In this document: piece after piece, positions 1 to 64,000 of the stretch
Position numbering within the stretch: the first letter of the stretch is position 1
How the letters are laid out: the number at the start of each line of letters is the position of its first letter
From: an uncultured Actinomycetes bacterium
GTDB lineage: Bacteria; Actinomycetota; UBA4738; HRBIN12
Direction: 5' to 3'
DNA: 64,000 nucleotides
NCBI GenBank assembly: GCA_963704725.1
Contig: OY969934.1
Coordinates: 896,001 to 960,000, forward strand
Translations under genes and position numbers: made by a program
The notes under the pieces: model-generated
Seen by the model: only the letters and a program-made list of their open reading frames with translations
Told to the model about the DNA's origin: nothing
Database searches by the model: none

Positions 1-435
1 GACGTCATGCCGGCCGAGATGCGTGCTCAACAGGCCCAGGTGAACTCCGCGGCAGTCGAGTTCATGAAGGACACGCCGATGTACCAGCTCTATCAGCGGG
101 TCGCTCCGCGCCCGCAGGACTTCGGGCGGCTGCTGGACAAGATCGGCGAGTCGATGAGCAGAGACTTCGACTACAGCGAGGAGTTGCGCGATCTCCGAGT
201 GCCGACGATGCTCGTCTGCGCCGATGCGGAGATGGCGCCCCCGAGCCATTACGTCGAGGCGTTCAAGCTCCTCGACGGCGGTCTTCGCGACGGGGGTTGG
301 ATGGGCGAGGGCCGGCCGAAGGGCGGGCACGCGCTCGCGGTCCTGCCCGGCCTGACCCACTACAACCTCTCCACCTCGCCGCTGTTCGCCGCGGTCGTTC
401 TCGACTTCCTCGAGGGACCGCAGGGCCAGAGCTGA
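1..435 (+). CDS. alpha/beta-fold hydrolase, 5'-truncated by the window edge
   Basis: Open frame from base 1; C-terminal hydrolase pattern 'LRVPTMLVCADAE...LAVLPGLTHY' (acid and His loops). Confidence 0.75.
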   Translation, partial: DVMPAEMRAQQAQVNSAAVEFMKDTPMYQLYQRVAPRPQDFGRLLDKIGESMSRDFDYSEELRDLRVPTMLVCADAEMAPPSHYVEAFKLLDGGLRDGGWMGEGRPKGGHALAVLPGLTHYNLSTSPLFAAVVLDFLEGPQGQS

Positions 436-457
436 ACCGTCGACTGCGCGACGGCGG

Positions 458-1690
458 TCAGAACCTGCCGGGCCCCTCCTCAAGCGGCCCCACAAGGAGC
501 CAGGTGCGCATGGGCCCCTTGCCTTTCACCTCGATCGACTCCCTCGGTTCCATGCGGTACCGATCGCACAGACGCGCGTGCACTCGCTCCGTGACCTGGA
601 TCGAGCCCGGGGCGCCGTGGCTCTCCATCCGACTGGCGGTGTTCACGGTGTCGCCCCACAGGTCGTAGATGAACTTGCGCCGCCCGATCACGCCGGCGAC
701 CACCGGACCGGTGTCGATGCCGATCCGGAGTTGGAGGTCGCTCCCTCCGGCCCGCCGCCCCTCGCACTCGCGCAGCATCGCGAACGCCATCTCGGTCACG
801 GCCTCACAGTGGTCCCCCCGCGGGGTAGGGATCCCTCCGGCGACCATGTACGCGTCACCGATCGTCTTGATCTTCTCGAGTCCCTTCTCGTCGGCCAGCC
901 GGTCGAAGGCCGTGAACAAGTCGTCGAGCAACGCCACCACGTCCTCGGGGGCCAGCGCGGCCGAGAGCGGCGTGAAGTCCACGATGTCGGCGAAGAGCAC
1001 CGTCGCCTCCGCGAACCGGTCGGCGATCACCTCGTCGCGGCGCTTCAGGCGCGCGGCCACCGGCGCGGGCAGGACGTTCAGCAGCAACCGCTCGGAGCGC
1101 GCGTGCTCCCGCTGCTGCTCGCGCACGAAGTACTGGAGCAGGACGTAGGCGACGAGGGAGGGCCCGGCCAGGTTCCCGGCGAAGAAGGCGATCCGGATGG
1201 GCTCGGGGATCGCCGCCGGCTCGAGGAACGGCTCGAGCGCCGTCGAGACCGCCAGGAGGGCGAGGTACGCGACGAACCAGGGCACGGCCTCGCGCGTTCC
1301 CGAGAACATGAGCGCGCCGAGCGCCGCCGAGAGCGCCCACAGGGACACGCCGCTGGAGCCCACGAACCCGCCGAGCGACCATTGGAGGGCGAACGGCAGC
1401 AGAAGCGTCAGCGCCAGTTGGATCGTCCGGAACGCTACGTAGCGCCGGGTCCGCGCGAACCAGGTGAGCAGGGCGATCGAGACCACGAGGTAGCCCAGGG
1501 GGATCGAGGCCGGCACCGGCAGGCCGAGCGCGAAATACGTGACGACCCACAGGGGTGTCAGGACACACACCAGGCACGTCGACAGCACCAAGGTCGAGCG
1601 ACGAAGCCGCTGCTCCTCCGTATCGGTCCCGACGGCGCCGAGGGCCGCCAGCCGCCGGAGCGGCGACGATCGCTCCCCGTCGATGCTCAC
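458..1690 (-). CDS. membrane-bound class III adenylate cyclase (about 6 TM plus cyclase domain)
   Basis: Motifs VLFADIVDFT, EKIKTIGDAY and YDLWGDTVNTASR give both metal Asp, the Lys/Asp specificity pair and the Asn/Arg. Start uncertain: GTG 1690 chosen, ORF extends to 1801. Confidence 0.9.
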   Translation of the reverse strand: MSIDGERSSPLRRLAALGAVGTDTEEQRLRRSTLVLSTCLVCVLTPLWVVTYFALGLPVPASIPLGYLVVSIALLTWFARTRRYVAFRTIQLALTLLLPFALQWSLGGFVGSSGVSLWALSAALGALMFSGTREAVPWFVAYLALLAVSTALEPFLEPAAIPEPIRIAFFAGNLAGPSLVAYVLLQYFVREQQREHARSERLLLNVLPAPVAARLKRRDEVIADRFAEATVLFADIVDFTPLSAALAPEDVVALLDDLFTAFDRLADEKGLEKIKTIGDAYMVAGGIPTPRGDHCEAVTEMAFAMLRECEGRRAGGSDLQLRIGIDTGPVVAGVIGRRKFIYDLWGDTVNTASRMESHGAPGSIQVTERVHARLCDRYRMEPRESIEVKGKGPMRTWLLVGPLEEGPGRF

Positions 1691-1807
1691 ACGTCGATCC
1701 GGTTCCACCGGGCGGATCGTGACAGCAACCATCGTCGTGCGCGAGCGGACTCCGATCGCCTCAGGTCTGCGCGCAGGGGACTCAGCGCCCGGACTTGGCA
1801 TCGACGA

Positions 1808-1821
1808 TCTACATATGTAGA
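1808..1821. promoter_or_regulatory. perfect 14-bp palindrome TCTACATATGTAGA, putative PadR operator overlapping a -10 element
   Basis: AT-rich palindrome in a GC-rich context; overlaps TAGAGT (1818-1823), which ends 6 nt before the padR GTG. Confidence 0.7.
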
Positions 1822-1829
1822 GTTAGAGC

Positions 1830-2171
1830 GTGGCCACCCGCACCCGATCGTTCTCGCCGCAGACGTCGCGCGTGCTGGTCGCGCTCGGCGGGCGGGCGGC
1901 GGAGTGGCGGTACGGCTATGAGCTGGGCCTGGAGGTCGGGCTGAAGTCGGGGTCGCTGTACCCGATCTTGATGCGGTTGTCCGACCTGGGCCTGTTGGAC
2001 TCGAAGTGGGAGCACGACCCGCCGGTGGGGCGTCCACCTCGCCACCTGTACCGGCTGAGCGCGACGGGGCTCGCCGCGGCGGCCCAGGCGCGCCGGGCCA
2101 GACGTTCGCGGACGTCGACCCGTCGCCGGCCCCAGGCCGGCTTCGGGTTCGGGAGCGCTCCGTGCTCGTGA
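1830..2171 (+). CDS. PadR-family transcriptional regulator
   Basis: Winged-helix signature 'YGYEL...LKSGSLYPILMRL...GRPPRHLYRLSATG'. Confidence 0.9.
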   Translation: MATRTRSFSPQTSRVLVALGGRAAEWRYGYELGLEVGLKSGSLYPILMRLSDLGLLDSKWEHDPPVGRPPRHLYRLSATGLAAAAQARRARRSRTSTRRRPQAGFGFGSAPCS

Positions 2172-3130
2172 TCGGTGTCGTGGCCCTGTTCCTGGTTGCC
2201 CTCGGGTGGCGCCGGACGGTGGCCGGCACGAGCGATTCGGCCGCGGCGATCGTCGATCTCTCGGCCCGGAGACTGGCTTCCACCCGGCCGGAGTGGGGTC
2301 GAGCCATGGCCGCCGAGCTGTCCTGCCTCGACGGTCGGTCCACCCGGTTGCGGTTCGCTCTCGGCTGCGCCCGCGCCGCGCTGCTTCCTCCTGCGGCGGG
2401 CGCGAATCCTGCGCCCGGAGTGCGCCTCGTGGTCGCCGCCGCGGCGGTGGCGATCGTCGGTCTCGGCATCCTCGTCCAACGACGAGCGGAGGCTGCCGCC
2501 ATCGCCCGGCACGGCGGCTCGTACGAGCTCGCCGCCGTCGTGCTCGTCCTCGCCGCCGTCGGGTTGCACGTGTGGCTGGTCGATCGACGGGCGCGGGAGA
2601 CGTCGGCACGAGCCACGGCCGCCCGCCGTTCGGGGGTCACGGTCGGGGTGTTCCTCGGGGCCACGGCCTTGCTGTTGTCGCTGCCGATCCCCGGCGCCTC
2701 GTCCTCATCCTGGTTTGGCGGCGTGACCGCCATGCTGGCGTTCCCCTTGATGCTCGTCGGCTGCCTGCTGACCGGGGTGGTGGCCGCTCGAGCGAGCGGT
2801 GACAGCGCCAGCGGTCATGAGGCGGGCGTGTGGGCGGGCCGCGTGGCCGGATCGATCATGGCCATCGGGCTGCTGGCGACCACCCTGTGGGCCACGGGAT
2901 GGTTCGTCCACGATCCGGCCACGATCAGCGCCTATCGCGACACCCTCGCTACTGTGCACGTCGGGACGTACCAATCGCAGTTCCGCACGATCGCCGGTTT
3001 CGTCTCGAGCGAGAACGTCGACGCCGCCCTGATCAGCTCTCTGGTGCTGTTCCCGCTGATCGGGTTGGTGTTCGGCGCCGTGGGCGGCGTCGTCGGTTCA
3101 CCTCGCCCCGTGCGCGGGCACGACGCGTGA
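2168..3130 (+). CDS. PadR-associated multi-pass membrane protein
   Basis: GTGA overlap with the padR stop; 'EWGRAMAAEL...RLRFALGC' segment typical of PadR partner proteins; several hydrophobic helices. Confidence 0.75.
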   Translation: MIGVVALFLVALGWRRTVAGTSDSAAAIVDLSARRLASTRPEWGRAMAAELSCLDGRSTRLRFALGCARAALLPPAAGANPAPGVRLVVAAAAVAIVGLGILVQRRAEAAAIARHGGSYELAAVVLVLAAVGLHVWLVDRRARETSARATAARRSGVTVGVFLGATALLLSLPIPGASSSSWFGGVTAMLAFPLMLVGCLLTGVVAARASGDSASGHEAGVWAGRVAGSIMAIGLLATTLWATGWFVHDPATISAYRDTLATVHVGTYQSQFRTIAGFVSSENVDAALISSLVLFPLIGLVFGAVGGVVGSPRPVRGHDA

Positions 3131-3299
3131 ATCGCGGTCCTCGACACACACCCGCGATGACTGGTGTCGGTGATCCCGCTCGCCGAGGGCTGCCGAGAAT
3201 ACCCCGTCACCACCTTCCACGAGAGGTGCGCGATCACACGCCGAGCTGCGGATCTCCGTCGGGGCCCGATGCGTTCGCCGTGAAGAGGCCATGCGCGTG

Positions 3300-3932
3300 T
3301 CAGTCGATGATCCGGGTGCGCAGGGCGATCGCCACGGCCTGCGCCCGGTCCGCCGCCCCGAGCTTCTCGTACACCTGTCGGAGGTAGGTCTTGACGGTGG
3401 CCTCGGACAGCCCGAGCTCCGCGGCGATCTGCTTGTCGGCCATCCCCTCGGCCAGGAGACCGACGACGTCCAGCTCCCGCGGCGAGAGCGCGGGTGTCGC
3501 CCCGCTCGCGCGGCTCGAGCTCGAGAACCGCTGCAGGAGCGGGCCGGTCACCTCGGCCTGGATGTAGGCGTCGCCGGCGCCCGCGGCGTTGATGGCTCGG
3601 ATCAGCTCGTCGCGCGGCGCGCTCTTCAGCAGGTAGCCGACGGCGCCGGCGCGGACCGCCTCCTCCACGTAGGTCGGCTCGTCGGCCATCGTGAGCATGA
3701 CGACGGGGAGCCCGGGAAACCGTTCCCGGATCGTGGCCAGGAACTCGAGCCCGCTGCCGTCGGGCAGATGGATGTCGAGGAGAACGACGTCGGGGCGATC
3801 GGCCTCGATGGCCTCGAGACCCTTGGTCCCCGTCTCCGCCTCGGCCACGATCTCGATCCCGCTGTCGGGCCCGAGCATCCACCGGAGCCCCTCCCGGACG
3901 ACGAGGTGGTCATCGACGACGAGGATCCGCAC
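3300..3932 (-). CDS. NarL/LuxR-family response regulator
   Basis: Receiver 'ILVVDDH...DVVLLDIHLPD...GYLLK'; HTH 'LSPRELDVVGLLAEGMADKQIAAELGLSEATVKTY'. Confidence 0.95.
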   Translation of the reverse strand: MRILVVDDHLVVREGLRWMLGPDSGIEIVAEAETGTKGLEAIEADRPDVVLLDIHLPDGSGLEFLATIRERFPGLPVVMLTMADEPTYVEEAVRAGAVGYLLKSAPRDELIRAINAAGAGDAYIQAEVTGPLLQRFSSSSRASGATPALSPRELDVVGLLAEGMADKQIAAELGLSEATVKTYLRQVYEKLGAADRAQAVAIALRTRIID

Positions 3933-5748
3933 CGTCGGTCCTTTCGGCGGGCAGGGGCACCGTCGCCGTCAACGTCGTGCCGGCTTCCCGGCTGCTCATG
4001 ACCTCGACCGTGCCGCCGAGCGAGGTCACTCGGTCTCGTAGGTGCGAGAGCCCGGTCCCTTCGCGGAGGTCCTCGGTCCCGCTGCCGTCGTCGTGAACGG
4101 TCAGCACGACGCGCCCGTTCGCCTGCGAGAGACGGACCGAGACGTGGCCGGGCTCGGCGTGCTTGCGAGCGTTCATGACGGCCTCTTGAGCCGCCCGGTA
4201 CAGGGTGACGCCGACGGCGGGGTCGATCTCGGGCAGCTCGTCGACGCGGACGTCGATGGGCACGGGCCACTCGGCCTCGTGTTCGTGCGCGAGCGCTTCG
4301 AGCGCCCGGGCCAGCCCGAAGTCCTCGAGCACCGCCGGCCGGATCCGCGCCATGAACCGGCGGATGGACCGGGACTGCTCCTCCGCGAGGTCCTCGAGCC
4401 TGCCGAGCTCCTCGGCCACGTCGGGGTGATCGGGGACGCGGGCGCGCGAGCCCCGCAGGCCGAACAGGATCCGCGTGAGCACCTGGCCCAGGCCGTCGTG
4501 CAGATCGCCCACGAGGTGGCGGCGCTCCTCCTCCTGCCCCTCGACCAGGCGTCGGAGCAATCGCCCGCGCTGCTCGGTCATCTCGCGAAGGCCGTCGAAC
4601 CGCCGGGCGCTCTCGACGGCCACGCCGAGCTGCTGCGCGACCCCGGTGACGAGCCGGCGCTCGCGCTCCCCGAGCGGCGCCTCGGCCGGGGCGCAGGCTG
4701 CCAGGACCCCCCGCGTGTCCCTGCCGATCCTGAACGGCACCACGAGCACCGCGCAACGGGACCCGTCCTCGTGCGCCGACGACACCTCCGACGAGCCCGG
4801 GCGAGGCGGCTCACGGTCCTCGAGCACGTGCTGGGCGGCGGCGACCGCGGCGGGGCACATCTCGCCGTTGCTGGGCGTGAACGCGATGAGGGGAGTGGTG
4901 TCGTCCACCCACAGCGCGGCGCACCGAAGCCCCAGACCCGCCGACAGGGCGGCGAGCACCTCACGCCCGGCGCTCTCGAGCGAGGGCTCGCCCGACAGGG
5001 ACCGGGAGGTCTCGAGCAGCAGGGCCAGGTCCTCGGCCCGGTCCAGGGCTTCGCGGTGCTGCCGTGCCATGGACCGGCCGGTCGCCGCGAACAGCAAGAA
5101 CAGGAAGATCAACAGGATGGACAGGCCCGAGCCTACGGAGATCCACACCGCCAGCCGGATCTTGGCGAGGTGGGACTCGAGGGGGGCGAACCGCTGGTAG
5201 ATCTCGAACACGCCGAACACGACGGGGCCTTCATGGACGGGGACGTAGACCTCCAGGAGCGGGGCGCCGAGGGCCGTGTCGAACTCGTTCTCCTCGTGCG
5301 TCATGTCGGTGATCTCGGCCACCGGGGTCCCCGCAAGCGCGCTCGCGAGCGGATCGTCGATCGGGTAGCGCTGCCCCACCTCGCGCGGCTCGTCCGAGTA
5401 GACGATCTGGCCCGAGGGGTTCCACAGCTTCACGCGGACGTTCTCGCCGCCCAGCAACCCGTCGCGGACGAGGTGATCGAATGCGTCGTACTCCGCGCCG
5501 GTGAGCGGGTCGCCGATCGCCGGGATGAGGGCGCTGCTCAAGAGCGAGTGGACGAGGGAGTGCGCGGCGTCGGCGCGCGCCTCGAGCGACTCGCGCTCCG
5601 CGACGGCGGGGATGACGATGCCCAGGGCGATCGAGAGCACGGCCGAGACCGCCACGCCCGCGATCGAGAGGCGACCCGTCCGAGACAAGGCCGCCCACGG
5701 CAGCCGCCCAGTCTCGCGAACCGTGCCGACCAACCCCCGTTGCCCCAT
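3910..5748 (-). CDS. sensor histidine kinase (TM-sensor-TM, GAF, HisKA_3, HATPase)
   Basis: H-box 'EERRHLVGDLHDGLGQ', N-box 'QEAVMNARKHA', G boxes 'HDDGSG' and 'GTGL'; overlaps the cognate regulator. Confidence 0.92.
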   Translation of the reverse strand: MGQRGLVGTVRETGRLPWAALSRTGRLSIAGVAVSAVLSIALGIVIPAVAERESLEARADAAHSLVHSLLSSALIPAIGDPLTGAEYDAFDHLVRDGLLGGENVRVKLWNPSGQIVYSDEPREVGQRYPIDDPLASALAGTPVAEITDMTHEENEFDTALGAPLLEVYVPVHEGPVVFGVFEIYQRFAPLESHLAKIRLAVWISVGSGLSILLIFLFLLFAATGRSMARQHREALDRAEDLALLLETSRSLSGEPSLESAGREVLAALSAGLGLRCAALWVDDTTPLIAFTPSNGEMCPAAVAAAQHVLEDREPPRPGSSEVSSAHEDGSRCAVLVVPFRIGRDTRGVLAACAPAEAPLGERERRLVTGVAQQLGVAVESARRFDGLREMTEQRGRLLRRLVEGQEEERRHLVGDLHDGLGQVLTRILFGLRGSRARVPDHPDVAEELGRLEDLAEEQSRSIRRFMARIRPAVLEDFGLARALEALAHEHEAEWPVPIDVRVDELPEIDPAVGVTLYRAAQEAVMNARKHAEPGHVSVRLSQANGRVVLTVHDDGSGTEDLREGTGLSHLRDRVTSLGGTVEVMSSREAGTTLTATVPLPAERTDGADPRRR

Positions 5749-5856
5749 CCGAAGGTCCCCCGTTACCTCTTCGATCTCGCCTCACTGTGCTGCGCTCGGG
5801 CCGGGGTCCGGTCGGGCCGATCGGGCCCTCCGCGACGGGCCGAACGGACCGGGACC

Positions 5857-5876
5857 CCCCCTTCGAACGAAGGGGG
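5857..5876. promoter_or_regulatory. inverted repeat CCCCCTTCG-AA-CGAAGGGGG, putative response-regulator site
   Basis: 9-bp arms in the divergent intergenic region, about 55 bp upstream of -10-like TAGCGT (5931-5936). Confidence 0.5.
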
Positions 5877-5975
5877 CGGGGACGGGCCCGCAAGGGCACC
5901 TCGGCAGGGGCCCGGGGCGGGGCGGCCGCCTAGCGTTGCTCCCATAGCCGATCGAGGAAGAAGGAGGTCAGGGAG

Positions 5976-6584
5976 ATGCCACGTCGAACGTTCGACGCGA
6001 TCGTCTCGTCCGTCGGCGTGCTGCTGACGGCCGTGCTGATCATCGCGGGTGGGCTGCTGTACTGGGGTTACAGCTTCGCGAACAGCCAGGTCCACGAGAA
6101 CCTGAAGGCCCAGAGCATCTACTTCCCCGAGGCGGGCAGCGAGTCGCTGGCCTCGCCGGAGATCGGGCCGTACCTGAGCCAGTACGCCGGCCAGCAGCTG
6201 CTGAACGGCGAGCAGGCCCGGGCCTACGCGAACCACTACATCTTCGTCCACCTGCAGGGCATCGCCGAGGGCAAGACGTACTCGGAGGTCAGCACCCTGG
6301 CCCGGGAGAACCCGGACGACCCGGAGCTTGCCGCTCAGGTGGACACGCTGTTCCGCGGGACCACGCTGCGGGGGATGCTCCTTGACGCCTACGCGTTCTG
6401 GAAGTTCGGCCAGCTCGCCCTGATCGGATCCCTGGCGGCGTTCGGGCTCGCGGCCATCATGGGTGTGCTGAGCGTGCTGGGGTTCCGGCACCTTCGCAAG
6501 GTCTCGCCGAACGCGCAGGTCTTCGCGGTGGCGGGCGAATCGGTCTCGATCGAGGACGAGGTGGTCGTGGGGACCTCCCGCTAG
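5976..6584 (+). CDS. conserved actinobacterial two-TM membrane protein of unknown function
   Basis: AGGAGG RBS; N- and C-terminal TM helices; 'YAGQQLLNGEQARAYANHYIFVHL...TLFRGTTLRGMLL' motif. Confidence 0.8.
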   Translation: MPRRTFDAIVSSVGVLLTAVLIIAGGLLYWGYSFANSQVHENLKAQSIYFPEAGSESLASPEIGPYLSQYAGQQLLNGEQARAYANHYIFVHLQGIAEGKTYSEVSTLARENPDDPELAAQVDTLFRGTTLRGMLLDAYAFWKFGQLALIGSLAAFGLAAIMGVLSVLGFRHLRKVSPNAQVFAVAGESVSIEDEVVVGTSR

Positions 6585-6609
6585 CACGATCGCTCGACCG
6601 ATCCAGCCT

Positions 6610-6642
6610 CGGGGCTCGCCCGATCCACTTGGGCGAGCCCCG
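6610..6642. terminator. GC-rich hairpin between convergent genes
   Basis: CGGGGCTCGCCC-N9-GGGCGAGCCCCG, 12-bp stem. Confidence 0.6.
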
Positions 6643-6682
6643 GTGCCGTCCTCGAGCCGGGGCCCCGCGAGGGTCTTCGGCG

Positions 6683-7528
6683 TCACCACGCCGTCGCCTC
6701 CGCGGGCGGCGGGGTCGGGTCCGGGACGTGTGCGCCCTCGTCGGCCTCCCAGGTGACCGATCCCTGTGCTCGACCGCCGGGGCCGACGTCGCGGATCTGC
6801 AGGCGGCCGTCCTCGGTCGCGACCAGCAGCCTGCCTCGAGCGTCCCAGTCGGCCCACTGCACGCCCTCGAGGAGCGTCGCCGCGTCGCCGGCGTGCAGCT
6901 CGTAGCGCACGTCGGAGCGGATCCCGTGCAGCTCGCGGATCGCCGCGTACGTTCCTCGAACGGTGAGGCGGTCCGAACCGCCGGAGCCCGGCCGCACCTT
7001 CTCCATCACGATGCGGTCGCCCCGGCGTTCGTCCCAGGCGTCGTCCTCGGCCCTCGGAGGCGTGTCGGCGGTCTCGGTCCACCCCCGCCGGCGCTCCACC
7101 GCGAAGGCGTCGGCGCGCGACAGGCGCAGGCCGAAGCGATCGCGCACGGGCCGGAGGTCGCCTCGATCGGGCTCGTCGACCTCACACACCGATCGGTCCT
7201 CGAGGAACTGCATCCCTCGCGTCCACGTGCTGCCGATCCCCCATCCGGCGAGCGCGGTCAACCAGGGCAGCCGTGAGATCGCGAGGTACGTGGCGCCGAG
7301 CTCCCACTCCGCGGACGCCTTCAGGGCGAAGTAGGCGAGCCACCGGCCGTCGGGGGACAGGTCGCACCGCTGCGGATAGATCGTCCCTCGGAGCCACGCC
7401 CCGGGCTCGTACGCGGGCGTCTCGAGGTCCCACCGCCCCACGTGCATCCACGCGCTCGGGCCCCTCCGGATGATGGCCACGATCGGAGCCCGGAGCGCCG
7501 GGATGCCGAAGATCCTCGGCCCCATCAT
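6683..7528 (-). CDS. hypothetical protein with beta-propeller-like segments
   Basis: Protein-like composition; WD/PD40-like repeats 'RCDLSPDGRWLAYFA' and 'WADWDARGRLLVA'. Confidence 0.7.
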   Translation of the reverse strand: MMGPRIFGIPALRAPIVAIIRRGPSAWMHVGRWDLETPAYEPGAWLRGTIYPQRCDLSPDGRWLAYFALKASAEWELGATYLAISRLPWLTALAGWGIGSTWTRGMQFLEDRSVCEVDEPDRGDLRPVRDRFGLRLSRADAFAVERRRGWTETADTPPRAEDDAWDERRGDRIVMEKVRPGSGGSDRLTVRGTYAAIRELHGIRSDVRYELHAGDAATLLEGVQWADWDARGRLLVATEDGRLQIRDVGPGGRAQGSVTWEADEGAHVPDPTPPPAEATAW

Positions 7529-7549
7529 GCGATGGTAGGACGCATCCCC

Positions 7550-8167
7550 TCACTCGGTGCGCGCGGCGACGATGAGGCCGGCTCGCCAGCCCGGGGCCCG
7601 GCCTCGAGACGGAGGACGGATCGGGTCCATGTCGATGCCGCCCCGGGCGAGCAGCCACGAGGTGACGGAGTTCGAGTTCCACATGTCGCCGGTGTGCCGC
7701 TCGTCCCGTCCCCAGACCAGGGGTGGCACGGAGGGCACGAGATCGAGGATCTTCGACGCGACGGCGGGATCGTCCGTCACGGACACCCTGGAGACGGCCT
7801 CCGACAGGTCCGGGATGATCCCCTCTCGCCACCGCCGGATCTCGTACCGGAAGAGGCGCAGGCGCCCGGCCGGTCTCGTTCCGACCGGCCCCTCCACGAC
7901 CACACCGCGCTCCGAACCACGATCGTCGCGGATCGGGGTCATCTCGACGACGTAGCGGCCGTGCGGAACGACGATCTGCAGCGCGGAGTGATACAGGTCG
8001 CACCGAGGTCGGCGTTGGACCACCGCGCTGAGCGCCTCGAAGACCTTGCCGCTCAGGCGCACGACGTGCTGACCCGCGCCCAGCGGGATCCACGAGAGCT
8101 CCACCGCCGACGGCGGTGGCGTCTCCTCGGCGCTCGAGCCGCTCGTCAGCTGGGCGGAGGGTTCCAC
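7550..8167 (-). CDS. conserved hypothetical protein
   Basis: 'LSWIPLGAG...LYHSAL...WGRDE...MWNSNS' reads as a conserved core; the upstream part of the ORF overlaps the PPOX gene, so GTG 8167 was chosen. Confidence 0.65.
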   Translation of the reverse strand: MEPSAQLTSGSSAEETPPPSAVELSWIPLGAGQHVVRLSGKVFEALSAVVQRRPRCDLYHSALQIVVPHGRYVVEMTPIRDDRGSERGVVVEGPVGTRPAGRLRLFRYEIRRWREGIIPDLSEAVSRVSVTDDPAVASKILDLVPSVPPLVWGRDERHTGDMWNSNSVTSWLLARGGIDMDPIRPPSRGRAPGWRAGLIVAARTE

Positions 8168-8580
8168 GGCCCGACGCCGCCGAGCCGTTCCGGCGTGATC
8201 CTGGTCACGAACCCCGGCGGGGGATCGGGCATGTTCGGGAAGGCGACGTCGGGACCGAGGTACGTGTGCGCGAGGCGCTGGAGCATCTCGGGGGCGCCTC
8301 CCTCGGTCACCCGCGCCGTCCCGTACACGACGAGGTACTCGAGCAGCCCCCACGCGTTCCGGTTGGCCGACGGGATGGAGAGCGCGATGCGGCCGTCGCG
8401 CCGGAGGTTCCGCAGCTTGCGCTGCTCGGGGATGGTCGCCAGGACGATCTCGTCGCCCTCGATCCCGACCCAGGCGGCCGTGACCTGCGGTCCGCCGTCC
8501 TCGTCGATCGTGACCACGTGGGCGACCGCGTCGCTCAGCAGGAGCTCGCGAGCCGCCTCCGGGAGCGGGATCCCTGGCAC
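8146..8580 (-). CDS. PPOX-class (probably F420-dependent) oxidoreductase
   Basis: Split-barrel pattern 'AHVVTIDEDGGPQVTAAW...KLRNLRRDGRIALS'. Confidence 0.88.
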   Translation of the reverse strand: MPGIPLPEAARELLLSDAVAHVVTIDEDGGPQVTAAWVGIEGDEIVLATIPEQRKLRNLRRDGRIALSIPSANRNAWGLLEYLVVYGTARVTEGGAPEMLQRLAHTYLGPDVAFPNMPDPPPGFVTRITPERLGGVGPWNPPPS

Positions 8581-8648
8581 CGACGCATGCTACTCCAGCG
8601 GGGGCGTTGTGGGTCTCTTGGACCGACGCCGCATCGGGCTCGCGGCGA

Positions 8649-9503
8649 TCAGGTCAGGTCGAAGGCGACGACCTCGGCGTCGGCCGTCCGTCGGTACCCG
8701 ACGGCCTCGTACACGGCGTTCGCCGGCACGTTGTCGACGTTCGAGACGAGGTAGCACGCGGCGTACCCGCGCCCCAGCAGCTCGGTGGCCAGACCGGCCA
8801 GGAGGCTCTTGGCGTACCCGTGCCCTCGGTGCTCCGGCGGCGTGTAGACCGGACCGACCCGGATGCCGGTGCCGGTGGGTCCCATGAAGCCGGCGAGGCA
8901 CACCGGCCCGGACGCGCCGACCCACAGCCGGTAGCCGGCGTCCTCCGCCTCCAGTCGTCCGCCGAGGAAGCGGCGGAGCTCCGCCGCGCCGAGCTCGTCC
9001 TGCGATGGAGCCTCCTCCGCGAAGTCCCGCATCCACCCCACGACCAGGTTGCGGTCGCCCCGGTCCGCGGGCCTCGGTTCGCCGTCCGTACGAGGCACGG
9101 GTCGCACCTCCTCGAGCGCGTAGTCGGTGAGTCGAGCCACGACGCGCGGCGACCGACCGGTCGCGCTCGTCCATCCTTCGACGAACGCGTCCACGGCGGG
9201 GTGGTTCCCGGTGACGCCCGGAAGCCCCGGGGCGTCCGCCGCGATGGCCTCCACCAACGGCGCGATGGCCGCGCCGTCCACGGGATCTCCGAGGAGCAGG
9301 TCGCGCGGCGGGGTCCACAGCGCGGCCGCGACGGGCTCGGGGTCGCGCGCGATCCACCCCTGGTGGAACTCGAACGGGTTCGTTCCGGAGGCGTGCATCG
9401 CCGCGACCCCCAGGATGAGGTGGTTGCGGGCCTCGTCGCGCCGCAGGAGCGGACCGGCCAGGCTCAGGAACGGGATCGCGTCGTCGGCTCGCAGGATCTG
9501 CAC
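8649..9503 (-). CDS. GNAT-family N-acetyltransferase (FR47-like C-terminal domain)
   Basis: Acetyl-CoA motif 'RVGPVYTPPEHRGHGYA'; 'NVPANAVYEAVGY'. Start could be 9539. Confidence 0.88.
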   Translation of the reverse strand: MQILRADDAIPFLSLAGPLLRRDEARNHLILGVAAMHASGTNPFEFHQGWIARDPEPVAAALWTPPRDLLLGDPVDGAAIAPLVEAIAADAPGLPGVTGNHPAVDAFVEGWTSATGRSPRVVARLTDYALEEVRPVPRTDGEPRPADRGDRNLVVGWMRDFAEEAPSQDELGAAELRRFLGGRLEAEDAGYRLWVGASGPVCLAGFMGPTGTGIRVGPVYTPPEHRGHGYAKSLLAGLATELLGRGYAACYLVSNVDNVPANAVYEAVGYRRTADAEVVAFDLT

Positions 9504-9594
9504 GACCGAGACGCTAGCGGCCGGCGGGCCGAAGGTCACCCCCGTCGGGTTGACACGACCAGACCGCGGGTCGAGGCGCTGATAGGTTCGAGCC

Positions 9595-11067
9595 GTGCAG
9601 GGTCCGCACGATCCCGACGGCCACCACCCGGCCGATCCGCACGCTCCGTACCGGCGCCTCGATCACGACCGGTCGCCGTTCCTGTCGCGGCGGCGGTTCC
9701 TGAGGACGTCGGGTCTCGCGCTCGCCGGCGCCACGCTGTACGCGTGCACCGGCGGAGGCCGCAAGACGCCGGTCGTCGCCCCGACGGCCACGAGGTCGGT
9801 CGAGGCGATCGACACCCGCTGGCCGATCAAGCGCGTCGTGTACGTGATGCCCGAGAACCGGAGCTTCGACAACATCTTCGGGTCGTTCCCCGGCGCCAGC
9901 GGGGCGAGCACGGGTCTGAAGTTCGGGGAGGAGGTGCCGCTGACGCCGTCCCCGCACTGGCTCCCCGGCGATCTGCCGCACGACCGGGCCGCGTTCCTGC
10001 TCAGCGTCGACGAGGGAGCGTACGACGGCTTCGGGACCGGCCAGTTCGGGGATCCGTGGGCGTACACGAGGTTCGAAGGGAGCGCGGTCCCCATCTACTG
10101 GCAGCTCGCGGGCGACTACGTCCTGTGCGACAACTTCTTCTCCTCGGTCGGCGGCCCCTCGTACCCGAACCATCTGTTCTTCGTGGCCGGCCAGTCCGGC
10201 GGCGTGCTCGACAACCCGGAGAACATCGAGGTCCGCACGGACGAGCACGGTCAGTTCAAGAGCTGGGGCTGCGACGCCGTGGGCGAGAACGTGTTCGTTC
10301 TGGTGAAGGACGACAAGGGCAACCTCACGAAGCACGACACCTGCTTCACCTTCCGCACGGTTCCCGAGCAGCTTGAGGAGATCGGCGTGAGCTGGGCCTA
10401 CTACTCGGCCAGCCCCTACCAGAGCGGATACTTCTGGAACGCCCTCAACGCGATCGACGGCGTCTTCCACACCGACCTGTGGCGGGACGAGACGATCCGG
10501 CCGGTCGATCGGATCGTGGACGACATCCGCGCGGAGAGGCTGCCAGCCGTCACGTGGGTCACCCCGCGCTTCGAGCTCTCGGGGCACCCACCCGAGAGCA
10601 CGTGCTTCGCCCAGACCTGGCTCGCCGGCATCGTCGACGCGGTGATGCAGAGCGACGCGTGGAAGCACACGGCCCTGTTCATCTCGTGGGACATGTGGGG
10701 CGGGCTCTACGACCACGTCGCGCCGCGAGCGGTGGACGACATCGGCCGCGGCTTCCGGGTTCCGACGCTGGTCGTCTCGCCGTACGCGAGGAAGGGGTAC
10801 GTCGACGACGCCGAGGCCGACCACTGCGCGCCGCTCAAGTTCATCGAGGACAACTGGGGCCTGCCGTACCTCACCGCGCGCATCGAGGGCAGCCACAACT
10901 TCGAGCACGTCTTCGACTTCGGATCCGACCCGCGGGCGGACGCGCGTCCCGCGCCGCGGATCGGACGCTGCTACGGCTCGCCGTGGCGGTACCCCGGGGA
11001 CGACTACCCGGGCTGGCCCGAGGGCACCGAGCCCGACGAGAGTCACTTCGTCCAGCAGGGGCCGTAG
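9595..11067 (+). CDS. phosphoesterase / phospholipase C-acid phosphatase family, Tat-exported lipoprotein
   Basis: 'ENRSFDNIFG', 'YVLCDNFFSSVGGPSYPNH', 'GFRVPTLVVSPYA'; Tat motif SRRRFL followed by lipobox-like LYAC. Confidence 0.88.
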   Translation: MQGPHDPDGHHPADPHAPYRRLDHDRSPFLSRRRFLRTSGLALAGATLYACTGGGRKTPVVAPTATRSVEAIDTRWPIKRVVYVMPENRSFDNIFGSFPGASGASTGLKFGEEVPLTPSPHWLPGDLPHDRAAFLLSVDEGAYDGFGTGQFGDPWAYTRFEGSAVPIYWQLAGDYVLCDNFFSSVGGPSYPNHLFFVAGQSGGVLDNPENIEVRTDEHGQFKSWGCDAVGENVFVLVKDDKGNLTKHDTCFTFRTVPEQLEEIGVSWAYYSASPYQSGYFWNALNAIDGVFHTDLWRDETIRPVDRIVDDIRAERLPAVTWVTPRFELSGHPPESTCFAQTWLAGIVDAVMQSDAWKHTALFISWDMWGGLYDHVAPRAVDDIGRGFRVPTLVVSPYARKGYVDDAEADHCAPLKFIEDNWGLPYLTARIEGSHNFEHVFDFGSDPRADARPAPRIGRCYGSPWRYPGDDYPGWPEGTEPDESHFVQQGP

Positions 11068-11104
11068 GTCTCGGCCGGGTAGTGGTTCAGTCTGAGGTTG
11101 CCGC

Positions 11105-11374
11105 TCAGCCGTGAAGAGCCCAGTCGATCAGGTGAATAAGTCCGACGGTCGCAAGGATCGCAGCGACCAGGCCTGCGAAGACGAGCATCGCCGTGAGTGC
11201 CGCCGTCATGACCTTCCTTCGGATGCGCTTGGGCGACCGGAACCATGTGATGACCGCTGCGGGGAAGGACACACCCGTCCACTTCATCCACGGTTCTGTG
11301 GGCAGTCGACTCTCGGCTGGCTCAAAGGGAGCCGGCCGAGAGTCTTGCAGGGGATTCTCGCGCTTTCGGCCCAT
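11105..11374 (-). CDS. small single-TM hypothetical protein (IS passenger)
   Basis: 89-aa ORF starting 6 nt after the transposase-fragment stop; C-terminal hydrophobic helix. Confidence 0.45.
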   Translation of the reverse strand: MGRKRENPLQDSRPAPFEPAESRLPTEPWMKWTGVSFPAAVITWFRSPKRIRRKVMTAALTAMLVFAGLVAAILATVGLIHLIDWALHG

Positions 11375-11380
11375 CGCTCA

Positions 11381-11539
11381 TTATCTCGGCAGAGCAGTGA
11401 TCGCCTGGAGTGTCCAGATGTGATCGGCCACCCCCGCGGCCATGGCTGGAGTCCGCGGGTGGGGGGCCGCGAGGCGCTTGGGCGACCGAGCGAAGTTGTG
11501 ATGGAGCAAGTGCAAGCTCACGGCCGCCGTCAGATTCTC
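11381..11539 (-). pseudogene. IS1-family-like DDE transposase, C-terminal fragment
   Basis: Manual translation ENLTAAVSLHLLHHNFARSPKRLAAPHPRTPAMAAGVADHIWTLQAITALPR*, matching the 'YNFxR...TPAMAAGxxDHxW' tail; in-frame TGA just upstream. Confidence 0.75.
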
Positions 11540-11574
11540 GGATCATCCGGTCTCGAGGGATATCGTTGCGGTCG

Positions 11575-11904
11575 ATGCGGGTCGACGAGGCGCTCCTGGC
11601 GCGGCTGCGGGTCCACCTGAGCGAGATGGCGGACGTCCAGGAGAAGGCGATGTTCGGGGGCATCGGCTTCATGCTCCGGGGCAACCTGCTGTGCGGCGTG
11701 ATGGGTGACGAGCTATTGGTTCGCATCGCCAAGCAGGATCAGGATCGCGCCATCGGGGACGGAGGCGCCCATCCCATGGTGATGGGCGGCCGATCGAGCA
11801 AGGGCTGGATCCTCGTTCCCTCATCGGGGGTCGCGACCAAGCGGGACCTGAAGCGATGGGTCGACCGCGCGGTCGGGTTCGTGGGCGCCATGCCGGCGAA
11901 GTAG
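11575..11904 (+). CDS. TfoX/Sxy N-terminal domain protein
   Basis: 'EKAMFGGIGFMLRGNLLCGVMGDELLVRI...WVDRAVGFV'. Confidence 0.85.
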   Translation: MRVDEALLARLRVHLSEMADVQEKAMFGGIGFMLRGNLLCGVMGDELLVRIAKQDQDRAIGDGGAHPMVMGGRSSKGWILVPSSGVATKRDLKRWVDRAVGFVGAMPAK

Positions 11905-11941
11905 CGCCCGCGCGGTGCCGCCACGGTGGCAAGATGTCCCC

Positions 11942-12220
11942 GTGGAGGACCGTGAGCTCCTCGAGCTGGCGGAGCAGGCCCTGACCGAGATCAAGGTCGC
12001 CCAGGGCCTGTCCGAGCGCCAGGCCTCGGTCCTGGCCGCGCTGCGGATCCGGCTGAAGGGGAGCGCGGGGAAGTCGCTCGAGGAGATGCTGGAGGCCGCC
12101 GGCGACCTCGAGCCCAACCGCCTCGAGGAGAAGATGGCCGAGGTGGAGCGCAAGCCCAAGCCCTCGCTCGACGACCTGCTGAAGGGCGACCCCAAGCCCA
12201 AGCGCGACTGGCCCGCCTGA
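11942..12220 (+). CDS. small helical hypothetical protein
   Basis: Strong GC3 codon bias and Lys/Glu-rich helical sequence; start may be 11915. Confidence 0.7.
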   Translation: MEDRELLELAEQALTEIKVAQGLSERQASVLAALRIRLKGSAGKSLEEMLEAAGDLEPNRLEEKMAEVERKPKPSLDDLLKGDPKPKRDWPA

Positions 12221-12302
12221 GGCCGGGCCGAGCTCGTTCCCCGAGCGCCCTCAAGCGCGCCGCGACCGAGCCCGAGAACCACTAGAGGGCCCGAACGCGA
12301 GG

Positions 12303-13406
12303 ATGCTCATGGACGTAGCCGATCTGCTCCGCTACGCGGTCGAACGGGGGGCGAGCGACCTCCATCTTTCCGCCGGGAACGTGCCGTTCATCCGGGTGGA
12401 CGGCGAGCTCCTGCCCGCCGCCTTCCCGTCCATGGACGCGACGGACACCGACGAGGCCGCGGAGCTCCTGCTGCCCCCCCACAAGGCCTCGGAGTTCGCC
12501 CGGACGAACGAGGCCGACTTCGCGTTCACGCTCGAGGGCGTGGGGCGGTTCCGGGTCAACGTGCTCCGCCAGCGCGGGTCGGTGGCCCTCGCCGTCCGGC
12601 GGGTGGCCTCCGAGGGCCAGACCTTCGCCGAGCTGAACCTGCCCGAGGTGATCCAGACCCTGTGCGACGCCCGCCGGGGGCTGGTGCTGGTCACCGGACC
12701 CACCGGCGCCGGCAAGACCAGCACGATCGCGTCGATGATCGGCTTCATCAACCGGACCCGCCGGGCGCACGTGGTGACGATCGAGGACCCCGTCGAGGTG
12801 ATCCACACCGACGACATGTCGGTGATCTGGCAGCGCGAGATCGGTCCCGACACCGAGTCGTACGCCGCCGGTCTCCGCCAGGTCCTTCGGCAGGACCCCG
12901 ACGTGATCTTCGTCGGCGAGATCCGAGACGCCGACGCCGCGCTCTCGGCGATCCAGGCCGCGCAGACCGGACACCTCGTCCTGTCGACGATGCACACGAT
13001 CGACGCCGCCGAGACGATCACGCGCGTGGTCGACCTGTTCCCCCAGCGACAGCAGGAGCAGGTCCGGGCCTCGCTGTCGGGGGCCCTGCGCGGCATCGTC
13101 TCGCAGCGGCTCCTCGAGCGGCTGGACGGCCGCGGCCGGATCCCCGCCGTCGAGATCCTCATCAACACCGGCCGGGTCTCCGAGCGGATCCTCGACCCGG
13201 CGACCACGACCGAGCTCACGGACGTGATGGCCGAGAGCCGGTTCGACGGCATGCAGACGTTCGATCAGTCGCTGCTCGAGCTGGCCAGGGCCGGCCTGGT
13301 GGCCGACGATGACGCCCGGGCCGTGGCCACCAACCCGCACGACTTCGACCTTGCGCTCCGCGGCGAGATGGCACAGGCGCGAGGCGCCGCAGCACTGGGG
13401 GCCTGA
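12303..13406 (+). CDS. pilT: PilT/PilU-family type IV pilus retraction ATPase
   Basis: 'ASDLHL', Walker A GPTGAGKTS, Asp box 'IEDPVE', 'LRQDPDVIFVGEIRD', His box 'TGHLVLSTMHT', 'GMQTFDQSL'. Confidence 0.92.
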   Translation: MLMDVADLLRYAVERGASDLHLSAGNVPFIRVDGELLPAAFPSMDATDTDEAAELLLPPHKASEFARTNEADFAFTLEGVGRFRVNVLRQRGSVALAVRRVASEGQTFAELNLPEVIQTLCDARRGLVLVTGPTGAGKTSTIASMIGFINRTRRAHVVTIEDPVEVIHTDDMSVIWQREIGPDTESYAAGLRQVLRQDPDVIFVGEIRDADAALSAIQAAQTGHLVLSTMHTIDAAETITRVVDLFPQRQQEQVRASLSGALRGIVSQRLLERLDGRGRIPAVEILINTGRVSERILDPATTTELTDVMAESRFDGMQTFDQSLLELARAGLVADDDARAVATNPHDFDLALRGEMAQARGAAALGA

Positions 13407-13429
13407 CCGCCGTGGAAGCGCTCGCGGGA

Positions 13430-16400
13430 ATGCCCACGCAGGGAGCGTGCGAGCGCTGCGGCGGCGACAACTCCCCACGAGCCCGGTTCTGCCAGCACTG
13501 CGGTTCGGCGCTCCCCTGGGACGACCCGGTCGAGGGCGGCGCGCCCGGCGAGCTGGACGCGTCCCTCCCGGACGCCGGGTTCGAACCGGCCGATGCCGCC
13601 CCGATCGTGACCGCCGTCGTGTGCGAGCTCTCCGTGGAACCGGCGACGGATGGCGACGTCGATGGATGGGGCGCCGCACCCGCGCCCGAGGTCTCCCAGG
13701 AGACGCTCGACGTCGCCCGCGAGACCCTCGGTCGGTTCGGCGCGGCGGTCGAGGATCTCCCCGGCGCGGCCGACACGCTGGCGGCGGTGTTCGGGCCGGA
13801 GCCGGGGGACGGTGACGGGCCGATCATGGCCGTCCGCGCGGCCGACGAGCTCCGCCGGACCTTGGAGGGCGGCGCGGTTCGCGTCCGCGCCGGCGTGGGC
13901 ACCGCCGAGATCGTCGGCGAGGGGCGGGGCGACGAGACCCTGTGGCGGGAGCGCGTGGTGGACCTTGCGACGGGCCTGCAGCGCAGGGCGGCCGTGGGAG
14001 AGGTCATCGTGGCCGACGGCGTGCTCCGCCGGATCCACGGCGCGGCCGAGGTCGAGCCGGTCGACCCGTACGCGCGGATCGACGGGGACGGTTCCACGGG
14101 GCCGGTCCGGCTGCTCCACGTCGATCCCGATCCACCGACGGTGTGGATCGGGTGGCCGTCGCTGGCGGGACGCGACGCGGAGCGGGATCGCATCCGCTCG
14201 GCGTTCGCACGTGCCGTGGCCGAGCGGATCGGTGTGGTGGTGCGGATCTTCGGAGACCCGGGCGTGGGCAAGAGCCGGCTGGCCGAGGAGTGCCTGCGCG
14301 AGCTCTCGGCCGACGGATCGGCGCGCACGGTGTCCGTGCCGTGGGGCCCGGCAGCCGAGCCGGGCGGCCCGTCCTCGCTGGCCGCACTGGTCGAGGTGGT
14401 CGCCGGTCTCACCCCGTCCGCCGATGCCGACCGGGTGCGAGCCGGGGTGGACGGCCTGCTCGAGGGGCGCCCCGACGCCGACCGCGTGGCGGCGCGACTC
14501 CTGCCGGCCCTCGGCGTGGCCGGGGCCGCCGATGCGCAGGGGACGGGGTGGGCCCTCGGACGCTTCCTCGAGGCCGCGGCCTCGGAGCTGCCCCTGGCCG
14601 TCCTCGTGGAGGACTGCGACCGGGCGGTGCCGTGGTTCCTCGAGCTCCTTCGCTCCGCGGTCGTGCGCGCCCGGAGCCCGGTCCTGGTCCTGGCGACGGG
14701 GGCCGCCGACGGGTGGCCGACCGCATGGGAACGCGAGCCGGTCGAACAGCTCCGGATCGATCCGCTCGGTCCGGAGGCGATGGGCTCGCTCCTGAACGAC
14801 CTCCTGCTCAACCCCGACACGCCGGCATCCGCCCGCGATGCGCTGATCGCCGCCTCGCACGGCAACGCGTTGCAGGCCGAGCATCTGGTTGCGGCGCTCG
14901 TCGACCGGGGCTTCCTCCGGTGGCACCATCGCCGGTGGGTTCCCGTCGAGGATCTCGAGCTCCCCGCCCCGGACCTGCGCTCGCTCGTCTCCCTTCGCCT
15001 GCAGGACCTCGAGCCGACCGAGCGCGCCTGTCTCGGGCTGCTGGCCGTGGCCGGAGCCGAGATCCCCTCGGGGCTCGTCGAGGAGCTGGTACCGAACGAC
15101 GACGACGCCTCCATCCGCGACCGCCTGGCCTCGCTCGTCGCCAAGCGCTTCCTCCGGGCCGAGACCGACGCAGAGCAGGAGTCCTACGTCTTCCATCACG
15201 AGCTGGTGCGCGACGTCGCCCGGGCCGAGGTCCCGCCCGAGACCGGGTCCGAGGTCCACGAGCGGTGCGCGCTGTGGCTGCAGGAGCGATACGGGGCGCG
15301 GCTGTGGCGCCACGCCCAGGCGATCGCGGCTCATCTGGAGGCCGACGTGCGGTTCGGCCTTGAGCGGGGTTCGGCCGTGGGCGACGCCGGGCGCCGGGCC
15401 GCCGACTTCCTCGGCTCGACGGCGGAGATCCTCTCGGCGCTCGGCGACGAGGAGGGGAGCTTGGCGATCCTGGAGCGCGCCCCCGGACTGCTCGATCCGG
15501 ACGACCCGACCCGGGCGGGGACCCTGCTCCGCACGGCGACGGCGGTCGCCGCCTCGGGCCGGTCCACCACCGCGGATCGGCTCTCGATCCAGGCGGCGCG
15601 AGCGGCGCGCGAGACGGGGGACGGCGCGACGGACGCACGGGCGCGGCTGCTCAGGGCCGTGCTCGCGGACGGAGGACGGAGCTACGGTCGGATGGAATCG
15701 ATCTGGGAGGTCGCGGAGCAGGCCGAGATCGCCTGCCGGGACGCCGAGGACGACGCCGGCCTGTCGGAGGCATGGGCGGCCCGGGCGGCGGTCCATCGCC
15801 GATGGGGGCACTGGGCGGCCGCCGCCGACGACGCGGAACGGTCCGCGGACCACGCCGCCCGAGCCGGGCTCCTGCACGAGGAGTCCGAGGCGCTCCGGAT
15901 GCTGGTCCGGTGTCTCGAGGGATCGCCCGCGCCGATGGAGGAGTCGATCGATCGATGCCGGGCGGTGCTGGCACGGGCCGGTGGCCGGAGGCAGGTGGAA
16001 GAGGAGGCGTCCGGGGTCCTCGCGATCCTGCTGGCCCGCCACGGCTCGTTCGAGGAGGCCGAGCGGCACGTCGCCGCGGCCCGGAGCGCCGCCGAGGAGT
16101 CGGAGCCGGGGACCGGTCTCGCGCGCGCCCTGCATCGCGCCGCCGCTGTGGAGACCCTGGCGGGACGGCTCGAGCGGGCCGAGGAGCTCCTGGTGCAAGC
16201 TCGCGATGTGGCGGTCGGGTCGGCGGACGAACGGACCGGAGCGGCGATCGGCGCCACGCTCGCCCACGTGATGCTCGACGCGGGGCGCGCCGAGGAGGCT
16301 CGGCAGCTCCTGGAGGAGGTGGAGCGGACCGCGGCCGCGGACGACGTGGTCACGCAGGTGGTCTGGCGCTCGGGCCGGGCCCGGGCGCTCGCGTCCTTGG

Positions 16401-16924
16401 AGCAGACGGAACAGGCCCGTGAGCTCGCCCGCCAGGCGATCCGGCTCGCCGAGCAGACGGACCTCATGGACCTGCGGGCGCGCGCCCTGCTCGCGCTGGC
16501 CGAGGTGCTCCGGGCGGAGGGTCGCACCAACGAGGCGGCGGCGTTCGCGCGCCGCGCCCTCCGGGCGCTCGAGCGGCGGGGAGCCACGGTCCCGGCTCAG
16601 CAGGCCCGGTCGGTCCTGGCGTCGCTCGATCGTCCCGCCGCCGCGCTGCCCGACGCGCCCCCGGATGTGCCGGCGGACGGGGATCCCGGCTCGCCCGGGG
16701 ACGAGGTCCCGTCGCCCCCCGAGCCATCGGAGAGGTGGCCGAACGGCGACGCCGACGTCGTCGGTGAGGAGCCGCGGCACTCTCCGTTCGCCGACATCGC
16801 TTTCGGCGGCGGGGGCGACCGGTCACCCGAACCCGCACCCGTGCCGGCGGCCCCGGATCCGGACCCGGAGCCGAGTGGTGACGGGGCGACCTCGAGCTCC
16901 TGGTGGTCGTTCGGGAAGCGCTGA
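13430..16924 (+). CDS. double zinc ribbon + degenerate class III cyclase + STAND AAA ATPase + TPR protein
   Basis: CERC...FCQHCG; cyclase-like 'VRAGVGTAEI'; Walker A GDPGVGKSRL; 'SHGNAL'; 'YVFHHELVRDVA'; helical repeats. Confidence 0.85.
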   Translation: MPTQGACERCGGDNSPRARFCQHCGSALPWDDPVEGGAPGELDASLPDAGFEPADAAPIVTAVVCELSVEPATDGDVDGWGAAPAPEVSQETLDVARETLGRFGAAVEDLPGAADTLAAVFGPEPGDGDGPIMAVRAADELRRTLEGGAVRVRAGVGTAEIVGEGRGDETLWRERVVDLATGLQRRAAVGEVIVADGVLRRIHGAAEVEPVDPYARIDGDGSTGPVRLLHVDPDPPTVWIGWPSLAGRDAERDRIRSAFARAVAERIGVVVRIFGDPGVGKSRLAEECLRELSADGSARTVSVPWGPAAEPGGPSSLAALVEVVAGLTPSADADRVRAGVDGLLEGRPDADRVAARLLPALGVAGAADAQGTGWALGRFLEAAASELPLAVLVEDCDRAVPWFLELLRSAVVRARSPVLVLATGAADGWPTAWEREPVEQLRIDPLGPEAMGSLLNDLLLNPDTPASARDALIAASHGNALQAEHLVAALVDRGFLRWHHRRWVPVEDLELPAPDLRSLVSLRLQDLEPTERACLGLLAVAGAEIPSGLVEELVPNDDDASIRDRLASLVAKRFLRAETDAEQESYVFHHELVRDVARAEVPPETGSEVHERCALWLQERYGARLWRHAQAIAAHLEADVRFGLERGSAVGDAGRRAADFLGSTAEILSALGDEEGSLAILERAPGLLDPDDPTRAGTLLRTATAVAASGRSTTADRLSIQAARAARETGDGATDARARLLRAVLADGGRSYGRMESIWEVAEQAEIACRDAEDDAGLSEAWAARAAVHRRWGHWAAAADDAERSADHAARAGLLHEESEALRMLVRCLEGSPAPMEESIDRCRAVLARAGGRRQVEEEASGVLAILLARHGSFEEAERHVAAARSAAEESEPGTGLARALHRAAAVETLAGRLERAEELLVQARDVAVGSADERTGAAIGATLAHVMLDAGRAEEARQLLEEVERTAAADDVVTQVVWRSGRARALASLEQTEQARELARQAIRLAEQTDLMDLRARALLALAEVLRAEGRTNEAAAFARRALRALERRGATVPAQQARSVLASLDRPAAALPDAPPDVPADGDPGSPGDEVPSPPEPSERWPNGDADVVGEEPRHSPFADIAFGGGGDRSPEPAPVPAAPDPDPEPSGDGATSSSWWSFGKR

Positions 16925-16980
16925 GCTCCGCCATCGCCTCCCATCGGTCGAGACGCGATGGGCTCGAGCGGGTCTTCGGT

Positions 16981-17319
16981 TCAGCCCTCGGTTACGACGG
17001 CCGGGAGCTCGGAGACGAGCGGGTGATCGAGCCCGAGCGCGTCGAACGCCACCGCTCCGCCCGGCGCACCGAGCCCGCTGACGGTAGGACCGAAGAACTC
17101 GCGCTCGACCTGCGCGTAGTGCTGCCATTCGGGGGGCAGGTCGTCCTGGTGGAAGATCGCCGTCACCGGGCACACCGGCTCGCACGCACCGCAGTCGACG
17201 CACTCGTCGGGATGGATGTAACCCTTGCGGAGCCCGTCGTAGATGCAGTCGACCGGACACTCGTCGACGCACGACCGGTCGTGCACGTCGACACAGGGTT
17301 CCGCGATGACGTACGCCAT
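16981..17319 (-). CDS. fdxA: 7Fe ferredoxin ([3Fe-4S]/[4Fe-4S])
   Basis: 'MAYVIAEPCVDVHDRSCVDECPVDCIY...IHPDECVDCGACEPVCPV'; AAGGAGG RBS. Confidence 0.95.
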   Translation of the reverse strand: MAYVIAEPCVDVHDRSCVDECPVDCIYDGLRKGYIHPDECVDCGACEPVCPVTAIFHQDDLPPEWQHYAQVEREFFGPTVSGLGAPGGAVAFDALGLDHPLVSELPAVVTEG

Positions 17320-17527
17320 GGCGCCTCCTTTATCGGTGAGCCTTCGCAGACCACGGTAAGGGGCGGGCCGGCAACGGCATCCCAACGTGAGGCAATGGAT
17401 CGGGAAAGAACGCTCGGGACGTCAGCCCGACGCGTCGGTGACCGCGTACAGGCGCCACCCGGGTAGGCACGCCCTTGGGGGCGTGCTCGCCCCGGTCGTC
17501 GATCCCGCCGACGCCCTCGTCGCGCTC

Positions 17528-18079
17528 TCAGCCCTTGGGCCCGGGGATCCCGAGTGGTCGTCCGTTGAGGGTCGCGGTCAGGTCCGTCGGGACCGCGGTC
17601 CGGAAGGTCTGCGCCGCATGACACGCCCGCTCAGCGTGCGCGACGAGCCTGGCCACGTCCGGCTCGGGCGCGGGGCTGCGGACCTCGAGGTGGAACGTGA
17701 CGTTCTGGAACGCGCCCGGCGGACCTCCGAGATCGAACTTGTCCGCGACGCTGAACGACGCCCGCACGTCGACCTCGGCGTCCTCGATCTCGACTTCATA
17801 CAGTGGCGAAAACTTCGCCAGCTGGGTCAACAGTCAGAAGGCCGCACCCGCGACGACGTACTGCAGCGGCGCGGGAGCGAGGTCGTCGCCCCCTCGCTCG
17901 GCCGGCTCGTCCGACTCGATACGGAACCGCCCGATCCGGCCGGTCATGTGCAGGTTCCGGTCGATGCGCGCCACGGCCCGCTGGGTGAGCACCGGCACCT
18001 GCTTCGTGTGTTCGCGGCTCTCCTCGTAGGCTCGCCGCATCTTCTCCAGGTCGACCCGGCCGGTCGGCTCGTCGCCCAT
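17528..18079 (-). CDS. OsmC/Ohr-family protein with in-frame UGA at the first catalytic Cys position (probable selenoprotein, Sec82, 183 aa)
   Basis: ORFs 17834-18079 and 17528-17830 are in the same frame: '...SDEPAERGGDDLAPAPLQYVVAGAAF-UGA-LLTQLAKF...AERACHAAQTF'; GGAGGA RBS. Confidence 0.85.
17790..17830 (-). promoter_or_regulatory. bacterial SECIS-like hairpin
   Basis: After UGA: TTGAC-C-CAG-C-TGGCGAA-GTT-TTCGCCA-CTG-TATGAA-GTCGA; 7-bp upper stem, apical loop starting with G 21 nt after the UGA. Confidence 0.75.
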
Positions 18080-18234
18080 GTCGTCCTCCCCCCTCTCGAC
18101 GCGCTCACTGCGAGCGAGCAGCCTACCCCGGCGAAGGATGCCACCTGCGCGGCGGCACCCGGGCCCTCCCTTCGGACGCGGCTCGGCGGCCCCGGAAGCC
18201 CCGGCTTGACCGGCGCATGCGGCTCGTGGTTTGG

Positions 18235-18278
18235 TTGGTCTGACAAACAGGTCAGCAGACGGTCTGAGACGGTCTGAG
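18235..18278. promoter_or_regulatory. putative FadR operator array
   Basis: TTGGTCTGACAAA (FadR-type TGGTC-N-GACCA-like), palindrome CAGACGGTCTG, tandem AGACGGTCTG x2, all in the divergent osmC/fadR spacer. Confidence 0.6.
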
Positions 18279-18330
18279 TCAGTCTCGATGACCGTCCGCC
18301 GACTTCAGGGGAACTCGTCCGAACGAGGCG

Positions 18331-19059
18331 GTGGGGGTGCAGCAGCAGTTCGGGCCGATCGAGCGACGCAAGGTCTACGAGCTCGTCGCCGATCGCCTGG
18401 TCGAGGAGATCTCGGCGCGCCGGCTCAAGCCCGGCGACCCGATCCCGGCCGAGCGGCAGCTCGCGGAGACCCTGTCGGTCGGCCGCTCCTCGATCCGCGA
18501 GGCGCTCCGGATGCTCGAGTCCCGCGGCCTGATCATCTCCCTCGGCCACGGCGCCTTCACGGTGGCCGAGTATGGGAACCCGCTCAACGCGTCGCTCGCC
18601 CTGCTCGTCGAGATGCGCCACGGCGACCTGCAGGAGCTGTTCGAGGTGCGCAAGGTGCTCGAGGTCGAGATGGCCGGCATCGCGGCGGAGCGGAGGTCCG
18701 AGGTGGACCTGGAGCGCATGCGCCGGGCCATCGAGGCCATGGACGAGGGGATCGGCGTGGCCGACCGCTACATCGCCGGCGACCTCGAGTTCCACCAGGC
18801 GGTGGTGGCGGCGACCGGCAACCGGATCGCGCGCTCGGTGATGGAGGCGATCCGCGACGTGATGCGCCTCGCGCTGTTCGAGATCTACCGGATCCCCGGC
18901 AGCCCCGAGCGGTCGATGGAGCAGCATCGCCGGATCCTGGAGGCCGTCGCGCAAGGCGATCCCGATCTGGCCCGCGAACGCGTCCGCGAGCACCTGGTCC
19001 GTGTCGAGAGCGAGATCGTCGCCCCGCCGCACGCCGGGGAGGACGGGGCCGATGGCTGA
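18331..19059 (+). CDS. FadR/GntR-family transcriptional regulator
   Basis: 'LKPGDPIPAERQLAETLSVGRSSIREAL'; FCD domain 'DLEFHQAVVAATGN...QHRRILEAV'. Confidence 0.95.
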   Translation: MGVQQQFGPIERRKVYELVADRLVEEISARRLKPGDPIPAERQLAETLSVGRSSIREALRMLESRGLIISLGHGAFTVAEYGNPLNASLALLVEMRHGDLQELFEVRKVLEVEMAGIAAERRSEVDLERMRRAIEAMDEGIGVADRYIAGDLEFHQAVVAATGNRIARSVMEAIRDVMRLALFEIYRIPGSPERSMEQHRRILEAVAQGDPDLARERVREHLVRVESEIVAPPHAGEDGADG

Positions 19060-19933
19060 GCTCGGGTTCGTCGGGCTCGGAGTGATGGGGGGGCGGATCG
19101 CCAAACGCCTCCTCGACGCCGGACACCGCGTCACCGGCTTCAACCGCACGGCCTCCCGGGCCGCCTGGCTCGTCGACGCGGGGATGACGCCGGCCCGTTC
19201 GCCGCGGGAGGCGGCCGAGGCGGCCGACATCACGTTCTCGATGGTGACGAACACGACCGCGCTCAGGGCCGTCGTCGGCGGGCCGGACGGCGTCGTTGCG
19301 GGGCTCGGCCCCGGGAAGCTCTACGTCGACATGAGCACCGTGAGCCCGGCCGAGAGCCGGGAGATCGCGGGGCACGTCGCGGAGACCGGCGCCCGGATGC
19401 TCGACGCGCCGGTCTCCGGGAGCGTCGTCACGCTGGAGGAGGGCCGGCTGTCGATCATGGTCGGCGGCGAGGCCGAGGACGTCGAGCGCGCGATGCCGGT
19501 GCTCCACGACATCGGTCCCAAGGTGACGCACGTCGGCGGCAACGGCCAGGCGGCGCTCATGAAGATCGCCTCGAACCTGAACCTGGCCGTGCAGATGGTC
19601 GCGTTCAGCGAGGCGGTCCTGCTGGCCGAGAAGGGGGGCATCGCCAGGGAGACCGCGGTCGAGGTCCTCGTGAACAGCGTGATCGCCTCGCCGATGGTCA
19701 AGTACCGCGGCCCCTTCGTCCTGCGGGAGCCGGACGAAGCGTGGTTCGACGTGAACATGATGCAGAAGGACCTGCTCCTCGCGCAGGAGGCGGGGCGCCG
19801 GCAAGACGTCGTGCTGCCGACCACCGCTGTGGCGAACGAGCTGCTCACGGCGGCGCGCGCGATGGGACTCGAGAAGCACGACTTCGCGATCGTGTTCGAC
19901 GTGCTCGCGCACCTGTCGGGGACGAAGCGGTGA
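19052..19933 (+). CDS. beta-hydroxyacid dehydrogenase (3-hydroxyisobutyrate/tartronate semialdehyde reductase family)
   Basis: 'GFVGLGVMGG', 'DMSTVSP', 'LDAPVSGS', 'MKIASN', 'QKDL'. Confidence 0.92.
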   Translation: MAELGFVGLGVMGGRIAKRLLDAGHRVTGFNRTASRAAWLVDAGMTPARSPREAAEAADITFSMVTNTTALRAVVGGPDGVVAGLGPGKLYVDMSTVSPAESREIAGHVAETGARMLDAPVSGSVVTLEEGRLSIMVGGEAEDVERAMPVLHDIGPKVTHVGGNGQAALMKIASNLNLAVQMVAFSEAVLLAEKGGIARETAVEVLVNSVIASPMVKYRGPFVLREPDEAWFDVNMMQKDLLLAQEAGRRQDVVLPTTAVANELLTAARAMGLEKHDFAIVFDVLAHLSGTKR

Positions 19934-20925
19934 GCGACGTCCGGGAGCGCGAGGGGATCGGCTCCCTCTCGCGGGACGACGCGGTCCGGCTCTACGAGCA
20001 GATGGCTCGGATCCGCCACTTCGAGCTCCGCGTGAACCAGCTCTACCTGTCCGCGAAGATGCCCGGCCTGGCGCACCTGTATGCGGGGCAGGAGGCCGTG
20101 GCCGTGGGGGTGTGCAGCGTGCTCGGACCGCAGGACGTCATCACCAGCACCCACCGGGGCCACGGGCACTGCCTGGCCAAGGGCGCCGCCGTGGACCGCA
20201 TGTTCGCCGAGCTCCTCGGCAAGGCCGACGGCTACTGCGGGGGCAAGGGCGGCTCGATGCACATCGCGGATCCCGAGACCGGCAACCTGGGCGCCAACGC
20301 CATCGTGGCCGGCAGCACCGGCATCGCCACCGGCGCGGCGCTGTCGGCCCTTCGCCGGGGGACCGGGGGCGTCGCCGTCTGCTTCTTCGGGGAGGGCGCC
20401 CTCGGCCAGGGCGTGCTCTACGAGGTGATGAACATGGCCTCGCTGTGGAAGCTGCCGGTCCTCTACGTCTGCGAGAACAACCTCTACAACGAGTACACGC
20501 ACTATCGCGAGACCACGGCCGGCGAGGTCCTGGCACGCGCCCGGGCGTTCGGGATCCCGGCCGAGTCCGTCGATGGCCAGGACGTGCTCGCCGTGCGCGC
20601 GGCCGCATCGGTGGCCGTGGAGCGGGCTCGCGCCGGCGACGGTCCCTCCTTCCTGGAGTGCCGGACGTATCGCACCTTCGGCCATCACGTCGGCGACGTG
20701 GACCGCGCCTACTACCGCTCCAAGCAGGAGGAGGAGACCTGGCGCACCGAGCGCGACCCCATCGCCCTGCTCGGCGAGCGCCTTCGCGAGGGGGGCGCCG
20801 CCGACGAGGCCTCGCTCCGCGAGCTCGACGAGCGGGTCGCGGCCGAGGTCGCCGCCGGCGAGCGGTTCGCGCTCGATGCTCCGTACCCCGATCCCTCAGA
20901 GGTGGACCGCGATGTCCACGCCTAG
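19930..20925 (+). CDS. TPP-dependent dehydrogenase E1 alpha subunit (AcoA/PdhA-like)
   Basis: 'HLYAGQEA', 'STHRGHGH', 'GKGGSMH', TPP motif 'GEGA...ENN'. Confidence 0.92.
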   Translation: MSDVREREGIGSLSRDDAVRLYEQMARIRHFELRVNQLYLSAKMPGLAHLYAGQEAVAVGVCSVLGPQDVITSTHRGHGHCLAKGAAVDRMFAELLGKADGYCGGKGGSMHIADPETGNLGANAIVAGSTGIATGAALSALRRGTGGVAVCFFGEGALGQGVLYEVMNMASLWKLPVLYVCENNLYNEYTHYRETTAGEVLARARAFGIPAESVDGQDVLAVRAAASVAVERARAGDGPSFLECRTYRTFGHHVGDVDRAYYRSKQEEETWRTERDPIALLGERLREGGAADEASLRELDERVAAEVAAGERFALDAPYPDPSEVDRDVHA

Positions 20926-21943
20926 CCGCGTGCAGGACGTCGCCGCGACGGGCGCGCGCGAGCTCACGTTCGCCGAGGCGGTCCGCGAGGCCCTGCAGCA
21001 GGAGCTCCGCCGGGACGAGCGCGTGTTCGTGATGGGCGAGGACGTCGCCGAGGCCGGGACGCCGTTCAAGGTGCTCTCTGGCCTCGTCGAGGAGTTCGGC
21101 ACCGGCCGGGTGATCGACTCGCCGATCTCCGAAGCCGGGATCACCGGGATCGGGGTGGGGGCGGCCATGACGGGGATGCGCCCGGTGATCGACATCATGT
21201 TCGGCGACTTCCTGACGCTGGCGATGGACCAGCTCGTGAACCAGGCCGCCAAGGTCCACTACATGTCCGGCGGCAAGCTGCGGGTGCCGATGGTGGTGCG
21301 CACCACGCTGGGAGCCACCCGGCGCTCGGCCGCCCAGCACAGCCAGAGCCTGCACGCCTGGGTGAGCCACGTCCCCGGGCTCAAGGTGGCCCTTCCCGCC
21401 ACCCCGGCCGACGCCAAGGGGCTGCTCGTCTCGGCGATCCGCGACGAGGGGCCGGTGGTGATCTTCGAGGACAAGATGGACTACCAGGTCCGCGGCCCGG
21501 TTCCCGAGGGCGACGGCGCCATCCCCCTCGGCGTGGCCGAGGTCAAACGAGCCGGAACCGACGTCACGGTCGTGGCGACCTCCAGCATGGTCCGCGTGGC
21601 CCTCGCCGCCGCCGAGCTGCTCGAGCCCGAGGGGATCTCGCTCGAGGTGATCGACCCCCGGACGACCTCCCCGCTCGACGCCGAGACCCTGGTCGCCTCG
21701 GCGCGGAAGACCGGCCGGGCCATCGTGGTCGACGAGGGGTACCGCCGGTACGGGGTGACGTCGGAGCTCGCGTCGGTGATCGCCGAGGGCGCGTTCTACG
21801 ACCTGGACGCGCCGGTCCGCCGCCTGGGGGCCATGGACGTGCCGATCCCGTTCTCCCCGGTGCTGGAGGACCTCACCGTGCCCACGCCAGAGCTCGTCGC
21901 CGCCGCCGCCCGGGAGCTCTGCGGCGCCGGAGGGGGTGCCTGA
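20912..21943 (+). CDS. TPP-dependent dehydrogenase E1 beta subunit
   Basis: 'MGEDV', 'DSPISEAG', 'NQAAK', 'AAQHSQS'. Confidence 0.93.
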   Translation: MSTPSRVQDVAATGARELTFAEAVREALQQELRRDERVFVMGEDVAEAGTPFKVLSGLVEEFGTGRVIDSPISEAGITGIGVGAAMTGMRPVIDIMFGDFLTLAMDQLVNQAAKVHYMSGGKLRVPMVVRTTLGATRRSAAQHSQSLHAWVSHVPGLKVALPATPADAKGLLVSAIRDEGPVVIFEDKMDYQVRGPVPEGDGAIPLGVAEVKRAGTDVTVVATSSMVRVALAAAELLEPEGISLEVIDPRTTSPLDAETLVASARKTGRAIVVDEGYRRYGVTSELASVIAEGAFYDLDAPVRRLGAMDVPIPFSPVLEDLTVPTPELVAAAARELCGAGGGA

Positions 21944-21945
21944 TC

Positions 21946-23103
21946 GTGGCCACCGAGGTGATCATGCCGGCGCTCGGCGTGTCGCAGGAGACGGGCCGTG
22001 TCCTTCGGTGGCTGAAGGCGGCCGGGGACGAGGTCGCCGCCGGCGAGCCGGTGGTGGAGATCGAGACCGACAAGGTCACGGTGGAGATGGAGTCTCCCGC
22101 GGCCGGGGTGCTCGCCGAGATCCAGGCGACGGAGGGCCAGGACGTGCCCGTCGGCCAGGTGATCGGGCTGATCCTTCAGCCGGGGGAGAGCCCACCCGAG
22201 CGGTCCGTCGCCGCGCCCGCGGGCGACGGGCCCGGCGGCGCGCGGCGGTCGATCGCCCCCGCCGCGTCGGCGAGTGGAGCCGGCGCGCGCGCGGCGGGGA
22301 CCGGCCGCGCGGCGGCATCGCCGCTCGCCCGGCGGCGGGCAAAGGAGGCGGGGATCGACCTCGGCGACGTGCTCGGCTCGGGCCCGGGCGGGGCGGTGAC
22401 GGCGGCAGACCTGGATGCCGCGATCGCGGCCATCGCGCCGAGCGGGGAGACGGCCGAGGCGAGCCCGACGTGGCGGCGCATGGCCGAGCACGTCAGCGCC
22501 TCGTGGGTCGCGCCGCACTTCTCCCTCTCGCGGGACGTGGACGCCGGGGCCCTCCTGTCCCGGCGGGCGGAGCTCGGCGAGGAGGTCACGCTCACGGATC
22601 TCCTGGTGTGGGTCTCGGCAGGCGCGCTCGAGCGGCACCCCGAGGTGAACGCTCGGTGGGAGGACGGCGCGGTGCGCCGGGTGGCCGAGGTGAACGTGGG
22701 GATCGCGGTGGCGCTCGACGACGGGCTGATCGTCCCCGTCGTCCGCGACGCGAACCGCCTGGACGTCCACGGGCTCGCCGAGCGGCGGCGGGACCTGGTC
22801 CATCGCGCGCGCGCCGGGTCCCTGCGGCCCGAGGACGTGCAGGAGGGGACGTTCACGATCAGCAATCTCGGGATGTACGGCGTCGACTCGTTCACGGCGA
22901 TCGTGAACGGGCCGCAGGCCGCGATCCTGGCCGTGGGCCGGGTCGCGGACCGAGTGGTGGCGGTGCAGGGGCATCCGGTCGTCCGCCCCCGGATGCAGCT
23001 CACGCTGTCGTGCGACCACCGCGTGGTCGACGGCGCGCGAGCGGCCCGGTTCCTCGACACGTTGTCGATGGCGGTGGAGGAGCCGTCACGGCTCGAGCCG
23101 TGA
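21946..23103 (+). CDS. dihydrolipoamide acyltransferase E2
   Basis: Lipoyl site 'IETDKVT', binding domain 'ASPLARRRA', catalytic 'DHRVVDGA'. Confidence 0.93.
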   Translation: MATEVIMPALGVSQETGRVLRWLKAAGDEVAAGEPVVEIETDKVTVEMESPAAGVLAEIQATEGQDVPVGQVIGLILQPGESPPERSVAAPAGDGPGGARRSIAPAASASGAGARAAGTGRAAASPLARRRAKEAGIDLGDVLGSGPGGAVTAADLDAAIAAIAPSGETAEASPTWRRMAEHVSASWVAPHFSLSRDVDAGALLSRRAELGEEVTLTDLLVWVSAGALERHPEVNARWEDGAVRRVAEVNVGIAVALDDGLIVPVVRDANRLDVHGLAERRRDLVHRARAGSLRPEDVQEGTFTISNLGMYGVDSFTAIVNGPQAAILAVGRVADRVVAVQGHPVVRPRMQLTLSCDHRVVDGARAARFLDTLSMAVEEPSRLEP

Positions 23104-23155
23104 CGGGAAAGGAGGTCGGGGGTATGACGGGGGCAGCTCGGAAGGGAGGTCGCTG

Positions 23156-24424
23156 ATGCGCGCGTGGCCCAGGCTGGTTGCCGCGTTCGCGGTGCTGATG
23201 CTCCTCGCGGCGGCGTGCAGCAGCGACGACGACGGCGGCGGGGCCACGGGGGCGACGGAGGCGACCGGAGGCACCACCGCGACCGGTTCGTCCGGGCCCT
23301 CGGGCGAGCCGATCAAGATCGGCATCTCGCTGCCGCTGACGGGGGACTTCTCGCAGCCCGGCGGTGAGGCGGAGCGTGGCTACCGGGTGTGGGCGGACCT
23401 GACGAACGCGGCCGGCGGCATCCTGGGGCGCCCGGTCGAGCTGGACATCGTGGACGACGCGAGCAGCCAGGACACCGTGGTCACCGACTACAACCGGCTG
23501 ATCACCCAGGACAACGTGGACCTGCTGCTCGGGACGTTCTCCTCGCTGTTGAACATCCCGGCGTCGGCCGTCGCCGAGCGCAACCAGATGGTCTACGTCG
23601 AGCCGGCCGGCGGCTCTCCGGACCTGTTCGACGACGGGTACGAGTTCCTGTTCTTCGCCCAGCAGGCGACGGCGCCGCATCAGGCGGACAAGTTCGTGGA
23701 GTGGGTCCTCTCGCTCCCCGAGGACCAGCGGCCGACGACGGCCGCCTATCCGTCGCAGGACGACCCGTTCGCGCTGCCGGTGATCGAGAGCATCCGTGAC
23801 CAGCTCACCGATGCCGGGATCGAGAACGTGTACGAGAACGTGTACCCGCCGGACACGACGAACTTCGACACGATCGCCAACGACATCCAGTCGAGCGGCG
23901 CGGAGCTCGTCGCGCAGGGCGCCGTCTTCGAGGACGGCGTCGGGCTCGTCCGGTCCTTCCAGCGGATCGACTACAACCCGCAGGTCCTGTTCCAGACCTC
24001 GGCGCCATCCAACAGCGATCAGTACGCCGAGGGGATCGGGGCCGACAACACGGAGGGGATCTTCTACGCGGTGAGCTGGCACCAGGACACGGACACGCCG
24101 CAGAACGCCGACTTCGTGGCGGGCTACGACGCGGCCTACGGCGGGATCCCCGCCGAGGACGCCGCCGACGCCTTCGCATCGGCGCAGGTGCTCCAAGCGG
24201 CGGTCGAGGCGGTCGGAAGCCTCGACCAGGTGGCGATCAAGGACTGGCTGCACGCGAACACCGTGGACACGGTGCTCGGACCGCTGTCTTGGGACGAGAC
24301 GGGCGCCCCGCAGGGGGAGTTCCTGCTCGCGCAGTGGCAGGGGGGCCAGGCCGAGATCGTCCTGCCGGCGGAGGTCGCGACGACCGACACGATCGTGAAC
24401 CCCAAACCGGAGTGGGCGTCCTGA
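23156..24424 (+). CDS. LIV-type (branched-chain amino acid family) ABC substrate-binding lipoprotein
   Basis: Lipobox 'LAAAC'; 'PIKIGISLPLTG', 'NAAGGILGRPVEL'. Confidence 0.92.
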   Translation: MRAWPRLVAAFAVLMLLAAACSSDDDGGGATGATEATGGTTATGSSGPSGEPIKIGISLPLTGDFSQPGGEAERGYRVWADLTNAAGGILGRPVELDIVDDASSQDTVVTDYNRLITQDNVDLLLGTFSSLLNIPASAVAERNQMVYVEPAGGSPDLFDDGYEFLFFAQQATAPHQADKFVEWVLSLPEDQRPTTAAYPSQDDPFALPVIESIRDQLTDAGIENVYENVYPPDTTNFDTIANDIQSSGAELVAQGAVFEDGVGLVRSFQRIDYNPQVLFQTSAPSNSDQYAEGIGADNTEGIFYAVSWHQDTDTPQNADFVAGYDAAYGGIPAEDAADAFASAQVLQAAVEAVGSLDQVAIKDWLHANTVDTVLGPLSWDETGAPQGEFLLAQWQGGQAEIVLPAEVATTDTIVNPKPEWAS

Positions 24425-24455
24425 GTCGACGACCGGGAACGGAGGAGGTGGGTCG

Positions 24456-25337
24456 ATGACCCACCTCCTCCAGACCGTGCTGCTGGGGCTGCTGATCGGC
24501 GGCGTCTACGCGCTGCTCGCGTCCGGGCTCACGCTCATCTTCGGCGTGATGCGGATCATCAACGTGGCCCACGGCGCGTTCCTCGTGCTCTCGGCGCTGT
24601 TCACGTACGAGCTGTGGCGGCACCTGGGACTGGATCCGCTCGTCGCGGTGGTGATCACCACCCCGGCGATGTTCGCGATCGGCTGGCTCGTCTACCGCGG
24701 GCTCATCGCCCGCATCCGCACGGCGCCGGTCTCGATGTCCGTCCTGCTCACCTTCGCGCTCGCCATCACGCTCGAGGGCATCATGGGCATGACCTGGAAG
24801 AACCGCTTCCGCTCGGTCACGCCCGGTTACTTCAACGATTCGTTCCACGTCGGTTCGTTCTTCATCCCGAAGCCGCATCTATTCGGCTTCGGGATGGCGG
24901 CCGTGGTGCTCCTCGCGCTCTACCTGCTCCTGACGCGGACGTGGGCGGGGCGCGCCATCCGCAGCGCGTCGGAGAACCCGGAAGGAGCCCAGCTCGTCGG
25001 CGTCGACATCCGGGCGGTCGCGGCGCTGACGTTCGCGGTCGGCATCGCGACGACGGGCGCGGGGGGGTCGATCCTGTCCGTGCTCTACGCGTTCTTCCCG
25101 GCCTCGCACTACCAGTGGATCTCGCGGCTGCTCGGGATCGTGGTGCTCGGCGGGATGGGGAGCATCCCGGGGGCGGTGATCGCGGCGCTCGTGCTGGGCG
25201 TCACCGAGACGCTCACCGTCGACTACGTCTCCCCGCGGTGGGGCGTGGCCGTCTTCTATGTGGTCATCCTGCTCGTGCTGCTCGTGCGGCCCCGCGGCCT
25301 GCTGGGCGCGCGGCTCCGGGAGGACGTGGCCGCGTGA
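24456..25337 (+). CDS. LivH-type ABC permease
   Basis: '[26 protein letters not shown]', 'GRAIRS', 'VVLGGMGS'. Confidence 0.93.
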
Positions 25338-27148
25338 GACGGGCGACGGCGCTCCGGCGCGGGCTGATCGGGCTCGTCGCCCTCGGGCTCGTCGTGTTCC
25401 CGATCCTGCAACCCGAGGACCTGTACCGACAGACGGTGCTGATCTTCATCTTCGTGCTCGGGACGATGGCGGTGGGGTGGAACGTGATCGCCGGGTTCAC
25501 GGGCTACGTCTCGCTCGGGCAGAGCGCGTTCCTCGGGCTGGGCGCGTACACCACCGGGATCCTGTCGCAGCACGTCGACATCTCTCCGTTCTATCTCGTG
25601 CCTCTGGGCGGCATCGTGGCCGCGGTCGTCGCGGCGCTGCTCGGCCTGACGATCATGCGGTCGCGCGAGCACGCCTTCGTGATCAGCACGATCGCGTTCC
25701 TGTTCCTGATGCAGGCCGTCGCGTTGAACTGGCGCGGGTTCACCGGCGGCTCGAACGGGATCCGTCTCCCGTTGCCCGGCTACGATTTCGCGCTCGGGCA
25801 CCTCCCGTTCTACCTCGCCAGCCTGGGCCTGCTCGCGCTCTCGGTGCTGATGGCGTGGTGGATCCGCCGGACGAAGCTCGGGGCCGGGCTCCTGGCGATC
25901 CGCGAGGACGAGGACAAGGCGGCGGCGATCGGCGTGCGCACGACCGTCTACAAGATCCTCGCCTTCGTGGCCAGCGCCGTGCTGACCGGCATGGCCGGTG
26001 GGGTGTACGCCTACTTCCTCACGTTCATCGACCCCCGGGGGATGTTCGACATCCTGGCGAGCGTGCAGATCGTGCTGGCGTGTCTCCTCGGGGGGCGCGG
26101 CACGATCTGGGGCCCGGTCATCGGCGCGTTCGTCATCATCCCGCTGAACGAGGTCACGGTGGACGTGGCTTCGGGCGAGGGGGTGCGCCTGTTCGTGTTC
26201 GGTCTGGCGCTGCTCCTGGTCGTGCTGTTCCTGCCGCGCGGCGTGATCCCGACGATCCGCACGGCGATCGAGCGGCGCCGGGGCGGGGCGGTGCCCTTCG
26301 AGCGGAGATCGCCGGTCCCCGCGGCCGCGCCCACCATCGCCGCGGCTCCGCCCACCATCGCCGCGGCTCCGCCGCAGCCGGTCCGGCCGCTGCTCGAGAT
26401 CGAGGGCCTTGCCCGGCGCTTCGGCGGCGTCACCGCCGTCGACGGGTGCTCGTTCGGCGTCCGCGAGGGCAGCCTCACGGCGCTCATCGGGCCGAACGGA
26501 TCGGGCAAGACGACGGTCTTCAACCTCGTCACGGGGATGATGCGCGCCGACGGCGGCGCGATCCGGCTCGACGGCCGGCGCATCGACGGCATGCTGCCGT
26601 GGGACCGCGCCTACCTCGGGCTGGGGCGCACGTTCCAGATCACGAGGCTCTTCCCGCAGATGACCGTGCTCGAGAACGTCGTCGCCCCGCTCCGGGGGTT
26701 CCGGTGGCGCGACCTGGCGGCGGACGCCGTCGGGGGGCCGGAGGCCCGCCGTGCCGAGGAGCTCCTCGGCTTCGTGGGGATGGCCGACTTCTCGCACCAG
26801 CCGGCGTGGCGGCTCTCGTTCGGCCAGCAGAAGCTCGTCGAGCTGGCGCAGACGCTCATGCTCGAGCCCCGGCTCATCCTTCTCGACGAGCCGGCGGGCG
26901 GCGTGAACCCCGGGATGATCGACCGGATGTGCGACCTGATCCGCGAGCTGAACCGGGGCGGGGTCACGTTCCTGATCGTCGAGCACAACATGCCGGTGGT
27001 GCTGGATCTGTGCGATCCGATCCTCGTCATGGCGCGGGGCGCCGTGATCGCCGAGGGCGCGCCGCGCGAGATCCAGAGCGACCGCGGCGTCCTCGAGGCG
27101 TACCTCGGCGAGGCGTGGGGCGGCGCGCCACAGCCGACGGGGGTGTGA
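25334..27148 (+). CDS. fused LivM permease - LivG ATPase
   Basis: '[15 protein letters not shown]' permease, then 'GPNGSGKT', 'LSFGQQK', 'LLDEP'; GTGA overlap with the upstream gene. Confidence 0.92.
26330..26371 (+). repeat. 21-bp tandem repeat x2 in the LivM-LivG linker
   Basis: CCCACCATCGCCGCGGCTCCG repeated twice (PTIAAAP). Confidence 0.8.
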
Positions 27149-27915
27149 TGGCGGCGTTCCTCGAGCTCCGCGACGTCGACGCCGGGTACGCCGGCGCGCT
27201 CGTCCTTCGCGGCGTCGGTCTCGACGTGCAGCGCGGCCGCATCACCTGCGTGATCGGGCCGAACGGAGCGGGCAAATCGACCCTGCTGAAGGCGATCAGC
27301 GGGGTCGTGAGGGCGACGCGCGGGCGCATCGCGCTCGACGGCTCGCCGATCGAACGGCTGTCGGCGGGCGAGGTCCTCTCGCGCGGGGTCGTCCAGGTTC
27401 CGCAGCAGCGGGCGCTGTTCCCCAACCTCACGATCCGCGAGAACGTGTTGATGGGCGCGTACATCCTGCGCCGTGACGCGTCGCTGGTGCGCGAGCGATA
27501 CCGGCGCGTCGAGGAGACGATCCCCCTCGTCGCCGAGCGCGCCGACGAGCGGGCCGGGAACCTGTCCGGCGGGCAGCGACGCGCCGTGGAGTTCGCCCGG
27601 AGCCTCATGCTCGACCCGACCCTCGTACTGCTCGACGAGCCCTCGCTCGGCCTCGACCCGAAGGCCCTGGCTCAGGTGTGGGAGCTGATCACCGGGATGC
27701 GCGACGCCGGCCGGACGATCCTGCTCGTCGAGCAGAACGTGCGCCTCGGGTTGGGGGTGGCCGACGACGGCGTGGTGATGGAGGGCGGCTGCGTCCGCCT
27801 CACCGGAACGGCCGCGGACGTGCTCGCCAACCCGGAGATCGCCGACCTCTACCTGGGCGGCACGACCCGGCACCCGGTGGACGCGCCGCCGGCCGCGGAG
27901 CCCACGCGCGGATGA
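27148..27915 (+). CDS. LivF-type ABC ATP-binding protein
   Basis: 'GPNGAGKST', 'LSGGQRR', 'LLDEPSLGL', 'VEQN'. Confidence 0.93.
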
Positions 27916-28832
27916 GCGGCGTGCTCTGGGCGGCGATCGCCGGCGTGCTGTTCGGCGTGTTCCAGAGCGTGAACCGGGCGGCGCTCGTCGAGCTCGACGT
28001 GTTCGCGTCGACGTTCCTCCAGCTGCTCGTCGCCTCCGCGTTCATGGTCGTCGCGCTGCTGATCCAGGGCGTGGACGTGGTCGCCTCCGCGCCCGGGAGC
28101 GCGTGGGTGAACTTCACGATCGCCGGCCTCGTCCACTTCCTGATCGGCTGGACGCTGATCAACCTCAGCCAGAAGCGGCTGGGGGCGGCGCGGACGAGCC
28201 CGCTGCTCGCGACGTCGCCGCTCTTCGGCACGCTGATCGCCGCCGCGACGCTGGACGAGACGCCGTCCGCCGTCGAGCTGGCCGGCATCGCGCTGATCGT
28301 CGCCGGCGTCTACGTCGCTCAGCTCGAGCGGGCGCGGAGGGTGCCGGTGCCGGCGGGCGCGGCGGCACCCTCGACGGAGCACCGACACGAGGCCACGTTC
28401 CGCGCCTCGCTGTTCGGGCTCGGGGCGGCCCTCGCGGTTTCGGTGAGCCCGATCTTCATCCGCCGGGGGCTGGAGGACGTCGACAACCCGGTGCTCGGCG
28501 TCACGATCGGCGTGGTCGTCGCCACGATCGCCTACGGGCTCGTGTTGCTCGCGCGCCGGCCGAGGGCCCGGCTCCTGTCGGCGTCGCGGCGGGCGCTCTC
28601 GTGGAAGGCGGTCGCCGGGGTGCTCGTCGCGTTCGGGACGTGGACGCGCTGGTACGCCCTCGGCCGGACCTCGGTCGCGGCCGTGCTCGCGCTCGCGCTC
28701 CTGTCGGTGCCGACCGTGATCGTTCTGGCGCCGATGGCCGCCGGTCGGCACCTCGAGCCGATCACCGCACCGATCGTGGCCGGGTCGGCGTTCGTCGTCG
28801 CCGGGGCGCTCGTGCTGATCGCGACGGGGTGA
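27912..28832 (+). CDS. EamA/DMT-family transporter
   Basis: About 10 TM helices in two repeats; '[16 protein letters not shown]'. Confidence 0.85.
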
Positions 28833-28839
28833 GGGCGAC

Positions 28840-29832
28840 GTGATCGTCGACATCCACGCGCACGTCATCGTCCCGGAGATCACCCGGGAGTCCGGGGGCG
28901 ACGAGCCGTGGCGCCCCTCGGTCCGCTGGGAGGACGGCGCCCAGGTGGTCGAGCTCGGCGGGCGGGCCATCCGCTCGGCCGTGCGCGAGTTCGTCCGCAT
29001 CGACCGAGTGCTGGAGCAGGAGGCGGGTTCGGGCGTCGAGCACGTTGTGCTGTCCCCGTGGGTCAACCTCCTCCCCTACGGGCTCGACCCCGCCGAGGCG
29101 CTCGAGGTCTGCCGGCTGCAGAACGACGCGCTCTCCGCAGCCGCCGCCGCGCATCCGGGGCGGGTGAGCGCGCTCGCGGCCGTTCCGCTGCAGGAGCCGG
29201 AGCTCGCGGCCGGCGAGCTCGAGAAGGCCATGGGCACGCCGGGGGTGGTCGGCGCGGAGGTCGCGGCGAGCGTTCGCGGCGCGTACCTGGGGGACGACCG
29301 GTTCCTCCCGTTCTGGGAGGCCGCAGAGGCGACCGGCGCGCTCGTGCTCGTGCATCCCACGACGAAGGGGTTCGACCTGCCGGTGTTCGGCGAGTCCTAT
29401 CTCTGGAACACGGTGGCCAACCCGCTCGAGACGGCGGTGACGGGCGCCCACCTCGTGATGGCCGGCGTGCTCGAACGGCACCCCCGGCTCCGGATCGTGC
29501 TCGCGCACGGAGGGGGGGCGCTGCTCGCCGTCCGGGGACGGCTCCGGCACGCCCACAGGTTCCAGCCGCAGGCCCGGTCGAGGCTCCGCGAGTCCCCCGA
29601 CGACTCGTTGCGGCGCCTGCACTACGACACCGTGACGCACGATGCCGACCTGCTGCGCGCGCTCGTCGGGTACGCCGGCGCCGGCCACGTGCTGCTCGGG
29701 TCGGATCACCCCTTCGACATGGGGACGTCCCGCCCCGTGGACGAGGTCCGCGCGCTCGGCCTTCCGGCGGAGGACGAGGCCGCGGTGCTGGGCGGCAACG
29801 CCGAGCGGCTCTTCGGGGTGGGGGGGACGTGA
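28840..29832 (+). CDS. ACMSD/LigW-like amidohydrolase-fold decarboxylase/hydratase
   Basis: 'DIHAH', 'AAVPLQ', 'LVHP', 'AHGGG', 'LGSDHPFDMG'. Confidence 0.9.
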   Translation: MIVDIHAHVIVPEITRESGGDEPWRPSVRWEDGAQVVELGGRAIRSAVREFVRIDRVLEQEAGSGVEHVVLSPWVNLLPYGLDPAEALEVCRLQNDALSAAAAAHPGRVSALAAVPLQEPELAAGELEKAMGTPGVVGAEVAASVRGAYLGDDRFLPFWEAAEATGALVLVHPTTKGFDLPVFGESYLWNTVANPLETAVTGAHLVMAGVLERHPRLRIVLAHGGGALLAVRGRLRHAHRFQPQARSRLRESPDDSLRRLHYDTVTHDADLLRALVGYAGAGHVLLGSDHPFDMGTSRPVDEVRALGLPAEDEAAVLGGNAERLFGVGGT

Positions 29833-31415
29833 CCGCGGCCGAGTTCGACGTCGTCGTGGCCGGGGCGGGGCACAACAGCCTCGTCGCCGCGGCGTACCTG
29901 TCGCTGGCCGGGTTCCGGTGCCTCGTGCTCGAGGCGCGCGACGGGATCGGCGGCGACACGAACACCGAGGAGCTCACGCTCCCGGGATTCCGCCACGACT
30001 CCTGCTCGACCGCGCACAACCTGATCCAGGCGAGCCCCATGCTGCGCGACGACGAGCTCCACCTCGGCGAGTACGGGCTCGAGTACCTCCACCCCGACCC
30101 CGTCGTGCACGTCCCGCTGCCCGACGGCGCGTGGATCACCCAGTGGCGCGACGTCGATCGAACGGCCGAGGAGCTCGCGAGGTACTCGCGCCGCGACGCC
30201 GACGCCTACCGCCGCCTGCTCGCCGACTACGAGAGGGTGGCGCCGGTCTTCGGCCGATACCGCAACACGCCGATCGGGTGGGGACCCTCGCTGCCGGAGC
30301 TGCTCGCCGAGCACCCGGACGGTCGTCGCTGGCTCCGGATCCAGGCCATGAGCGCCTGGGAGGTCATCGAGGACGCGTTCGAGGACCCGCACGTCCGCGC
30401 GTTCCTGCTGTGGATGGCGTTCATGACCGTGCAGCCCCCCGAGCGCCCCGGCACGGGGCCCCTCGCCTCCTCCCTCGTCTTCGGCCGCCAGCGCCACAGC
30501 TGGACGCTGCCGAGGGGCGGGTCGGGCAGCCTGCCGGCCGCGCTCGGCCGCCTGATCGAGAGCCACGGCGGGACGATCCTCACCGGCCGCCCCGTCGTCG
30601 GGGTCGTGCTCGAGGGCGGTCGGTGCGTCGGCGTCGAGACCGCCGACGGCGAGCGCCACCTGGCCGCCCGCGCGGTCCTGTCGACGATCCACGTGAAGCA
30701 CCTCCTCGAGATGGCGCCCGCCGACGCGTGGGGCGAGGACTTCCGCTTCGGCGTCCGGACGTGGCGGCCCGGCGTGTCGATGTTCGTCACCCACTACGCG
30801 ACGACGGCTCCCCCGCGCTTCCCCGTCGGCGATGGAACGCTCGAGTCCTCGGCCGCCGGAACGCCCGGCTCGGTCCAGCGGATGCTCCGCGTCGGCTCGG
30901 AGTTCATCCGAGGCGTGGTCGCGACGGACGACCCGGTCCTGCTCGTGCTCTGTCAGACCGTCGCCGATCCCTCGCGCGCGCCCGAGGGCAAGCACACGCT
31001 GAAGATCGTGGGGTTCCAGCCCTACGAGCTGCCCGAGGGACCCGAGCGCTGGGACGAGATCCAGGACGAGGTCTCGGCCGCGAACCTGGAGCACCTGCGC
31101 CGGTACGCGCCGAACCTGACCGAGGACGTCATCCTCGCCCGCGTCGTGGAGAGCCCGCTCGGGCTCGAGCGCTTCAACGCCCACAACTGGCACGGGTCCT
31201 GTCACGGCGGCGACCAGGGGCCGGCGCAGTCCGGGGCGCTGCGACCGGCGCCGGGATGGGCCGGACACCGCACGCCGGTCGAGGGCCTGTACCAGACCGG
31301 CTCGACGACGCACCCCGGCGGGTCGGTGTCGGCCGGGCCGGGACGCAACGCCGCCATGGTGATGCTGAGGGATCTCGGAACGAGCCTCGAGGAGGTGCTG
31401 CAACGTGCCGGATGA
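29829..31415 (+). CDS. phytoene-desaturase-like NAD(P)/FAD-dependent oxidoreductase
   Basis: 'VVAGAGHNSLVAAAYL...IGG...TLPGF'; C-terminal 'RTPVEGLYQTGSTTHPGGSVSAGPGRNAA'. Confidence 0.9.
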   Translation: MTAAEFDVVVAGAGHNSLVAAAYLSLAGFRCLVLEARDGIGGDTNTEELTLPGFRHDSCSTAHNLIQASPMLRDDELHLGEYGLEYLHPDPVVHVPLPDGAWITQWRDVDRTAEELARYSRRDADAYRRLLADYERVAPVFGRYRNTPIGWGPSLPELLAEHPDGRRWLRIQAMSAWEVIEDAFEDPHVRAFLLWMAFMTVQPPERPGTGPLASSLVFGRQRHSWTLPRGGSGSLPAALGRLIESHGGTILTGRPVVGVVLEGGRCVGVETADGERHLAARAVLSTIHVKHLLEMAPADAWGEDFRFGVRTWRPGVSMFVTHYATTAPPRFPVGDGTLESSAAGTPGSVQRMLRVGSEFIRGVVATDDPVLLVLCQTVADPSRAPEGKHTLKIVGFQPYELPEGPERWDEIQDEVSAANLEHLRRYAPNLTEDVILARVVESPLGLERFNAHNWHGSCHGGDQGPAQSGALRPAPGWAGHRTPVEGLYQTGSTTHPGGSVSAGPGRNAAMVMLRDLGTSLEEVLQRAG

Positions 31416-32469
31416 ACGCATCGAGGCCGCGATCGCGAACTGGGCGCCGCGGTTCACGTCGCAAGGGGTCGACCCGAACGACTTCGCGCGGGTCACGGCG
31501 CCGTTGGAGCGATGGGACGAATGGCTCGATGCCTGGTGCGCGAACGGCGATCTGCACGCGGGGCTCGCGCGCGAGGCCGAGGAACGCGGCCGAACCCTCA
31601 CGGCCGGCGAGGCGTGGGTCCGCGCCACGCTCTCGTACCACTTCGCGAAGTTCGTGTGGATGGTCGACATGGACCGGTACCGCTCCGCTGCCGACCGTTC
31701 CGTCGCAGCGCTGCGCGAGGCGCACCGCCTCCTCGACCCGTCCGCCGAGCGCATCGAGGTGCCGTTCGAGGGCGGAGCGATGGTGGGCAACCTGCGGCGC
31801 CCGGCGGGGATCGACCGGCCGCCGCTCGTGCTCCTGCTCCCCGGGCTCGACTCCACCAAGGAGGAGTTCTTCACGTGGGAGGACGTGTTCCTCGCCCGGG
31901 GCATGGCCACCCTGTCGCTCGACGGCCCGGGGCAGGGCGAGACCGGCTACCACACGCACATCCGGGCCGACTACGAGGTCGGGCCGATCGCGATGCTCGA
32001 TCACCTCGCGGGGCGCGGCGACGTGGACGTCGAGCGGGTGGGGGCGGTGGGCGTCTCGCTCGGCGGCTACTACGCGCCGCGGACCGCGGCGTTCGAGCCG
32101 CGGGTGAAGGCCGTGTGCTCGATCGGCGGGCCGCACACGTTCGGCGAGTTCTTCGACGATCGGCCCTCGCTGACGAAGGAGACGTTCGTGCATCACAGCG
32201 GGGCGAAGGACCTCGAGGAGGCCAAGCGCATCGCCGACACCCTGACGCTCACCGACGTGCTGCCGAAGGTCGACCAGCCGTTCCTGGTGATCTTCGGCCG
32301 GCTCGACCGCCTGATCCCGTACCAGCACGCCGAGCGGGTTGCGGCGGAGGCCCCGAACGCGGAGCTCGTGATGTACGCGGAGGGGAACCACGTCTGCAAC
32401 AACATCCCCTACAGGTACCGCCCGCTGGCCGGCGACTGGATGGCCGAGCGCCTCGCCGGCGGGTCGTGA
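31405..32469 (+). CDS. alpha/beta hydrolase, 2,6-dihydroxypseudooxynicotine hydrolase-like
   Basis: 'GLDSTKEE', 'DGPGQGE', nucleophile 'GVSLGGYY', 'GNHVCNN'. Confidence 0.85.
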   Translation: MPDERIEAAIANWAPRFTSQGVDPNDFARVTAPLERWDEWLDAWCANGDLHAGLAREAEERGRTLTAGEAWVRATLSYHFAKFVWMVDMDRYRSAADRSVAALREAHRLLDPSAERIEVPFEGGAMVGNLRRPAGIDRPPLVLLLPGLDSTKEEFFTWEDVFLARGMATLSLDGPGQGETGYHTHIRADYEVGPIAMLDHLAGRGDVDVERVGAVGVSLGGYYAPRTAAFEPRVKAVCSIGGPHTFGEFFDDRPSLTKETFVHHSGAKDLEEAKRIADTLTLTDVLPKVDQPFLVIFGRLDRLIPYQHAERVAAEAPNAELVMYAEGNHVCNNIPYRYRPLAGDWMAERLAGGS

Positions 32470-32479
32470 TCGCCGCCAC

Positions 32480-34771
32480 ATGACCGAGGCCCCGCGGCCG
32501 CCGTGGATCGGGCGCCCGGAGCTCCGCCGCGAGGACCGGCGGCTCGTCCGCGGCGAGGGCCGGTTCGTCGGCACCGTCGCGCTTCCCGGGACGCTGCACG
32601 TCGCGTTCGTCCGCAGCCCGTTCGCGCATGCCCGCCTCCTGCACGTCGACGCCTCGGTCGCCGAGCGGTCGCCGGGCGTCGTCGCCGTGCTCACGGCGGC
32701 CGAACTCGGCCCGGTGGCCGCGATGCCGGTGAACGTCGTCGACGGCGCAGAGGTGGTCCTCGTCCCACCGCCGCTCCTCGCGGTCGGGCGCGTCCGATTC
32801 GCCGGCGAGGCCGTCGCCGCCGTCGTGGCGGAGACGCAGGCCGCGGCGGAGGACGCGGCCGAGCTCGTGGACGTCGAGTACGACCCCCTGCCCGTGGTGG
32901 CGGACGTGGAGGCCGCGCTCCGAGCCGAGAGCGTCGTCCACGAGGAGGTCCCGGACAACGTGCTGCTCCGGTGGCGGCGCACCGCGGGCGACGTGGACGG
33001 TGCGTTCGCGTCGGCACGACACGTGGTGGGCGGGCGGTTCGCGATGCCGCGCCTGGTCGCCGCGCCGATCGAGCCGCGCGGCGCCCTCGCCCTGTACGAC
33101 CCTTCGTCGGACCTGCTCACGCTGTGGCTGTCGAGCCAGGACCCGCACCGGCCGCGAGCCAACCTGTCCGCGGTGCTGGGGCGGCCGCCCGAGCGCATCC
33201 GCGTCGTGGTCGGCGACGTGGGGGGAGCCTTCGGGAGCAAGGGCACCCTGGCCCTCGAGGCGGCGGTCGCCGCGATCGCGGCGATCCGGCTCGGCCGCCC
33301 GGTCCGGTGGATCGAGGGCCGCTCGGAGAACTTCCTCGCGGCGTACCAGGGACGGGGCTTCCGGGCCGACGCGGAGCTCGCCGTGGGCGAGGACGGGCGG
33401 TTCCTCGCCCTGCGGGCCCGGCTGGTGGCCGACCTCGGCGCCTATCTCTTCCCGACCACGCCGACCGTGCCGACGACTGCGGCGATGCTCGTCACCGGCG
33501 CGTACGAGACCCCGGCGGCCGACGTCGAGCTGCTGGGCGTGGCGACGAACCGGGTGCCGACCGGCCCGTACCGCGGCGCGGGCCGGCCCGAGGGGGCCTA
33601 CGTGGCCGAGCGGCTGGCGGACCTGGCGGCCCGACGCCTGGGGATGGACCCGGCCGAGATCCGCCGCCGGAACCTCGTGCCGTCCGAGCGATTCCCCTAC
33701 GAGACGCCACTCGGGTTCACCTACGACTCGGGGGACTACGCGGCCGCGCTCGACCGCGCGTGCGAACGGTTCGGGTACGAGCGTCGCCGGGCGGATCGGG
33801 ACCGCGCCCGCGACGAGGGCCGGTTGGTCGGTCTGGGTCTCGCGGTGTTCATCGAGCGGGCCGGCGCCGGGATGTGGGAGTCGGGCGCGGTGCGGATCGA
33901 ACAGGACGGCGCGATCGTCGTGCGGACGGGCTCGACCGCGCACGGGCAGGGGCACGAGACGACGTTTGCGCAGATCGCCGCGGACGCGCTCGGCGTCGAC
34001 CTCGCCGACGTCCGGGTCGAGGCGGGCGACACGGCGGAGGTTCCGGAGGGGGTGGGGACCTTCGCCAGCCGTTCGGTGACCGTGGGCGGGTCGGCCGTGC
34101 TCGAGGCCGCCCGCGCGGTGCGCGAGCGCGCCACGGCGGTGGCCGCCCGGATGCTCGAGGTCGATGCGGGGTCGGTGCGGTGGGGGCGGGGGACCGTCTC
34201 GGCGAACGGTCGCGAGCTGTCGCTCGGGGAGGTGGCGCGGGCGGCCACGGATGTCCCGGGACGGCCGCCCGGGCTTTCTGCGGCGGTCCGCTTCACGCTG
34301 CCGGGCCTGGTGTTCCCCTACGGCGCGTACGCGGTCGCGATCGAGATCGACCCCGAGACCGGGACGCTCGCGGTGGACCGGGTCGTCGCCGTCGACGACG
34401 CCGGTCGGCTCGTGAACCCGCTCCTCGCCGAGGGGCAGGTGGTCGGCTCGACCGTCCAGGGTCTCGGCCAGGCGCTGCTCGAGGAGATGGTGCACGACGA
34501 GGACGGTCAACCGTTGACCGGCAACTTCGCCGACTACGCCATCCCCACCGCGCCGGACGTCCCCGCGATCGACGGCGAGTTCCAGGAGACGCCGTCGCCA
34601 CTCAACCCGCTTGGGGCGAAAGGGATCGGCGAGAGCGGTTCGATCGCCATGCCGGCGGCGATGGCGAACGCGGTCGCCGACGCGCTGGCGCCGCTCGGCG
34701 TGGAGCACCTCGACCCGCCGTACACCCCCGAGAAGCTGTGGCGCGCCATCCGCGATGCCCGGCGCTCGTGA
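32480..34771 (+). CDS. xanthine dehydrogenase-family molybdopterin-binding large subunit (CoxL form II/CutL-like)
   Basis: 'VGGAFGSK', 'PYRGAGRPE', 'HGQGHETTFAQ', 'FASRS', 'GAKGIGE'. Confidence 0.92.
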   Translation: MTEAPRPPWIGRPELRREDRRLVRGEGRFVGTVALPGTLHVAFVRSPFAHARLLHVDASVAERSPGVVAVLTAAELGPVAAMPVNVVDGAEVVLVPPPLLAVGRVRFAGEAVAAVVAETQAAAEDAAELVDVEYDPLPVVADVEAALRAESVVHEEVPDNVLLRWRRTAGDVDGAFASARHVVGGRFAMPRLVAAPIEPRGALALYDPSSDLLTLWLSSQDPHRPRANLSAVLGRPPERIRVVVGDVGGAFGSKGTLALEAAVAAIAAIRLGRPVRWIEGRSENFLAAYQGRGFRADAELAVGEDGRFLALRARLVADLGAYLFPTTPTVPTTAAMLVTGAYETPAADVELLGVATNRVPTGPYRGAGRPEGAYVAERLADLAARRLGMDPAEIRRRNLVPSERFPYETPLGFTYDSGDYAAALDRACERFGYERRRADRDRARDEGRLVGLGLAVFIERAGAGMWESGAVRIEQDGAIVVRTGSTAHGQGHETTFAQIAADALGVDLADVRVEAGDTAEVPEGVGTFASRSVTVGGSAVLEAARAVRERATAVAARMLEVDAGSVRWGRGTVSANGRELSLGEVARAATDVPGRPPGLSAAVRFTLPGLVFPYGAYAVAIEIDPETGTLAVDRVVAVDDAGRLVNPLLAEGQVVGSTVQGLGQALLEEMVHDEDGQPLTGNFADYAIPTAPDVPAIDGEFQETPSPLNPLGAKGIGESGSIAMPAAMANAVADALAPLGVEHLDPPYTPEKLWRAIRDARRS

Positions 34772-34826
34772 CCTCCCGAGAGCGCGTCCGGCACGCCGGT
34801 CTTGGGCCGGTCCCTCGTCGCTCAGC

Positions 34827-36206
34827 TCATGCGGCCGGTGGGACGTTCTGGTTCAGCCGGAACAGGTTGGTCGGGTCGTAGCGGGCCTTGATCTCGGCGA
34901 GCCGGTCCCACGTCGGGCCCGGGTAGGCCTGGTGGACCCGCGCCTCGCCCTCGTCGCTGAGGAAGCCCGTGTACGCGCCGGCCTCGCCGCGCTGCAGCGC
35001 CGCGGAGAAGTCGGTGACCCACTGCTCGTGCGTGACCCGCTCGCCGGGGTCCCCGTAGATGGCGGCGACGTTCACCATGAGCTGCCGCCCGCGGTGCGCG
35101 AACGCCGTCGAGTCTTCGGGGACCCGAGCCATGGCCCCGCCGAGGACCCGCAGCTGCGCCGCGCGCATCATCGCGCTCGAAGCCTCAAGCCGTTCCAGGA
35201 TCGTGGAGATCGCTGATCCGTCGACGGCGTCGACGAACATCGTCCTCGCCGCGGCGACGGGGCGGTAGTTGGGGTCCTCGGGCGGATACATCTCGGGGTA
35301 AGAGATCGGCCGAACCATGTCGACGATCGGCGAGGCGAGCGCTCGGAAGGGCGCGAAGGCCCTCTGGCCGGCCTCGTCGTCGCCGGCGAAGCAAACGAGC
35401 GCCATGATCACGATCTTGCCGTGGTACTCCTCAGGTACGAAGGGCATGGGCGGCGCCGTCATCACGTTGGCGATCGTCGAGAGCTCCTCCGGCGCCCCCT
35501 CCGCCTCGGCCAGGAACCCGGCGATCGTCTCGGGCGTCGCGGGCAACATCAACATCCCGCCCACGACCCCGTTCACCTCCTGCAGTCGGTAGTGGAACCG
35601 GGTGGCGACGCCGAGGTTCCCGCCGCCGCCGCGGATCGCCCAGAACAGATCGGGATGAGATCCCTCGTCGACCTGCAGGGTCTCGCCGTCGGCGGTGACG
35701 ACCTCGGCGGCGAGGAGCGAGTCGATCGTGAGGCCGTGCTTGCGGACGAGGTACCCGACGCCGCCGGCGAGCGTGATCCCGCCGATCCCGACGGAGCCCG
35801 TGTCGCCGAACCCCGTCGCTAGTCCGTGCGTGGCGGCCTGGGTCGTGTACTCACCGGTCGTGAGGCCCGTCTCGGCCCACGCGGTGCGCTCCTCGACGTC
35901 GATCTCGAGGGACTTCATCGCCCGGAGGTCGATGACGATGCCGCCCTCGGACGCGCTGTGACCGGCGGGGCTGTGACCGCCGCTGCGGACCGCGAGCTCC
36001 GCTCCTGACTCGCTCGCGAGCCGGACGACCGCGGCCACGTCCGCGGCCCCCGCGACCCGAACGATCGCGGCGGGGCGGCGGTCGACCGCGCTATAGAACA
36101 CCCTTCGCGCGTCGTCGTACTCGGGGTCGTCGGGCCCGATGACGCGGCCTTCGACGCCGTCGCGGAGCTGTGAGATCGATACGTCTGAGGAGGGCGGGCG
36201 CTCCAT
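34827..36206 (-). CDS. FAD-linked oxidase (VAO/BBE family)
   Basis: Covalent-FAD His motif 'VRSGGHS'; 'DLFWAIRGGGGNLGV'; 'KARYDPTNLFRLNQN'; AAGGAG RBS before ATG 36206. Confidence 0.92.
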   Translation of the reverse strand: MERPPSSDVSISQLRDGVEGRVIGPDDPEYDDARRVFYSAVDRRPAAIVRVAGAADVAAVVRLASESGAELAVRSGGHSPAGHSASEGGIVIDLRAMKSLEIDVEERTAWAETGLTTGEYTTQAATHGLATGFGDTGSVGIGGITLAGGVGYLVRKHGLTIDSLLAAEVVTADGETLQVDEGSHPDLFWAIRGGGGNLGVATRFHYRLQEVNGVVGGMLMLPATPETIAGFLAEAEGAPEELSTIANVMTAPPMPFVPEEYHGKIVIMALVCFAGDDEAGQRAFAPFRALASPIVDMVRPISYPEMYPPEDPNYRPVAAARTMFVDAVDGSAISTILERLEASSAMMRAAQLRVLGGAMARVPEDSTAFAHRGRQLMVNVAAIYGDPGERVTHEQWVTDFSAALQRGEAGAYTGFLSDEGEARVHQAYPGPTWDRLAEIKARYDPTNLFRLNQNVPPAA

Positions 36207-36429
36207 CGCGGGACTCCTTTCCAGGGTCGGCTCATCTGTTCGACCCACATCGAGGACCGGACTCATCGGTCGTGCCAGCTTGACGAAACGGACGGTCGAT
36301 CTGTGACGGCCGTCCGGTTTCGTCCCTCGGCAACCTCCGAGCCGTTCGACGAGCGGGCGTCGCCGAGCCTATCGAACGAAGGTCGGATCACGGGACGCGA
36401 TCTCGACCTGCGGGGTAGCTTCCGCGGCA

Positions 36430-36456
36430 TGTCGAGACCGGGACCGCCGCTCCGAC
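36430..36456 (+). promoter_or_regulatory. ECF42-type promoter TGTCGA-N17-CGAC
   Basis: Matches the ECF42 consensus as recalled (-35 TGTCGA, -10 CG(A/T)C); about 50 bp upstream of the yciI-yciI-sigma operon. Confidence 0.7.
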
Positions 36457-36505
36457 GTTCCGGGCAGAGGCGCCGAACCGGCGCCGGAGTGAAAGGAGTG
36501 GAGCC

Positions 36506-36856
36506 GTGAAGTACGTCGTGCTGATCTACACCAACCCCGCCACGTGGGAGACCCTGTCCAAGGAGGAGCTGGACGGGCTGATGGGGGAGTTCGACGCGCA
36601 GCAGAAGGAGCTGGCCGCGTCGGGAGAGTTCGTTGCCGGCGCCGCGCTGTCTCCTCCGACCACGGCGAAGACCGTTCGGGTGCGCGAGGGGGTTCCCGCG
36701 ATCACGGACGGGCCGTTCGCGGAGGCGAAGGAGCAGCTGGCCGGGTACTTCGTCATCGACTGCGAGAGCATCGAGCGCGCCACCGAAGTCGCGTCCCGCG
36801 ATCCGAACGCCCGGCTCGGCGCGGTCGAGGTCCGGCCGATCATGGACGAGGTCTGA
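36506..36856 (+). CDS. YciI/DGPF-family protein
   Basis: 'TDGPFAEAKEQLAGYFVIDC...VEVRPI'. Confidence 0.92.
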   Translation: MKYVVLIYTNPATWETLSKEELDGLMGEFDAQQKELAASGEFVAGAALSPPTTAKTVRVREGVPAITDGPFAEAKEQLAGYFVIDCESIERATEVASRDPNARLGAVEVRPIMDEV

Positions 36857-36875
36857 GCTCGAGGGGGATGCGAGC

Positions 36876-37238
36876 GTGAAGTACCTGCTGATGATCTACA
36901 TGAACCCGGCGATCTGGGATTCCCTGTCCGAGGACGAGCGGGACACCGTGTTTGCCGCTCACGACGCGTTCCAGAAGCCCATCAAGGAATCGGGAGAGCT
37001 GCTCGGCTTCGCGGCGCTGGCCGACCCGTCCACCAGCACCACGGTGCGTGTGCGCGACGGGGTTCCGGCGATCACGGACGGTCCGTACGTCGAGGCCAAG
37101 GAGTTCCTGGCCGGCTACTACGTCGTCGATTGCGAGACCGTCGAGCGGGCGCACGAGCTGGCCGCCCAGATCCCCGACGCCCGGTACACGGCCGTGGAGA
37201 TTCGTCCGGTGATGGACGAGTCCGGAGCCGAGATGTGA
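36876..37238 (+). CDS. YciI/DGPF-family protein (second copy)
   Basis: 'MKYLLMIY...TDGPYVEAKEFLAGYYVVDC...VEIRPV'. Confidence 0.92.
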   Translation: MKYLLMIYMNPAIWDSLSEDERDTVFAAHDAFQKPIKESGELLGFAALADPSTSTTVRVRDGVPAITDGPYVEAKEFLAGYYVVDCETVERAHELAAQIPDARYTAVEIRPVMDESGAEM

Positions 37239-39676
37239 CCACGATGACCGCCCCCGAGGACCTGCTGCGCCGACTTGCGCCGCAGGTCCTCGGGGCGCTC
37301 GTCCGCCGCTTCGGTCGCTTCGACGCGTGCGAGGACGCGGTCCAAGAGGCCCTGCTCGCCGCCGCCGTCCAGTGGACCGACCAGGGGGTGCCGGAGAACC
37401 CTCGCGGATGGCTGATCACGGTGGCCTCGCGCCGGCTGACCGATCAGCTCCGCAGCGAGACCGCCCGCCGCCGCCGCGAGGGCACGGCCGCGGCCCTCGA
37501 GCCCGAGCACCTCCAGGTGCCCGGCGCCGACGAGGAGCGGTCGCCGGACCGGGACGACACGCTGACCCTCCTGTTCCTGTGCTGCCATCCGGCGCTGTCG
37601 CCCGCCTCGCAGGTCGCGCTCACCCTGCGCGCCGTGGGCGGTCTGACCACCGCGGAGATCGCGCGGGCCTTCCTCGTGCCCGAGACGACGATGGGGCAGC
37701 GCATCAGCCGGGCCAAGCAGCGCATCAAGGCGTCCGACATCCCGTTCGCGATGCCCCCGGAGCACGAGCGCACCGAGCGGCTCGCCGCGGTCCTGCACGT
37801 CCTGTACCTGGTTTTCAACGAGGGCTACACGACGAGCACCGGCCCCGGCCTGCAGCGCGGCGAGCTCACCGCGGAGGCGATCCGGCTGGCCCGCGAGCTT
37901 CGGCGGTTCCTGCCCGACGACGGGGAGGTGGCCGGGCTCCTCGCACTGATGCTGCTCACGGACGCCCGCCGACCGGCGCGAACCCGGCCCGACGGCTCCC
38001 TCGTCCCTCTGCAGGAGCAGGACCGGACGACGTGGGACCGGGAGGCCATCGCGGAGGGCGTCGCTCTGGTCACCGGCGCGCTGTCGCGTGCGCCGATCGG
38101 CCCGTACCAGCTGCAGGCGGCGATCGCCGCGGTGCACGACGAGGCGGCGCGGGCCGAGGACACCGACTGGCCCCAGATCGTCGCCCTGTACGAGCTCCTC
38201 GAGCGCCTCTCGCCCAACCCCATGGTCACCCTGAACCACGCCGTCGCGGTGGCCATGGTCCGCGGGCCGAGGGCGGGGCTCGAACTGCTGGCGAGCCTGG
38301 ACGGAGACGAGCGACTGGCCCGGCACCACCGACTCGCGGCGGTCCGCGCCCATCTGCTCGAGATGGCGGGCGACCACGCGGCCGCGCGGACGAGCTACCG
38401 GACGGCCGCTCGCCGCACCACCAGCCTCCCCGAGCAGCGGTACCTCGAGGCCCGGGCCGCGCGGCTGGCCGACATGACGGCCGCCGACCTCGCCGAGCGC
38501 AGCGGCGCGAGCGTCGAGTACCTCCGCCGGCTGATCGAGGCCGGCATCATCTCGGGCGGCGGATCCGATCGACCCTTCGCCGTGCCCGACATCCAGCGGG
38601 TCCGGCTGGCGCGCGAGCTCGACCGGTCCGGGATCCCCCTCGAGGCCATCGGGCGGGCCGTCGAGTCCGGGCACCTTTCGTTCAGCTTCGTGGAGGCCAT
38701 CTTCCCCGACCCGCCGGCGCTCGGCCCCAAGACCGTTCGCGACGCGGCCGCGGAGCTCGGCCTGCCGCTGGAGACCGTGACCCGCCTGTACGCGATGTGG
38801 GGCCTCGCCCGGCCCGAGCCCGACGAGCCCATCCGAGAGGACGACGCCGCCGTGTTCGCCGAGTGGGCGGCGATCCTGCCGCCGCGCTCGCTCACGCAGG
38901 ACGTCTTCGTCCACGGCGCCCGGCTGTTCGGCGAGGCGGCGCGGCGCGTGGCCGACTTCGCGTTCGACGTCTCGCGCGCCTACGTCGAGGCGCCGATGCT
39001 GGCCTCCGGGATGCGGCTGCAACAGGTGATGGACGCCACCGGGGCGTTCTCCCAGGCCGCGACGGCGTCCCTGCAGCGACAGCTCGCCTGGCTCGTGCAG
39101 CGCCAGCTCGAGCACCACACGACGCAGTTCGTGTTCGAGTACGTGGAGACGGCGATCGAGGAGGCGGGCGGTGCGCCGGCCCGGGCGGCGTCGCCGCCGG
39201 CGATGGCGTTCGTGGACCTCACCGGGTACACGGCGCTCACCGAGGAGCTGGGCGACGAGGCTGCGGCCGAGCGCGCCACGCTGCTCGCTTCCGTCGTGCA
39301 GGAGGTCGCCCACGCGGGCGGCGGCCGGGTGATGAAGCTCCTCGGCGATGGTGCGATGTTCTACTTCGAAGATCCCGGCGCCGCCGTGCTCTCGGGGCTG
39401 GAGCTCGTGGAGCGGGTCGACGGCTCCGACCTTCCACCGGCCCGGGTCGGCATCGCGGCGGGCCCCGTCGTGTTCCGCGAGGGCGATTGCTTCGGGCGCA
39501 CGGTCAACGTCGCGGCGAGGGTGGCGGATCGGGCGCGGCCGAGACAGGTGCTCGTCACGGCAGGGGTGGTGAGCGTCTCCGATCCGGCCCGCGTGACGTT
39601 CCGGGACGTGGGAATGGTCGCGCTGAGGGGTATCTCGGAGCCGATGCCACTGTCGATCGCCGCCCGCGTGCGCTGA
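37235..39676 (+). CDS. ECF42-type sigma factor fused to a MerR-like/regulatory region and a class III adenylate cyclase
   Basis: Region 2 'EDAVQEA...GWLITVA', region 4 'LFLCCHPAL...GGLTTAEIARAF...QRISRAK', TPR-like extension, then 'AFVDLTGYT...KLLGDG...GDCFGRTVNVAAR'; no stop in between. Confidence 0.88.
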   Translation: MTTMTAPEDLLRRLAPQVLGALVRRFGRFDACEDAVQEALLAAAVQWTDQGVPENPRGWLITVASRRLTDQLRSETARRRREGTAAALEPEHLQVPGADEERSPDRDDTLTLLFLCCHPALSPASQVALTLRAVGGLTTAEIARAFLVPETTMGQRISRAKQRIKASDIPFAMPPEHERTERLAAVLHVLYLVFNEGYTTSTGPGLQRGELTAEAIRLARELRRFLPDDGEVAGLLALMLLTDARRPARTRPDGSLVPLQEQDRTTWDREAIAEGVALVTGALSRAPIGPYQLQAAIAAVHDEAARAEDTDWPQIVALYELLERLSPNPMVTLNHAVAVAMVRGPRAGLELLASLDGDERLARHHRLAAVRAHLLEMAGDHAAARTSYRTAARRTTSLPEQRYLEARAARLADMTAADLAERSGASVEYLRRLIEAGIISGGGSDRPFAVPDIQRVRLARELDRSGIPLEAIGRAVESGHLSFSFVEAIFPDPPALGPKTVRDAAAELGLPLETVTRLYAMWGLARPEPDEPIREDDAAVFAEWAAILPPRSLTQDVFVHGARLFGEAARRVADFAFDVSRAYVEAPMLASGMRLQQVMDATGAFSQAATASLQRQLAWLVQRQLEHHTTQFVFEYVETAIEEAGGAPARAASPPAMAFVDLTGYTALTEELGDEAAAERATLLASVVQEVAHAGGGRVMKLLGDGAMFYFEDPGAAVLSGLELVERVDGSDLPPARVGIAAGPVVFREGDCFGRTVNVAARVADRARPRQVLVTAGVVSVSDPARVTFRDVGMVALRGISEPMPLSIAARVR

Positions 39677-40167
39677 CCCCGGCCCGCGCCTACGCGCTCG
39701 ACGCGATCGCTCGGACGCAGGCATGGTCCGAACCGCCACCGTCCGCCGTCGAGGAGGACCCACTCGGTGGATCCCGCGCTCGGAATCCGCCCATCGGATC
39801 GAAGACAAACGGGACGGGGATCGCCGATCGATGCGCGGAGCATCCGTGGATGGACGAGGGCTTTCGACCGCCGACGCGTCGTTCGGCGCCCTCACCACGA
39901 CCGACCACGACACCGGCGTGTCGAGCCGGGCGATCGTGATCTTCGAACGGCACCTCGCGGTCGCCGGGGCGTAACCTCTTCTGCGCACCCGGCAGTTCCC
40001 GAACGACGACCGTCGGGCCGTGCCTGTTGGGCGGTGGGGACATACCGTGCACCGCCGGGAAGCACACACCGCGGTGCAATGAGAAATCCGCCACGGGCTC
40101 GCTCCAACCCTCGTTCTCCGCGGCGTGTGTACAATCGCACCCACGCTGCGGATTGAAAGGGGCTCTC

Positions 40168-40347
40168 GTGGCGGACAAGCTGATCTGTGACTTCGAGCAC
40201 GAACGCCCGGTTCGGGCGACGGTCAAGCTAGAGGTCAAGTCGACCCGGGCCGGCAAGCCAGGCCATCCCATGATCCGCGTGACCGCTCTGTGTGCGGCGC
40301 ACGCCCGCGAGCTCCGAAAGCTGGGGCTCGAGCTCGTCGGGACGTAG
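40168..40347 (+). CDS. 59-aa basic protein with CxxxH...CxxH (putative zinc-binding)
   Basis: GAAAGGGG RBS, GTG start, upstream TACAAT (40130-40135); MADKLICDFEH...ALCAAHAREL. Confidence 0.65.
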   Translation: MADKLICDFEHERPVRATVKLEVKSTRAGKPGHPMIRVTALCAAHARELRKLGLELVGT

Positions 40348-40494
40348 CCGAGCTCGGCCCGATCCGGCGAACGGCACCCGGCCGGCCCGGCGCAGGCACG
40401 CACCGCCGATTGGGTGACGGGCGTTTGGGGGCTCCTGCCGAGGGGCCTAACCGGCCGATAACCAAAGGTGTACTCCCCGACGAAGGGAACGCCG

Positions 40495-41394
40495 ATGGCC
40501 GTGCGCCGCAATCTCAGTCGAGACCTCCGAGCGTGGTGGGCAACCCTGGCCCTGATCGGGCTGTTCGGGGCGGGCCTGGCATACGGGGTGACCTGGTATA
40601 CGCAGGGGCGCCTGGAGCGCGACGCGACGCGCGACGCCCGGAAGCTGGTGGTCGAGTCGTTCCAGCCGCTGCTGTCGACCGCCGACGTCGAGGCCCCGGT
40701 CCGGGGAGACCGGTACGACGAGCTCCTCGCCACACTGCGCGAAGGCCTGCTCTCCGGACCCATCAACGCCGTCCGGTTGTGGAGAGCGGACGGGACGGTC
40801 CTGTTCGCGGACACCCCCGCGATGGTCGGGGAGCGGGATCCCGAGATGCGGGAGGCCATCCACTCGGCCACCGCCGGCACCGCCGAGGGCTTCGTGGACG
40901 GCGATCGCTTCCGGGTCTTCGCGCCGGTCCACGTCGGCGACTCCGACGTGCTCGTCGCGGCTGAGCTCGACCGGTCCCACGCCGCGATCGTCGCAGAGGC
41001 GCGAGAGACGTGGTACCCGTGGGTCGGGCGCGGCCTGGCCGTCGCTGCGGGCTTCGCCGGTCTGTACGTGGTCACGGCCATCTTCTTCGGGATCCTCGGC
41101 GGTCTCGGCCGCCGGGCCTCCCGGAGGGAGGCCTCCGCTCCGGCCAAGCCGGCGCGTGCTCGCCGGGAGGTGCCACCGGCGCCGATCCCGAACCTTCCCC
41201 CCTACATGCAACCGGGGTTCCAGGACGAGGTCCAGGCCCGGCGGGAGGTGGAGGGAGAGCTCGAGACCGTGATGCGGGAGCGGGACTCGCTGCGGGAACG
41301 GGTTCGCCGCCTCGAGATCGAACTGGAGCGCCGGGCCGGCGGCGAGGACGACGGGGACCGCCCCGGTGAGGTCGTCCCCCTCGCCCGCCGCTGA
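40495..41394 (+). CDS. two-TM membrane sensor-like protein with a C-terminal coiled coil and no kinase domain
   Basis: TM-loop-TM; the loop resembles the sensor of kinase 3910-5748; heptad 'ELETVMRERDSLRERVRRLEIELE'. Confidence 0.75.
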   Translation: MAVRRNLSRDLRAWWATLALIGLFGAGLAYGVTWYTQGRLERDATRDARKLVVESFQPLLSTADVEAPVRGDRYDELLATLREGLLSGPINAVRLWRADGTVLFADTPAMVGERDPEMREAIHSATAGTAEGFVDGDRFRVFAPVHVGDSDVLVAAELDRSHAAIVAEARETWYPWVGRGLAVAAGFAGLYVVTAIFFGILGGLGRRASRREASAPAKPARARREVPPAPIPNLPPYMQPGFQDEVQARREVEGELETVMRERDSLRERVRRLEIELERRAGGEDDGDRPGEVVPLARR

Positions 41395-41427
41395 GGACGG
41401 GACCCCGCCCCTCGAGGCCCCGGCGCC

Positions 41428-42174
41428 TCAGCGGGGTGTCGCGTACGTCTCCAGCGCCCGGATGAACAGGTCGATCGCGAACCGGAACCGCTCCTCGTTA
41501 TCGCCGGAGAACAGGAGGTCGGCGGCCGCCCGGGTGTGGGGGAACCGATCCTCGGGCAACGACGCCACGTAGTCGCGGAACATCTTGACGATCTCGTCGG
41601 GCGGCAAATCCTCGCCCGTGGGTGAGGCCAGCCCGAGGGTCTCCTCGAACGCGTAGGCGCCCACGTACAGCCCCACGACATCGCCGAGGTACGCGATCAC
41701 GCGATCGGGGATCCCCACGGGGCGGAGCAGCTCGAAGAGCCACTCGGCCAGGAGCGCGATCGTCGGCCCGGACGGGATCCGCCCCAGTGAGATCCTCGCG
41801 CTGTCGCGGTGGCTGCCCAGAACCGACCGCATCTGATCGGCCAGGTCCCGGAGCTGGTCCTGCCACCGGGAGGGATCGGGCTCGGGCAGGGACACCTCCT
41901 CCGTGATCCGCTCGAACAGGAGCTGGAGGAGCTCGTCCTTGTTCCGGACGTGCCAGTAGAGCGAGGCCGCCCCCGTGCCGAGTTCCTCGGCGACGTGTCG
42001 CATCGACAGGCCGTCCATGCCCTCGCGGTCCAGGACCCGCAGGGCGGCCTCGATGATCGCGTCGCGGCTGAGGGGCGCGCGCGGGGCCACGTGGGATCGG
42101 TCGGGGAGCCGCCATGGCGGCTCGGGGATCGCGGCTCCGGCTGAGGCACCGGCTCCCGCCGTCTCGTCCTCCAT
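41428..42174 (-). CDS. TetR/AcrR-family regulator (TetR_C type)
   Basis: 'LSRDAIIEAALRVLDREGMDGLSMRHVAEELGTGAASLYWHVRNKDELL'. Confidence 0.95.
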   Translation of the reverse strand: MEDETAGAGASAGAAIPEPPWRLPDRSHVAPRAPLSRDAIIEAALRVLDREGMDGLSMRHVAEELGTGAASLYWHVRNKDELLQLLFERITEEVSLPEPDPSRWQDQLRDLADQMRSVLGSHRDSARISLGRIPSGPTIALLAEWLFELLRPVGIPDRVIAYLGDVVGLYVGAYAFEETLGLASPTGEDLPPDEIVKMFRDYVASLPEDRFPHTRAAADLLFSGDNEERFRFAIDLFIRALETYATPR

Positions 42175-42203
42175 CTCACCTGCACACTACCATTTCACGA
42201 TCC

Positions 42204-42283
42204 GCGTTCGAGTCTCGAACGCCGTTTGACAAAGAGGGCCGGCGGTGCGCAGAATGACGTTCGAGTACGGAACAGTGTTCGAC
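42204..42283. promoter_or_regulatory. paired TetR operators around a sigma-70 promoter
   Basis: Palindrome GCGTTCGAG-T-CTCGAACGC (42204-42222); related 26-bp copies at 42205-42230 and 42258-42283; TTGACA at 42226-42231, CAGAAT at 42250-42255. Confidence 0.7.
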
Positions 42284-42311
42284 AACAGAGACGCGTGAGA
42301 GGAGGAGATCG

Positions 42312-43286
42312 ATGACCCCGACGATCGAGGCCCGCGGGCTCGAGAAGCGGTTCGGGCGGACGCGGGCCCTGGACGGGCTGGACCTCGTGGCCGAGCCGGG
42401 CCAGGTGGTGGCGGTGCTCGGCCCGAACGGAGCGGGCAAGACCACGTTCATCCGGGCCGTGGCCACGCTGCTGCGGCCCGATTCCGGGACGCTCCGGGTG
42501 GCCGGTCGCGACGTCCGGCGCGAGCCGGCGGCGGTGCGGCGCACCATCGGCCTGGCCGGGCAGTACGCCGCCGTCGAGCCCGCGATGACGGGCCGCGAGA
42601 ACCTGGAGATGGTGGCCCGGCTGTTCGGCCAGGACCGCCGAGCAGCCAGGACCAACGCCCAGGCCGTGCTGGAGCAGCTCGGCCTGTCCGAGGCGGCCGA
42701 CCGGCTCACCCGGACCTACTCGGGCGGCATGCGGCGGAAGCTGGACCTCGGGGCGAGCCTGGTGGGGGCGCCCCGCCTCCTGCTCCTGGACGAGCCGACG
42801 ACGGGCCTCGACCCGCGGAGCCGGATCGAGCTGTGGGACGCGATCCGAGCCCTCGTCGAGCGGGGAACCGACGTCCTGCTCACCACGCAGTACCTGGACG
42901 AGGCCGACCACCTGGCGAGCCACATCGTGATCGTCGACCACGGCCGCGCGGTGGCCTCGGGGACCCCGGCCGAGCTCAAGCGCCGCATCGGGGGCAACGT
43001 GATCGAGGTCCACGTCCGCCACCGGGACGACCTGGCCACGGTGGAGGCGGCGCTCGGCGGCCTCGACCACGGCGACGCGCAGATCGACGAGGCCACCCGG
43101 CGGGTGAGCGTGGGCGTCGAGCCCGGGGGCGACTGGCTGATGCAGGCGCTGCGAACGGTCGAGGCCTCCGGCGTCGAGATCGAGGACATCGCACTGCGCC
43201 AGCCGAAGCTCGACGAGGTCTTCCTGGCCCTCACCGGACAACCGCTCGAGGACGACAGCTCGGCCTCTCAGCCCGCAGCCGGATAA
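42312..43286 (+). CDS. DrrA-family ABC exporter ATP-binding protein
   Basis: 'GPNGAGKTT', 'YSGGMRRKLDL', 'LDEPTTGLDPRSR', 'LTTQYLDEAD'. Confidence 0.93.
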   Translation: MTPTIEARGLEKRFGRTRALDGLDLVAEPGQVVAVLGPNGAGKTTFIRAVATLLRPDSGTLRVAGRDVRREPAAVRRTIGLAGQYAAVEPAMTGRENLEMVARLFGQDRRAARTNAQAVLEQLGLSEAADRLTRTYSGGMRRKLDLGASLVGAPRLLLLDEPTTGLDPRSRIELWDAIRALVERGTDVLLTTQYLDEADHLASHIVIVDHGRAVASGTPAELKRRIGGNVIEVHVRHRDDLATVEAALGGLDHGDAQIDEATRRVSVGVEPGGDWLMQALRTVEASGVEIEDIALRQPKLDEVFLALTGQPLEDDSSASQPAAG

Positions 43287-43303
43287 CAGAAAGGAGAGGT
43301 GCG

Positions 43304-44113
43304 ATGGCAACCATCGATGCGACGATCGACCGGCGCTCGGCCGGCCTGTGGGTCAGCACGTTCGCGATCGCGAAGCGTGCCGCGCTCCGGTACCTGCGGA
43401 CGCCGCAGCTCATCGTGCTCGGCACGATCCAGGGCGCGATGTTCCTGTTGATCTTCCGCTACGTGTTCGGCGGGGCGATCCGGATCGGCGGGATCGACTA
43501 CGTCGACTTCCTCGTGCCCGGGTTCGTCACGACGAGCGTCCTGTTCTCGGGGATGGGCACGGCCACGGCGGTGGCCGAGGATCTCGAGCAGGGGTTCATC
43601 GACCGGCTGCGCTCGCTGCCGATCCCACGCAGCGCCGTGCTGACCGGCCGGGTCCTCTCGGACACGGCCTGGTTGACGTGGGGTCTGGCCGTCACGATCG
43701 CGATCGGGTTCGCGGTGGGCTTCCGGATCCACGGGTCCGCGCCGGATGCGCTGGCGGCGTTCGGGCTGTGCGTGGTCTTCGGGTTCGCGTTCATCTGGCT
43801 GTTCGTCTCGCTGGGTCTGTTCGCCGGCACGGCCCAGGCTGCGCAGGGGATGGCGCTGCTCGTGTTCCCGCTCACGTTCGTCTCGAGCGCGTACGTGCCG
43901 GTCGAATCCATGCCGGGCTGGATGCAGGCGTTCGCGGAGCACCAGCCGCTGACCTACATGGTCGACGCGGTCCGGGCCCTCACGCAGGGACCGGACGCGG
44001 TCGCCCTCCTCGGCCACCCCGCGGGGTACTTCGTCACGCGGTCGTTGCTGTGGGCGGCCGGGATCGTGGTGGTGTTCGCGCCGCTTGCCGTGGCGCGCTA
44101 CCGGCGGAGCTGA
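43304..44113 (+). CDS. DrrB-family ABC-2 permease
   Basis: 'YVDFLVPG', 'GFIDRLRSLPI', 'FVSSAYVPVESMPGWMQAFA'. Confidence 0.93.
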   Translation: MATIDATIDRRSAGLWVSTFAIAKRAALRYLRTPQLIVLGTIQGAMFLLIFRYVFGGAIRIGGIDYVDFLVPGFVTTSVLFSGMGTATAVAEDLEQGFIDRLRSLPIPRSAVLTGRVLSDTAWLTWGLAVTIAIGFAVGFRIHGSAPDALAAFGLCVVFGFAFIWLFVSLGLFAGTAQAAQGMALLVFPLTFVSSAYVPVESMPGWMQAFAEHQPLTYMVDAVRALTQGPDAVALLGHPAGYFVTRSLLWAAGIVVVFAPLAVARYRRS

Positions 44114-44158
44114 CGGAGACGAGGACGGGCGGAAGGAGGAGCACGTTCCGGCGCTCGC

Positions 44159-45370
44159 TCACGTGAGCGGCAGGACGACGGCGAAGCGGGCGCCGTGGGC
44201 GAGCCGGTTCTCGGCGCTGATCCGGCCGCCGAGCGCCTCGACGATCCGCTTGGCCAGTGCCAGCCCGAGGCCGGCGCCCGGCCCGCTGCGAGCCGGGTCG
44301 GCTCGGTAGAAGGGCTCGAAGATCCGCTCGAGGTCCTCGGGCGCGATCCCCTCGCCCGTGTCCTCGACGGACACCTCGAGGTGATCGTCCCGGCACCGCG
44401 CGGCCAGGCGCACCGTGCCCTCGGCGGGCGTGTGGCGGACGGCGTTCACGAGCAGGTTCTGCAGGACGCGGGTCATGCGGGGGGAGCACGAGAGCTCGGC
44501 CGCGCCGGTCAGGTCCGCCTCGACCGTCACGCGCCTCTCCGCGCCGAGGGCCTCGACCGTGGCGACCGCCGATCGCACGATCTCGCCGAGACGGGCGCGC
44601 TTCGTCTCGCGCTCGATCGCCCCCGCGTCGAGCTGGGTGAGCTCGAACAGGTCGTCGACCATGGTCGAGAGCTGCTGGACCGACCGGCGCATCTCGGACG
44701 TGTACCGCGCCACGGTATGGGCGTCGTCCACGACGCCGTCGTCGACGGCCTCCACCATGGCGCGGAGCGAGGCGAGCGGCGTGCGAAGGTCGTGCGAGAC
44801 CGCCGTGATGAGGTCCCGCCGCATGGCCTCGGCCGCCCGCCGGTGCTCCTGCGCGCGCTGCAGCTGGTCCGCCATCTCGTCGAGGGCGCGACCGAGCGCG
44901 TCGAGCTCGGGGCCCGAGGAGACCGGCCCCACCCGCGCGTCGAGCTCGCCGCGACCGAGGGCCGCGGCCGTCCGGCCGAGCCGGGCGAACGACGGACCGA
45001 TCGTCCGGGAGAGCGAGACCGCCACCGCCGCTCCGGCGCCGAGCGAGTAGACGAGCAGGATCGCGAGCAGCTTCGCGTCGTGTCCGGAGACGATCATGTC
45101 CGTGGCCAGGGCGGCGAGGTTCGACAGGGCCACGACGAGAGCCACGATGGCGACCGACACGAGCCGGACCGGAAGGGACGTTCGCCTGAGCAGCCGGGGA
45201 GCGATCACGGCGACGAGCACGGTGACGACGCCCGCGGGCACCAGCGCGCCGGCGACGTGGAACGTCTCGCTCGCACCCATCCCGAGCGCGACGCTCGTAG
45301 CCAGGCTGGCCAGCGCCCCGCCCGCCGCGGTCGCGGCGACGACGATCCCGGTGCGAAGGAGCGGCCTCAC
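44159..45370 (-). CDS. HAMP-domain sensor histidine kinase (BaeS-like)
   Basis: 'VSHDLRTPLASL', 'NLLVNAVRHT', 'VEDTGEGI', 'GAGLGLAL'; GTGA overlap with the regulator. Confidence 0.93.
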   Translation of the reverse strand: MRPLLRTGIVVAATAAGGALASLATSVALGMGASETFHVAGALVPAGVVTVLVAVIAPRLLRRTSLPVRLVSVAIVALVVALSNLAALATDMIVSGHDAKLLAILLVYSLGAGAAVAVSLSRTIGPSFARLGRTAAALGRGELDARVGPVSSGPELDALGRALDEMADQLQRAQEHRRAAEAMRRDLITAVSHDLRTPLASLRAMVEAVDDGVVDDAHTVARYTSEMRRSVQQLSTMVDDLFELTQLDAGAIERETKRARLGEIVRSAVATVEALGAERRVTVEADLTGAAELSCSPRMTRVLQNLLVNAVRHTPAEGTVRLAARCRDDHLEVSVEDTGEGIAPEDLERIFEPFYRADPARSGPGAGLGLALAKRIVEALGGRISAENRLAHGARFAVVLPLT

Positions 45371-46056
45371 GGCTCGTACCGGTAGCCGACGCCCCACACC
45401 GTGAGCAGATGCTCCGGCCGGGACGGGACCGCCTCGATCTTCTCGCGCAGGCGCCGGACGTGGACGGTCACGGTGGAGCTGTCGCCGTCCCAGGCGAAGT
45501 CCCACACGTCCTCGAGGAGCTGCGATCGCGTGAACGTGATCCCGGGGTGAGAGGCCATGTGCAGGAGCAGGTCGAACTCCTTCCGCGTCAGGCGCACCGG
45601 CTCGCCGCCGACCCACACCTCGCGACGCTCGACGTCGATCCGGACGTTGCCGTGCTCGAGGACGGTCCCGGCGACGCCGGCCGTCCCGGCCCGGCGGAGC
45701 ACCGCCCGCACCCGGGCCACGACCTCCCGCGGCGAGAACGGCTTCGCCACGTAGTCGTCGGCTCCCCGCTCCAGACCGACGATCCGGTCGGTCTCGTCGC
45801 CGCGGGCCGTGAGCATGATCACCGGGGTCGACGCCGTCCGCCGCAGCCGGAGGAAGACCTCGTACCCGTCGAGGCGCGGCAGCATCAGATCGAGAAGCAC
45901 GAGGTCCGGCTCGACCTCGCCAAAACGGACCAGCGCCTCCTCGCCGTCGGCCGCCGTCGCCACGTCGAACCCGTCCCGCACGAGGTAGCGAGACAGGACC
46001 TCGCGGACCATCGGTTCGTCGTCGACCACCAGGACCGTAGGGCTCATCGCGTTCAT
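45367..46056 (-). CDS. OmpR/PhoB-family response regulator
   Basis: 'VLVVDDEP...LLDLMLP...GADDYVAKPFSPRE...LTRKEFDLL...TVWGVGYR'. Confidence 0.95.
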   Translation of the reverse strand: MNAMSPTVLVVDDEPMVREVLSRYLVRDGFDVATAADGEEALVRFGEVEPDLVLLDLMLPRLDGYEVFLRLRRTASTPVIMLTARGDETDRIVGLERGADDYVAKPFSPREVVARVRAVLRRAGTAGVAGTVLEHGNVRIDVERREVWVGGEPVRLTRKEFDLLLHMASHPGITFTRSQLLEDVWDFAWDGDSSTVTVHVRRLREKIEAVPSRPEHLLTVWGVGYRYEP

Positions 46057-46159
46057 CGTCGCACGCGATCGCTCACCGCGAGGGGTGGAGCACCCCATCG
46101 ATCGACACGCCCCTGCTGTGGCTCATCCCGACCTCCCTCTCCGATCGATCCCGATCCGG

Positions 46160-47716
46160 TCAGATCACCGTCACGAACACGGTGTGGAAGCCGGTCGCCC
46201 CGTCGGGGAACGGGGGCTGGACGTCGGGCGGCTGGATCTCACCCTCGCCATCGGTCGCGCGGACCTGGAGGCGATGGTCGCCGCGCGAGGCGTCCCACAT
46301 CCAGACCCATTGCCGCCACGTGTCGATCGTGTCCACCTCGGCAAGCTCGGCCACCTGCCAGGGGCCCTCGTCGACGCGGACCTCGACCCGCTCGACCCCC
46401 CGGTGCTGAGCCCACGCCACGCCGGCGACGGGGACCCGCCCCGCGCGGACGTTTCGCGAGCTGCCCGGCGTGTCGATCCGCGACTCCGTCTTGATCGGTG
46501 CCTGCTGCGCCCACTGCCGCTGGACCCAGTAGGCGCTGTACGCGTCGAAGGTCGTGAGCTCGAGGTCGACCACCCACTTCGTGGCCGAGACGTAGCCGTA
46601 GAGCCCGGGCACGATCATGCGGACCGGGAAGCCGTGATCGATCGGCAGCGGCTCGCCGTTCATGGCGACCGCGAGCATCGCGTCCCGGCCGTCCATCGCC
46701 ACCGCGGTCGGCGTGCCGGCCGTGAACCCGTCGACCGACGTCGAGACGATCTGGTCGGCGCCGGGCCTGACGCCGGCCTCCTCGAGGAGGTCCTTGAGCG
46801 GGGCACCGACCCACCGGGCGTTGCCGATGTAGCCGCCGCCGACCGGGTTCGAGACGCAGGTGAGCGTGACGTCGCGCTCGATGAGCGGGCGGTCGAGCAG
46901 CGACCGGTAGTCGAGCCGAACCTCGCGCTCGACCATCCCGTGGACGCGGAGCCTCCACTCCTCCGCCATCACCGCCGGGACGAGCAGGGCGGTGTCGACC
47001 CGGTAGAAGCGATCGTTCGGGGTGAGGAACGGGCCGAGACCCGGCACGTGCAGGTCCGCTCCGGCGACCGGGGGAACGGGGCTCGCGGGCGCGGGGACCC
47101 TCACGTCGGCCCTCGAGGCGTCGGCGCGGAACCGGCCGGTGAACAGGTTGCCCGCGGCGGCGGCGGTCGCGGCGACGACGGCGCCCGCGGCGCCCGCGAT
47201 CAGGAACCGTCGGCGGTCGAAGGCCCGGGGGGCGGCGTCACTCGGCGAGACGGCAGGGGCGAAGGCCGATCGCAGCAGCCCCAGGAGCGCGATCCCCCCG
47301 GCGACGGTGCCGGCCACGGCGGGCAGCGCGTCGACCGGCTCACCCCCCGGCCTGGTCAGCGCGGCGGCCACGCCGATCGCGCCGAACGCTGCCAACCCGG
47401 CGATCCCGACCCAGGCCCGGCGCACCGCCCACACGCCGAGCGCGAGGGCGACGACGCCGAGGACGACACCGATCCCGGCCAGCAGGACGCGCTTGTCGTT
47501 CGAGCCGAACGTGCGGATCGCCCAGCTCTTCAGCCACTCCGGCGTCGCGTCGATCGCGGCCTGGCCGACGGCGATGATCGGCGACGCTTCGGGCTCGACG
47601 AGGCCGGCGACGAGCTGCGCGACCCCGATCGCCACCCCCCCGGACAGGAGCCCGATCACGGCGCCCGTCACGGCGCGCGGTCCGGCGCCGCTACGCTCCG
47701 CCGGCGCCGATGCCAT
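46160..47716 (-). CDS. membrane-anchored sulfite-oxidase-family molybdopterin oxidoreductase
   Basis: N-terminal TMs, 'DRRRFL', 'FYRVDTAL', Mo-ligand 'TLTCVSN', 'HGFPVRMIVPGLYGYVSATKW'. Confidence 0.92.
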   Translation of the reverse strand: MASAPAERSGAGPRAVTGAVIGLLSGGVAIGVAQLVAGLVEPEASPIIAVGQAAIDATPEWLKSWAIRTFGSNDKRVLLAGIGVVLGVVALALGVWAVRRAWVGIAGLAAFGAIGVAAALTRPGGEPVDALPAVAGTVAGGIALLGLLRSAFAPAVSPSDAAPRAFDRRRFLIAGAAGAVVAATAAAAGNLFTGRFRADASRADVRVPAPASPVPPVAGADLHVPGLGPFLTPNDRFYRVDTALLVPAVMAEEWRLRVHGMVEREVRLDYRSLLDRPLIERDVTLTCVSNPVGGGYIGNARWVGAPLKDLLEEAGVRPGADQIVSTSVDGFTAGTPTAVAMDGRDAMLAVAMNGEPLPIDHGFPVRMIVPGLYGYVSATKWVVDLELTTFDAYSAYWVQRQWAQQAPIKTESRIDTPGSSRNVRAGRVPVAGVAWAQHRGVERVEVRVDEGPWQVAELAEVDTIDTWRQWVWMWDASRGDHRLQVRATDGEGEIQPPDVQPPFPDGATGFHTVFVTVI

Positions 47717-47848
47717 GGGGGCACCGCCGATCCCGTCCGTCGAGCTGGTGAGTCCTCGGCCCGTCACGCCGTCAGGGTGCACCCAAGACCTTGTGGATGT
47801 CTTACGGAGTCGTCTCCTCGGGCCTACGGTCGGGGCGATCCCCGGCGG

Positions 47849-48298
47849 TCAGGAGGCGAGGGGTTCCTCCGACCCGCCGTTCATGAGCAGCATGCCGAGG
47901 TAGGACAGGAGGATGCGGGCGCCCGCGACGTTCGTCACGACCGGCACGCCGTACAGGTCGCACACCTTGAGCAGCGCCTGGATGTCGGGCTCGTGCGGGT
48001 GCGCGGTGAGCGGGTCTCGCAGGAACACCACCGCGTCGACCTCGCCCGCGGCGATCCTGGCCGCGATCTGCAGGTCGCCGCCGTGGGGGCCGCTCGCCGC
48101 CCGCTCCACCGGCACGCCGATCTCGTCGGCGATGAGCCCGCCCGTCGTTCCCGTGCCGATCAGCCGGAGCCTGCCGAGCAGCCCGCGGTACTCGCGCGCG
48201 AGCTCGAGCATGTCCGGCTTCTTCTCGTCGTGCGCCACCAGGGCCACGACGAACGCCTCGCCGGCGGTGCGCGGCTCGAGCCTCGGGATCTCGTTCAC
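47849..48298 (-). CDS. mgsA: methylglyoxal synthase
   Basis: 'ALVAHDEKK', 'GTGTTG', 'SGPHGGDLQI', 'DPLTAHPHEPDI', 'VTN'. Confidence 0.95.
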   Translation of the reverse strand: MNEIPRLEPRTAGEAFVVALVAHDEKKPDMLELAREYRGLLGRLRLIGTGTTGGLIADEIGVPVERAASGPHGGDLQIAARIAAGEVDAVVFLRDPLTAHPHEPDIQALLKVCDLYGVPVVTNVAGARILLSYLGMLLMNGGSEEPLAS

Positions 48299-48388
48299 GC
48301 ATCGACGCTACCAACCGAGGCCGCGAAGTCCGGCCCGACGGTATGAACATCCTGTAACGACTCCGGAACCGCGCGCGGTGGAGCGGCG

Positions 48389-49924
48389 TCAGGCGGCGCC
48401 GCGAGTCGCGGGCTCGCGGCGAGGGACGAGCGTCCGCGTGGCCGGGCTCCGCGGAGGCTCCCACGGGATCCGCAAGGTGAACACGGAGCCGGCCTCGCTC
48501 GAGCGATCCAACGTCAGCTCCCCCCCGATCGCGTCGGCGAGCCGGCGACAGATGTACAGGCCGAGCCCGGTTCCGCCGACGCTCCGCGTCGGGGTCTGGT
48601 CGACCTGGAAGAAGCGTTCGAACACCCGCTCCTGCGAGTCCAGGGGGATCCCCGGGCCCTGATCCTCGACGCTCAGGGTCTCGCCCCGGTCCGTCGCCCG
48701 ACCCTGGATCCAGACGTAGGTGCCGGGCGGCGTGTACTTCAGCGCGTTCTCCACCAGGTTGGACAGGATGCGATGGACCTTCGCCGCGTCCGTCCGCACG
48801 ACAGGAAGGTCCTGGTCGAAGGTCAGCGCGATCGTGTGTCCCGGCGAGCGGTCGCGGAGCTCGTTCACGACGCTGTGCGCGAGCTCGGACAGGTCCACCG
48901 TGGTGACCTCGATGGACTCGGCGTTGGCGTCCAGGCGCGCGGCGTCGAGGAGCTCCTCGATCAGTCGCTGGAGCCGATCGCTCTGGCGGGCCGCGCCCTC
49001 CAGGAACTCCCGGGATTGCTCCGCGTCGAGCTGGTCGCCGAGCTGCAACAGCGTCTTGACGTATCCCTGGATCGAGGTGAGCGGGGTGCGCAGCTCGTGG
49101 GACACCACGGCGACGAGATCGTCCTTCAGCCGGTTCAGCTCGGTCAGCTCGGTGTTCTCGACCGAGGTGCGCGCGCTCCAGTGCACGGAGGCCACCGGGA
49201 GGGCGAGGAGCGGAAGCAACGTCGGGTTGTGCTGCGCGACCACCACCACGACCGGGCCGAGCGACAGGAGGACCCCGGCCGTCACCGACTGGAAGGCGAG
49301 GTGCCGGCGGAGGTGATGCAGCGGCGGCAGGTTCTGCGAGAGCGCCACCGCGACCTCGACCACCGCGGTGTTCACGAGGAAGAACGCGATGCCGGAGGCG
49401 ACGATCGGGACGAGATCGCCCGCCACCAGGACGGCGGACCCGCCGAGAACCGCGTACACGCCTCCGGCGGCCGCCATCGATAGGACGTAGCCGGCGATGT
49501 TGAACAGCATCTTCCACGGCGGCTTCCGCCCCGTGTCGGCCGCCAGGACGGCCGCCACCATCGCGACGACCGCGGCACCCGTGCCCCAGCCGAGCATGAT
49601 CGCGAACCCGAACGTCGTTGAGGTGGTGACCTCCTCGACGTCCTGGTGGCGGGGGAGCCGGATGGGGAACAGCTCGCCGATGACCGCGAGGGCCCCCAGC
49701 AGCCAGAACGTGCCGGGCGCCCGCCCGATCTCCCGGACCCCGCCGGTCGCGGCGAGCGCGACGAACACGATCACCCCCGCCGCCGAGACCGTCGCGACGT
49801 AGAGGTCGATCGCGCGCATCCGAGCACGCCGCAACCTCTGCGTGCCCGGATCGATGGGGCGAAGCCTGCCCTCGGCGCCCGGCCGCGCGGCCGGGTCCCG
49901 CTCGGCGGGCCCGGGTCGGGTCAT
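48389..49924 (-). CDS. orphan sensor histidine kinase with a multi-TM intramembrane sensor (MASE9-like)
   Basis: 'GELFPIRLP...KPPWKMLFNIA...FLVN' TM domain; 'VSHELRTPLTSI', 'NLVENALKY', 'GGTGLGLYI'. Confidence 0.9.
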   Translation of the reverse strand: MTRPGPAERDPAARPGAEGRLRPIDPGTQRLRRARMRAIDLYVATVSAAGVIVFVALAATGGVREIGRAPGTFWLLGALAVIGELFPIRLPRHQDVEEVTTSTTFGFAIMLGWGTGAAVVAMVAAVLAADTGRKPPWKMLFNIAGYVLSMAAAGGVYAVLGGSAVLVAGDLVPIVASGIAFFLVNTAVVEVAVALSQNLPPLHHLRRHLAFQSVTAGVLLSLGPVVVVVAQHNPTLLPLLALPVASVHWSARTSVENTELTELNRLKDDLVAVVSHELRTPLTSIQGYVKTLLQLGDQLDAEQSREFLEGAARQSDRLQRLIEELLDAARLDANAESIEVTTVDLSELAHSVVNELRDRSPGHTIALTFDQDLPVVRTDAAKVHRILSNLVENALKYTPPGTYVWIQGRATDRGETLSVEDQGPGIPLDSQERVFERFFQVDQTPTRSVGGTGLGLYICRRLADAIGGELTLDRSSEAGSVFTLRIPWEPPRSPATRTLVPRREPATRGAA

Positions 49925-49947
49925 GACGCTCGGGGCTCGGTCAGCTG

Positions 49948-50055
49948 CTATCCCCACTTGAGACCGTTCGTGAAGATCTCGCCGATCCCTCCGAAGAACG
50001 CGAGGAGCGCGAGCGCCGAGGCGGCGATGGCGAGGCGAACGAGCTTGTCCTTCAT
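49948..50055 (-). CDS. 35-aa signal-peptide-like small protein MKDKLVRLAIAASALALLAFFGGIGEIFTNGLKWG
   Basis: Strong RBS GAGGAGGTGA; ATG...TAG; GC3-biased codons; ends 23 nt upstream of the kinase; absent from the ORF track (under 60 aa). Confidence 0.8.
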   Translation of the reverse strand: MKDKLVRLAIAASALALLAFFGGIGEIFTNGLKWG

Positions 50056-50273
50056 GACTCACCTCCTCACCGAGAGTCCACGTCCGTGTTCCTGGACGTA
50101 CGTCCTCCATGTTCGGTCGGCGAGGACCTACAGAACATCGGCCGACCGTCGCGTTCGCGATCGGTCGACGTCGTAGGCGTGACGAGCCCTTCGACGTAGG
50201 GCGCCGACGCCGGCATCTCGGCGTAGGAGCGGGGCCGGACCGTGCCGGACGTCGTCGTACACTCGGCCGCGAG

Positions 50274-51224
50274 ATGAAGGTCGTCGAGCACCTCGCGAAC
50301 GCCACGCGCCCCCTGGTCAGCGTCGAGATCATCCCCCCCAGGCGCGGGGGAGACGTCCGGCGGATCTACGAGGCGGTCTCCTCGTTGATGCCGTTCGACC
50401 CGCCGTTCATCGACATCACCAGCCACGCCGCCGAGGCGGTGTGGGACGAGCTCCCCGACGGGACGTGGCGACGGCGAGTCACCAGGAAGGCGCCGGGAAC
50501 GTTCGGCCTGTGCGCGGCGATCAAGCATCGATTCGACGTCGATCCCGTTCCGCACGTCCTGGCCAACGGGTTCACCCGCGAGGAGACCGAGGACGCGCTC
50601 ATCGAGCTGCACTACCTCGGCATCGAGAACGTGCTCGTGATCCGGGGCGACGGGGAGCCGCGGGTCCCCGTCGACGGCCGGTCCGCCAACGAGAGCGGCC
50701 TCGACCTCGTCCGGCAGGTCAGCGACATGAACCGCGGGGTCTACCTGGAGGAGCTGCTCGAGGCGACGCCGAGCGACTTCTGCGTCGGCGTTGCGGCGTA
50801 TCCCGAGAAGCATGTCGAGGCGCCGAACATGGAATGGGACATCTCGGTCCTGCTCGAGAAGCAGAAGGCCGGCGCCGACTACGCCGTGACCCAGATCTTC
50901 TACGACAACGAGGTGTACTTCCGTTTCCTCAAGGCCTGCCGGGACCGCGGCGTGACGATCCCGATCATCCCGGGCCTCAAGATCATCACCAGGGCTCGGC
51001 AGGTCGGCCTGATCCCGAGGACGTTCGGTGCCACGGTTCCCGAGCGACTCGTCGACCAGGTGATGGCCGCTTCCCCCGACCATGTGGTCGACATCGGCAT
51101 CGCCTGGGCGCTCGAACAGACGCGCGGGCTCTTCGACGGCGGTGCGCCGTCCGTCCATTTCTACGTCATGCAGAACACGGCGCCGCTCGTGTCGCTGATG
51201 GAGCGGCTCCGGGCCGAACCCTGA
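50274..51224 (+). CDS. metF: 5,10-methylenetetrahydrofolate reductase
   Basis: 'VSVEIIPP', 'FIDITSH', 'VPH', 'IRGD', 'GVAAYPEKH', 'VTQIFYDN', 'VHFYVM'. Confidence 0.92.
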   Translation: MKVVEHLANATRPLVSVEIIPPRRGGDVRRIYEAVSSLMPFDPPFIDITSHAAEAVWDELPDGTWRRRVTRKAPGTFGLCAAIKHRFDVDPVPHVLANGFTREETEDALIELHYLGIENVLVIRGDGEPRVPVDGRSANESGLDLVRQVSDMNRGVYLEELLEATPSDFCVGVAAYPEKHVEAPNMEWDISVLLEKQKAGADYAVTQIFYDNEVYFRFLKACRDRGVTIPIIPGLKIITRARQVGLIPRTFGATVPERLVDQVMAASPDHVVDIGIAWALEQTRGLFDGGAPSVHFYVMQNTAPLVSLMERLRAEP

Positions 51225-51230
51225 ACGCGC

Positions 51231-51260
51231 CGAGGGCGCCGGCTGGTGCCGGCGCCCTCG
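51231..51260. terminator. bidirectional hairpin between metF and the multicopper oxidase
   Basis: CGAGGGCGCCGGC-TGGT-GCCGGCGCCCTCG, perfect 13-bp stem. Confidence 0.75.
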
Positions 51261-51275
51261 TGCGATGCCGCGTCG

Positions 51276-54200
51276 TTACGGCGTGGTGATGACGAACACG
51301 TTCGACCAGGCCGACGAACCGACGACGTTGAACGTCGCACGGATCCGGTAGTAGTAGGTCGTGCCCCGAAGCAGTCGTGTCTGCGTGACCGTGGTGACGG
51401 TCGCACCGAGCTGTTGACTGCTCGCCCTGGTGAACGCCGGGTTGGTGGCCCGCTGGAGCTGGAACCCGGTCTGGCCGACCGAGTTGATGAGCCAGGTCAG
51501 GGTCACGTTGGCCCGGTTGCCGGCCACGACCGCGGAGCCGTCGAGGCCGGACGGTGCGGTCATGTCTGGCACGACGACCACCCCGGTGGTGGTCGCGTAC
51601 GCGGACTGGCCCGCCGTGTTCACGGCTGCCACCCGGTATGCATGGCTCCCGGGCGTGACCGTCGTGTCCGTGAACACGACGGTTCCGGTGCGGTTCCGGG
51701 CCGGGACCGAGGCGATCTGAACGAACGGCTGTCCGTTGGAGGACCGCTCCACCACGAAGCCGGTCTCGTTCGTCGCGTTGTCCCGCCAGCTCAGGCGAAC
51801 CTGAGGACCGGCCTGCAGCTGCGCCACCGCGTTGGTCGGAGCGTTCGGCAGCGTCGGCACGACGACGATCGCCGTGCTCGACCACGCGGATGTTCCCACC
51901 ACGTTCACCGCGGCAACCCGGTAGCCATACGTGGCTCCGGGGTTGACCGGCGTGTCGAGGAACGCCGTCGCGGTCGGCGTCGCGATCTGCACCCACGCCC
52001 CGCCGTTGGTCTGCTTCTCCACGACGAATCCCGTCCAGTCCAGGTTGTCGGTCCAGGACAGACCGATCTGCGTCGGTGTCGTCGCGGTCCCCGCCACCAA
52101 GGTCGCCGTCAGCGTCGGAGTGGCCGGGAGGAACACCGGCACCGTGACCGCGTTCGACGGCAGCGACCGTCCCACGAAGTTCTCCGCGAGGACCTGGTAG
52201 ACGTAGGTCTGGCCGATCGCCGGCGAGTCCAGGTAGGACTGGCTGTTCGCCGGGAGCGTGGCCAGATCGGCCCAGTTCGCCCCGCCGTCGATCGATCGCT
52301 GGACCACGTAACCGATCTCGTCGGCGGCGTTGTCCGTCCAGGTCAGAGAGACCTGGGGACCGGACTGGAGAGCCGCTTGGAGACCGGTCGGGGCCACGGG
52401 AAGCAACACCTGCCACCGTGGCGGTGTTCGACCAGGCCGATGGCCCGGCGGCGTTCACCGCGCGGACGCGGTAGTCGTACGCCTCGCCCACCGGCATCGT
52501 CGTGTCCGCGTAGGACTGGCTGTTGACGGCCGGCGTCGCGATCTGGGTCCACGACCCGCTGCCGCTGATCGACCGCTCGACCTCGAAGCCGGTCTCATCG
52601 GTGGCGTAGTCCGTCCAGGTCAGAGAGACCTGTGGGCCGGACTGCAGGACCGCCGTGAGGTTGGCCGGAGCGTTCGGCACCGCCGCCGGCACCAGGACCG
52701 TCTCCGGGGTGCTGAGGACCCATGCGGACGGGATGGCCCCGCCCACGGCCCGCAGCCGATACCCGTAGGTGTGACTGGGTGCCACGGCCGTGTCCGTGTG
52801 GGCGGTCGAACCCGCGACAGGAGTCGCGATCTGGGTCCAGGCCCCGCCGTTGTTCGTGCGCTCGATCTCGAAGCTGGCCGTGCCGTTCGAGTTGTCCTGC
52901 CAGGCCAGATCGATCGAGTTGCCGAGAACCGCCGTGAAGTTGGACGGCGCAGCCGGTCCGCCCACGTTCAGCGGGTCGGAGACCGACTTCACGGTCTGTT
53001 GCATGTACGCCCCGCCGTAGCCGACCGTGTTCCGGGTAACGACCCGGTATATGACGGGCGTGGTCGGGGGAGCCGGGTCCGCGAGCGTCCGGACCTCGTG
53101 GACGTTCGGCTGATCCAGCGGTGACTGGATCACACCGACGTCCGTCCAGGTCGTCCCGTCGTCGGACCGCTGCACCAGGAACGACGTCTCGTTGATGGAG
53201 TTGTCGTTCCAGGTCAGGTTGACCCCGTCGAACGCCAAACCGTCCGCCTTGTTCGGCGGGATCGCCACCGTCACCGGCCGCATCATGTCCATCTCCTCGT
53301 GCGACAGGATGTGGCAGTGGTAGACGTACTCCCAGCCGAAGTTGACGAGCTGGTTCGTGATCGGGTCGGTCGGGTCGCCGTTCGCGTCCACGTTGTTGAA
53401 CCCGAGGGTGGAGCCCTCCGGCATCATCGGGTTCAGGGTGCGGACGCTGTTCGGCAGCTCGAACGGGAGCGACGGGATCACCGGCCGGAGGGCCACGATC
53501 GTGTCCTCGAGCGGGCTCACCCGGATGGTGTCCTTCCACCCGAGCTCCGTCGGGTCGGGCGGGATGATGATGTTGTCCCACGTGACCCGGTTCAGGACCT
53601 GCACGTCGTAGAGGTGGAAGTGGATCGGGTGCGTGTCCACCCCGTTGTGCGTGATCTTCCAGATCTGCGTGCCGTCGTTCGCGGTCGCGATCGGCGTGAC
53701 CGAGACGTCACCGGTCGGAAGGTCGGTGGCGTCGATGAGCTCGGTGGACGGGTTCACGTACGGGTACAGGATGATGTTCTGCAACAGCGGGTTCGCGTTC
53801 GGAGCTTCGAGCCCGAGGTTGGCGGTCATCCTCCCGAACTCGTCGAAGGACGCCGAGTTCATCTCGTCGTGGATCCCCTTCGGCTGGAACGGGATCTGTA
53901 GCTTCCCGCTCCCCGGCGCGAAGGCGCTCCGCAACCCGTTGAAGCCGAACAGGTCCGTCGGGTGGTTCCCCTCCTGGATCCTGGCGTAGCCGTCGCATCT
54001 GGTCGCCGCGGCGCTGGCCGGATCCAGGGTCGGGTTGTTGCACCACCCGGCCGACACGAAGTTCGTGCCGTACGCCGAGTTGTAGGCGGCCTGCCCGACG
54101 ATGATCGGGTGCTGGCCCGACTCGAAGACGCCGGAGCCGTCCGCGTGGTGGCGGAACAGGGCGCGCAGCGCCGCGAGGTTGAACGCCGGGGCCGGAGCCG

Positions 54201-57024
54201 AGGCGCTGACGTGGACCTGCATGATCGTACGGGTGTTCGGCCCGTAGCCGGGCAGGGTGGTCGGCGCGCAGGCCGGCGTCAGGTCGGGGCCGCCCGTGTA
54301 GTAGTCGTAGCAGGCGACCCTGGCCGGGAACGCGGCCGGCGCGTCGTTGTACAGGATCAGCGTCTGACCCGCGTACCGGGAGAAGTCGACGATCGTGTCG
54401 GCCCTCTCCGCGGGCGCGAGCAGCAGCGAATGCTGGTCCACGTTGCCGACGTCGAACCGCGTCGGATCGGTGATCCAGGTGATCGGCTGGGCCGGGACCA
54501 CGACCGGAGCCGGCAGGAACCCGCCCTCGGTGCCGATCTGGACCCAGTCGGGGCCTGCGGGGCTCTGGTTCAGGTCCGGTGTGGGAACGACGTTGGGGTC
54601 CTGCTGAGCGGCGGCAAGCTCGCTCGCCTTCAGCGCGACCTCGGTGTCATCACTCGGATCGTTCGGTGTGCCCGCGTCGTCGGCCACGTACCACTGGAGG
54701 TTCCAGAAGCGGTCGTTGGCCGCGTTCAGGATCCGGAAGCGATACGCCGTGGGATCCACCGTCGTGGTCGGGTAGGCCGTGCCGTTGACGATGGGCGTGT
54801 CGTTGAACTGCTCCATCCCGGCCGAGATGTTCGGCGTACCCGGGATCAGCGCGGGCTCGCAGAACCCGTCCGGCGCCGTGGCGGGGTCGCAGTTCGGGTC
54901 GTAGTACGGGTTGTCGATCGGCCCGTACAGCGGAGACGCCGGCGGCCAGAACCACGGCCCGTACATCCAGCGCCCGAAGCCGCTCATGCCGCTCGGGTCG
55001 CCGGGGTTCTGTGCGGGCATGTAGACGTGGTGGTACCAGAGGTTGCCCGTGTCGCCCCAGCGAGCGGCGTCCCAGGTGGGATCCTGCTGGGCGAGCTGGG
55101 CGGGGCCGGGCACGAAGGTCCGGTCCTGGATGATCAGCGGGGTTCCCTCGCCCATGTCGGCGTAGGGGCCGCCGGAGCCGAACAGAGCCTGCTCGGTGTC
55201 GTCGGTGATGACGTAGCCGGCGGCCTCGCCCGCGTACACGTTCAGGCGGGTGATCCCCCAGGCGTGGTCGTGATAGAACATCAGCCGCGCCGACTGCTGG
55301 TTCGTGTAGTAGAAGGTCTGGCAGCCGTCGTTCGCCGCCGAGCAGTCCGGGACATCAGCGGGCTGACCTCCGCCCACCATGTCGGGGACGTTCTGCACGC
55401 TCACGCCCTGCGGCCAGGGTGTCGTCTCGTCGGCCGGTGTGATCCACTGGTGCGGGGTTCCGTCGGAGATCCACGGGGTGATCCCGCCGTGCAGGTGGAG
55501 CGTCGCCCGGTTGTCCTTGAAGCACATGTCGGACTTCGGGTACTCGTTGCACAGAGGGTTCCGGACTCCGTCCAGGACGGTGCCCTCGTCCACCGGGTCG
55601 GCCATGCCCATCATCGGGCCCATGCCCGAGCCCATGATGCTCGAGTCCACCGGCAGGAACAGGTCGCCCTCGCTGCCCGTGGGCAGCAGGTTGTAGAAGA
55701 CGATCCGAACCGGACGGTCCTTCGTCGCCACGATGACCGGCCCAAGGAAGTGCGGGTCGTCCACGCCGACCGCCTGCGTGCCGTCTGGCATCAGGGTCGG
55801 CGTCGTCGTGCCGTCCTTGAGGTCGGTCACCAACGGCACCTGGCTACCGGGAACGACGCTCGTGGAGAGCTGGACGTACTCGCGCAGGAGCGTCGGGGGC
55901 AGGTCCGAGTGCATCTGCTCCCGGTGCTGCACCACGGCGATCACGTAGAAGTCGGCCCCCGGGAACGTCGTGGTGTCCGGCTGCGCGATCGGCAGGTACT
56001 GCCCGAGGTCGTTCGCCCCGGTCGGACCGAGCCCCGGCAGCGTGTCCACGAACTTGCGGATCCCTCCGCCCGTGACGTAGCCCGAGCCGCCGACGAGGTT
56101 CGCGACGTCCGTGATCGTCCCGGACGAAGCCGTGGCCGAGGCCAGCGCGCCTTGCCCGGGCCCGTTGTTCTGGTCCGTGACGGTCACGACCGGGGTGGCC
56201 GTGTACCCGCTGCCGAACGTGTCCAGCACGATCGACTGCACGGACAGGGTGGCCGAGGCAACGGCTCCCGTCCCGCCGGGCCGGATGGGGTCGAACTGCG
56301 TCCCGTCCAGGATCGCCACGCCGGGTGCCGACGTGTAGCCGGATCCCGGAGTGTCGAGCACGATGCCCGTGATCGACACCTCGCCGGGGGTCCCGTCGGG
56401 GAGCGGGGGCACGGTGCAGTAGGGAGGACTTCCCTCGACATCACCCGCGCACAGGACGTGCGCCGTGGGCACCGTGCCGTTCGGGTCGTCCGGGAGGTCG
56501 AACGCGACCGTCGGCACGTGGTAGCCCGCGCCCCCGTCGACCAGGCTCAGCGCGTCCACGCTGCCGAACGCGGTCGCGGTCGCATCCGGCGCTCCGCCGG
56601 AGAACGCGACGACCGGATGGACGTACCCGGCGCCCGGCGCGTCCACCTGCACGGCGGAGACCGCGCCGGAGGACGTGACGACCGCGTCGGCCGATGCTCC
56701 GGTCCCGGCTCCCGTGAAGGCGATCGTCGCGAAGGAGTAACCGCTGCCCGGGTCGGTGATCGTGACGCCGGTGATGGCTCCGTTCGCTCCGACCGTCGCC
56801 GTGGCCGTGGCGCCAGTCCCGTCGCCCTGGATGTCGACCGCGACATCCGGCAACGTGTACGGGCTGTTGGCCCAGTTCGGATACGGCCCGAAGTAGTGCG
56901 GGACCTTCGTCTCATCCGTCGGGCTGATCGGTGCAGCGGTGGCCACGCCGCCTGGAATCTGCCCGGCCATCATCGCGATCATCGCGACGATGGACAGGAT
57001 CCCGACGATCTTGTGTTTGCTCAT
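51276..57024 (-). CDS. large secreted multicopper oxidase with fibronectin type III repeats; 1-nt frameshift near 52410
   Basis: Signal peptide; all four Cu motifs (HLHG, YHDH, HPIHFH, HCHILSHEEMDMM); FN3 repeats continue in ORF 51276-52409 in another frame. Confidence 0.85.
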
Positions 57025-57158
57025 CGTGCGGTGCCCCCTCTCCAGAGGCCCAAGACCGAGTCCTCTCCTGCCCCGCGGAGCCGGCGCTCGGTCACCGTCC
57101 GGCAAAGGGGGGTCTCCTCGTGTCGATGACCTTCGTGAGGCCTAGCCCGACGCCCGTG

Positions 57159-57179
57159 GCTCGGACCATGGGTCCGAGC
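57159..57179. promoter_or_regulatory. palindrome GCTCGGACC-ATG-GGTCCGAGC upstream of the multicopper oxidase
   Basis: 9-bp arms; ATGGGTCCGAG recurs 90 bp away at 57258-57268. Confidence 0.5.
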
Positions 57180-57325
57180 TCGAGATGTCGCCGGGTCGGC
57201 CGTCCCTTCCGACGCCGCACCCTCCCCTGTCCGGCGCAGGCCTGGCCGACGAAGAGGATGGGTCCGAGGGAGAGATCGCTTGAGAGCCGGGGGACCTCCC
57301 CCTGAGGGATCGAAGGTCCCTGGGG

Positions 57326-58204
57326 TTACGTCGTTTGGCGGAGATGCGTGGCGAGCGCGCTGAGGTCGCGCGCGCCGAGCCCCGCGTCGAGGGCATCTCG
57401 CACCGCGGCGCGGTTGGCCTCGCCCTGGCGCATGGGGGCGCCGACCTCGGCGGCGAGGGCGAGGATCAGGTCGAGGTCCTTGGCCACGAGGCCGAGGCTG
57501 AACGCGACGGGCGTCTCGTCGGGCCGCTCGAACGCCGGCCGCTTGTACAGGACGAAGGGGGCCGCGGCCGCGCCCGAGGCGAAGACCTCGTAGGCGGTCG
57601 TGCGCTCGATCCCGGCGCGCTCGGCGAGCACGAGCGCCTCGGAGAGCGCCACGCCGAGCCCGTGGACGAGCCCGTTCACCGCCAGCTTGATCGTGGCTCC
57701 GCTCCCGAGGCCGCCCACGTGGATCACTTTCTTCGACAGCGCGTCGAGCACGGGGCGGACGCGTTCGAGCGCAGCGGCGTCCCCGCCGACCATGATCAGG
57801 AGCGTGCCGGTCTCGACCAGCGGCACGCTTCCGGAGACCGGCGCGTCCAGCAGGGTCGCGCCCCGAGCCTCGATCGCGGGTGCGACCTGCCGCACCGTCT
57901 GCGGCGCGATCGTGCTCATCTCGAGCACGACGTGCCCGGGCCGAAGCCCCTCGGCGAGCTGCGAGCAGACGGCAACGACGGCGTCGTCGTCGGCCAGGCT
58001 CGTGATCGCGAGGTCGGCGGACGCGACCGCCTCGGCCGCCGTCCGGGCCACCGTCGCGCCCGTCCGCGACCCCACGTCGTCCGCCTTGGCGCGGCCGCGG
58101 TTCCACACGACGACACCGAACCCGGATCGGGCGAGCGTGCCGGCCATCGCGCCGCCCATGCGGCCCGCTCCGAGGATCGCGACGGTGGTGCCGGACTCGC
58201 TCAC
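57326..58204 (-). CDS. beta-hydroxyacid dehydrogenase (3-hydroxyisobutyrate dehydrogenase family)
   Basis: 'ILGAGRMGG', 'EMSTIAP', 'LDAPVSGS', 'IKLAVN', 'AKDL'. Confidence 0.92.
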   Translation of the reverse strand: MSESGTTVAILGAGRMGGAMAGTLARSGFGVVVWNRGRAKADDVGSRTGATVARTAAEAVASADLAITSLADDDAVVAVCSQLAEGLRPGHVVLEMSTIAPQTVRQVAPAIEARGATLLDAPVSGSVPLVETGTLLIMVGGDAAALERVRPVLDALSKKVIHVGGLGSGATIKLAVNGLVHGLGVALSEALVLAERAGIERTTAYEVFASGAAAAPFVLYKRPAFERPDETPVAFSLGLVAKDLDLILALAAEVGAPMRQGEANRAAVRDALDAGLGARDLSALATHLRQTT

Positions 58205-58902
58205 AGGGGCAGCGTCCACCCGCCGTCGACCCGGAGCTCGGCGCCGGCCATCGAGCGATTCTCGAGCAGGAACGTCGCGGCATCGACGATCTCGCCCATC
58301 GCCACCCATCGGCCGGTGAGTGCCCGCTTCCTCACGGCCTCGAGCGCCTCGGTCTTGCCGGCCCAGTAGGGGCTGTCGCCGACGATCCCCGGGTGGAGCG
58401 CGTTGACCCGGATCGGCGCGAGCTCGACCGAGAGCGTCCGGACCAGGCCGTCGACGCCGTGATTGATCGTCGTGATGGTCGTCGATCCGGGATACGGGCG
58501 GTCCTTCGCCAGGCCGCCGAACATCACGACGGCGGACTCGTCGTGCATCCTCGGAACGAGCGCGTGCACGACCTCCGTGTACCCGACGAGCTTGAGGGTC
58601 ACCAGGCGGACGGCCGCGGCCACGTCGTACTCGCGCACGGTGTTCTGGTCGCGATCGAGCGCCGCGAGCACCAGATAGTCGACGTCGCCGAGACCCGCGA
58701 CCGCGGGCGCGATGCTCTGGGGCTCGGACAGGTCGAACGCGATCCCGGTCGTCGAGCCCCCGAGCTCGGCCGCGACCTCCTTGGCGCGAACGTCGTCGCG
58801 ACCGGTGACGACGACCTCGCGGCCCTCGTCGGCGTAGTGGCGGGCGACCTCCTTCCCGAGCCCCGTCGTGCCGCCGACCACCACGACCAGACCGTCGTTC
58901 AT
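58201..58902 (-). CDS. atypical short-chain dehydrogenase/reductase
   Basis: 'VGGTTGLG', 'ELAPIRVNALHPG', 'VDGG'; YxxxK replaced by 'ITTIN'. Confidence 0.88.
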   Translation of the reverse strand: MNDGLVVVVGGTTGLGKEVARHYADEGREVVVTGRDDVRAKEVAAELGGSTTGIAFDLSEPQSIAPAVAGLGDVDYLVLAALDRDQNTVREYDVAAAVRLVTLKLVGYTEVVHALVPRMHDESAVVMFGGLAKDRPYPGSTTITTINHGVDGLVRTLSVELAPIRVNALHPGIVGDSPYWAGKTEALEAVRKRALTGRWVAMGEIVDAATFLLENRSMAGAELRVDGGWTLPL

Positions 58903-59810
58903 CGGGCCTCCTCCTTCTCCGTCGCGAGCGCGTTCCGCAGGTACTCCCAGTCGCGGGCGAACCGGTACGAGTGCCGGGCCGGCGGCGCCGGCGCTTGTGT
59001 CTCGAGCCAGCGCACGGGGCCGGGGCCGGGGTTCGAGAACGAATGAACGCAACCCACGCCGGCCCACCCCACGTCGCCGGGCCCGAGGCGGTAGCGCTCG
59101 CCGTCGAACGACCCCTCGACCGAGCCCTCGAGGATCATGTAGGTCTCCTCGAAGGGGTGATCATGCGGGCCCGCCCCGCCGCCCTCGTCGTTCTGGACCA
59201 TGAACATCGTGGAGAGCTGTGCCCCGAGCTCGGAGTCGATCATCATCTTCAGCGTGATCCCGCTGTAGACGAGGAGCGCCGTCCGCGCGCTCGCCGACAC
59301 GGCCATCAGGTCCTGGGTTTGATTCGCGACGGCCATGTTCTCCGGCCCGATGTGTCCGAAAGACCGCATGCGCGGGTCGCGGACGTCCACGGCGACGGGT
59401 TCGAGCTCCGGCAGGGGCGGCACGAAGTAGGTGTCGCCGTCGTGCGCCGGACGGGGTTGCGGGGCCGACATCGCCGCCAACCGCGTGGTCGCCCCGGACT
59501 CGTTCGCCAGCGCGTGCGGCTGCCCGAGAGGGATGAGGGCGTAGTCCCCGGCGACCAAGCGGATGGCCGCCTCCGCCGTGCGCAGCACGACCACGCCATC
59601 GATCACGTAGAGGCTCTCCTCGTACGAATGGACGTGCCAGTCGATGCGACCGCCGGGATCCATCTCGCCGATGCCGAACCCCGTGTGCACGGCTCCGGCA
59701 ACCTCGTCCACGATCGTCCACCGCCGGTACCCCGACGTGTGCCCCTCGAGGGCTGGGGGGAGATTCCACGAGGCCTCGCCTGCCGCCCGCACGACGTGTC
59801 GCGGGCTCAC
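58899..59810 (-). CDS. bicupin protein
   Basis: Two cupin motifs: 'HVHSYEES...GQPHAL' and 'HDHPFEET...GCVHSF'. Confidence 0.9.
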   Translation of the reverse strand: MSPRHVVRAAGEASWNLPPALEGHTSGYRRWTIVDEVAGAVHTGFGIGEMDPGGRIDWHVHSYEESLYVIDGVVVLRTAEAAIRLVAGDYALIPLGQPHALANESGATTRLAAMSAPQPRPAHDGDTYFVPPLPELEPVAVDVRDPRMRSFGHIGPENMAVANQTQDLMAVSASARTALLVYSGITLKMMIDSELGAQLSTMFMVQNDEGGGAGPHDHPFEETYMILEGSVEGSFDGERYRLGPGDVGWAGVGCVHSFSNPGPGPVRWLETQAPAPPARHSYRFARDWEYLRNALATEKEEAR

Positions 59811-61174
59811 GCGTCCGCCTTCGCCGTGGCCTGCTTTCGCTCCAGCGCCTCCCGCAGGTACTCGCTCGACGCCTCCACCGCCATGCGGGCGCGGTCCCAG
59901 TCGGCGACGAGCTCGCCGTTCCGCTTGTGGATCTTCCCGCCGACGATGACGGTGTCCACGTTGGCGGTGTCGGCGCTCAGCACGACGGCGCCGACGGGGT
60001 CGATGACCGGCGAGATCCCCGGGCCGCGGCCGTCGATCACGACCACGTCGGCCTGCTTGCCCGGCGTGAGTGATCCGGTCCGGTCCTCGAGGCCCACGAC
60101 GTGCGCGCCGTCGAGAGTCGCCATCGTGAGCATGTCCCGGGCGGTGAGGGCGTTCTCCGGCAGGGGCTCCTCGCTCGCCCACACCGAGTCGTTGCTCCGC
60201 CAGCGCTCGGCGGCGAAGGCGCACCGCATCTCGGTGAACATGTCGCCGGGGACGGTCGTCACCACGTCGATCGACAGGCTCGGCCGCAGCCCGTACGAGC
60301 GGGCCTTGGCCACCGGCGGCCAGCCGTGGCCCATCTGCATCTCGACCTGGGGGGCGATCGAGATCGTCCCCTTGCTGTCGGCCACGAGCTGCCACTCCTC
60401 GTCGCTGAAGTAGCAGGAGTGGATGTACGTGGTGTCCGATCCCAGCAGGCCGAGCCCCTCGAGCTGCTTCACCATGCTCCACTTGCCGGCGAGCTTGCCC
60501 ATGGCGATGTGCAGCGTGATGGGGATCCCGAGGTCCCGGGCCGTGGCCCACTCCTGTTGGACGACGTCGTCCTGGCAGAACCCCGGTCCGCGCGTGGCGA
60601 GCGCCATCGTGAGCAGCCCGTCGTCGGAGGAGAAGTAGGTGCTCCGGATCCTCGCGACGTCGTCGCGCGGGATGGCGATCGAGCTGTTGAACCAGTAGTC
60701 GGCCAGCGAGGTGTTCGCGCTGCCGTACGCGAACACCGCCCGGATCCCGGAGTCCCGAAGGCCCGTCACGCCGGCGTCGGGATGGTCCGGCGTGTTGTTG
60801 ATGTGGGACCAGTCGAGCAACGTGGTGATCCCGGCGTTCAGGCACTCGAGCGCGCCGGCCAGGTTGCTGGCGTAGACGTCCTCGGGGCGGTACAGCGGGG
60901 CGAAGCTGTCGAGCACCTCGACGAAGTAGTCGTCGAGCGTCGCGTTCGGCGCGCAGTTGCGGATGGCCGCCTCCCACGTGTGCCGGTGCGAGTCGACGAA
61001 CCCCGGGATGACGATGCAGCCGGTGGCGTCGATCACCTCGGCGTCGGCGCTGAGCCCCGTCCCGACCTGCGCGATCGTGGTCCCCTCGATGAGGACGTCG
61101 CCGCCGGCGATGTCGCCGAGCTGCGGGTCGACCGTGAGGACGTGACCACCCTTCACCAGGATCCGATCGGCCAT
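59807..61174 (-). CDS. amidohydrolase (TRZ/ATZ / MTA-SAH deaminase family)
   Basis: 'IPGFVDSHRHTW', 'AGITT', 'ITLH', 'LSIDV', 'GSLTPGKQAD'. Confidence 0.9.
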   Translation of the reverse strand: MADRILVKGGHVLTVDPQLGDIAGGDVLIEGTTIAQVGTGLSADAEVIDATGCIVIPGFVDSHRHTWEAAIRNCAPNATLDDYFVEVLDSFAPLYRPEDVYASNLAGALECLNAGITTLLDWSHINNTPDHPDAGVTGLRDSGIRAVFAYGSANTSLADYWFNSSIAIPRDDVARIRSTYFSSDDGLLTMALATRGPGFCQDDVVQQEWATARDLGIPITLHIAMGKLAGKWSMVKQLEGLGLLGSDTTYIHSCYFSDEEWQLVADSKGTISIAPQVEMQMGHGWPPVAKARSYGLRPSLSIDVVTTVPGDMFTEMRCAFAAERWRSNDSVWASEEPLPENALTARDMLTMATLDGAHVVGLEDRTGSLTPGKQADVVVIDGRGPGISPVIDPVGAVVLSADTANVDTVIVGGKIHKRNGELVADWDRARMAVEASSEYLREALERKQATAKADA

Positions 61175-61192
61175 CGATCTCCCTTTCTTTTG

Positions 61193-61225
61193 CACCTGAG
61201 TCCTCGCTTCGCGAGGTCTCAGGTG
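61193..61225. repeat. intergenic REP-like stem-loop
   Basis: CACCTGAG-T-CCTCGC-TTC-GCGAGG-T-CTCAGGTG inside an operon. Confidence 0.6.
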
Positions 61226-61267
61226 GGCCTACCGCTTCGCTACTTGAGGCCAGGTCCTCACGGTTGG

Positions 61268-62242
61268 TCAGCCCATGGTGGCCAGCACCCGTTCCACGAT
61301 CGCGTCCGTCGAGGGGATCGCGTGGTCCTCGAGGACGTCCGTCGCCGGGAGCGGGATGTGCGGCGTGGTGATGCGCACGATCGGGCCGTCGAGGTCGAAG
61401 AACCCCTCCTCGGCCACGACCGACGCGAGCTCGGCCCCCCATCCGCACAGGCGCGGGCTCTCCTCGACCGTGACCAGGCGTCCGGTCTTGCCCACCGACC
61501 GCAGGATCGTCGTCAGGTCCAACGGCACCAGCGACCGGACGTCCACCACCTCGGCGTCGACGTCCCGGCCCTCCAGCCGGTCGGCGGCCTCCAGCGCCTT
61601 GGGCACCATGGCCCCCAGGGCCGCGATCGTGACGTCGCCGCCCGGTCGCCGCACGAGGGCGGAGCCGAGCCGGTCGACGATCTCGCCGTCGGGCACCTCG
61701 CCCTTGGACGCGTACAGCACCTTCGGCTCGACGACGATCACCGGGTCGGGGTCGCGGACCGCGGCGGCGAACAGGCCGATCATGTCGATCGGCGTGGACG
61801 GCACGACGACCTTGAGGCCGGGGATCGCCATGGCCCAGCCCTCGACGCTCTGCGAGTGCTGCGCGCCGAACCGGACCCCCCCGCCGTTCGCCGTGCGGAT
61901 CACGAGCGGGAGCGCCACCTGGCCGTTCGTCATGTAGCGGGTCTTCGCGATCTGGTTCGCGATGAGGTCCCAGCACACGGCGAAGAAGTCGCTGAACATG
62001 AGCTCGGCGATCGGGCGGAGGCCGTTCATGGCGGCACCCATGACCGCGCCGACGATGGCCTGCTCCGAGATCGGCGTGTCGCGCACCCGGCGGGGGCCGA
62101 AGCGCTCGAGGAGGCCCTCGGTGGTCTTGAAGACGCCTCCCGCCGCCGCCACGTCCTCGCCGATGAAGAAGACGGTCGGGTCGCGCTCCATCTCCTGCCC
62201 GATGGCGCGGGCCACGGCCTCGCGGAACGTCAGCTCCGCCAT
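61268..62242 (-). CDS. TPP-dependent dehydrogenase E1 beta subunit (second copy)
   Basis: 'IGEDVAAAGG', 'DTPISEQA', 'NQIAK', 'GAQHSQS'. Confidence 0.93.
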   Translation of the reverse strand: MAELTFREAVARAIGQEMERDPTVFFIGEDVAAAGGVFKTTEGLLERFGPRRVRDTPISEQAIVGAVMGAAMNGLRPIAELMFSDFFAVCWDLIANQIAKTRYMTNGQVALPLVIRTANGGGVRFGAQHSQSVEGWAMAIPGLKVVVPSTPIDMIGLFAAAVRDPDPVIVVEPKVLYASKGEVPDGEIVDRLGSALVRRPGGDVTIAALGAMVPKALEAADRLEGRDVDAEVVDVRSLVPLDLTTILRSVGKTGRLVTVEESPRLCGWGAELASVVAEEGFFDLDGPIVRITTPHIPLPATDVLEDHAIPSTDAIVERVLATMG

Positions 62243-63219
62243 GCCGAACCCCCGTCCGCCCACAGCTCGGTCTCCACGATCGAGGGATCGGGGGGCGGCG
62301 CCTCGCGGGCCTCGTCGGTGGCCCGGTCGACGAGCTCCCGAGCGGCGCGGTCGATCTCGTCGAGGTCCCCACCGTCCACCCCGTCGCCCACCAGGCGCTC
62401 GCGCAGCCTGGGGATCGGGTCGCGGGCGAGCCACGCCTGGACCTCCTCGTCGGGCCGGTACTTCCCGGGATCGGCCCGCGAGTGCCCCGTGTGCCGGTAG
62501 GTCCTGGCCTCCACGAGCGACGGTCCGCCGCCCGAGCGCGCCTTCTCCACGCACCGAAGCGCCAGCGCGTGCATCGCGTCGGCATCGTTGCCGTCGGCCA
62601 GGATCGGCTCGAGGCCGTACGCCGGCGCGCGATCGGCGGCCGGGTTCTCGACCGCCGTGACCGAGCCGATCGGCGTGTACTCCATGTAGAGGTTGTTCTC
62701 GCAGACGTAGACGACCGGCAGTGCCCACACGACGGCCAGGTTCAGCGCCTCGTGGAACGCCCCGATGTTGGTCGTGCCGTCGCCGAAGAAGCACACGACG
62801 ACCTGCCCCGTCTCGCGCTCCTTCGCCGCCCACGCCGCGCCGGCGGCGATCGGCATGTGGGCCCCGACGATCGCGTACGAGCCCATGGCCCCGTGGGAGA
62901 CGTCGGTGAGGTGCATCGACCCGCCCTTGCCGCCGCAGATCCCCGTCGCCCGGCCGAGCAGCTCCCCCATGAGCGCGTCCATGGGGGCGCCGCGGAGGAG
63001 CGTGTGGACGTGGCCGCGGTACGTGCAGTACACGAGGTCGTCCGGCCGAAGCGCGGCGGCGAACCCGGCGGCGACGGCCTCCTGCCCCAGCGCGAGATGC
63101 GACGTCCCCTTGACCAGGCCCTGGAGGAAGAGGTCGTGGACACGCTGCTCGAACAGCCGCGCCTCGACCATCATGCGGTAGATCGCCAGGCGCGTGGTCG
63201 TCTCGGTCGCCGTCTGCAT
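62230..63219 (-). CDS. TPP-dependent dehydrogenase E1 alpha subunit (second copy)
   Basis: 'HLALGQEA', 'TYRGH', 'GKGGSMH', 'GDGTTNIGAFHEALN...ENN', 'GHSRADP'. Confidence 0.93.
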   Translation of the reverse strand: MQTATETTTRLAIYRMMVEARLFEQRVHDLFLQGLVKGTSHLALGQEAVAAGFAAALRPDDLVYCTYRGHVHTLLRGAPMDALMGELLGRATGICGGKGGSMHLTDVSHGAMGSYAIVGAHMPIAAGAAWAAKERETGQVVVCFFGDGTTNIGAFHEALNLAVVWALPVVYVCENNLYMEYTPIGSVTAVENPAADRAPAYGLEPILADGNDADAMHALALRCVEKARSGGGPSLVEARTYRHTGHSRADPGKYRPDEEVQAWLARDPIPRLRERLVGDGVDGGDLDEIDRAARELVDRATDEAREAPPPDPSIVETELWADGGSAWRS

Positions 63220-63227
63220 CTCCGGTC

Positions 63228-64000
63228 TCAGTACTCGTTGGCGACCATGAGCTCTTCGCATGGGAAGAGCGTGATGATCGTCGGTCCGTCGGCGGTGACC
63301 ACGACCTCCTCCTCGATCCGAGCGGCGGACCGGCCGTCGGATGCGGGACAGTAGGTCTCGAGCGCGAAGAGCATGCCCTCCTTGATCTCGATGGGGTCGT
63401 CGAAGGAGTTCAAGCGGCTGATGATCGGTCGCTCGTGCAGCCCGACGCCGACGCCGTGTCCGAATTGCAGCCCGAACGCGTCCATCTCGTCCTTGAAGCC
63501 GAACTCGGTGGCCTCGGGCCACACCGCCGCGAGCTGGTCGGTGCCGACGCCGGGCTTCACGAGGTCGATCGCCGCGTCCATCCACTCGCGCGACTGGGCG
63601 AACGCGTCGCGCTGGGCCTGCGTGGCCCGCCCGACGACGAACGTGCGGTAGTAGCAGGTCCGGTAGCCGTTGGCCACGTGGATGATGTCGAAGTACGCCT
63701 GGTCGCCGGGGCGGATCAGCCGGTCGGAGAAGACGTGGGGGTGCGGGCTGCAGCGCTCGCCGGCGATCGAGTTGATCGCTTCGACGAACTCCGAGCCCAT
63801 CTCGAACAGCCGCGCGTGCGCCAGCGCCACCACGTCGCTCTCGCGGACCCCGGGCTTGAGGAACTCGTAGATGTCCTGGTACACGCCGTCCACCATGGCG
63901 CAGGCCTGCGAGAGCAGCGTGATCTCGTCGGGGCTCTTGATCTCTCGCGCCAGCATCATCAGCTGCTGCCCGTCGCGCACCTCGATGCCGGCCCGCTGCA
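63228..64000 (-). CDS. M24 (Xaa-Pro peptidase / creatinase-fold) family protein, 5'-truncated by the window edge
   Basis: 'REIKSPDEI', 'FGHGVGVGLHERP', 'FALET', 'ARIEEEVVVT'. Confidence 0.88.
   Translation of the reverse strand, partial: QRAGIEVRDGQQLMMLAREIKSPDEITLLSQACAMVDGVYQDIYEFLKPGVRESDVVALAHARLFEMGSEFVEAINSIAGERCSPHPHVFSDRLIRPGDQAYFDIIHVANGYRTCYYRTFVVGRATQAQRDAFAQSREWMDAAIDLVKPGVGTDQLAAVWPEATEFGFKDEMDAFGLQFGHGVGVGLHERPIISRLNSFDDPIEIKEGMLFALETYCPASDGRSAARIEEEVVVTADGPTIITLFPCEELMVANEY

Follow-up and report, generated by a model that had tools for sequence, protein, structure and literature searches.

A selenocysteine-containing OsmC-related protein divergent from an E1/E2 operon without an E3 gene of its own in an uncultured Actinomycetes bacterium

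In the stretch of DNA analysed here (64,000 nucleotides, C1:896001-960000, hereafter the window), the genes running from gntR to the E2 acyltransferase of a 2-oxoacid dehydrogenase complex probably constitute the front of a GntR-controlled catabolic operon, for which a shared and distantly encoded dihydrolipoamide dehydrogenase (Lpd) would provide the E3 function, and the OsmC-related selenoprotein (Sec-OsmC) encoded next to them would be a redox helper for the catabolic island as a whole. Domain matches and a search with TIGR01350 bear out the description given in the first-pass annotation, namely E1 alpha, E1 beta and an intact E2 in a window devoid of lpd, with the Sec-OsmC gene divergent from the operon and interrupted by an in-frame TGA. 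The idea built upon it, i.e. that the OsmC protein could re-oxidise E2 in place of E3, is not supported.

The operon starts with a GntR-family regulator having the wHTH and FCD domains of GntR/FadR-subfamily repressors (18331..19059, + strand; GntR 66.1 bits, FCD 108.9 bits), followed on the same strand by a beta-hydroxyacid dehydrogenase of the HIBADH / tartronate-semialdehyde-reductase family (19052..19933; NAD_binding_2 165.7 bits, NAD_binding_11 78.3 bits), the ThDP-dependent dehydrogenase E1 alpha (19930..20925; E1_dh 249.1 bits), E1 beta (20912..21943; Transket_pyr 153.8 bits, Transketolase_C 134.3 bits) and the E2 acyltransferase (21946..23103), which is composed of a lipoyl domain, a peripheral subunit-binding domain (PSBD) and a catalytic domain. 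The HIBADH gene begins within the gntR stop and E1 alpha shares a GTGA overlap with the HIBADH stop; since start and stop codons overlap from gntR through HIBADH and E1 alpha to E1 beta, these genes form a single operon. The HIBADH-family gene was absent from the earlier reading of the region, and its product scores under every equivalog cut-off in an NCBIfam profile search.

Regarding the nature of the complex, E1 alpha, E1 beta and E2 all exhibit the domains and motifs of the PDH-type alpha2beta2 architecture, with an ETDK lipoyl motif (lipoyl Lys K43) and the catalytic motif DHRVVDG in E2. E1 beta exceeds the cut-off of the subfamily model NF006667 (381.6 bits against 321), the sole PDH-type model passed, whereas E1 alpha remains below that of TIGR03182 (333.7 against 393.85 bits) and E2 below that of TIGR01349 (292.2 against 445 bits); judged by these profile scores, the complex would not be a pyruvate dehydrogenase proper. 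As a HIBADH-like gene leads the operon and the setting is a catabolic island, a substrate other than housekeeping pyruvate is probable. E1 would decarboxylate a small 2-oxo acid and the lipoyl group on K43 of E2 would take up the acyl group and pass it to CoA. The PSBD is retained in E2 (E3_binding domain match, 46 bits). In alpha2beta2-type complexes, this domain binds E1 too, so its retention is no proof of E3 use.

The E3 gene is found elsewhere in the genome. None of the 18 TIGR01350 matches of the genome falls within the window, and the canonical lpd is located at C1:1721922-1723280 (479.4 bits, cut-off 408.8), 0.8 Mb away, where it immediately precedes the E1 alpha, E1 beta and E2 genes of the same operon. 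The genome holds three E2 genes, and the E1/E2 operon at 0.661-0.664 Mb likewise contains no lpd, so the canonical Lpd must serve there too; this operon has no OsmC gene beside it. One Lpd is commonly shared between several complexes, and the same enzyme would re-oxidise the dihydrolipoyl arm of the E2 in the window, being then common to all three. In other words, an E3-less cluster of this kind is ordinary.

In its strong form, the alternative supposes a complex working without E3, in which the selenoprotein re-oxidises dihydrolipoyl-E2 with a hydroperoxide as terminal oxidant, possibly supplied stoichiometrically by the oxidases of the island. The absence of lpd from the window, from all 80 loci around OsmC homologues (0/80 with an Lpd match) and from the island contigs of relatives agrees with it, as does the presence of a Sec-OsmC in most islands. 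Against it, every island genome searched carries a canonical lpd, that is the present genome and 4/4 island-bearing relatives, in which it sits on other contigs than the island; the second lpd-less E1/E2 operon of the same genome manages with no OsmC; and three genomes (G448, G450 and G021) have islands in which E1/E2 is present and Sec-OsmC is missing. Besides, it is implausible that a catabolic flux should require one hydroperoxide per catalytic cycle. The replacement of E3 by OsmC is therefore unsupported and, as an explanation, extremely improbable. The expectation that homologous clusters would neither carry lpd nor drop OsmC was accordingly borne out for lpd, and failed for OsmC in these three genomes.

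The OsmC-related protein of 183 aa is encoded on the reverse strand (17531..18079, terminal stop TGA at 17528-17530) and matches NF041052 (OsmC_like_Se, 146.8 bits, cut-off 95) as well as Pfam OsmC (49.8 bits). In the alignment of homologues, the in-frame TGA at 17834-17836 is read as selenocysteine, residue 82, within a U-L-L-T motif (AAF-U-LLTQ), and the protein is conserved on both sides of it; at this column TGA occurs in 71/73 homologous loci and TGC in the other two. Searched against the raw genome sequence, NF041052 gives 138.4 bits in a match spanning this one TGA. A SECIS-like hairpin with a GUU loop lies at 17801..17824 (- strand), the conserved stem beginning 14 nt 3' of the UGA. 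Folded singly, the hairpin of the window is not significant (z = -1.35), hence the need for a comparative alignment, in which the six-pair core with its GUU loop is kept in 72/72 sequences and compensatory double changes affect two pairs in 25-26 sequences. The genome also encodes the selenocysteine machinery, i.e. selA (472 bits), selB (293 bits), selD (376 bits) and a tRNA-SeC, and UGA-82 would be decoded via this conserved hairpin. The protein is an authentic selenoprotein that belongs to the curated NF041052 family. Gene callers break such selenoprotein genes into fragments of 100-103 aa or mis-translate them, with W at the Sec column.

This type of protein has been recognised for some time, since a selenoprotein family of "OsmC-like protein" with a UxxT motif was described by Zhang, Fomenko and Gladyshev in 2005 (PMC1088965) and relisted since (PMC13188914). 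With the NF041052 "OsmC-related (seleno)protein", which occurs in both Cys and Sec forms, the protein in the window shares the Sec at the first redox Cys, the U-L-L-T motif and a SECIS element 3' of the UGA; nothing essential differs, except that among the loci examined only this copy adjoins a gntR-E1-E2 operon. U82 and C153 fall on the two Cys of PDB 3cje and also align to the Pfam OsmC model, and positions C82 and C153 are invariant in the homologue alignment, together with R34, R48, E58, R106, E150 and R151. U82 and C153 are predicted to form a redox pair at the peroxidatic and resolving positions, which would cycle through a selenenylsulfide. Among solved structures, the best match is 3cje, an OsmC-like protein from structural genomics (66.7 bits), and solved Ohr and OsmC chains score weakly against the NF041052 profile (20-37 bits), so that no function can be transferred from them. 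The protein is most likely a hydroperoxide reductase or another redox helper for the whole island.

Between the OsmC gene and gntR, the divergent spacer of 251 bp (18080..18330) contains operator-like repeats at 18233-18276, namely a tandem AGACGGTCTG present twice and half-palindromes of the GGTCTGAC type (GTCTGAC-type), which are putative operators; in G039, one GGTCTGA precedes the gntR orthologue by 79 bp. No promoter turned up when the spacer was scanned for sigma-70 sites. Given its position beside gntR, the OsmC gene may be controlled by the same regulator. On its other side lies a gene for a 7Fe-type ferredoxin (FdxA; 16984..17319, - strand; NF045480 FdxA_Actino 158.8 bits, cut-off 125), which is the second copy in the genome, the other being at C1:1235119. 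Some 208 bp and a terminator-like hairpin (17414..17430, - strand, recognised as a consensus match only) part it from OsmC, and co-transcription is thus not required. The ferredoxin was considered as a conserved OsmC partner and rejected, its homologues being found in 3/80 loci and about 6 kb off, and the gene here being a second copy behind a terminator-like hairpin.

Downstream of E2, the operon would run on into a Liv-type ABC importer (23156..27915, + strand; Peripla_BP_6 210 bits, BPD_transp_2 and ABC_tran), whose binding protein (23156-24424) precedes the permeases and the ATPase, and into further catabolic genes. The distal part of the island (27678..34771, + strand) encodes an EamA transporter, an Amidohydro_2 protein, a CrtI/amine-oxidase-like FAD oxidoreductase (~29850-31415), an FrsA-like hydrolase (31405-32469) and the large subunit of a molybdenum hydroxylase (32480-34771), which is an orphan whose surroundings contain no genes for Fe-S or FAD subunits; a BBE-like flavin oxidoreductase is also encoded in the window. 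This island of about 17 kb is patchily distributed and its gene order is shuffled, with E2 orthologues in 4/40 relatives and E1 beta orthologues in 3/401 genomes of the phylum sample. A comparison with same-genus relatives having the operon and lacking OsmC proved inapplicable, the whole island being rare. Collinear islands are present in G039, G030, G003 and G021, where a different Sec-OsmC, 24-30% identical to that of the window, is encoded between FrsA/M24 genes and the molybdenum subunit; two non-orthologous Sec-OsmC types are hosted by the same island.

Co-occurrence was considered in 61 genomes, relatives of G429, among which OsmC_Se is present in 11, an E1 beta orthologue in 9 and an FrsA-like hydrolase in 13. 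Seven of the nine E1 beta genomes also have OsmC_Se and homologous clusters contain no lpd, two observations that count against the explanation favoured here, as they are what an OsmC substituting for E3 predicts. A Sec-OsmC shares a contig with homologues of the E1/E2 cluster in five genomes (G030, G039, G429, G447 and G466), and the two E1 beta genomes without a detected Sec-OsmC are G448 and G450. The suggestion that this OsmC clade recurs with E3-less E1/E2 clusters stands to this extent, and fails in the 4/11 OsmC_Se genomes without an E1 beta orthologue, even though MAG incompleteness may account for some of the "OsmC-only" or "E1-only" genomes. OsmC_Se is present in all three group-A genomes (G430-G432), in which the best E1 beta matches are 48-50% identical and none is an orthologue. 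The FrsA-like hydrolase accompanies OsmC_Se in 10/11 genomes, and in 12 loci OsmC_Se comes 0-130 nt after the end of the molybdenum-subunit ORF; it tracks these two genes more tightly than any E1/E2 gene.

These figures bear directly on a milder alternative, in which the dihydrolipoyl arm of a co-induced E2 reduces OsmC_Se, so that catabolic flux removes hydroperoxide and Lpd keeps the bulk of re-oxidation; this would amount to the Ohr/OsmC-lipoyl system already known, the peroxidatic Cys being replaced by Sec. It draws on that precedent, on the spacer with operator-like repeats common to OsmC and the operon, on the co-occurrence with E1 beta and the five shared contigs, and on the flavin oxidoreductases of the island (amine-oxidase-like and BBE-like), which could make peroxide. 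The closer association of OsmC_Se with the FrsA-like and molybdenum genes than with E1/E2, and the four genomes with no E1 beta orthologue, argue the other way; moreover, the donor could be any lipoyl protein of the cell. On balance this reading is unlikely.

It is quite unlikely, too, that an accident of rearrangement placed OsmC_Se, as a general stress gene with no functional link to the island, next to gntR together with the ferredoxin copy. The divergent OsmC/gntR arrangement is indeed unique to this genome (none of the 80 loci, nor G039), NF041052 scores above cut-off in only 1/41 genomes of the order, and the family occurs in at least three different groups of neighbourhoods. Nevertheless, 49/80 loci (25/33 among those with full flanks) have island markers at most 10 kb away from OsmC_Se, and both the presence of two Sec-OsmC types in the same island and the FrsA-like co-occurrence speak against a chance insertion. 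According to the favoured explanation, only the position beside gntR would be a rearrangement peculiar to this genome. A very unlikely variant makes Sec-OsmC proteins dedicated redox partners of the orphan molybdenum-hydroxylase subunit, either accepting its electrons on the selenenylsulfide or clearing its O2-derived peroxide, the gene having here moved beside gntR-E1-E2 and its product being recyclable by dihydrolipoyl-E2; this stems from the two non-orthologous Sec-OsmC types each being translationally coupled to that subunit.

In the mycobacterial AhpC-AhpD-DlaT(E2)-Lpd relay, the lipoyl arm of E2 feeds a peroxidase adaptor in an Lpd-dependent manner, and it is AhpD and AhpC that act there rather than OsmC; neither was seen here. 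The original lipoyl-peroxidase paper is said to be that of Cussiol in 2010. The transfer of electrons from dihydrolipoyl-E2 to Ohr/OsmC, first regarded as an undescribed coupling, is already published in other bacteria, where lipoylated SucB/E2 works together with Lpd, which is needed rather than substituted for (PMC5384416; PMC4486171). A literature search found no description of OsmC replacing E3. With the Ohr/OsmC reductases, the protein of the window has in common the OsmC fold (PF02566), a redox residue at each of the Cp and Cr sites and a lipoylated E2 encoded nearby; it differs in being distantly related, in having Sec for the first Cys and in a peroxidase role that is predicted. Compared with PDH-type complexes whose Lpd is encoded elsewhere, the heterotetrameric E1, the E2 domains and the distant lpd are the same, whereas the E1 alpha and E2 scores below equivalog cut-offs, the HIBADH-like gene leading the operon and the catabolic island are particular to the window.

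What looked like a candidate for an E3-free closure of the 2-oxoacid dehydrogenase cycle thus becomes a routine case, with E3 encoded elsewhere. OsmC_Se and a second, unrelated Sec-OsmC are recurrent parts of a mobile catabolic island, a useful clue to the role of a selenoprotein family that is so far uncharacterised. Their tightest ties are to the FrsA-like hydrolase and to the molybdenum hydroxylase subunit deprived of its usual electron-transfer partners, which provide a defined set of genes and of candidate partners with which the function of these selenoproteins can be tested.

The window's OsmC gene, on the minus strand at 17531-18079, encodes a genuine selenoprotein of an already known family. 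Read through its in-frame TGA (17834-17836), it gives a product of 183 aa that matches Pfam OsmC (49.8 bits) and the NCBIfam model NF041052, 'OsmC-related (seleno)protein' (146.8 bits against a cut-off of 95), the family designated here OsmC_Se. Among the 73 homologous loci with a locatable motif, the codon at the selenocysteine (Sec) column is TGA in 71 and TGC in two, one further TGA being recovered beyond these at locus L066 by a separate pattern match, and protein conservation extends on both sides of this column in alignments of homologues. A hairpin, GGCG(AA/CG)-GUU-(UU/CG)CGCC, whose conserved stem begins 14 nt 3' of the UGA, is present in 72 of 72 aligned sequences, with two base pairs altered on both sides in 25-26 of them; folded singly, the window's own hairpin is not significant (z = -1.35). 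The Sec machinery is encoded in the genome, namely selA (472 bits), selB (293 bits), selD (376 bits) and tRNA-SeC. An 'OsmC-like protein' selenoprotein family with a U-x-x-T motif, which the window OsmC shares, was predicted in 2005 (PMC1088965) and is listed too in a further report (PMC13188914). Database entries of the family (proteins P0003-P0005 and P0037-P0049) are miscalled, many as C-terminal fragments of 100-103 aa beginning at the codon after the TGA and, in JGI gene models, with W at the Sec column.

Across a spacer of 251 bp, which carries repeats that are putative operators (18233-18276), lies a run of plus-strand genes identified by domain search and encoding a GntR/FCD regulator (18331-19059), a HIBADH-family dehydrogenase (19052-19933), the 2-oxoacid dehydrogenase subunits E1 alpha (19930-20925) and E1 beta (20912-21943), and E2 (21946-23103), the latter with the lipoyl motif ETDK (K43), an E3_binding domain (PSBD, 46 bits) and DHRVVDG. 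These five genes form one operon, since starts overlap preceding stops (ATGGCTGA, GTGA and a 14-nt overlap), and a Liv-type ABC importer follows E2. E1 alpha and E2 score under the PDH equivalog cut-offs of NCBIfam. On the other side of OsmC is an FdxA-type ferredoxin gene (16984-17319, minus strand; NF045480, 158.8 bits), one of two in the genome; the second (G000:C1:1235119-1235433 of the source genome) is about 2 kb from a paralogue of lipoamide dehydrogenase (Lpd; C1:1237577-1238917, 348 bits, under cut-off). At lower coordinates, a gene for a 1170-aa regulator-like protein with a double zinc ribbon, an AAA_16 ATPase and TPR (13412-16924, plus strand) stops 57 bp short of the end of the ferredoxin gene. 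A second E1 pair is found on the minus strand at 57326-63980 (maximal ORFs: E1 alpha 62233-63585, E1 beta 61271-62833), flanked by genes for an M24 peptidase, Amidohydro_1, a cupin, an SDR and one more HIBADH-like protein, and this cluster contains neither E2 nor E3.

The first-pass annotation was correct in noting E1 alpha, E1 beta and an intact E2 with no dihydrolipoamide dehydrogenase (E3) in the window, as none of the 18 TIGR01350 matches of the genome falls inside it. Its further proposal, that OsmC could re-oxidise E2 in place of E3, is not supported and appears hardly credible. E2 is encoded three times in the genome, a single contig of 3.45 Mb (GC about 72% in the window), and a full E1 alpha five times. 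The operon at 1.718-1.723 Mb comprises lpd, E1 alpha, E1 beta and E2 in that order, its lpd being canonical (479.4 bits, where the cut-off is 408.8), and another at 0.661-0.664 Mb comprises E1 alpha, E1 beta and E2 without lpd; two of the three operons are consequently 'E3-less' and one of these two has no OsmC nearby. A canonical lpd is also present in all four relatives bearing the catabolic island described below (G003, G021, G030 and G039), each time on another contig. One Lpd common to the operons, an inferred arrangement, is the simplest reading. The PSBD of E2 cannot decide on this point, since the domain also binds E1 in alpha2beta2-type complexes. In the literature searched, no description of an OsmC replacing E3 was found.

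The operon belongs to a larger catabolic island of about 17 kb, which is rare and patchy, as orthologues of E2 (identity of 61% or more, against 43% for the next best) were found in 4 of the 40 relatives and those of E1 beta in 3 of the 401 genomes of a phylum-wide sample; the searches of 41 genomes include two unpublished ones, G029 and G037, in which neither island nor TGA-containing OsmC was found and on which nothing else here depends. As far as the contigs permit, the relatives' islands are collinear with that of the window, in the order (gntR), HIBADH, E1 alpha, E1 beta, E2, SBP, LivH and LivMG, then EamA, Amidohydro_2, FAD oxidoreductase, FrsA-like, (M24/creatinase-like), OsmC and the molybdenum-hydroxylase large subunit. 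The OsmC of the islands of G039, G030 and G003 (L123:15804-16286, plus strand; L122, about 3560-4060, minus strand; L124, about 3380-3935, plus strand) contains a TGA yet is of a different type, with the motifs LVALCA-U-TNV and ARYCPV, 24-30% identity to the window OsmC and 52-70 bits on NF041052, under the cut-off; this second type seems to lie outside any curated selenoprotein model. Only 10 bp, and no OsmC gene, separate the window's FrsA-like gene (31405-32469) from that of the molybdenum subunit (32480-34771, plus strand), and the NF041052-type OsmC is at the opposite end of the island, beside gntR. The gntR of G039 has no OsmC or ferredoxin upstream, and the divergent OsmC/gntR arrangement is therefore peculiar to the source genome, where OsmC_Se might be co-regulated with the operon via the common spacer. 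In G021, the gntR-to-LivH part is present and the molybdenum subunit orthologue is preceded by a cupin gene, no TGA-containing OsmC being detected on its short contigs. The island thus repeatedly contains a Sec-OsmC of some kind, the part being taken by either of two non-orthologous genes.

The neighbourhood of OsmC homologues was searched in 80 loci, most of them belonging to MAGs of Candidatus Dormibacterota and Ktedonobacterales/Chloroflexota, by tblastn with the proteins of the window (E <= 1e-10). Matches were obtained for the Liv ATPase/permease in 28 loci, the molybdenum subunit in 21, the FrsA-like hydrolase in 20, LivH and Amidohydro_2 in 15 each, the binding protein in 13, HIBADH in 12, E1 alpha in 9, E2 in 5, E1 beta in 4, the ferredoxin in 3, GntR in 2 and Lpd in none. 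Any island marker was near OsmC in 49 of 80 loci (25 of the 33 that extend 8 kb or more to either side) and E1/E2 genes in 11 of 80 (7 of these 33). Group A, the nearest clade of Dormibacterota, has genes for a TrmB regulator, an SDR and an amidohydrolase after OsmC_Se, and three of its genomes (G430-G432) possess OsmC_Se with only a paralogous E1 beta (48-50% identical). In group B, the FrsA-like gene adjoins OsmC_Se, the Liv transporter comes next and HIBADH-E1 alpha lies beyond it at a distance of about 10 kb, so that a 10-kb flank undercounts E1/E2; contig G429:C91 has the order HIBADH, E1 alpha, E1 beta, E2, two FrsA, Liv and OsmC_Se, E2 and OsmC_Se being 12.9 kb apart.

At the genome level, 61 relatives of G429 were considered, bearing in mind that these are MAGs of unknown completeness and that related genomes are not independent. 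The E1 beta orthologue occurs in 9 of them, OsmC_Se over cut-off and with TGA in 11, and the FrsA-like orthologue in 13; OsmC_Se coincides with FrsA-like in 10 genomes, and FrsA-like is found in all nine E1 beta genomes. The predicted co-occurrence of OsmC with E3-less E1/E2 clusters thus held in part: seven of the nine E1 beta genomes have OsmC_Se, with Lpd at none of the 80 loci, but the link breaks in both directions, with E1 beta alone in two genomes (G448, G450) and OsmC_Se alone in four (G459, G464, G487, G490). The association of OsmC_Se with E1/E2 is real, via the common island, and looser than that with the FrsA-like hydrolase and the molybdenum subunit. That OsmC stands beside the operon by pure coincidence is quite improbable given these counts, even with an OsmC/gntR arrangement seen in the source genome only.

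The molybdenum subunit is itself an orphan, its best NCBIfam match being glyceraldehyde dehydrogenase alpha (687 bits, the cut-off being 790), with neither a [2Fe-2S] nor an FAD subunit gene near it, the nearest Fer2_2 match being more than 100 kb off. In 12 loci of group A, the end of its ORF is 0-130 nt ahead of OsmC_Se (L051, L054-L057, L059, L060, L062, L063, L110, L111 and L113), and in G039 and G003 the second-type Sec-OsmC immediately precedes it (L123:16288-18582 for the subunit in a relative's island); at these 12 loci and in these two genomes, the subunit gene and the Sec-OsmC gene, of whichever type, are translationally coupled. OsmC may conceivably be a redox partner of the subunit.

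OsmC_Se and the E1/E2 operon both belong to known kinds. Regarding the latter, E1 and E2 would probably oxidise a small 2-oxo acid that arises in the pathway of the island, the lipoyl arm being re-oxidised by the shared Lpd. As for OsmC_Se, Sec82 and Cys153 would constitute its redox pair, and the protein would probably reduce hydroperoxides or assist the whole island in some other redox function. Flavoproteins, i.e. an amine-oxidase/CrtI-like protein in the island and a BBE-type FAD oxidase also in the window, are conceivable sources of peroxide. The BBE/FAD_binding_4 oxidase gene (34830-36266, minus strand), convergent with that of the molybdenum subunit, has homologues in only 2 of the 80 OsmC loci and its product is a possible source of H2O2. 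It is rather unlikely that OsmC_Se receives its electrons from dihydrolipoyl-E2; nor would this be the undescribed coupling formerly suggested, since a lipoyl-dependent Ohr/OsmC system working with Lpd is already published (PMC5384416 and PMC4486171). What is supported is that Sec-OsmC has a looser functional link with the island, and this island-level association offers a starting point for finding the function of a selenoprotein family so far uncharacterised.

Follow-up and report, generated by a model that had tools for sequence, protein, structure and literature searches.

A putative OsmC-family selenoprotein gene with an in-frame UGA codon and a covarying SECIS-like hairpin in a high-GC actinobacterial genome

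One minus-strand locus in the window (the whole stretch of DNA that was analysed, 64,000 nucleotides of contig OY969934.1) most probably encodes a single 183-residue selenoprotein of the OsmC superfamily, in which UGA at codon 82 would be recoded by means of a SelB-bound hairpin. We put the probability of this reading, with a redox role for the protein included, at about 0.93. An open frame across the UGA, membership of a known protein family, alternation of Cys and Sec codons among relatives, a covarying hairpin, four genes for the selenocysteine (Sec) machinery and a second TGA-containing gene were all observed, and from these data we infer that Sec is actually inserted at codon 82. An earlier note on this DNA had proposed an OsmC-family selenoprotein at this place; our analysis supports that proposal, and none of the refutation tests named there went against it.

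The reading frame and its protein family

The open reading frame lies on the minus strand at 18079..17528, with an ATG start at 18079..18077 and a terminal TGA at 17530..17528. It is interrupted by a single in-frame TGA, 17836..17834, in the context AAF-U-LLTQ. Under genetic code table 11 the locus yields two ORFs of 81 and 100 amino acids, the second from a TTG at 17830, and these had been described in the earlier note as joining in frame over TGA 17834-17836. Indeed, one minus-strand frame is open across the TGA, with a read-through product of 183 residues (...AGAAF-U-LLTQ...HAERACHAAQ...). The second Cys, said to be intact in AERACH, is C153, encoded by TGT at 17623..17621; the coordinates and features given in that note were all correct, on the minus strand. 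The features of the gene are as follows.

18085..18089, minus strand: GGAGG ribosome-binding site, 5 nt ahead of the ATG, read directly from the sequence
17528..18079, minus strand: whole coding sequence of the predicted OsmC-like selenoprotein, 183 residues plus terminal TGA
17834..17836, minus strand: in-frame UGA, codon 82, predicted to be read as selenocysteine (U-L-L-T) from the sequence and the orthologous loci
17804..17820, minus strand: predicted SECIS hairpin, here with a 7-bp stem and a GUU triloop at 17811-17813 (-8.1 kcal/mol and covariation)
17805-17819, minus strand: 6-bp conserved part of the SECIS stem, from comparison of TGA forms
17810..17812, minus strand: codon 90, the sole TTT of the gene, which gives loop U25 and U26 and stem U27
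17621..17623, minus strand: codon 153, TGT, the second conserved Cys (in HAERACHAAQ) and putative resolving Cys

A scan of positions 17300-18400 returned 0 sigma-70 promoter sites and one terminator-like site, at 17430..17414 on the minus strand.

The read-through protein was compared with family models. Pfam OsmC (PF02566) matched residues 64-167 with 49.8 bits against a gathering threshold of 27.5, and since this domain spans the TGA, neither half-ORF is a whole domain. The NCBIfam model NF041052, 'OsmC-related (seleno)protein', scored 146.8 bits on the protein against a curated cut-off of 95, and 138.4 bits at the locus in a six-frame search of the genome. The Ohr model TIGR03561 scored 17.9 bits, far below its cut-off of 88.85, and the protein is therefore not filed as an Ohr.

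Searches against solved structures placed the UGA within the fold. Of the solved structures, PDB 3cje matched the family profile best by sequence (E 1.9e-14); the Ohr 6mjn matched with E 1.4e-6. Both alignments pair residue 82 with the first conserved Cys and C153 with the second, so that the UGA stands at the first catalytic Cys position of OsmC and Ohr proteins, as had been claimed. Proteins of this type have two conserved redox Cys columns, one per helix, which are occupied here by U82 and C153; C153 is invariant in the family alignments A2 and A4. The entry 3cje is a structural genomics 'OsmC-like protein' whose name states no function. Its G-C-V-M-T-Q and G-C-F align with A-F-U-L-L-T-Q and A-C-H of the protein studied here, from which it differs in being a Cys form. 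An AlphaFold2 model built with 20 sequences had a pLDDT of 81.9 and a pTM of 0.75 and contained a predicted helix, residues 11-27, within about 30 extra N-terminal residues. The top listed PDB matches of this model in Foldseek were all of the OsmC/Ohr type, the best being 1lql (E 6.4e-10). The Cys-based Ohr/OsmC reductases 6mjn, 1n2f, 1qwi and 1zb9 share the fold (Foldseek probability 1.00, TM-score 0.57-0.74 on the target), and both of their conserved Cys columns align with U82 and C153. They differ in having Cys where Sec is predicted here and are only 12-25% identical to the present protein, to which their activity is extended by analogy. A Glu in the 'NPEQ' stretch of Ohr is catalytic in that enzyme; where the HMM aligns it, the protein has Leu.

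OsmC-like selenoproteins had been said in the earlier note to be already reported, and this is correct. Table 3 of the Sargasso Sea selenoproteome (Zhang, Fomenko & Gladyshev 2005; PMC1088965) gives an 'OsmC-like protein' family of selenoproteins, assigned to COG1765, whose motif is UxxT and for which a SECIS is predicted, and a UxxT OsmC-like selenoprotein is listed again in two reviews (PMC9312934, PMC13188914); the curated NF041052 model covers the same family. The stretch U82-L-L-T85 fits the UxxT redox motif and, together with the NF041052 score, makes the protein a member of this known family. Judged from its sequence, the locus thus adds a copy to a family known since 2005, for which a curated model exists, and does not represent a system of a new kind. 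What it has in common with the family as tabulated in 2005 and modelled in NF041052 is the Pfam domain, the U-x-x-T motif, Sec replacing the first conserved Cys, and a downstream hairpin with a G in a small apical loop. Nothing differs in kind, although the genome here is a soil-type, high-GC actinobacterial one and the protein carries about 30 additional N-terminal residues.

By analogy with the Cys-based enzymes, the protein would be a two-residue hydroperoxide or other redox enzyme that uses U82 and C153. Sec82, on the long helix, would attack the substrate, and C153 would resolve the resulting selenenic acid to a selenenylsulfide, as the two Cys of OsmC and Ohr suggest. The titles and abstract openings of papers listed as naming both 'OsmC' and 'selenoprotein' contained no biochemical study of an OsmC-like selenoprotein, and the peroxidase-type mechanism is therefore drawn from Cys-based OsmC and Ohr.

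UGA and Cys codons in relatives and the hairpin after the UGA

Scanning one genome for each species yielded 46 related loci, which with 10 from genome searches and the own locus made 57. The alignment covered residue 82 in 52 of these (42 with TGA, 10 with TGC or TGT) and did not reach it in the other five. We then defined as orthologous those loci with at least 44% identity, with one duplicate record dropped and the own locus included. In this set of 36 loci the column held TGA in 33, the own locus among them, and TGC in three (L079, L080 and L085). The alternation of Cys and UGA that the earlier note had proposed to look for in homologues is thus present: UGA occurs in 32 of the 35 relatives and TGC in the other 3. 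The locus is a further, well-supported case of a selenoprotein subfamily with more Sec forms than Cys forms. Full-length Cys forms are also present in protein databases.

The Cys form L079 has no hairpin, unlike L085, a TGC ortholog in which most of it is kept (L085:2226-2285, GGCGC-AGUUC-GCGCC). This retention suggests that Sec was replaced by Cys recently in L085.

Public protein sets contain 103-residue C-terminal pieces that start right after the Sec column and other, N-terminal pieces that stop at AGAAF, which agrees with the expectation that standard pipelines would split the gene. For annotation, the locus is better entered as one gene than as two hypothetical ORFs; many public gene calls of relatives stop short at this codon. 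Four JGI metagenome gene calls (P0003, P0004, P0005 and P0025), 59-85% identical to the protein, have W where Sec is predicted; the most probable cause is a gene caller that translated TGA as Trp on short contigs.

We also looked for TGC or TGT at the codon itself in other sequence data. Metagenome runs were compared as contigs, which covered parts of the stretch. Contigs from three further, independent studies (X2, X3 and X4), 90-99% identical to the window, had no letter that differed at 17834-17836.

The hairpin (UGGCGAA-GUU-UUCGCCA, 17820..17804) directly follows the TGA, with 20 nt between the UGA and the loop; the stem TGGCGAA/TTCGCCA and the GTT loop are as first described. It falls within all four constraints given for bacterial SECIS elements in the legend to Fig. 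2 of PMC13188914, namely a loop of 3-9 nt on a stem of 4-16 bp, a G in the first two loop positions, a spacing of 16-37 nt and an energy of -7.5 kcal/mol or lower: it has a 3-nt loop, 7 bp, G first and then U, 20 nt and -8.1 kcal/mol. By itself, the hairpin is unremarkable against chance in GC-rich DNA. The 71-nt fold had a z of -0.77, with 39 of 200 shuffles folding equally well or better, and at 159 of the 1051 TGA trinucleotides in the window (15%) the following hairpin passes a simplified version of the published constraints. Given these values, hairpin energy was rejected as evidence. The evidence beyond chance is comparative and strong, and lies in the TGA shared by 33 of the 36 orthologous loci and in covariation of the stem.

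Covariation was analysed in a gap-free alignment of the 33 TGA forms. The loop, G24-U25-U26, was invariant in 33/33, and RNAalifold predicted precisely a 6-bp stem, 18-23/27-32. Compensatory double changes that retain pairing were found at three pairs: 20/30 (CG in 29, UA in 3), 22/28 (CG in 19, AU in 14) and 23/27 (AU in 18, GC in 13). In the stem 90% of cells pair, compared with 28-56% after a shift of the 3' partner by 1-3 columns. The covariation score was reached by 0 of 500 shuffles, a count to be read with the relatedness of the sequences in mind, as this inflates shuffle tests. The covarying positions are also coding, and changes there accompany K/R/Q at residue 89 and S/A at residue 91; co-change at the protein level could therefore add to the covariation signal.

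A lower stem, UUGAC/GUCGA, had also been proposed. It is part of the minimum-free-energy fold of the own sequence but is not conserved in relatives, and neither it nor a 3-bp extension below the bulged C was retained as part of the element. In the helix 13-15/34-36, 59.6% of cells pair; in 9-11/43-45 the figure is 79.8%, mainly through invariant columns, and pair 9/45 itself pairs in 19 of the 33 TGA forms.

Codon usage at the hairpin was compared with that of the 33 high-GC3 open frames of the window (50,871 nt), in which TTT:TTC is 3:436, TAT:TAC 20:268 and GAA:GAG 112:936. The TTT, TAT and GAA codons pointed out earlier as rare are so in these frames. TTT codon 90, the only one in the gene, lies within the hairpin, where it contributes to both loop and stem, and TAT94 and GAA95 lie just 3' of it. 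The hairpin is retained in hosts with a gene GC3 anywhere from 0.47 to 0.95. The lone TTT in the hairpin, this GC3-independent retention and the loss of the hairpin in L079 favour selection at the RNA level.

With the E. coli fdhF element and the bSECIS consensus the hairpin shares its place directly after the UGA and inside the coding region, a small apical loop that starts with G-U, and a spacing of 20 nt, inside the 16-37-nt range. It differs in being very compact, a 6-7-bp stem with a triloop, and in having no lower helix that is conserved in relatives; as a SelB ligand it is a prediction. A SECIS cut down to a 6-bp stem and a GUU loop, constant across a host GC3 of 0.47-0.95, would form a natural series well suited to work on how SelB recognizes a SECIS and on how portable selenoprotein genes are between phyla.

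Two further positions were noted in the alignments. The base after the UGA (column 4 of alignment A3, position 17833) is C in 31 of the 33 Sec forms and A in 2. U17 (17820), just 5' of the conserved stem, is nearly invariant but has a pairing partner in column 33 in only 15 of 33; rather than belonging to the stem it may act as a contact base, by a presumed likeness to the bulged U in the fdhF element of E. coli.

Sec machinery and the reading of UGA82

The own genome, a single contig of 3.45 Mb, was searched for the four genes selA, selB, selC and selD, a check proposed in the earlier note, and all four were found with scores over the curated cut-offs. selA (472.1 bits) adjoins selB (292.7 bits), whose frame includes a C-terminal SelB-wing_3 domain (62 bits), and selD scored 376.3 bits; selA, selB and selD have no internal stops. 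There is one tRNA-Sec, with an Rfam score of 75.1 bits (gathering score 47); ARAGORN also calls it tRNA-SeC, anticodon tca.

The same genome probably has a second selenoprotein gene. At a locus outside the window (L113, G000:C1:1791102-1793136), an ORF resembling formate dehydrogenase alpha contains an in-frame TGA (SCNRT-U-HAPSV), which is followed by a hairpin of -26 kcal/mol for 60 nt. The ORF ahead of it we take to be fdhD-like.

With this machinery, UGA82 would be recoded to selenocysteine according to the standard bacterial model. As the ribosome approaches UGA82, SelB would use its C-terminal winged-helix domain to bind the hairpin 14-30 nt downstream, where the GUU triloop atop the conserved 6-bp stem would present a G-U dinucleotide. 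The Sec-tRNA(Sec) carried by SelB would then enter the A site, competing with release factor 2.

It is also conceivable, if improbable, that UGA82 is read as Cys, Trp or another standard residue, either through near-cognate read-through or by a SelB-dependent non-Sec tRNA. SelB-mediated insertion of Cys by Sec-like tRNAs has been proposed in other bacteria, and the four JGI gene calls with W at the column point in the same direction. Those calls, however, most likely record gene callers that read TGA as Trp, and the gene's own terminal codon is TGA, so the genome uses TGA as a stop. In addition, selA and selD, which are needed solely for making Sec, are present and intact, and the tRNA is a standard tRNA-Sec with anticodon UCA. 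Still less probable is a true stop at the TGA, with the locus being a pseudogene or two independent small ORFs. Table 11 does give exactly such a pair, 81 aa and 100 aa (the latter from TTG 17830), and public gene calls of relatives are split likewise. Against this, 33 of the 36 orthologous loci, which come from several phyla, share the 'nonsense' codon and conserve both halves, the OsmC domain extends across it, a covarying hairpin follows it and the Sec machinery of the genome is intact. The chance that TGC or TGT was turned into TGA by an error of assembly or sequencing is negligible, for although a one-base change would give Cys, as in three orthologs, TGA stands in 32 independent assemblies of relatives, contigs of three other studies are identical at 17834-17836, and the SECIS hairpin would have no reason to be conserved.

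The selenoprotein reading concerns a lineage in which Sec use is widespread. Of 41 genomes from the same genus, family and order, 36 had a selA above its cut-off, among them all 24 of the high-quality ones; in a sample of 401 genomes from the phylum the count was 260, with values for single families between 0/28 and 31/31 (both tallies include unpublished genomes). From these counts Sec use is ancestral in the own lineage and patchy solely at the level of the phylum; the view that it is patchy in Actinomycetota thus holds for the phylum as a whole but not for this order, in which it is near-universal.

The OsmC-like gene itself has a different distribution. A protein query found no ortholog in 40 relatives of the same order, the best match being 29% identical over 127 residues. 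In the phylum sample NF041052 exceeded its cut-off in 7 of 401 genomes, the own genome included, and three of these seven had TGA, one of the three being unpublished. In an unrooted maximum-likelihood tree of 37 rows (omitted were rows below 30% identity, alignments that spanned fewer than 140 residues of the query, L040 as a duplicate, and L037, whose genome is unpublished), the own gene fell in a clade (99/96) with 11 Dormibacterota MAGs and one unidentified bacterium. Five copies from Actinomycetes or Acidimicrobiaceae MAGs formed a separate clade. The clustering with Dormibacterota copies and the lack of an ortholog in the 40 genomes of the same order suggest transfer of the gene across phyla. 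The GC content of each copy matches that of its host locus, so any such transfer would be old.

More tentatively, and in our estimate with slightly less than an even chance, the gene and its built-in SECIS may have crossed between Dormibacterota/Chloroflexota and this actinobacterial lineage and become fully ameliorated, with Sec kept by unusually strong selection over Cys, a strength of selection suggested by the 33 Sec copies among 36 at the species level. If this is so, the compact GUU-triloop hairpin would be a portable SECIS that is accepted by the SelB of distant phyla.

Neighbouring genes and a second OsmC-like subfamily

The neighbouring genes in the window are as follows.

16981-17385, minus strand: small 4Fe-4S ferredoxin, same-strand downstream neighbour; its likely true start is the internal ATG of MAYVIAEPC
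18331-19059, divergent: GntR/FCD regulator gene
19001-19933, plus strand: 3-hydroxyisobutyrate-dehydrogenase-like gene, beyond the regulator

An ortholog of the GntR/FCD regulator was found in 1 of 13 genomes of the same genus, where a gene for an ABC-type substrate-binding protein lies upstream instead, so that synteny did not reveal an insertion point. Among 56 loci of relatives, neither a ferredoxin nor a GntR neighbour was found within 2 kb; the sole neighbour match outside the own locus was a dehydrogenase in L100, with 36% identity over 144 residues.

The selenoprotein gene and the divergent regulator are separated by 250 nt, in which lie a tandem repeat, AGACGGTCTG x2, at 18257-18276 and a 14-nt inverted repeat, 18251-18264 / 18290-18303, that is 86% complementary. 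The repeats at 18251-18303 may be an operator for the GntR/FCD regulator. On the plus strand, 13412-16924 is a 1170-residue ORF with a double zinc ribbon, an AAA_16 ATPase domain and TPR repeats, and is a large regulator of the signal-transduction ATPase type; as usual for GC-rich DNA, long ORFs run antisense to it.

A distant second OsmC-like subfamily, 22-29% identical to the present protein, shares the TGA at this column, there within LCA-U-(T/I)NVS. It is present in one genome of the same genus (G003) and two of the same order (G030 and G039), which have no ortholog of the gene studied here. Its loci carry TGA in L024, L025, L028, L106, L109 and L112 and TGC in L104 and L110. A hairpin, GGCC-AGGAU-GGCC, follows the TGA in five of the six TGA loci; the stretch in L106 is GGCCAGGCTGGCT.
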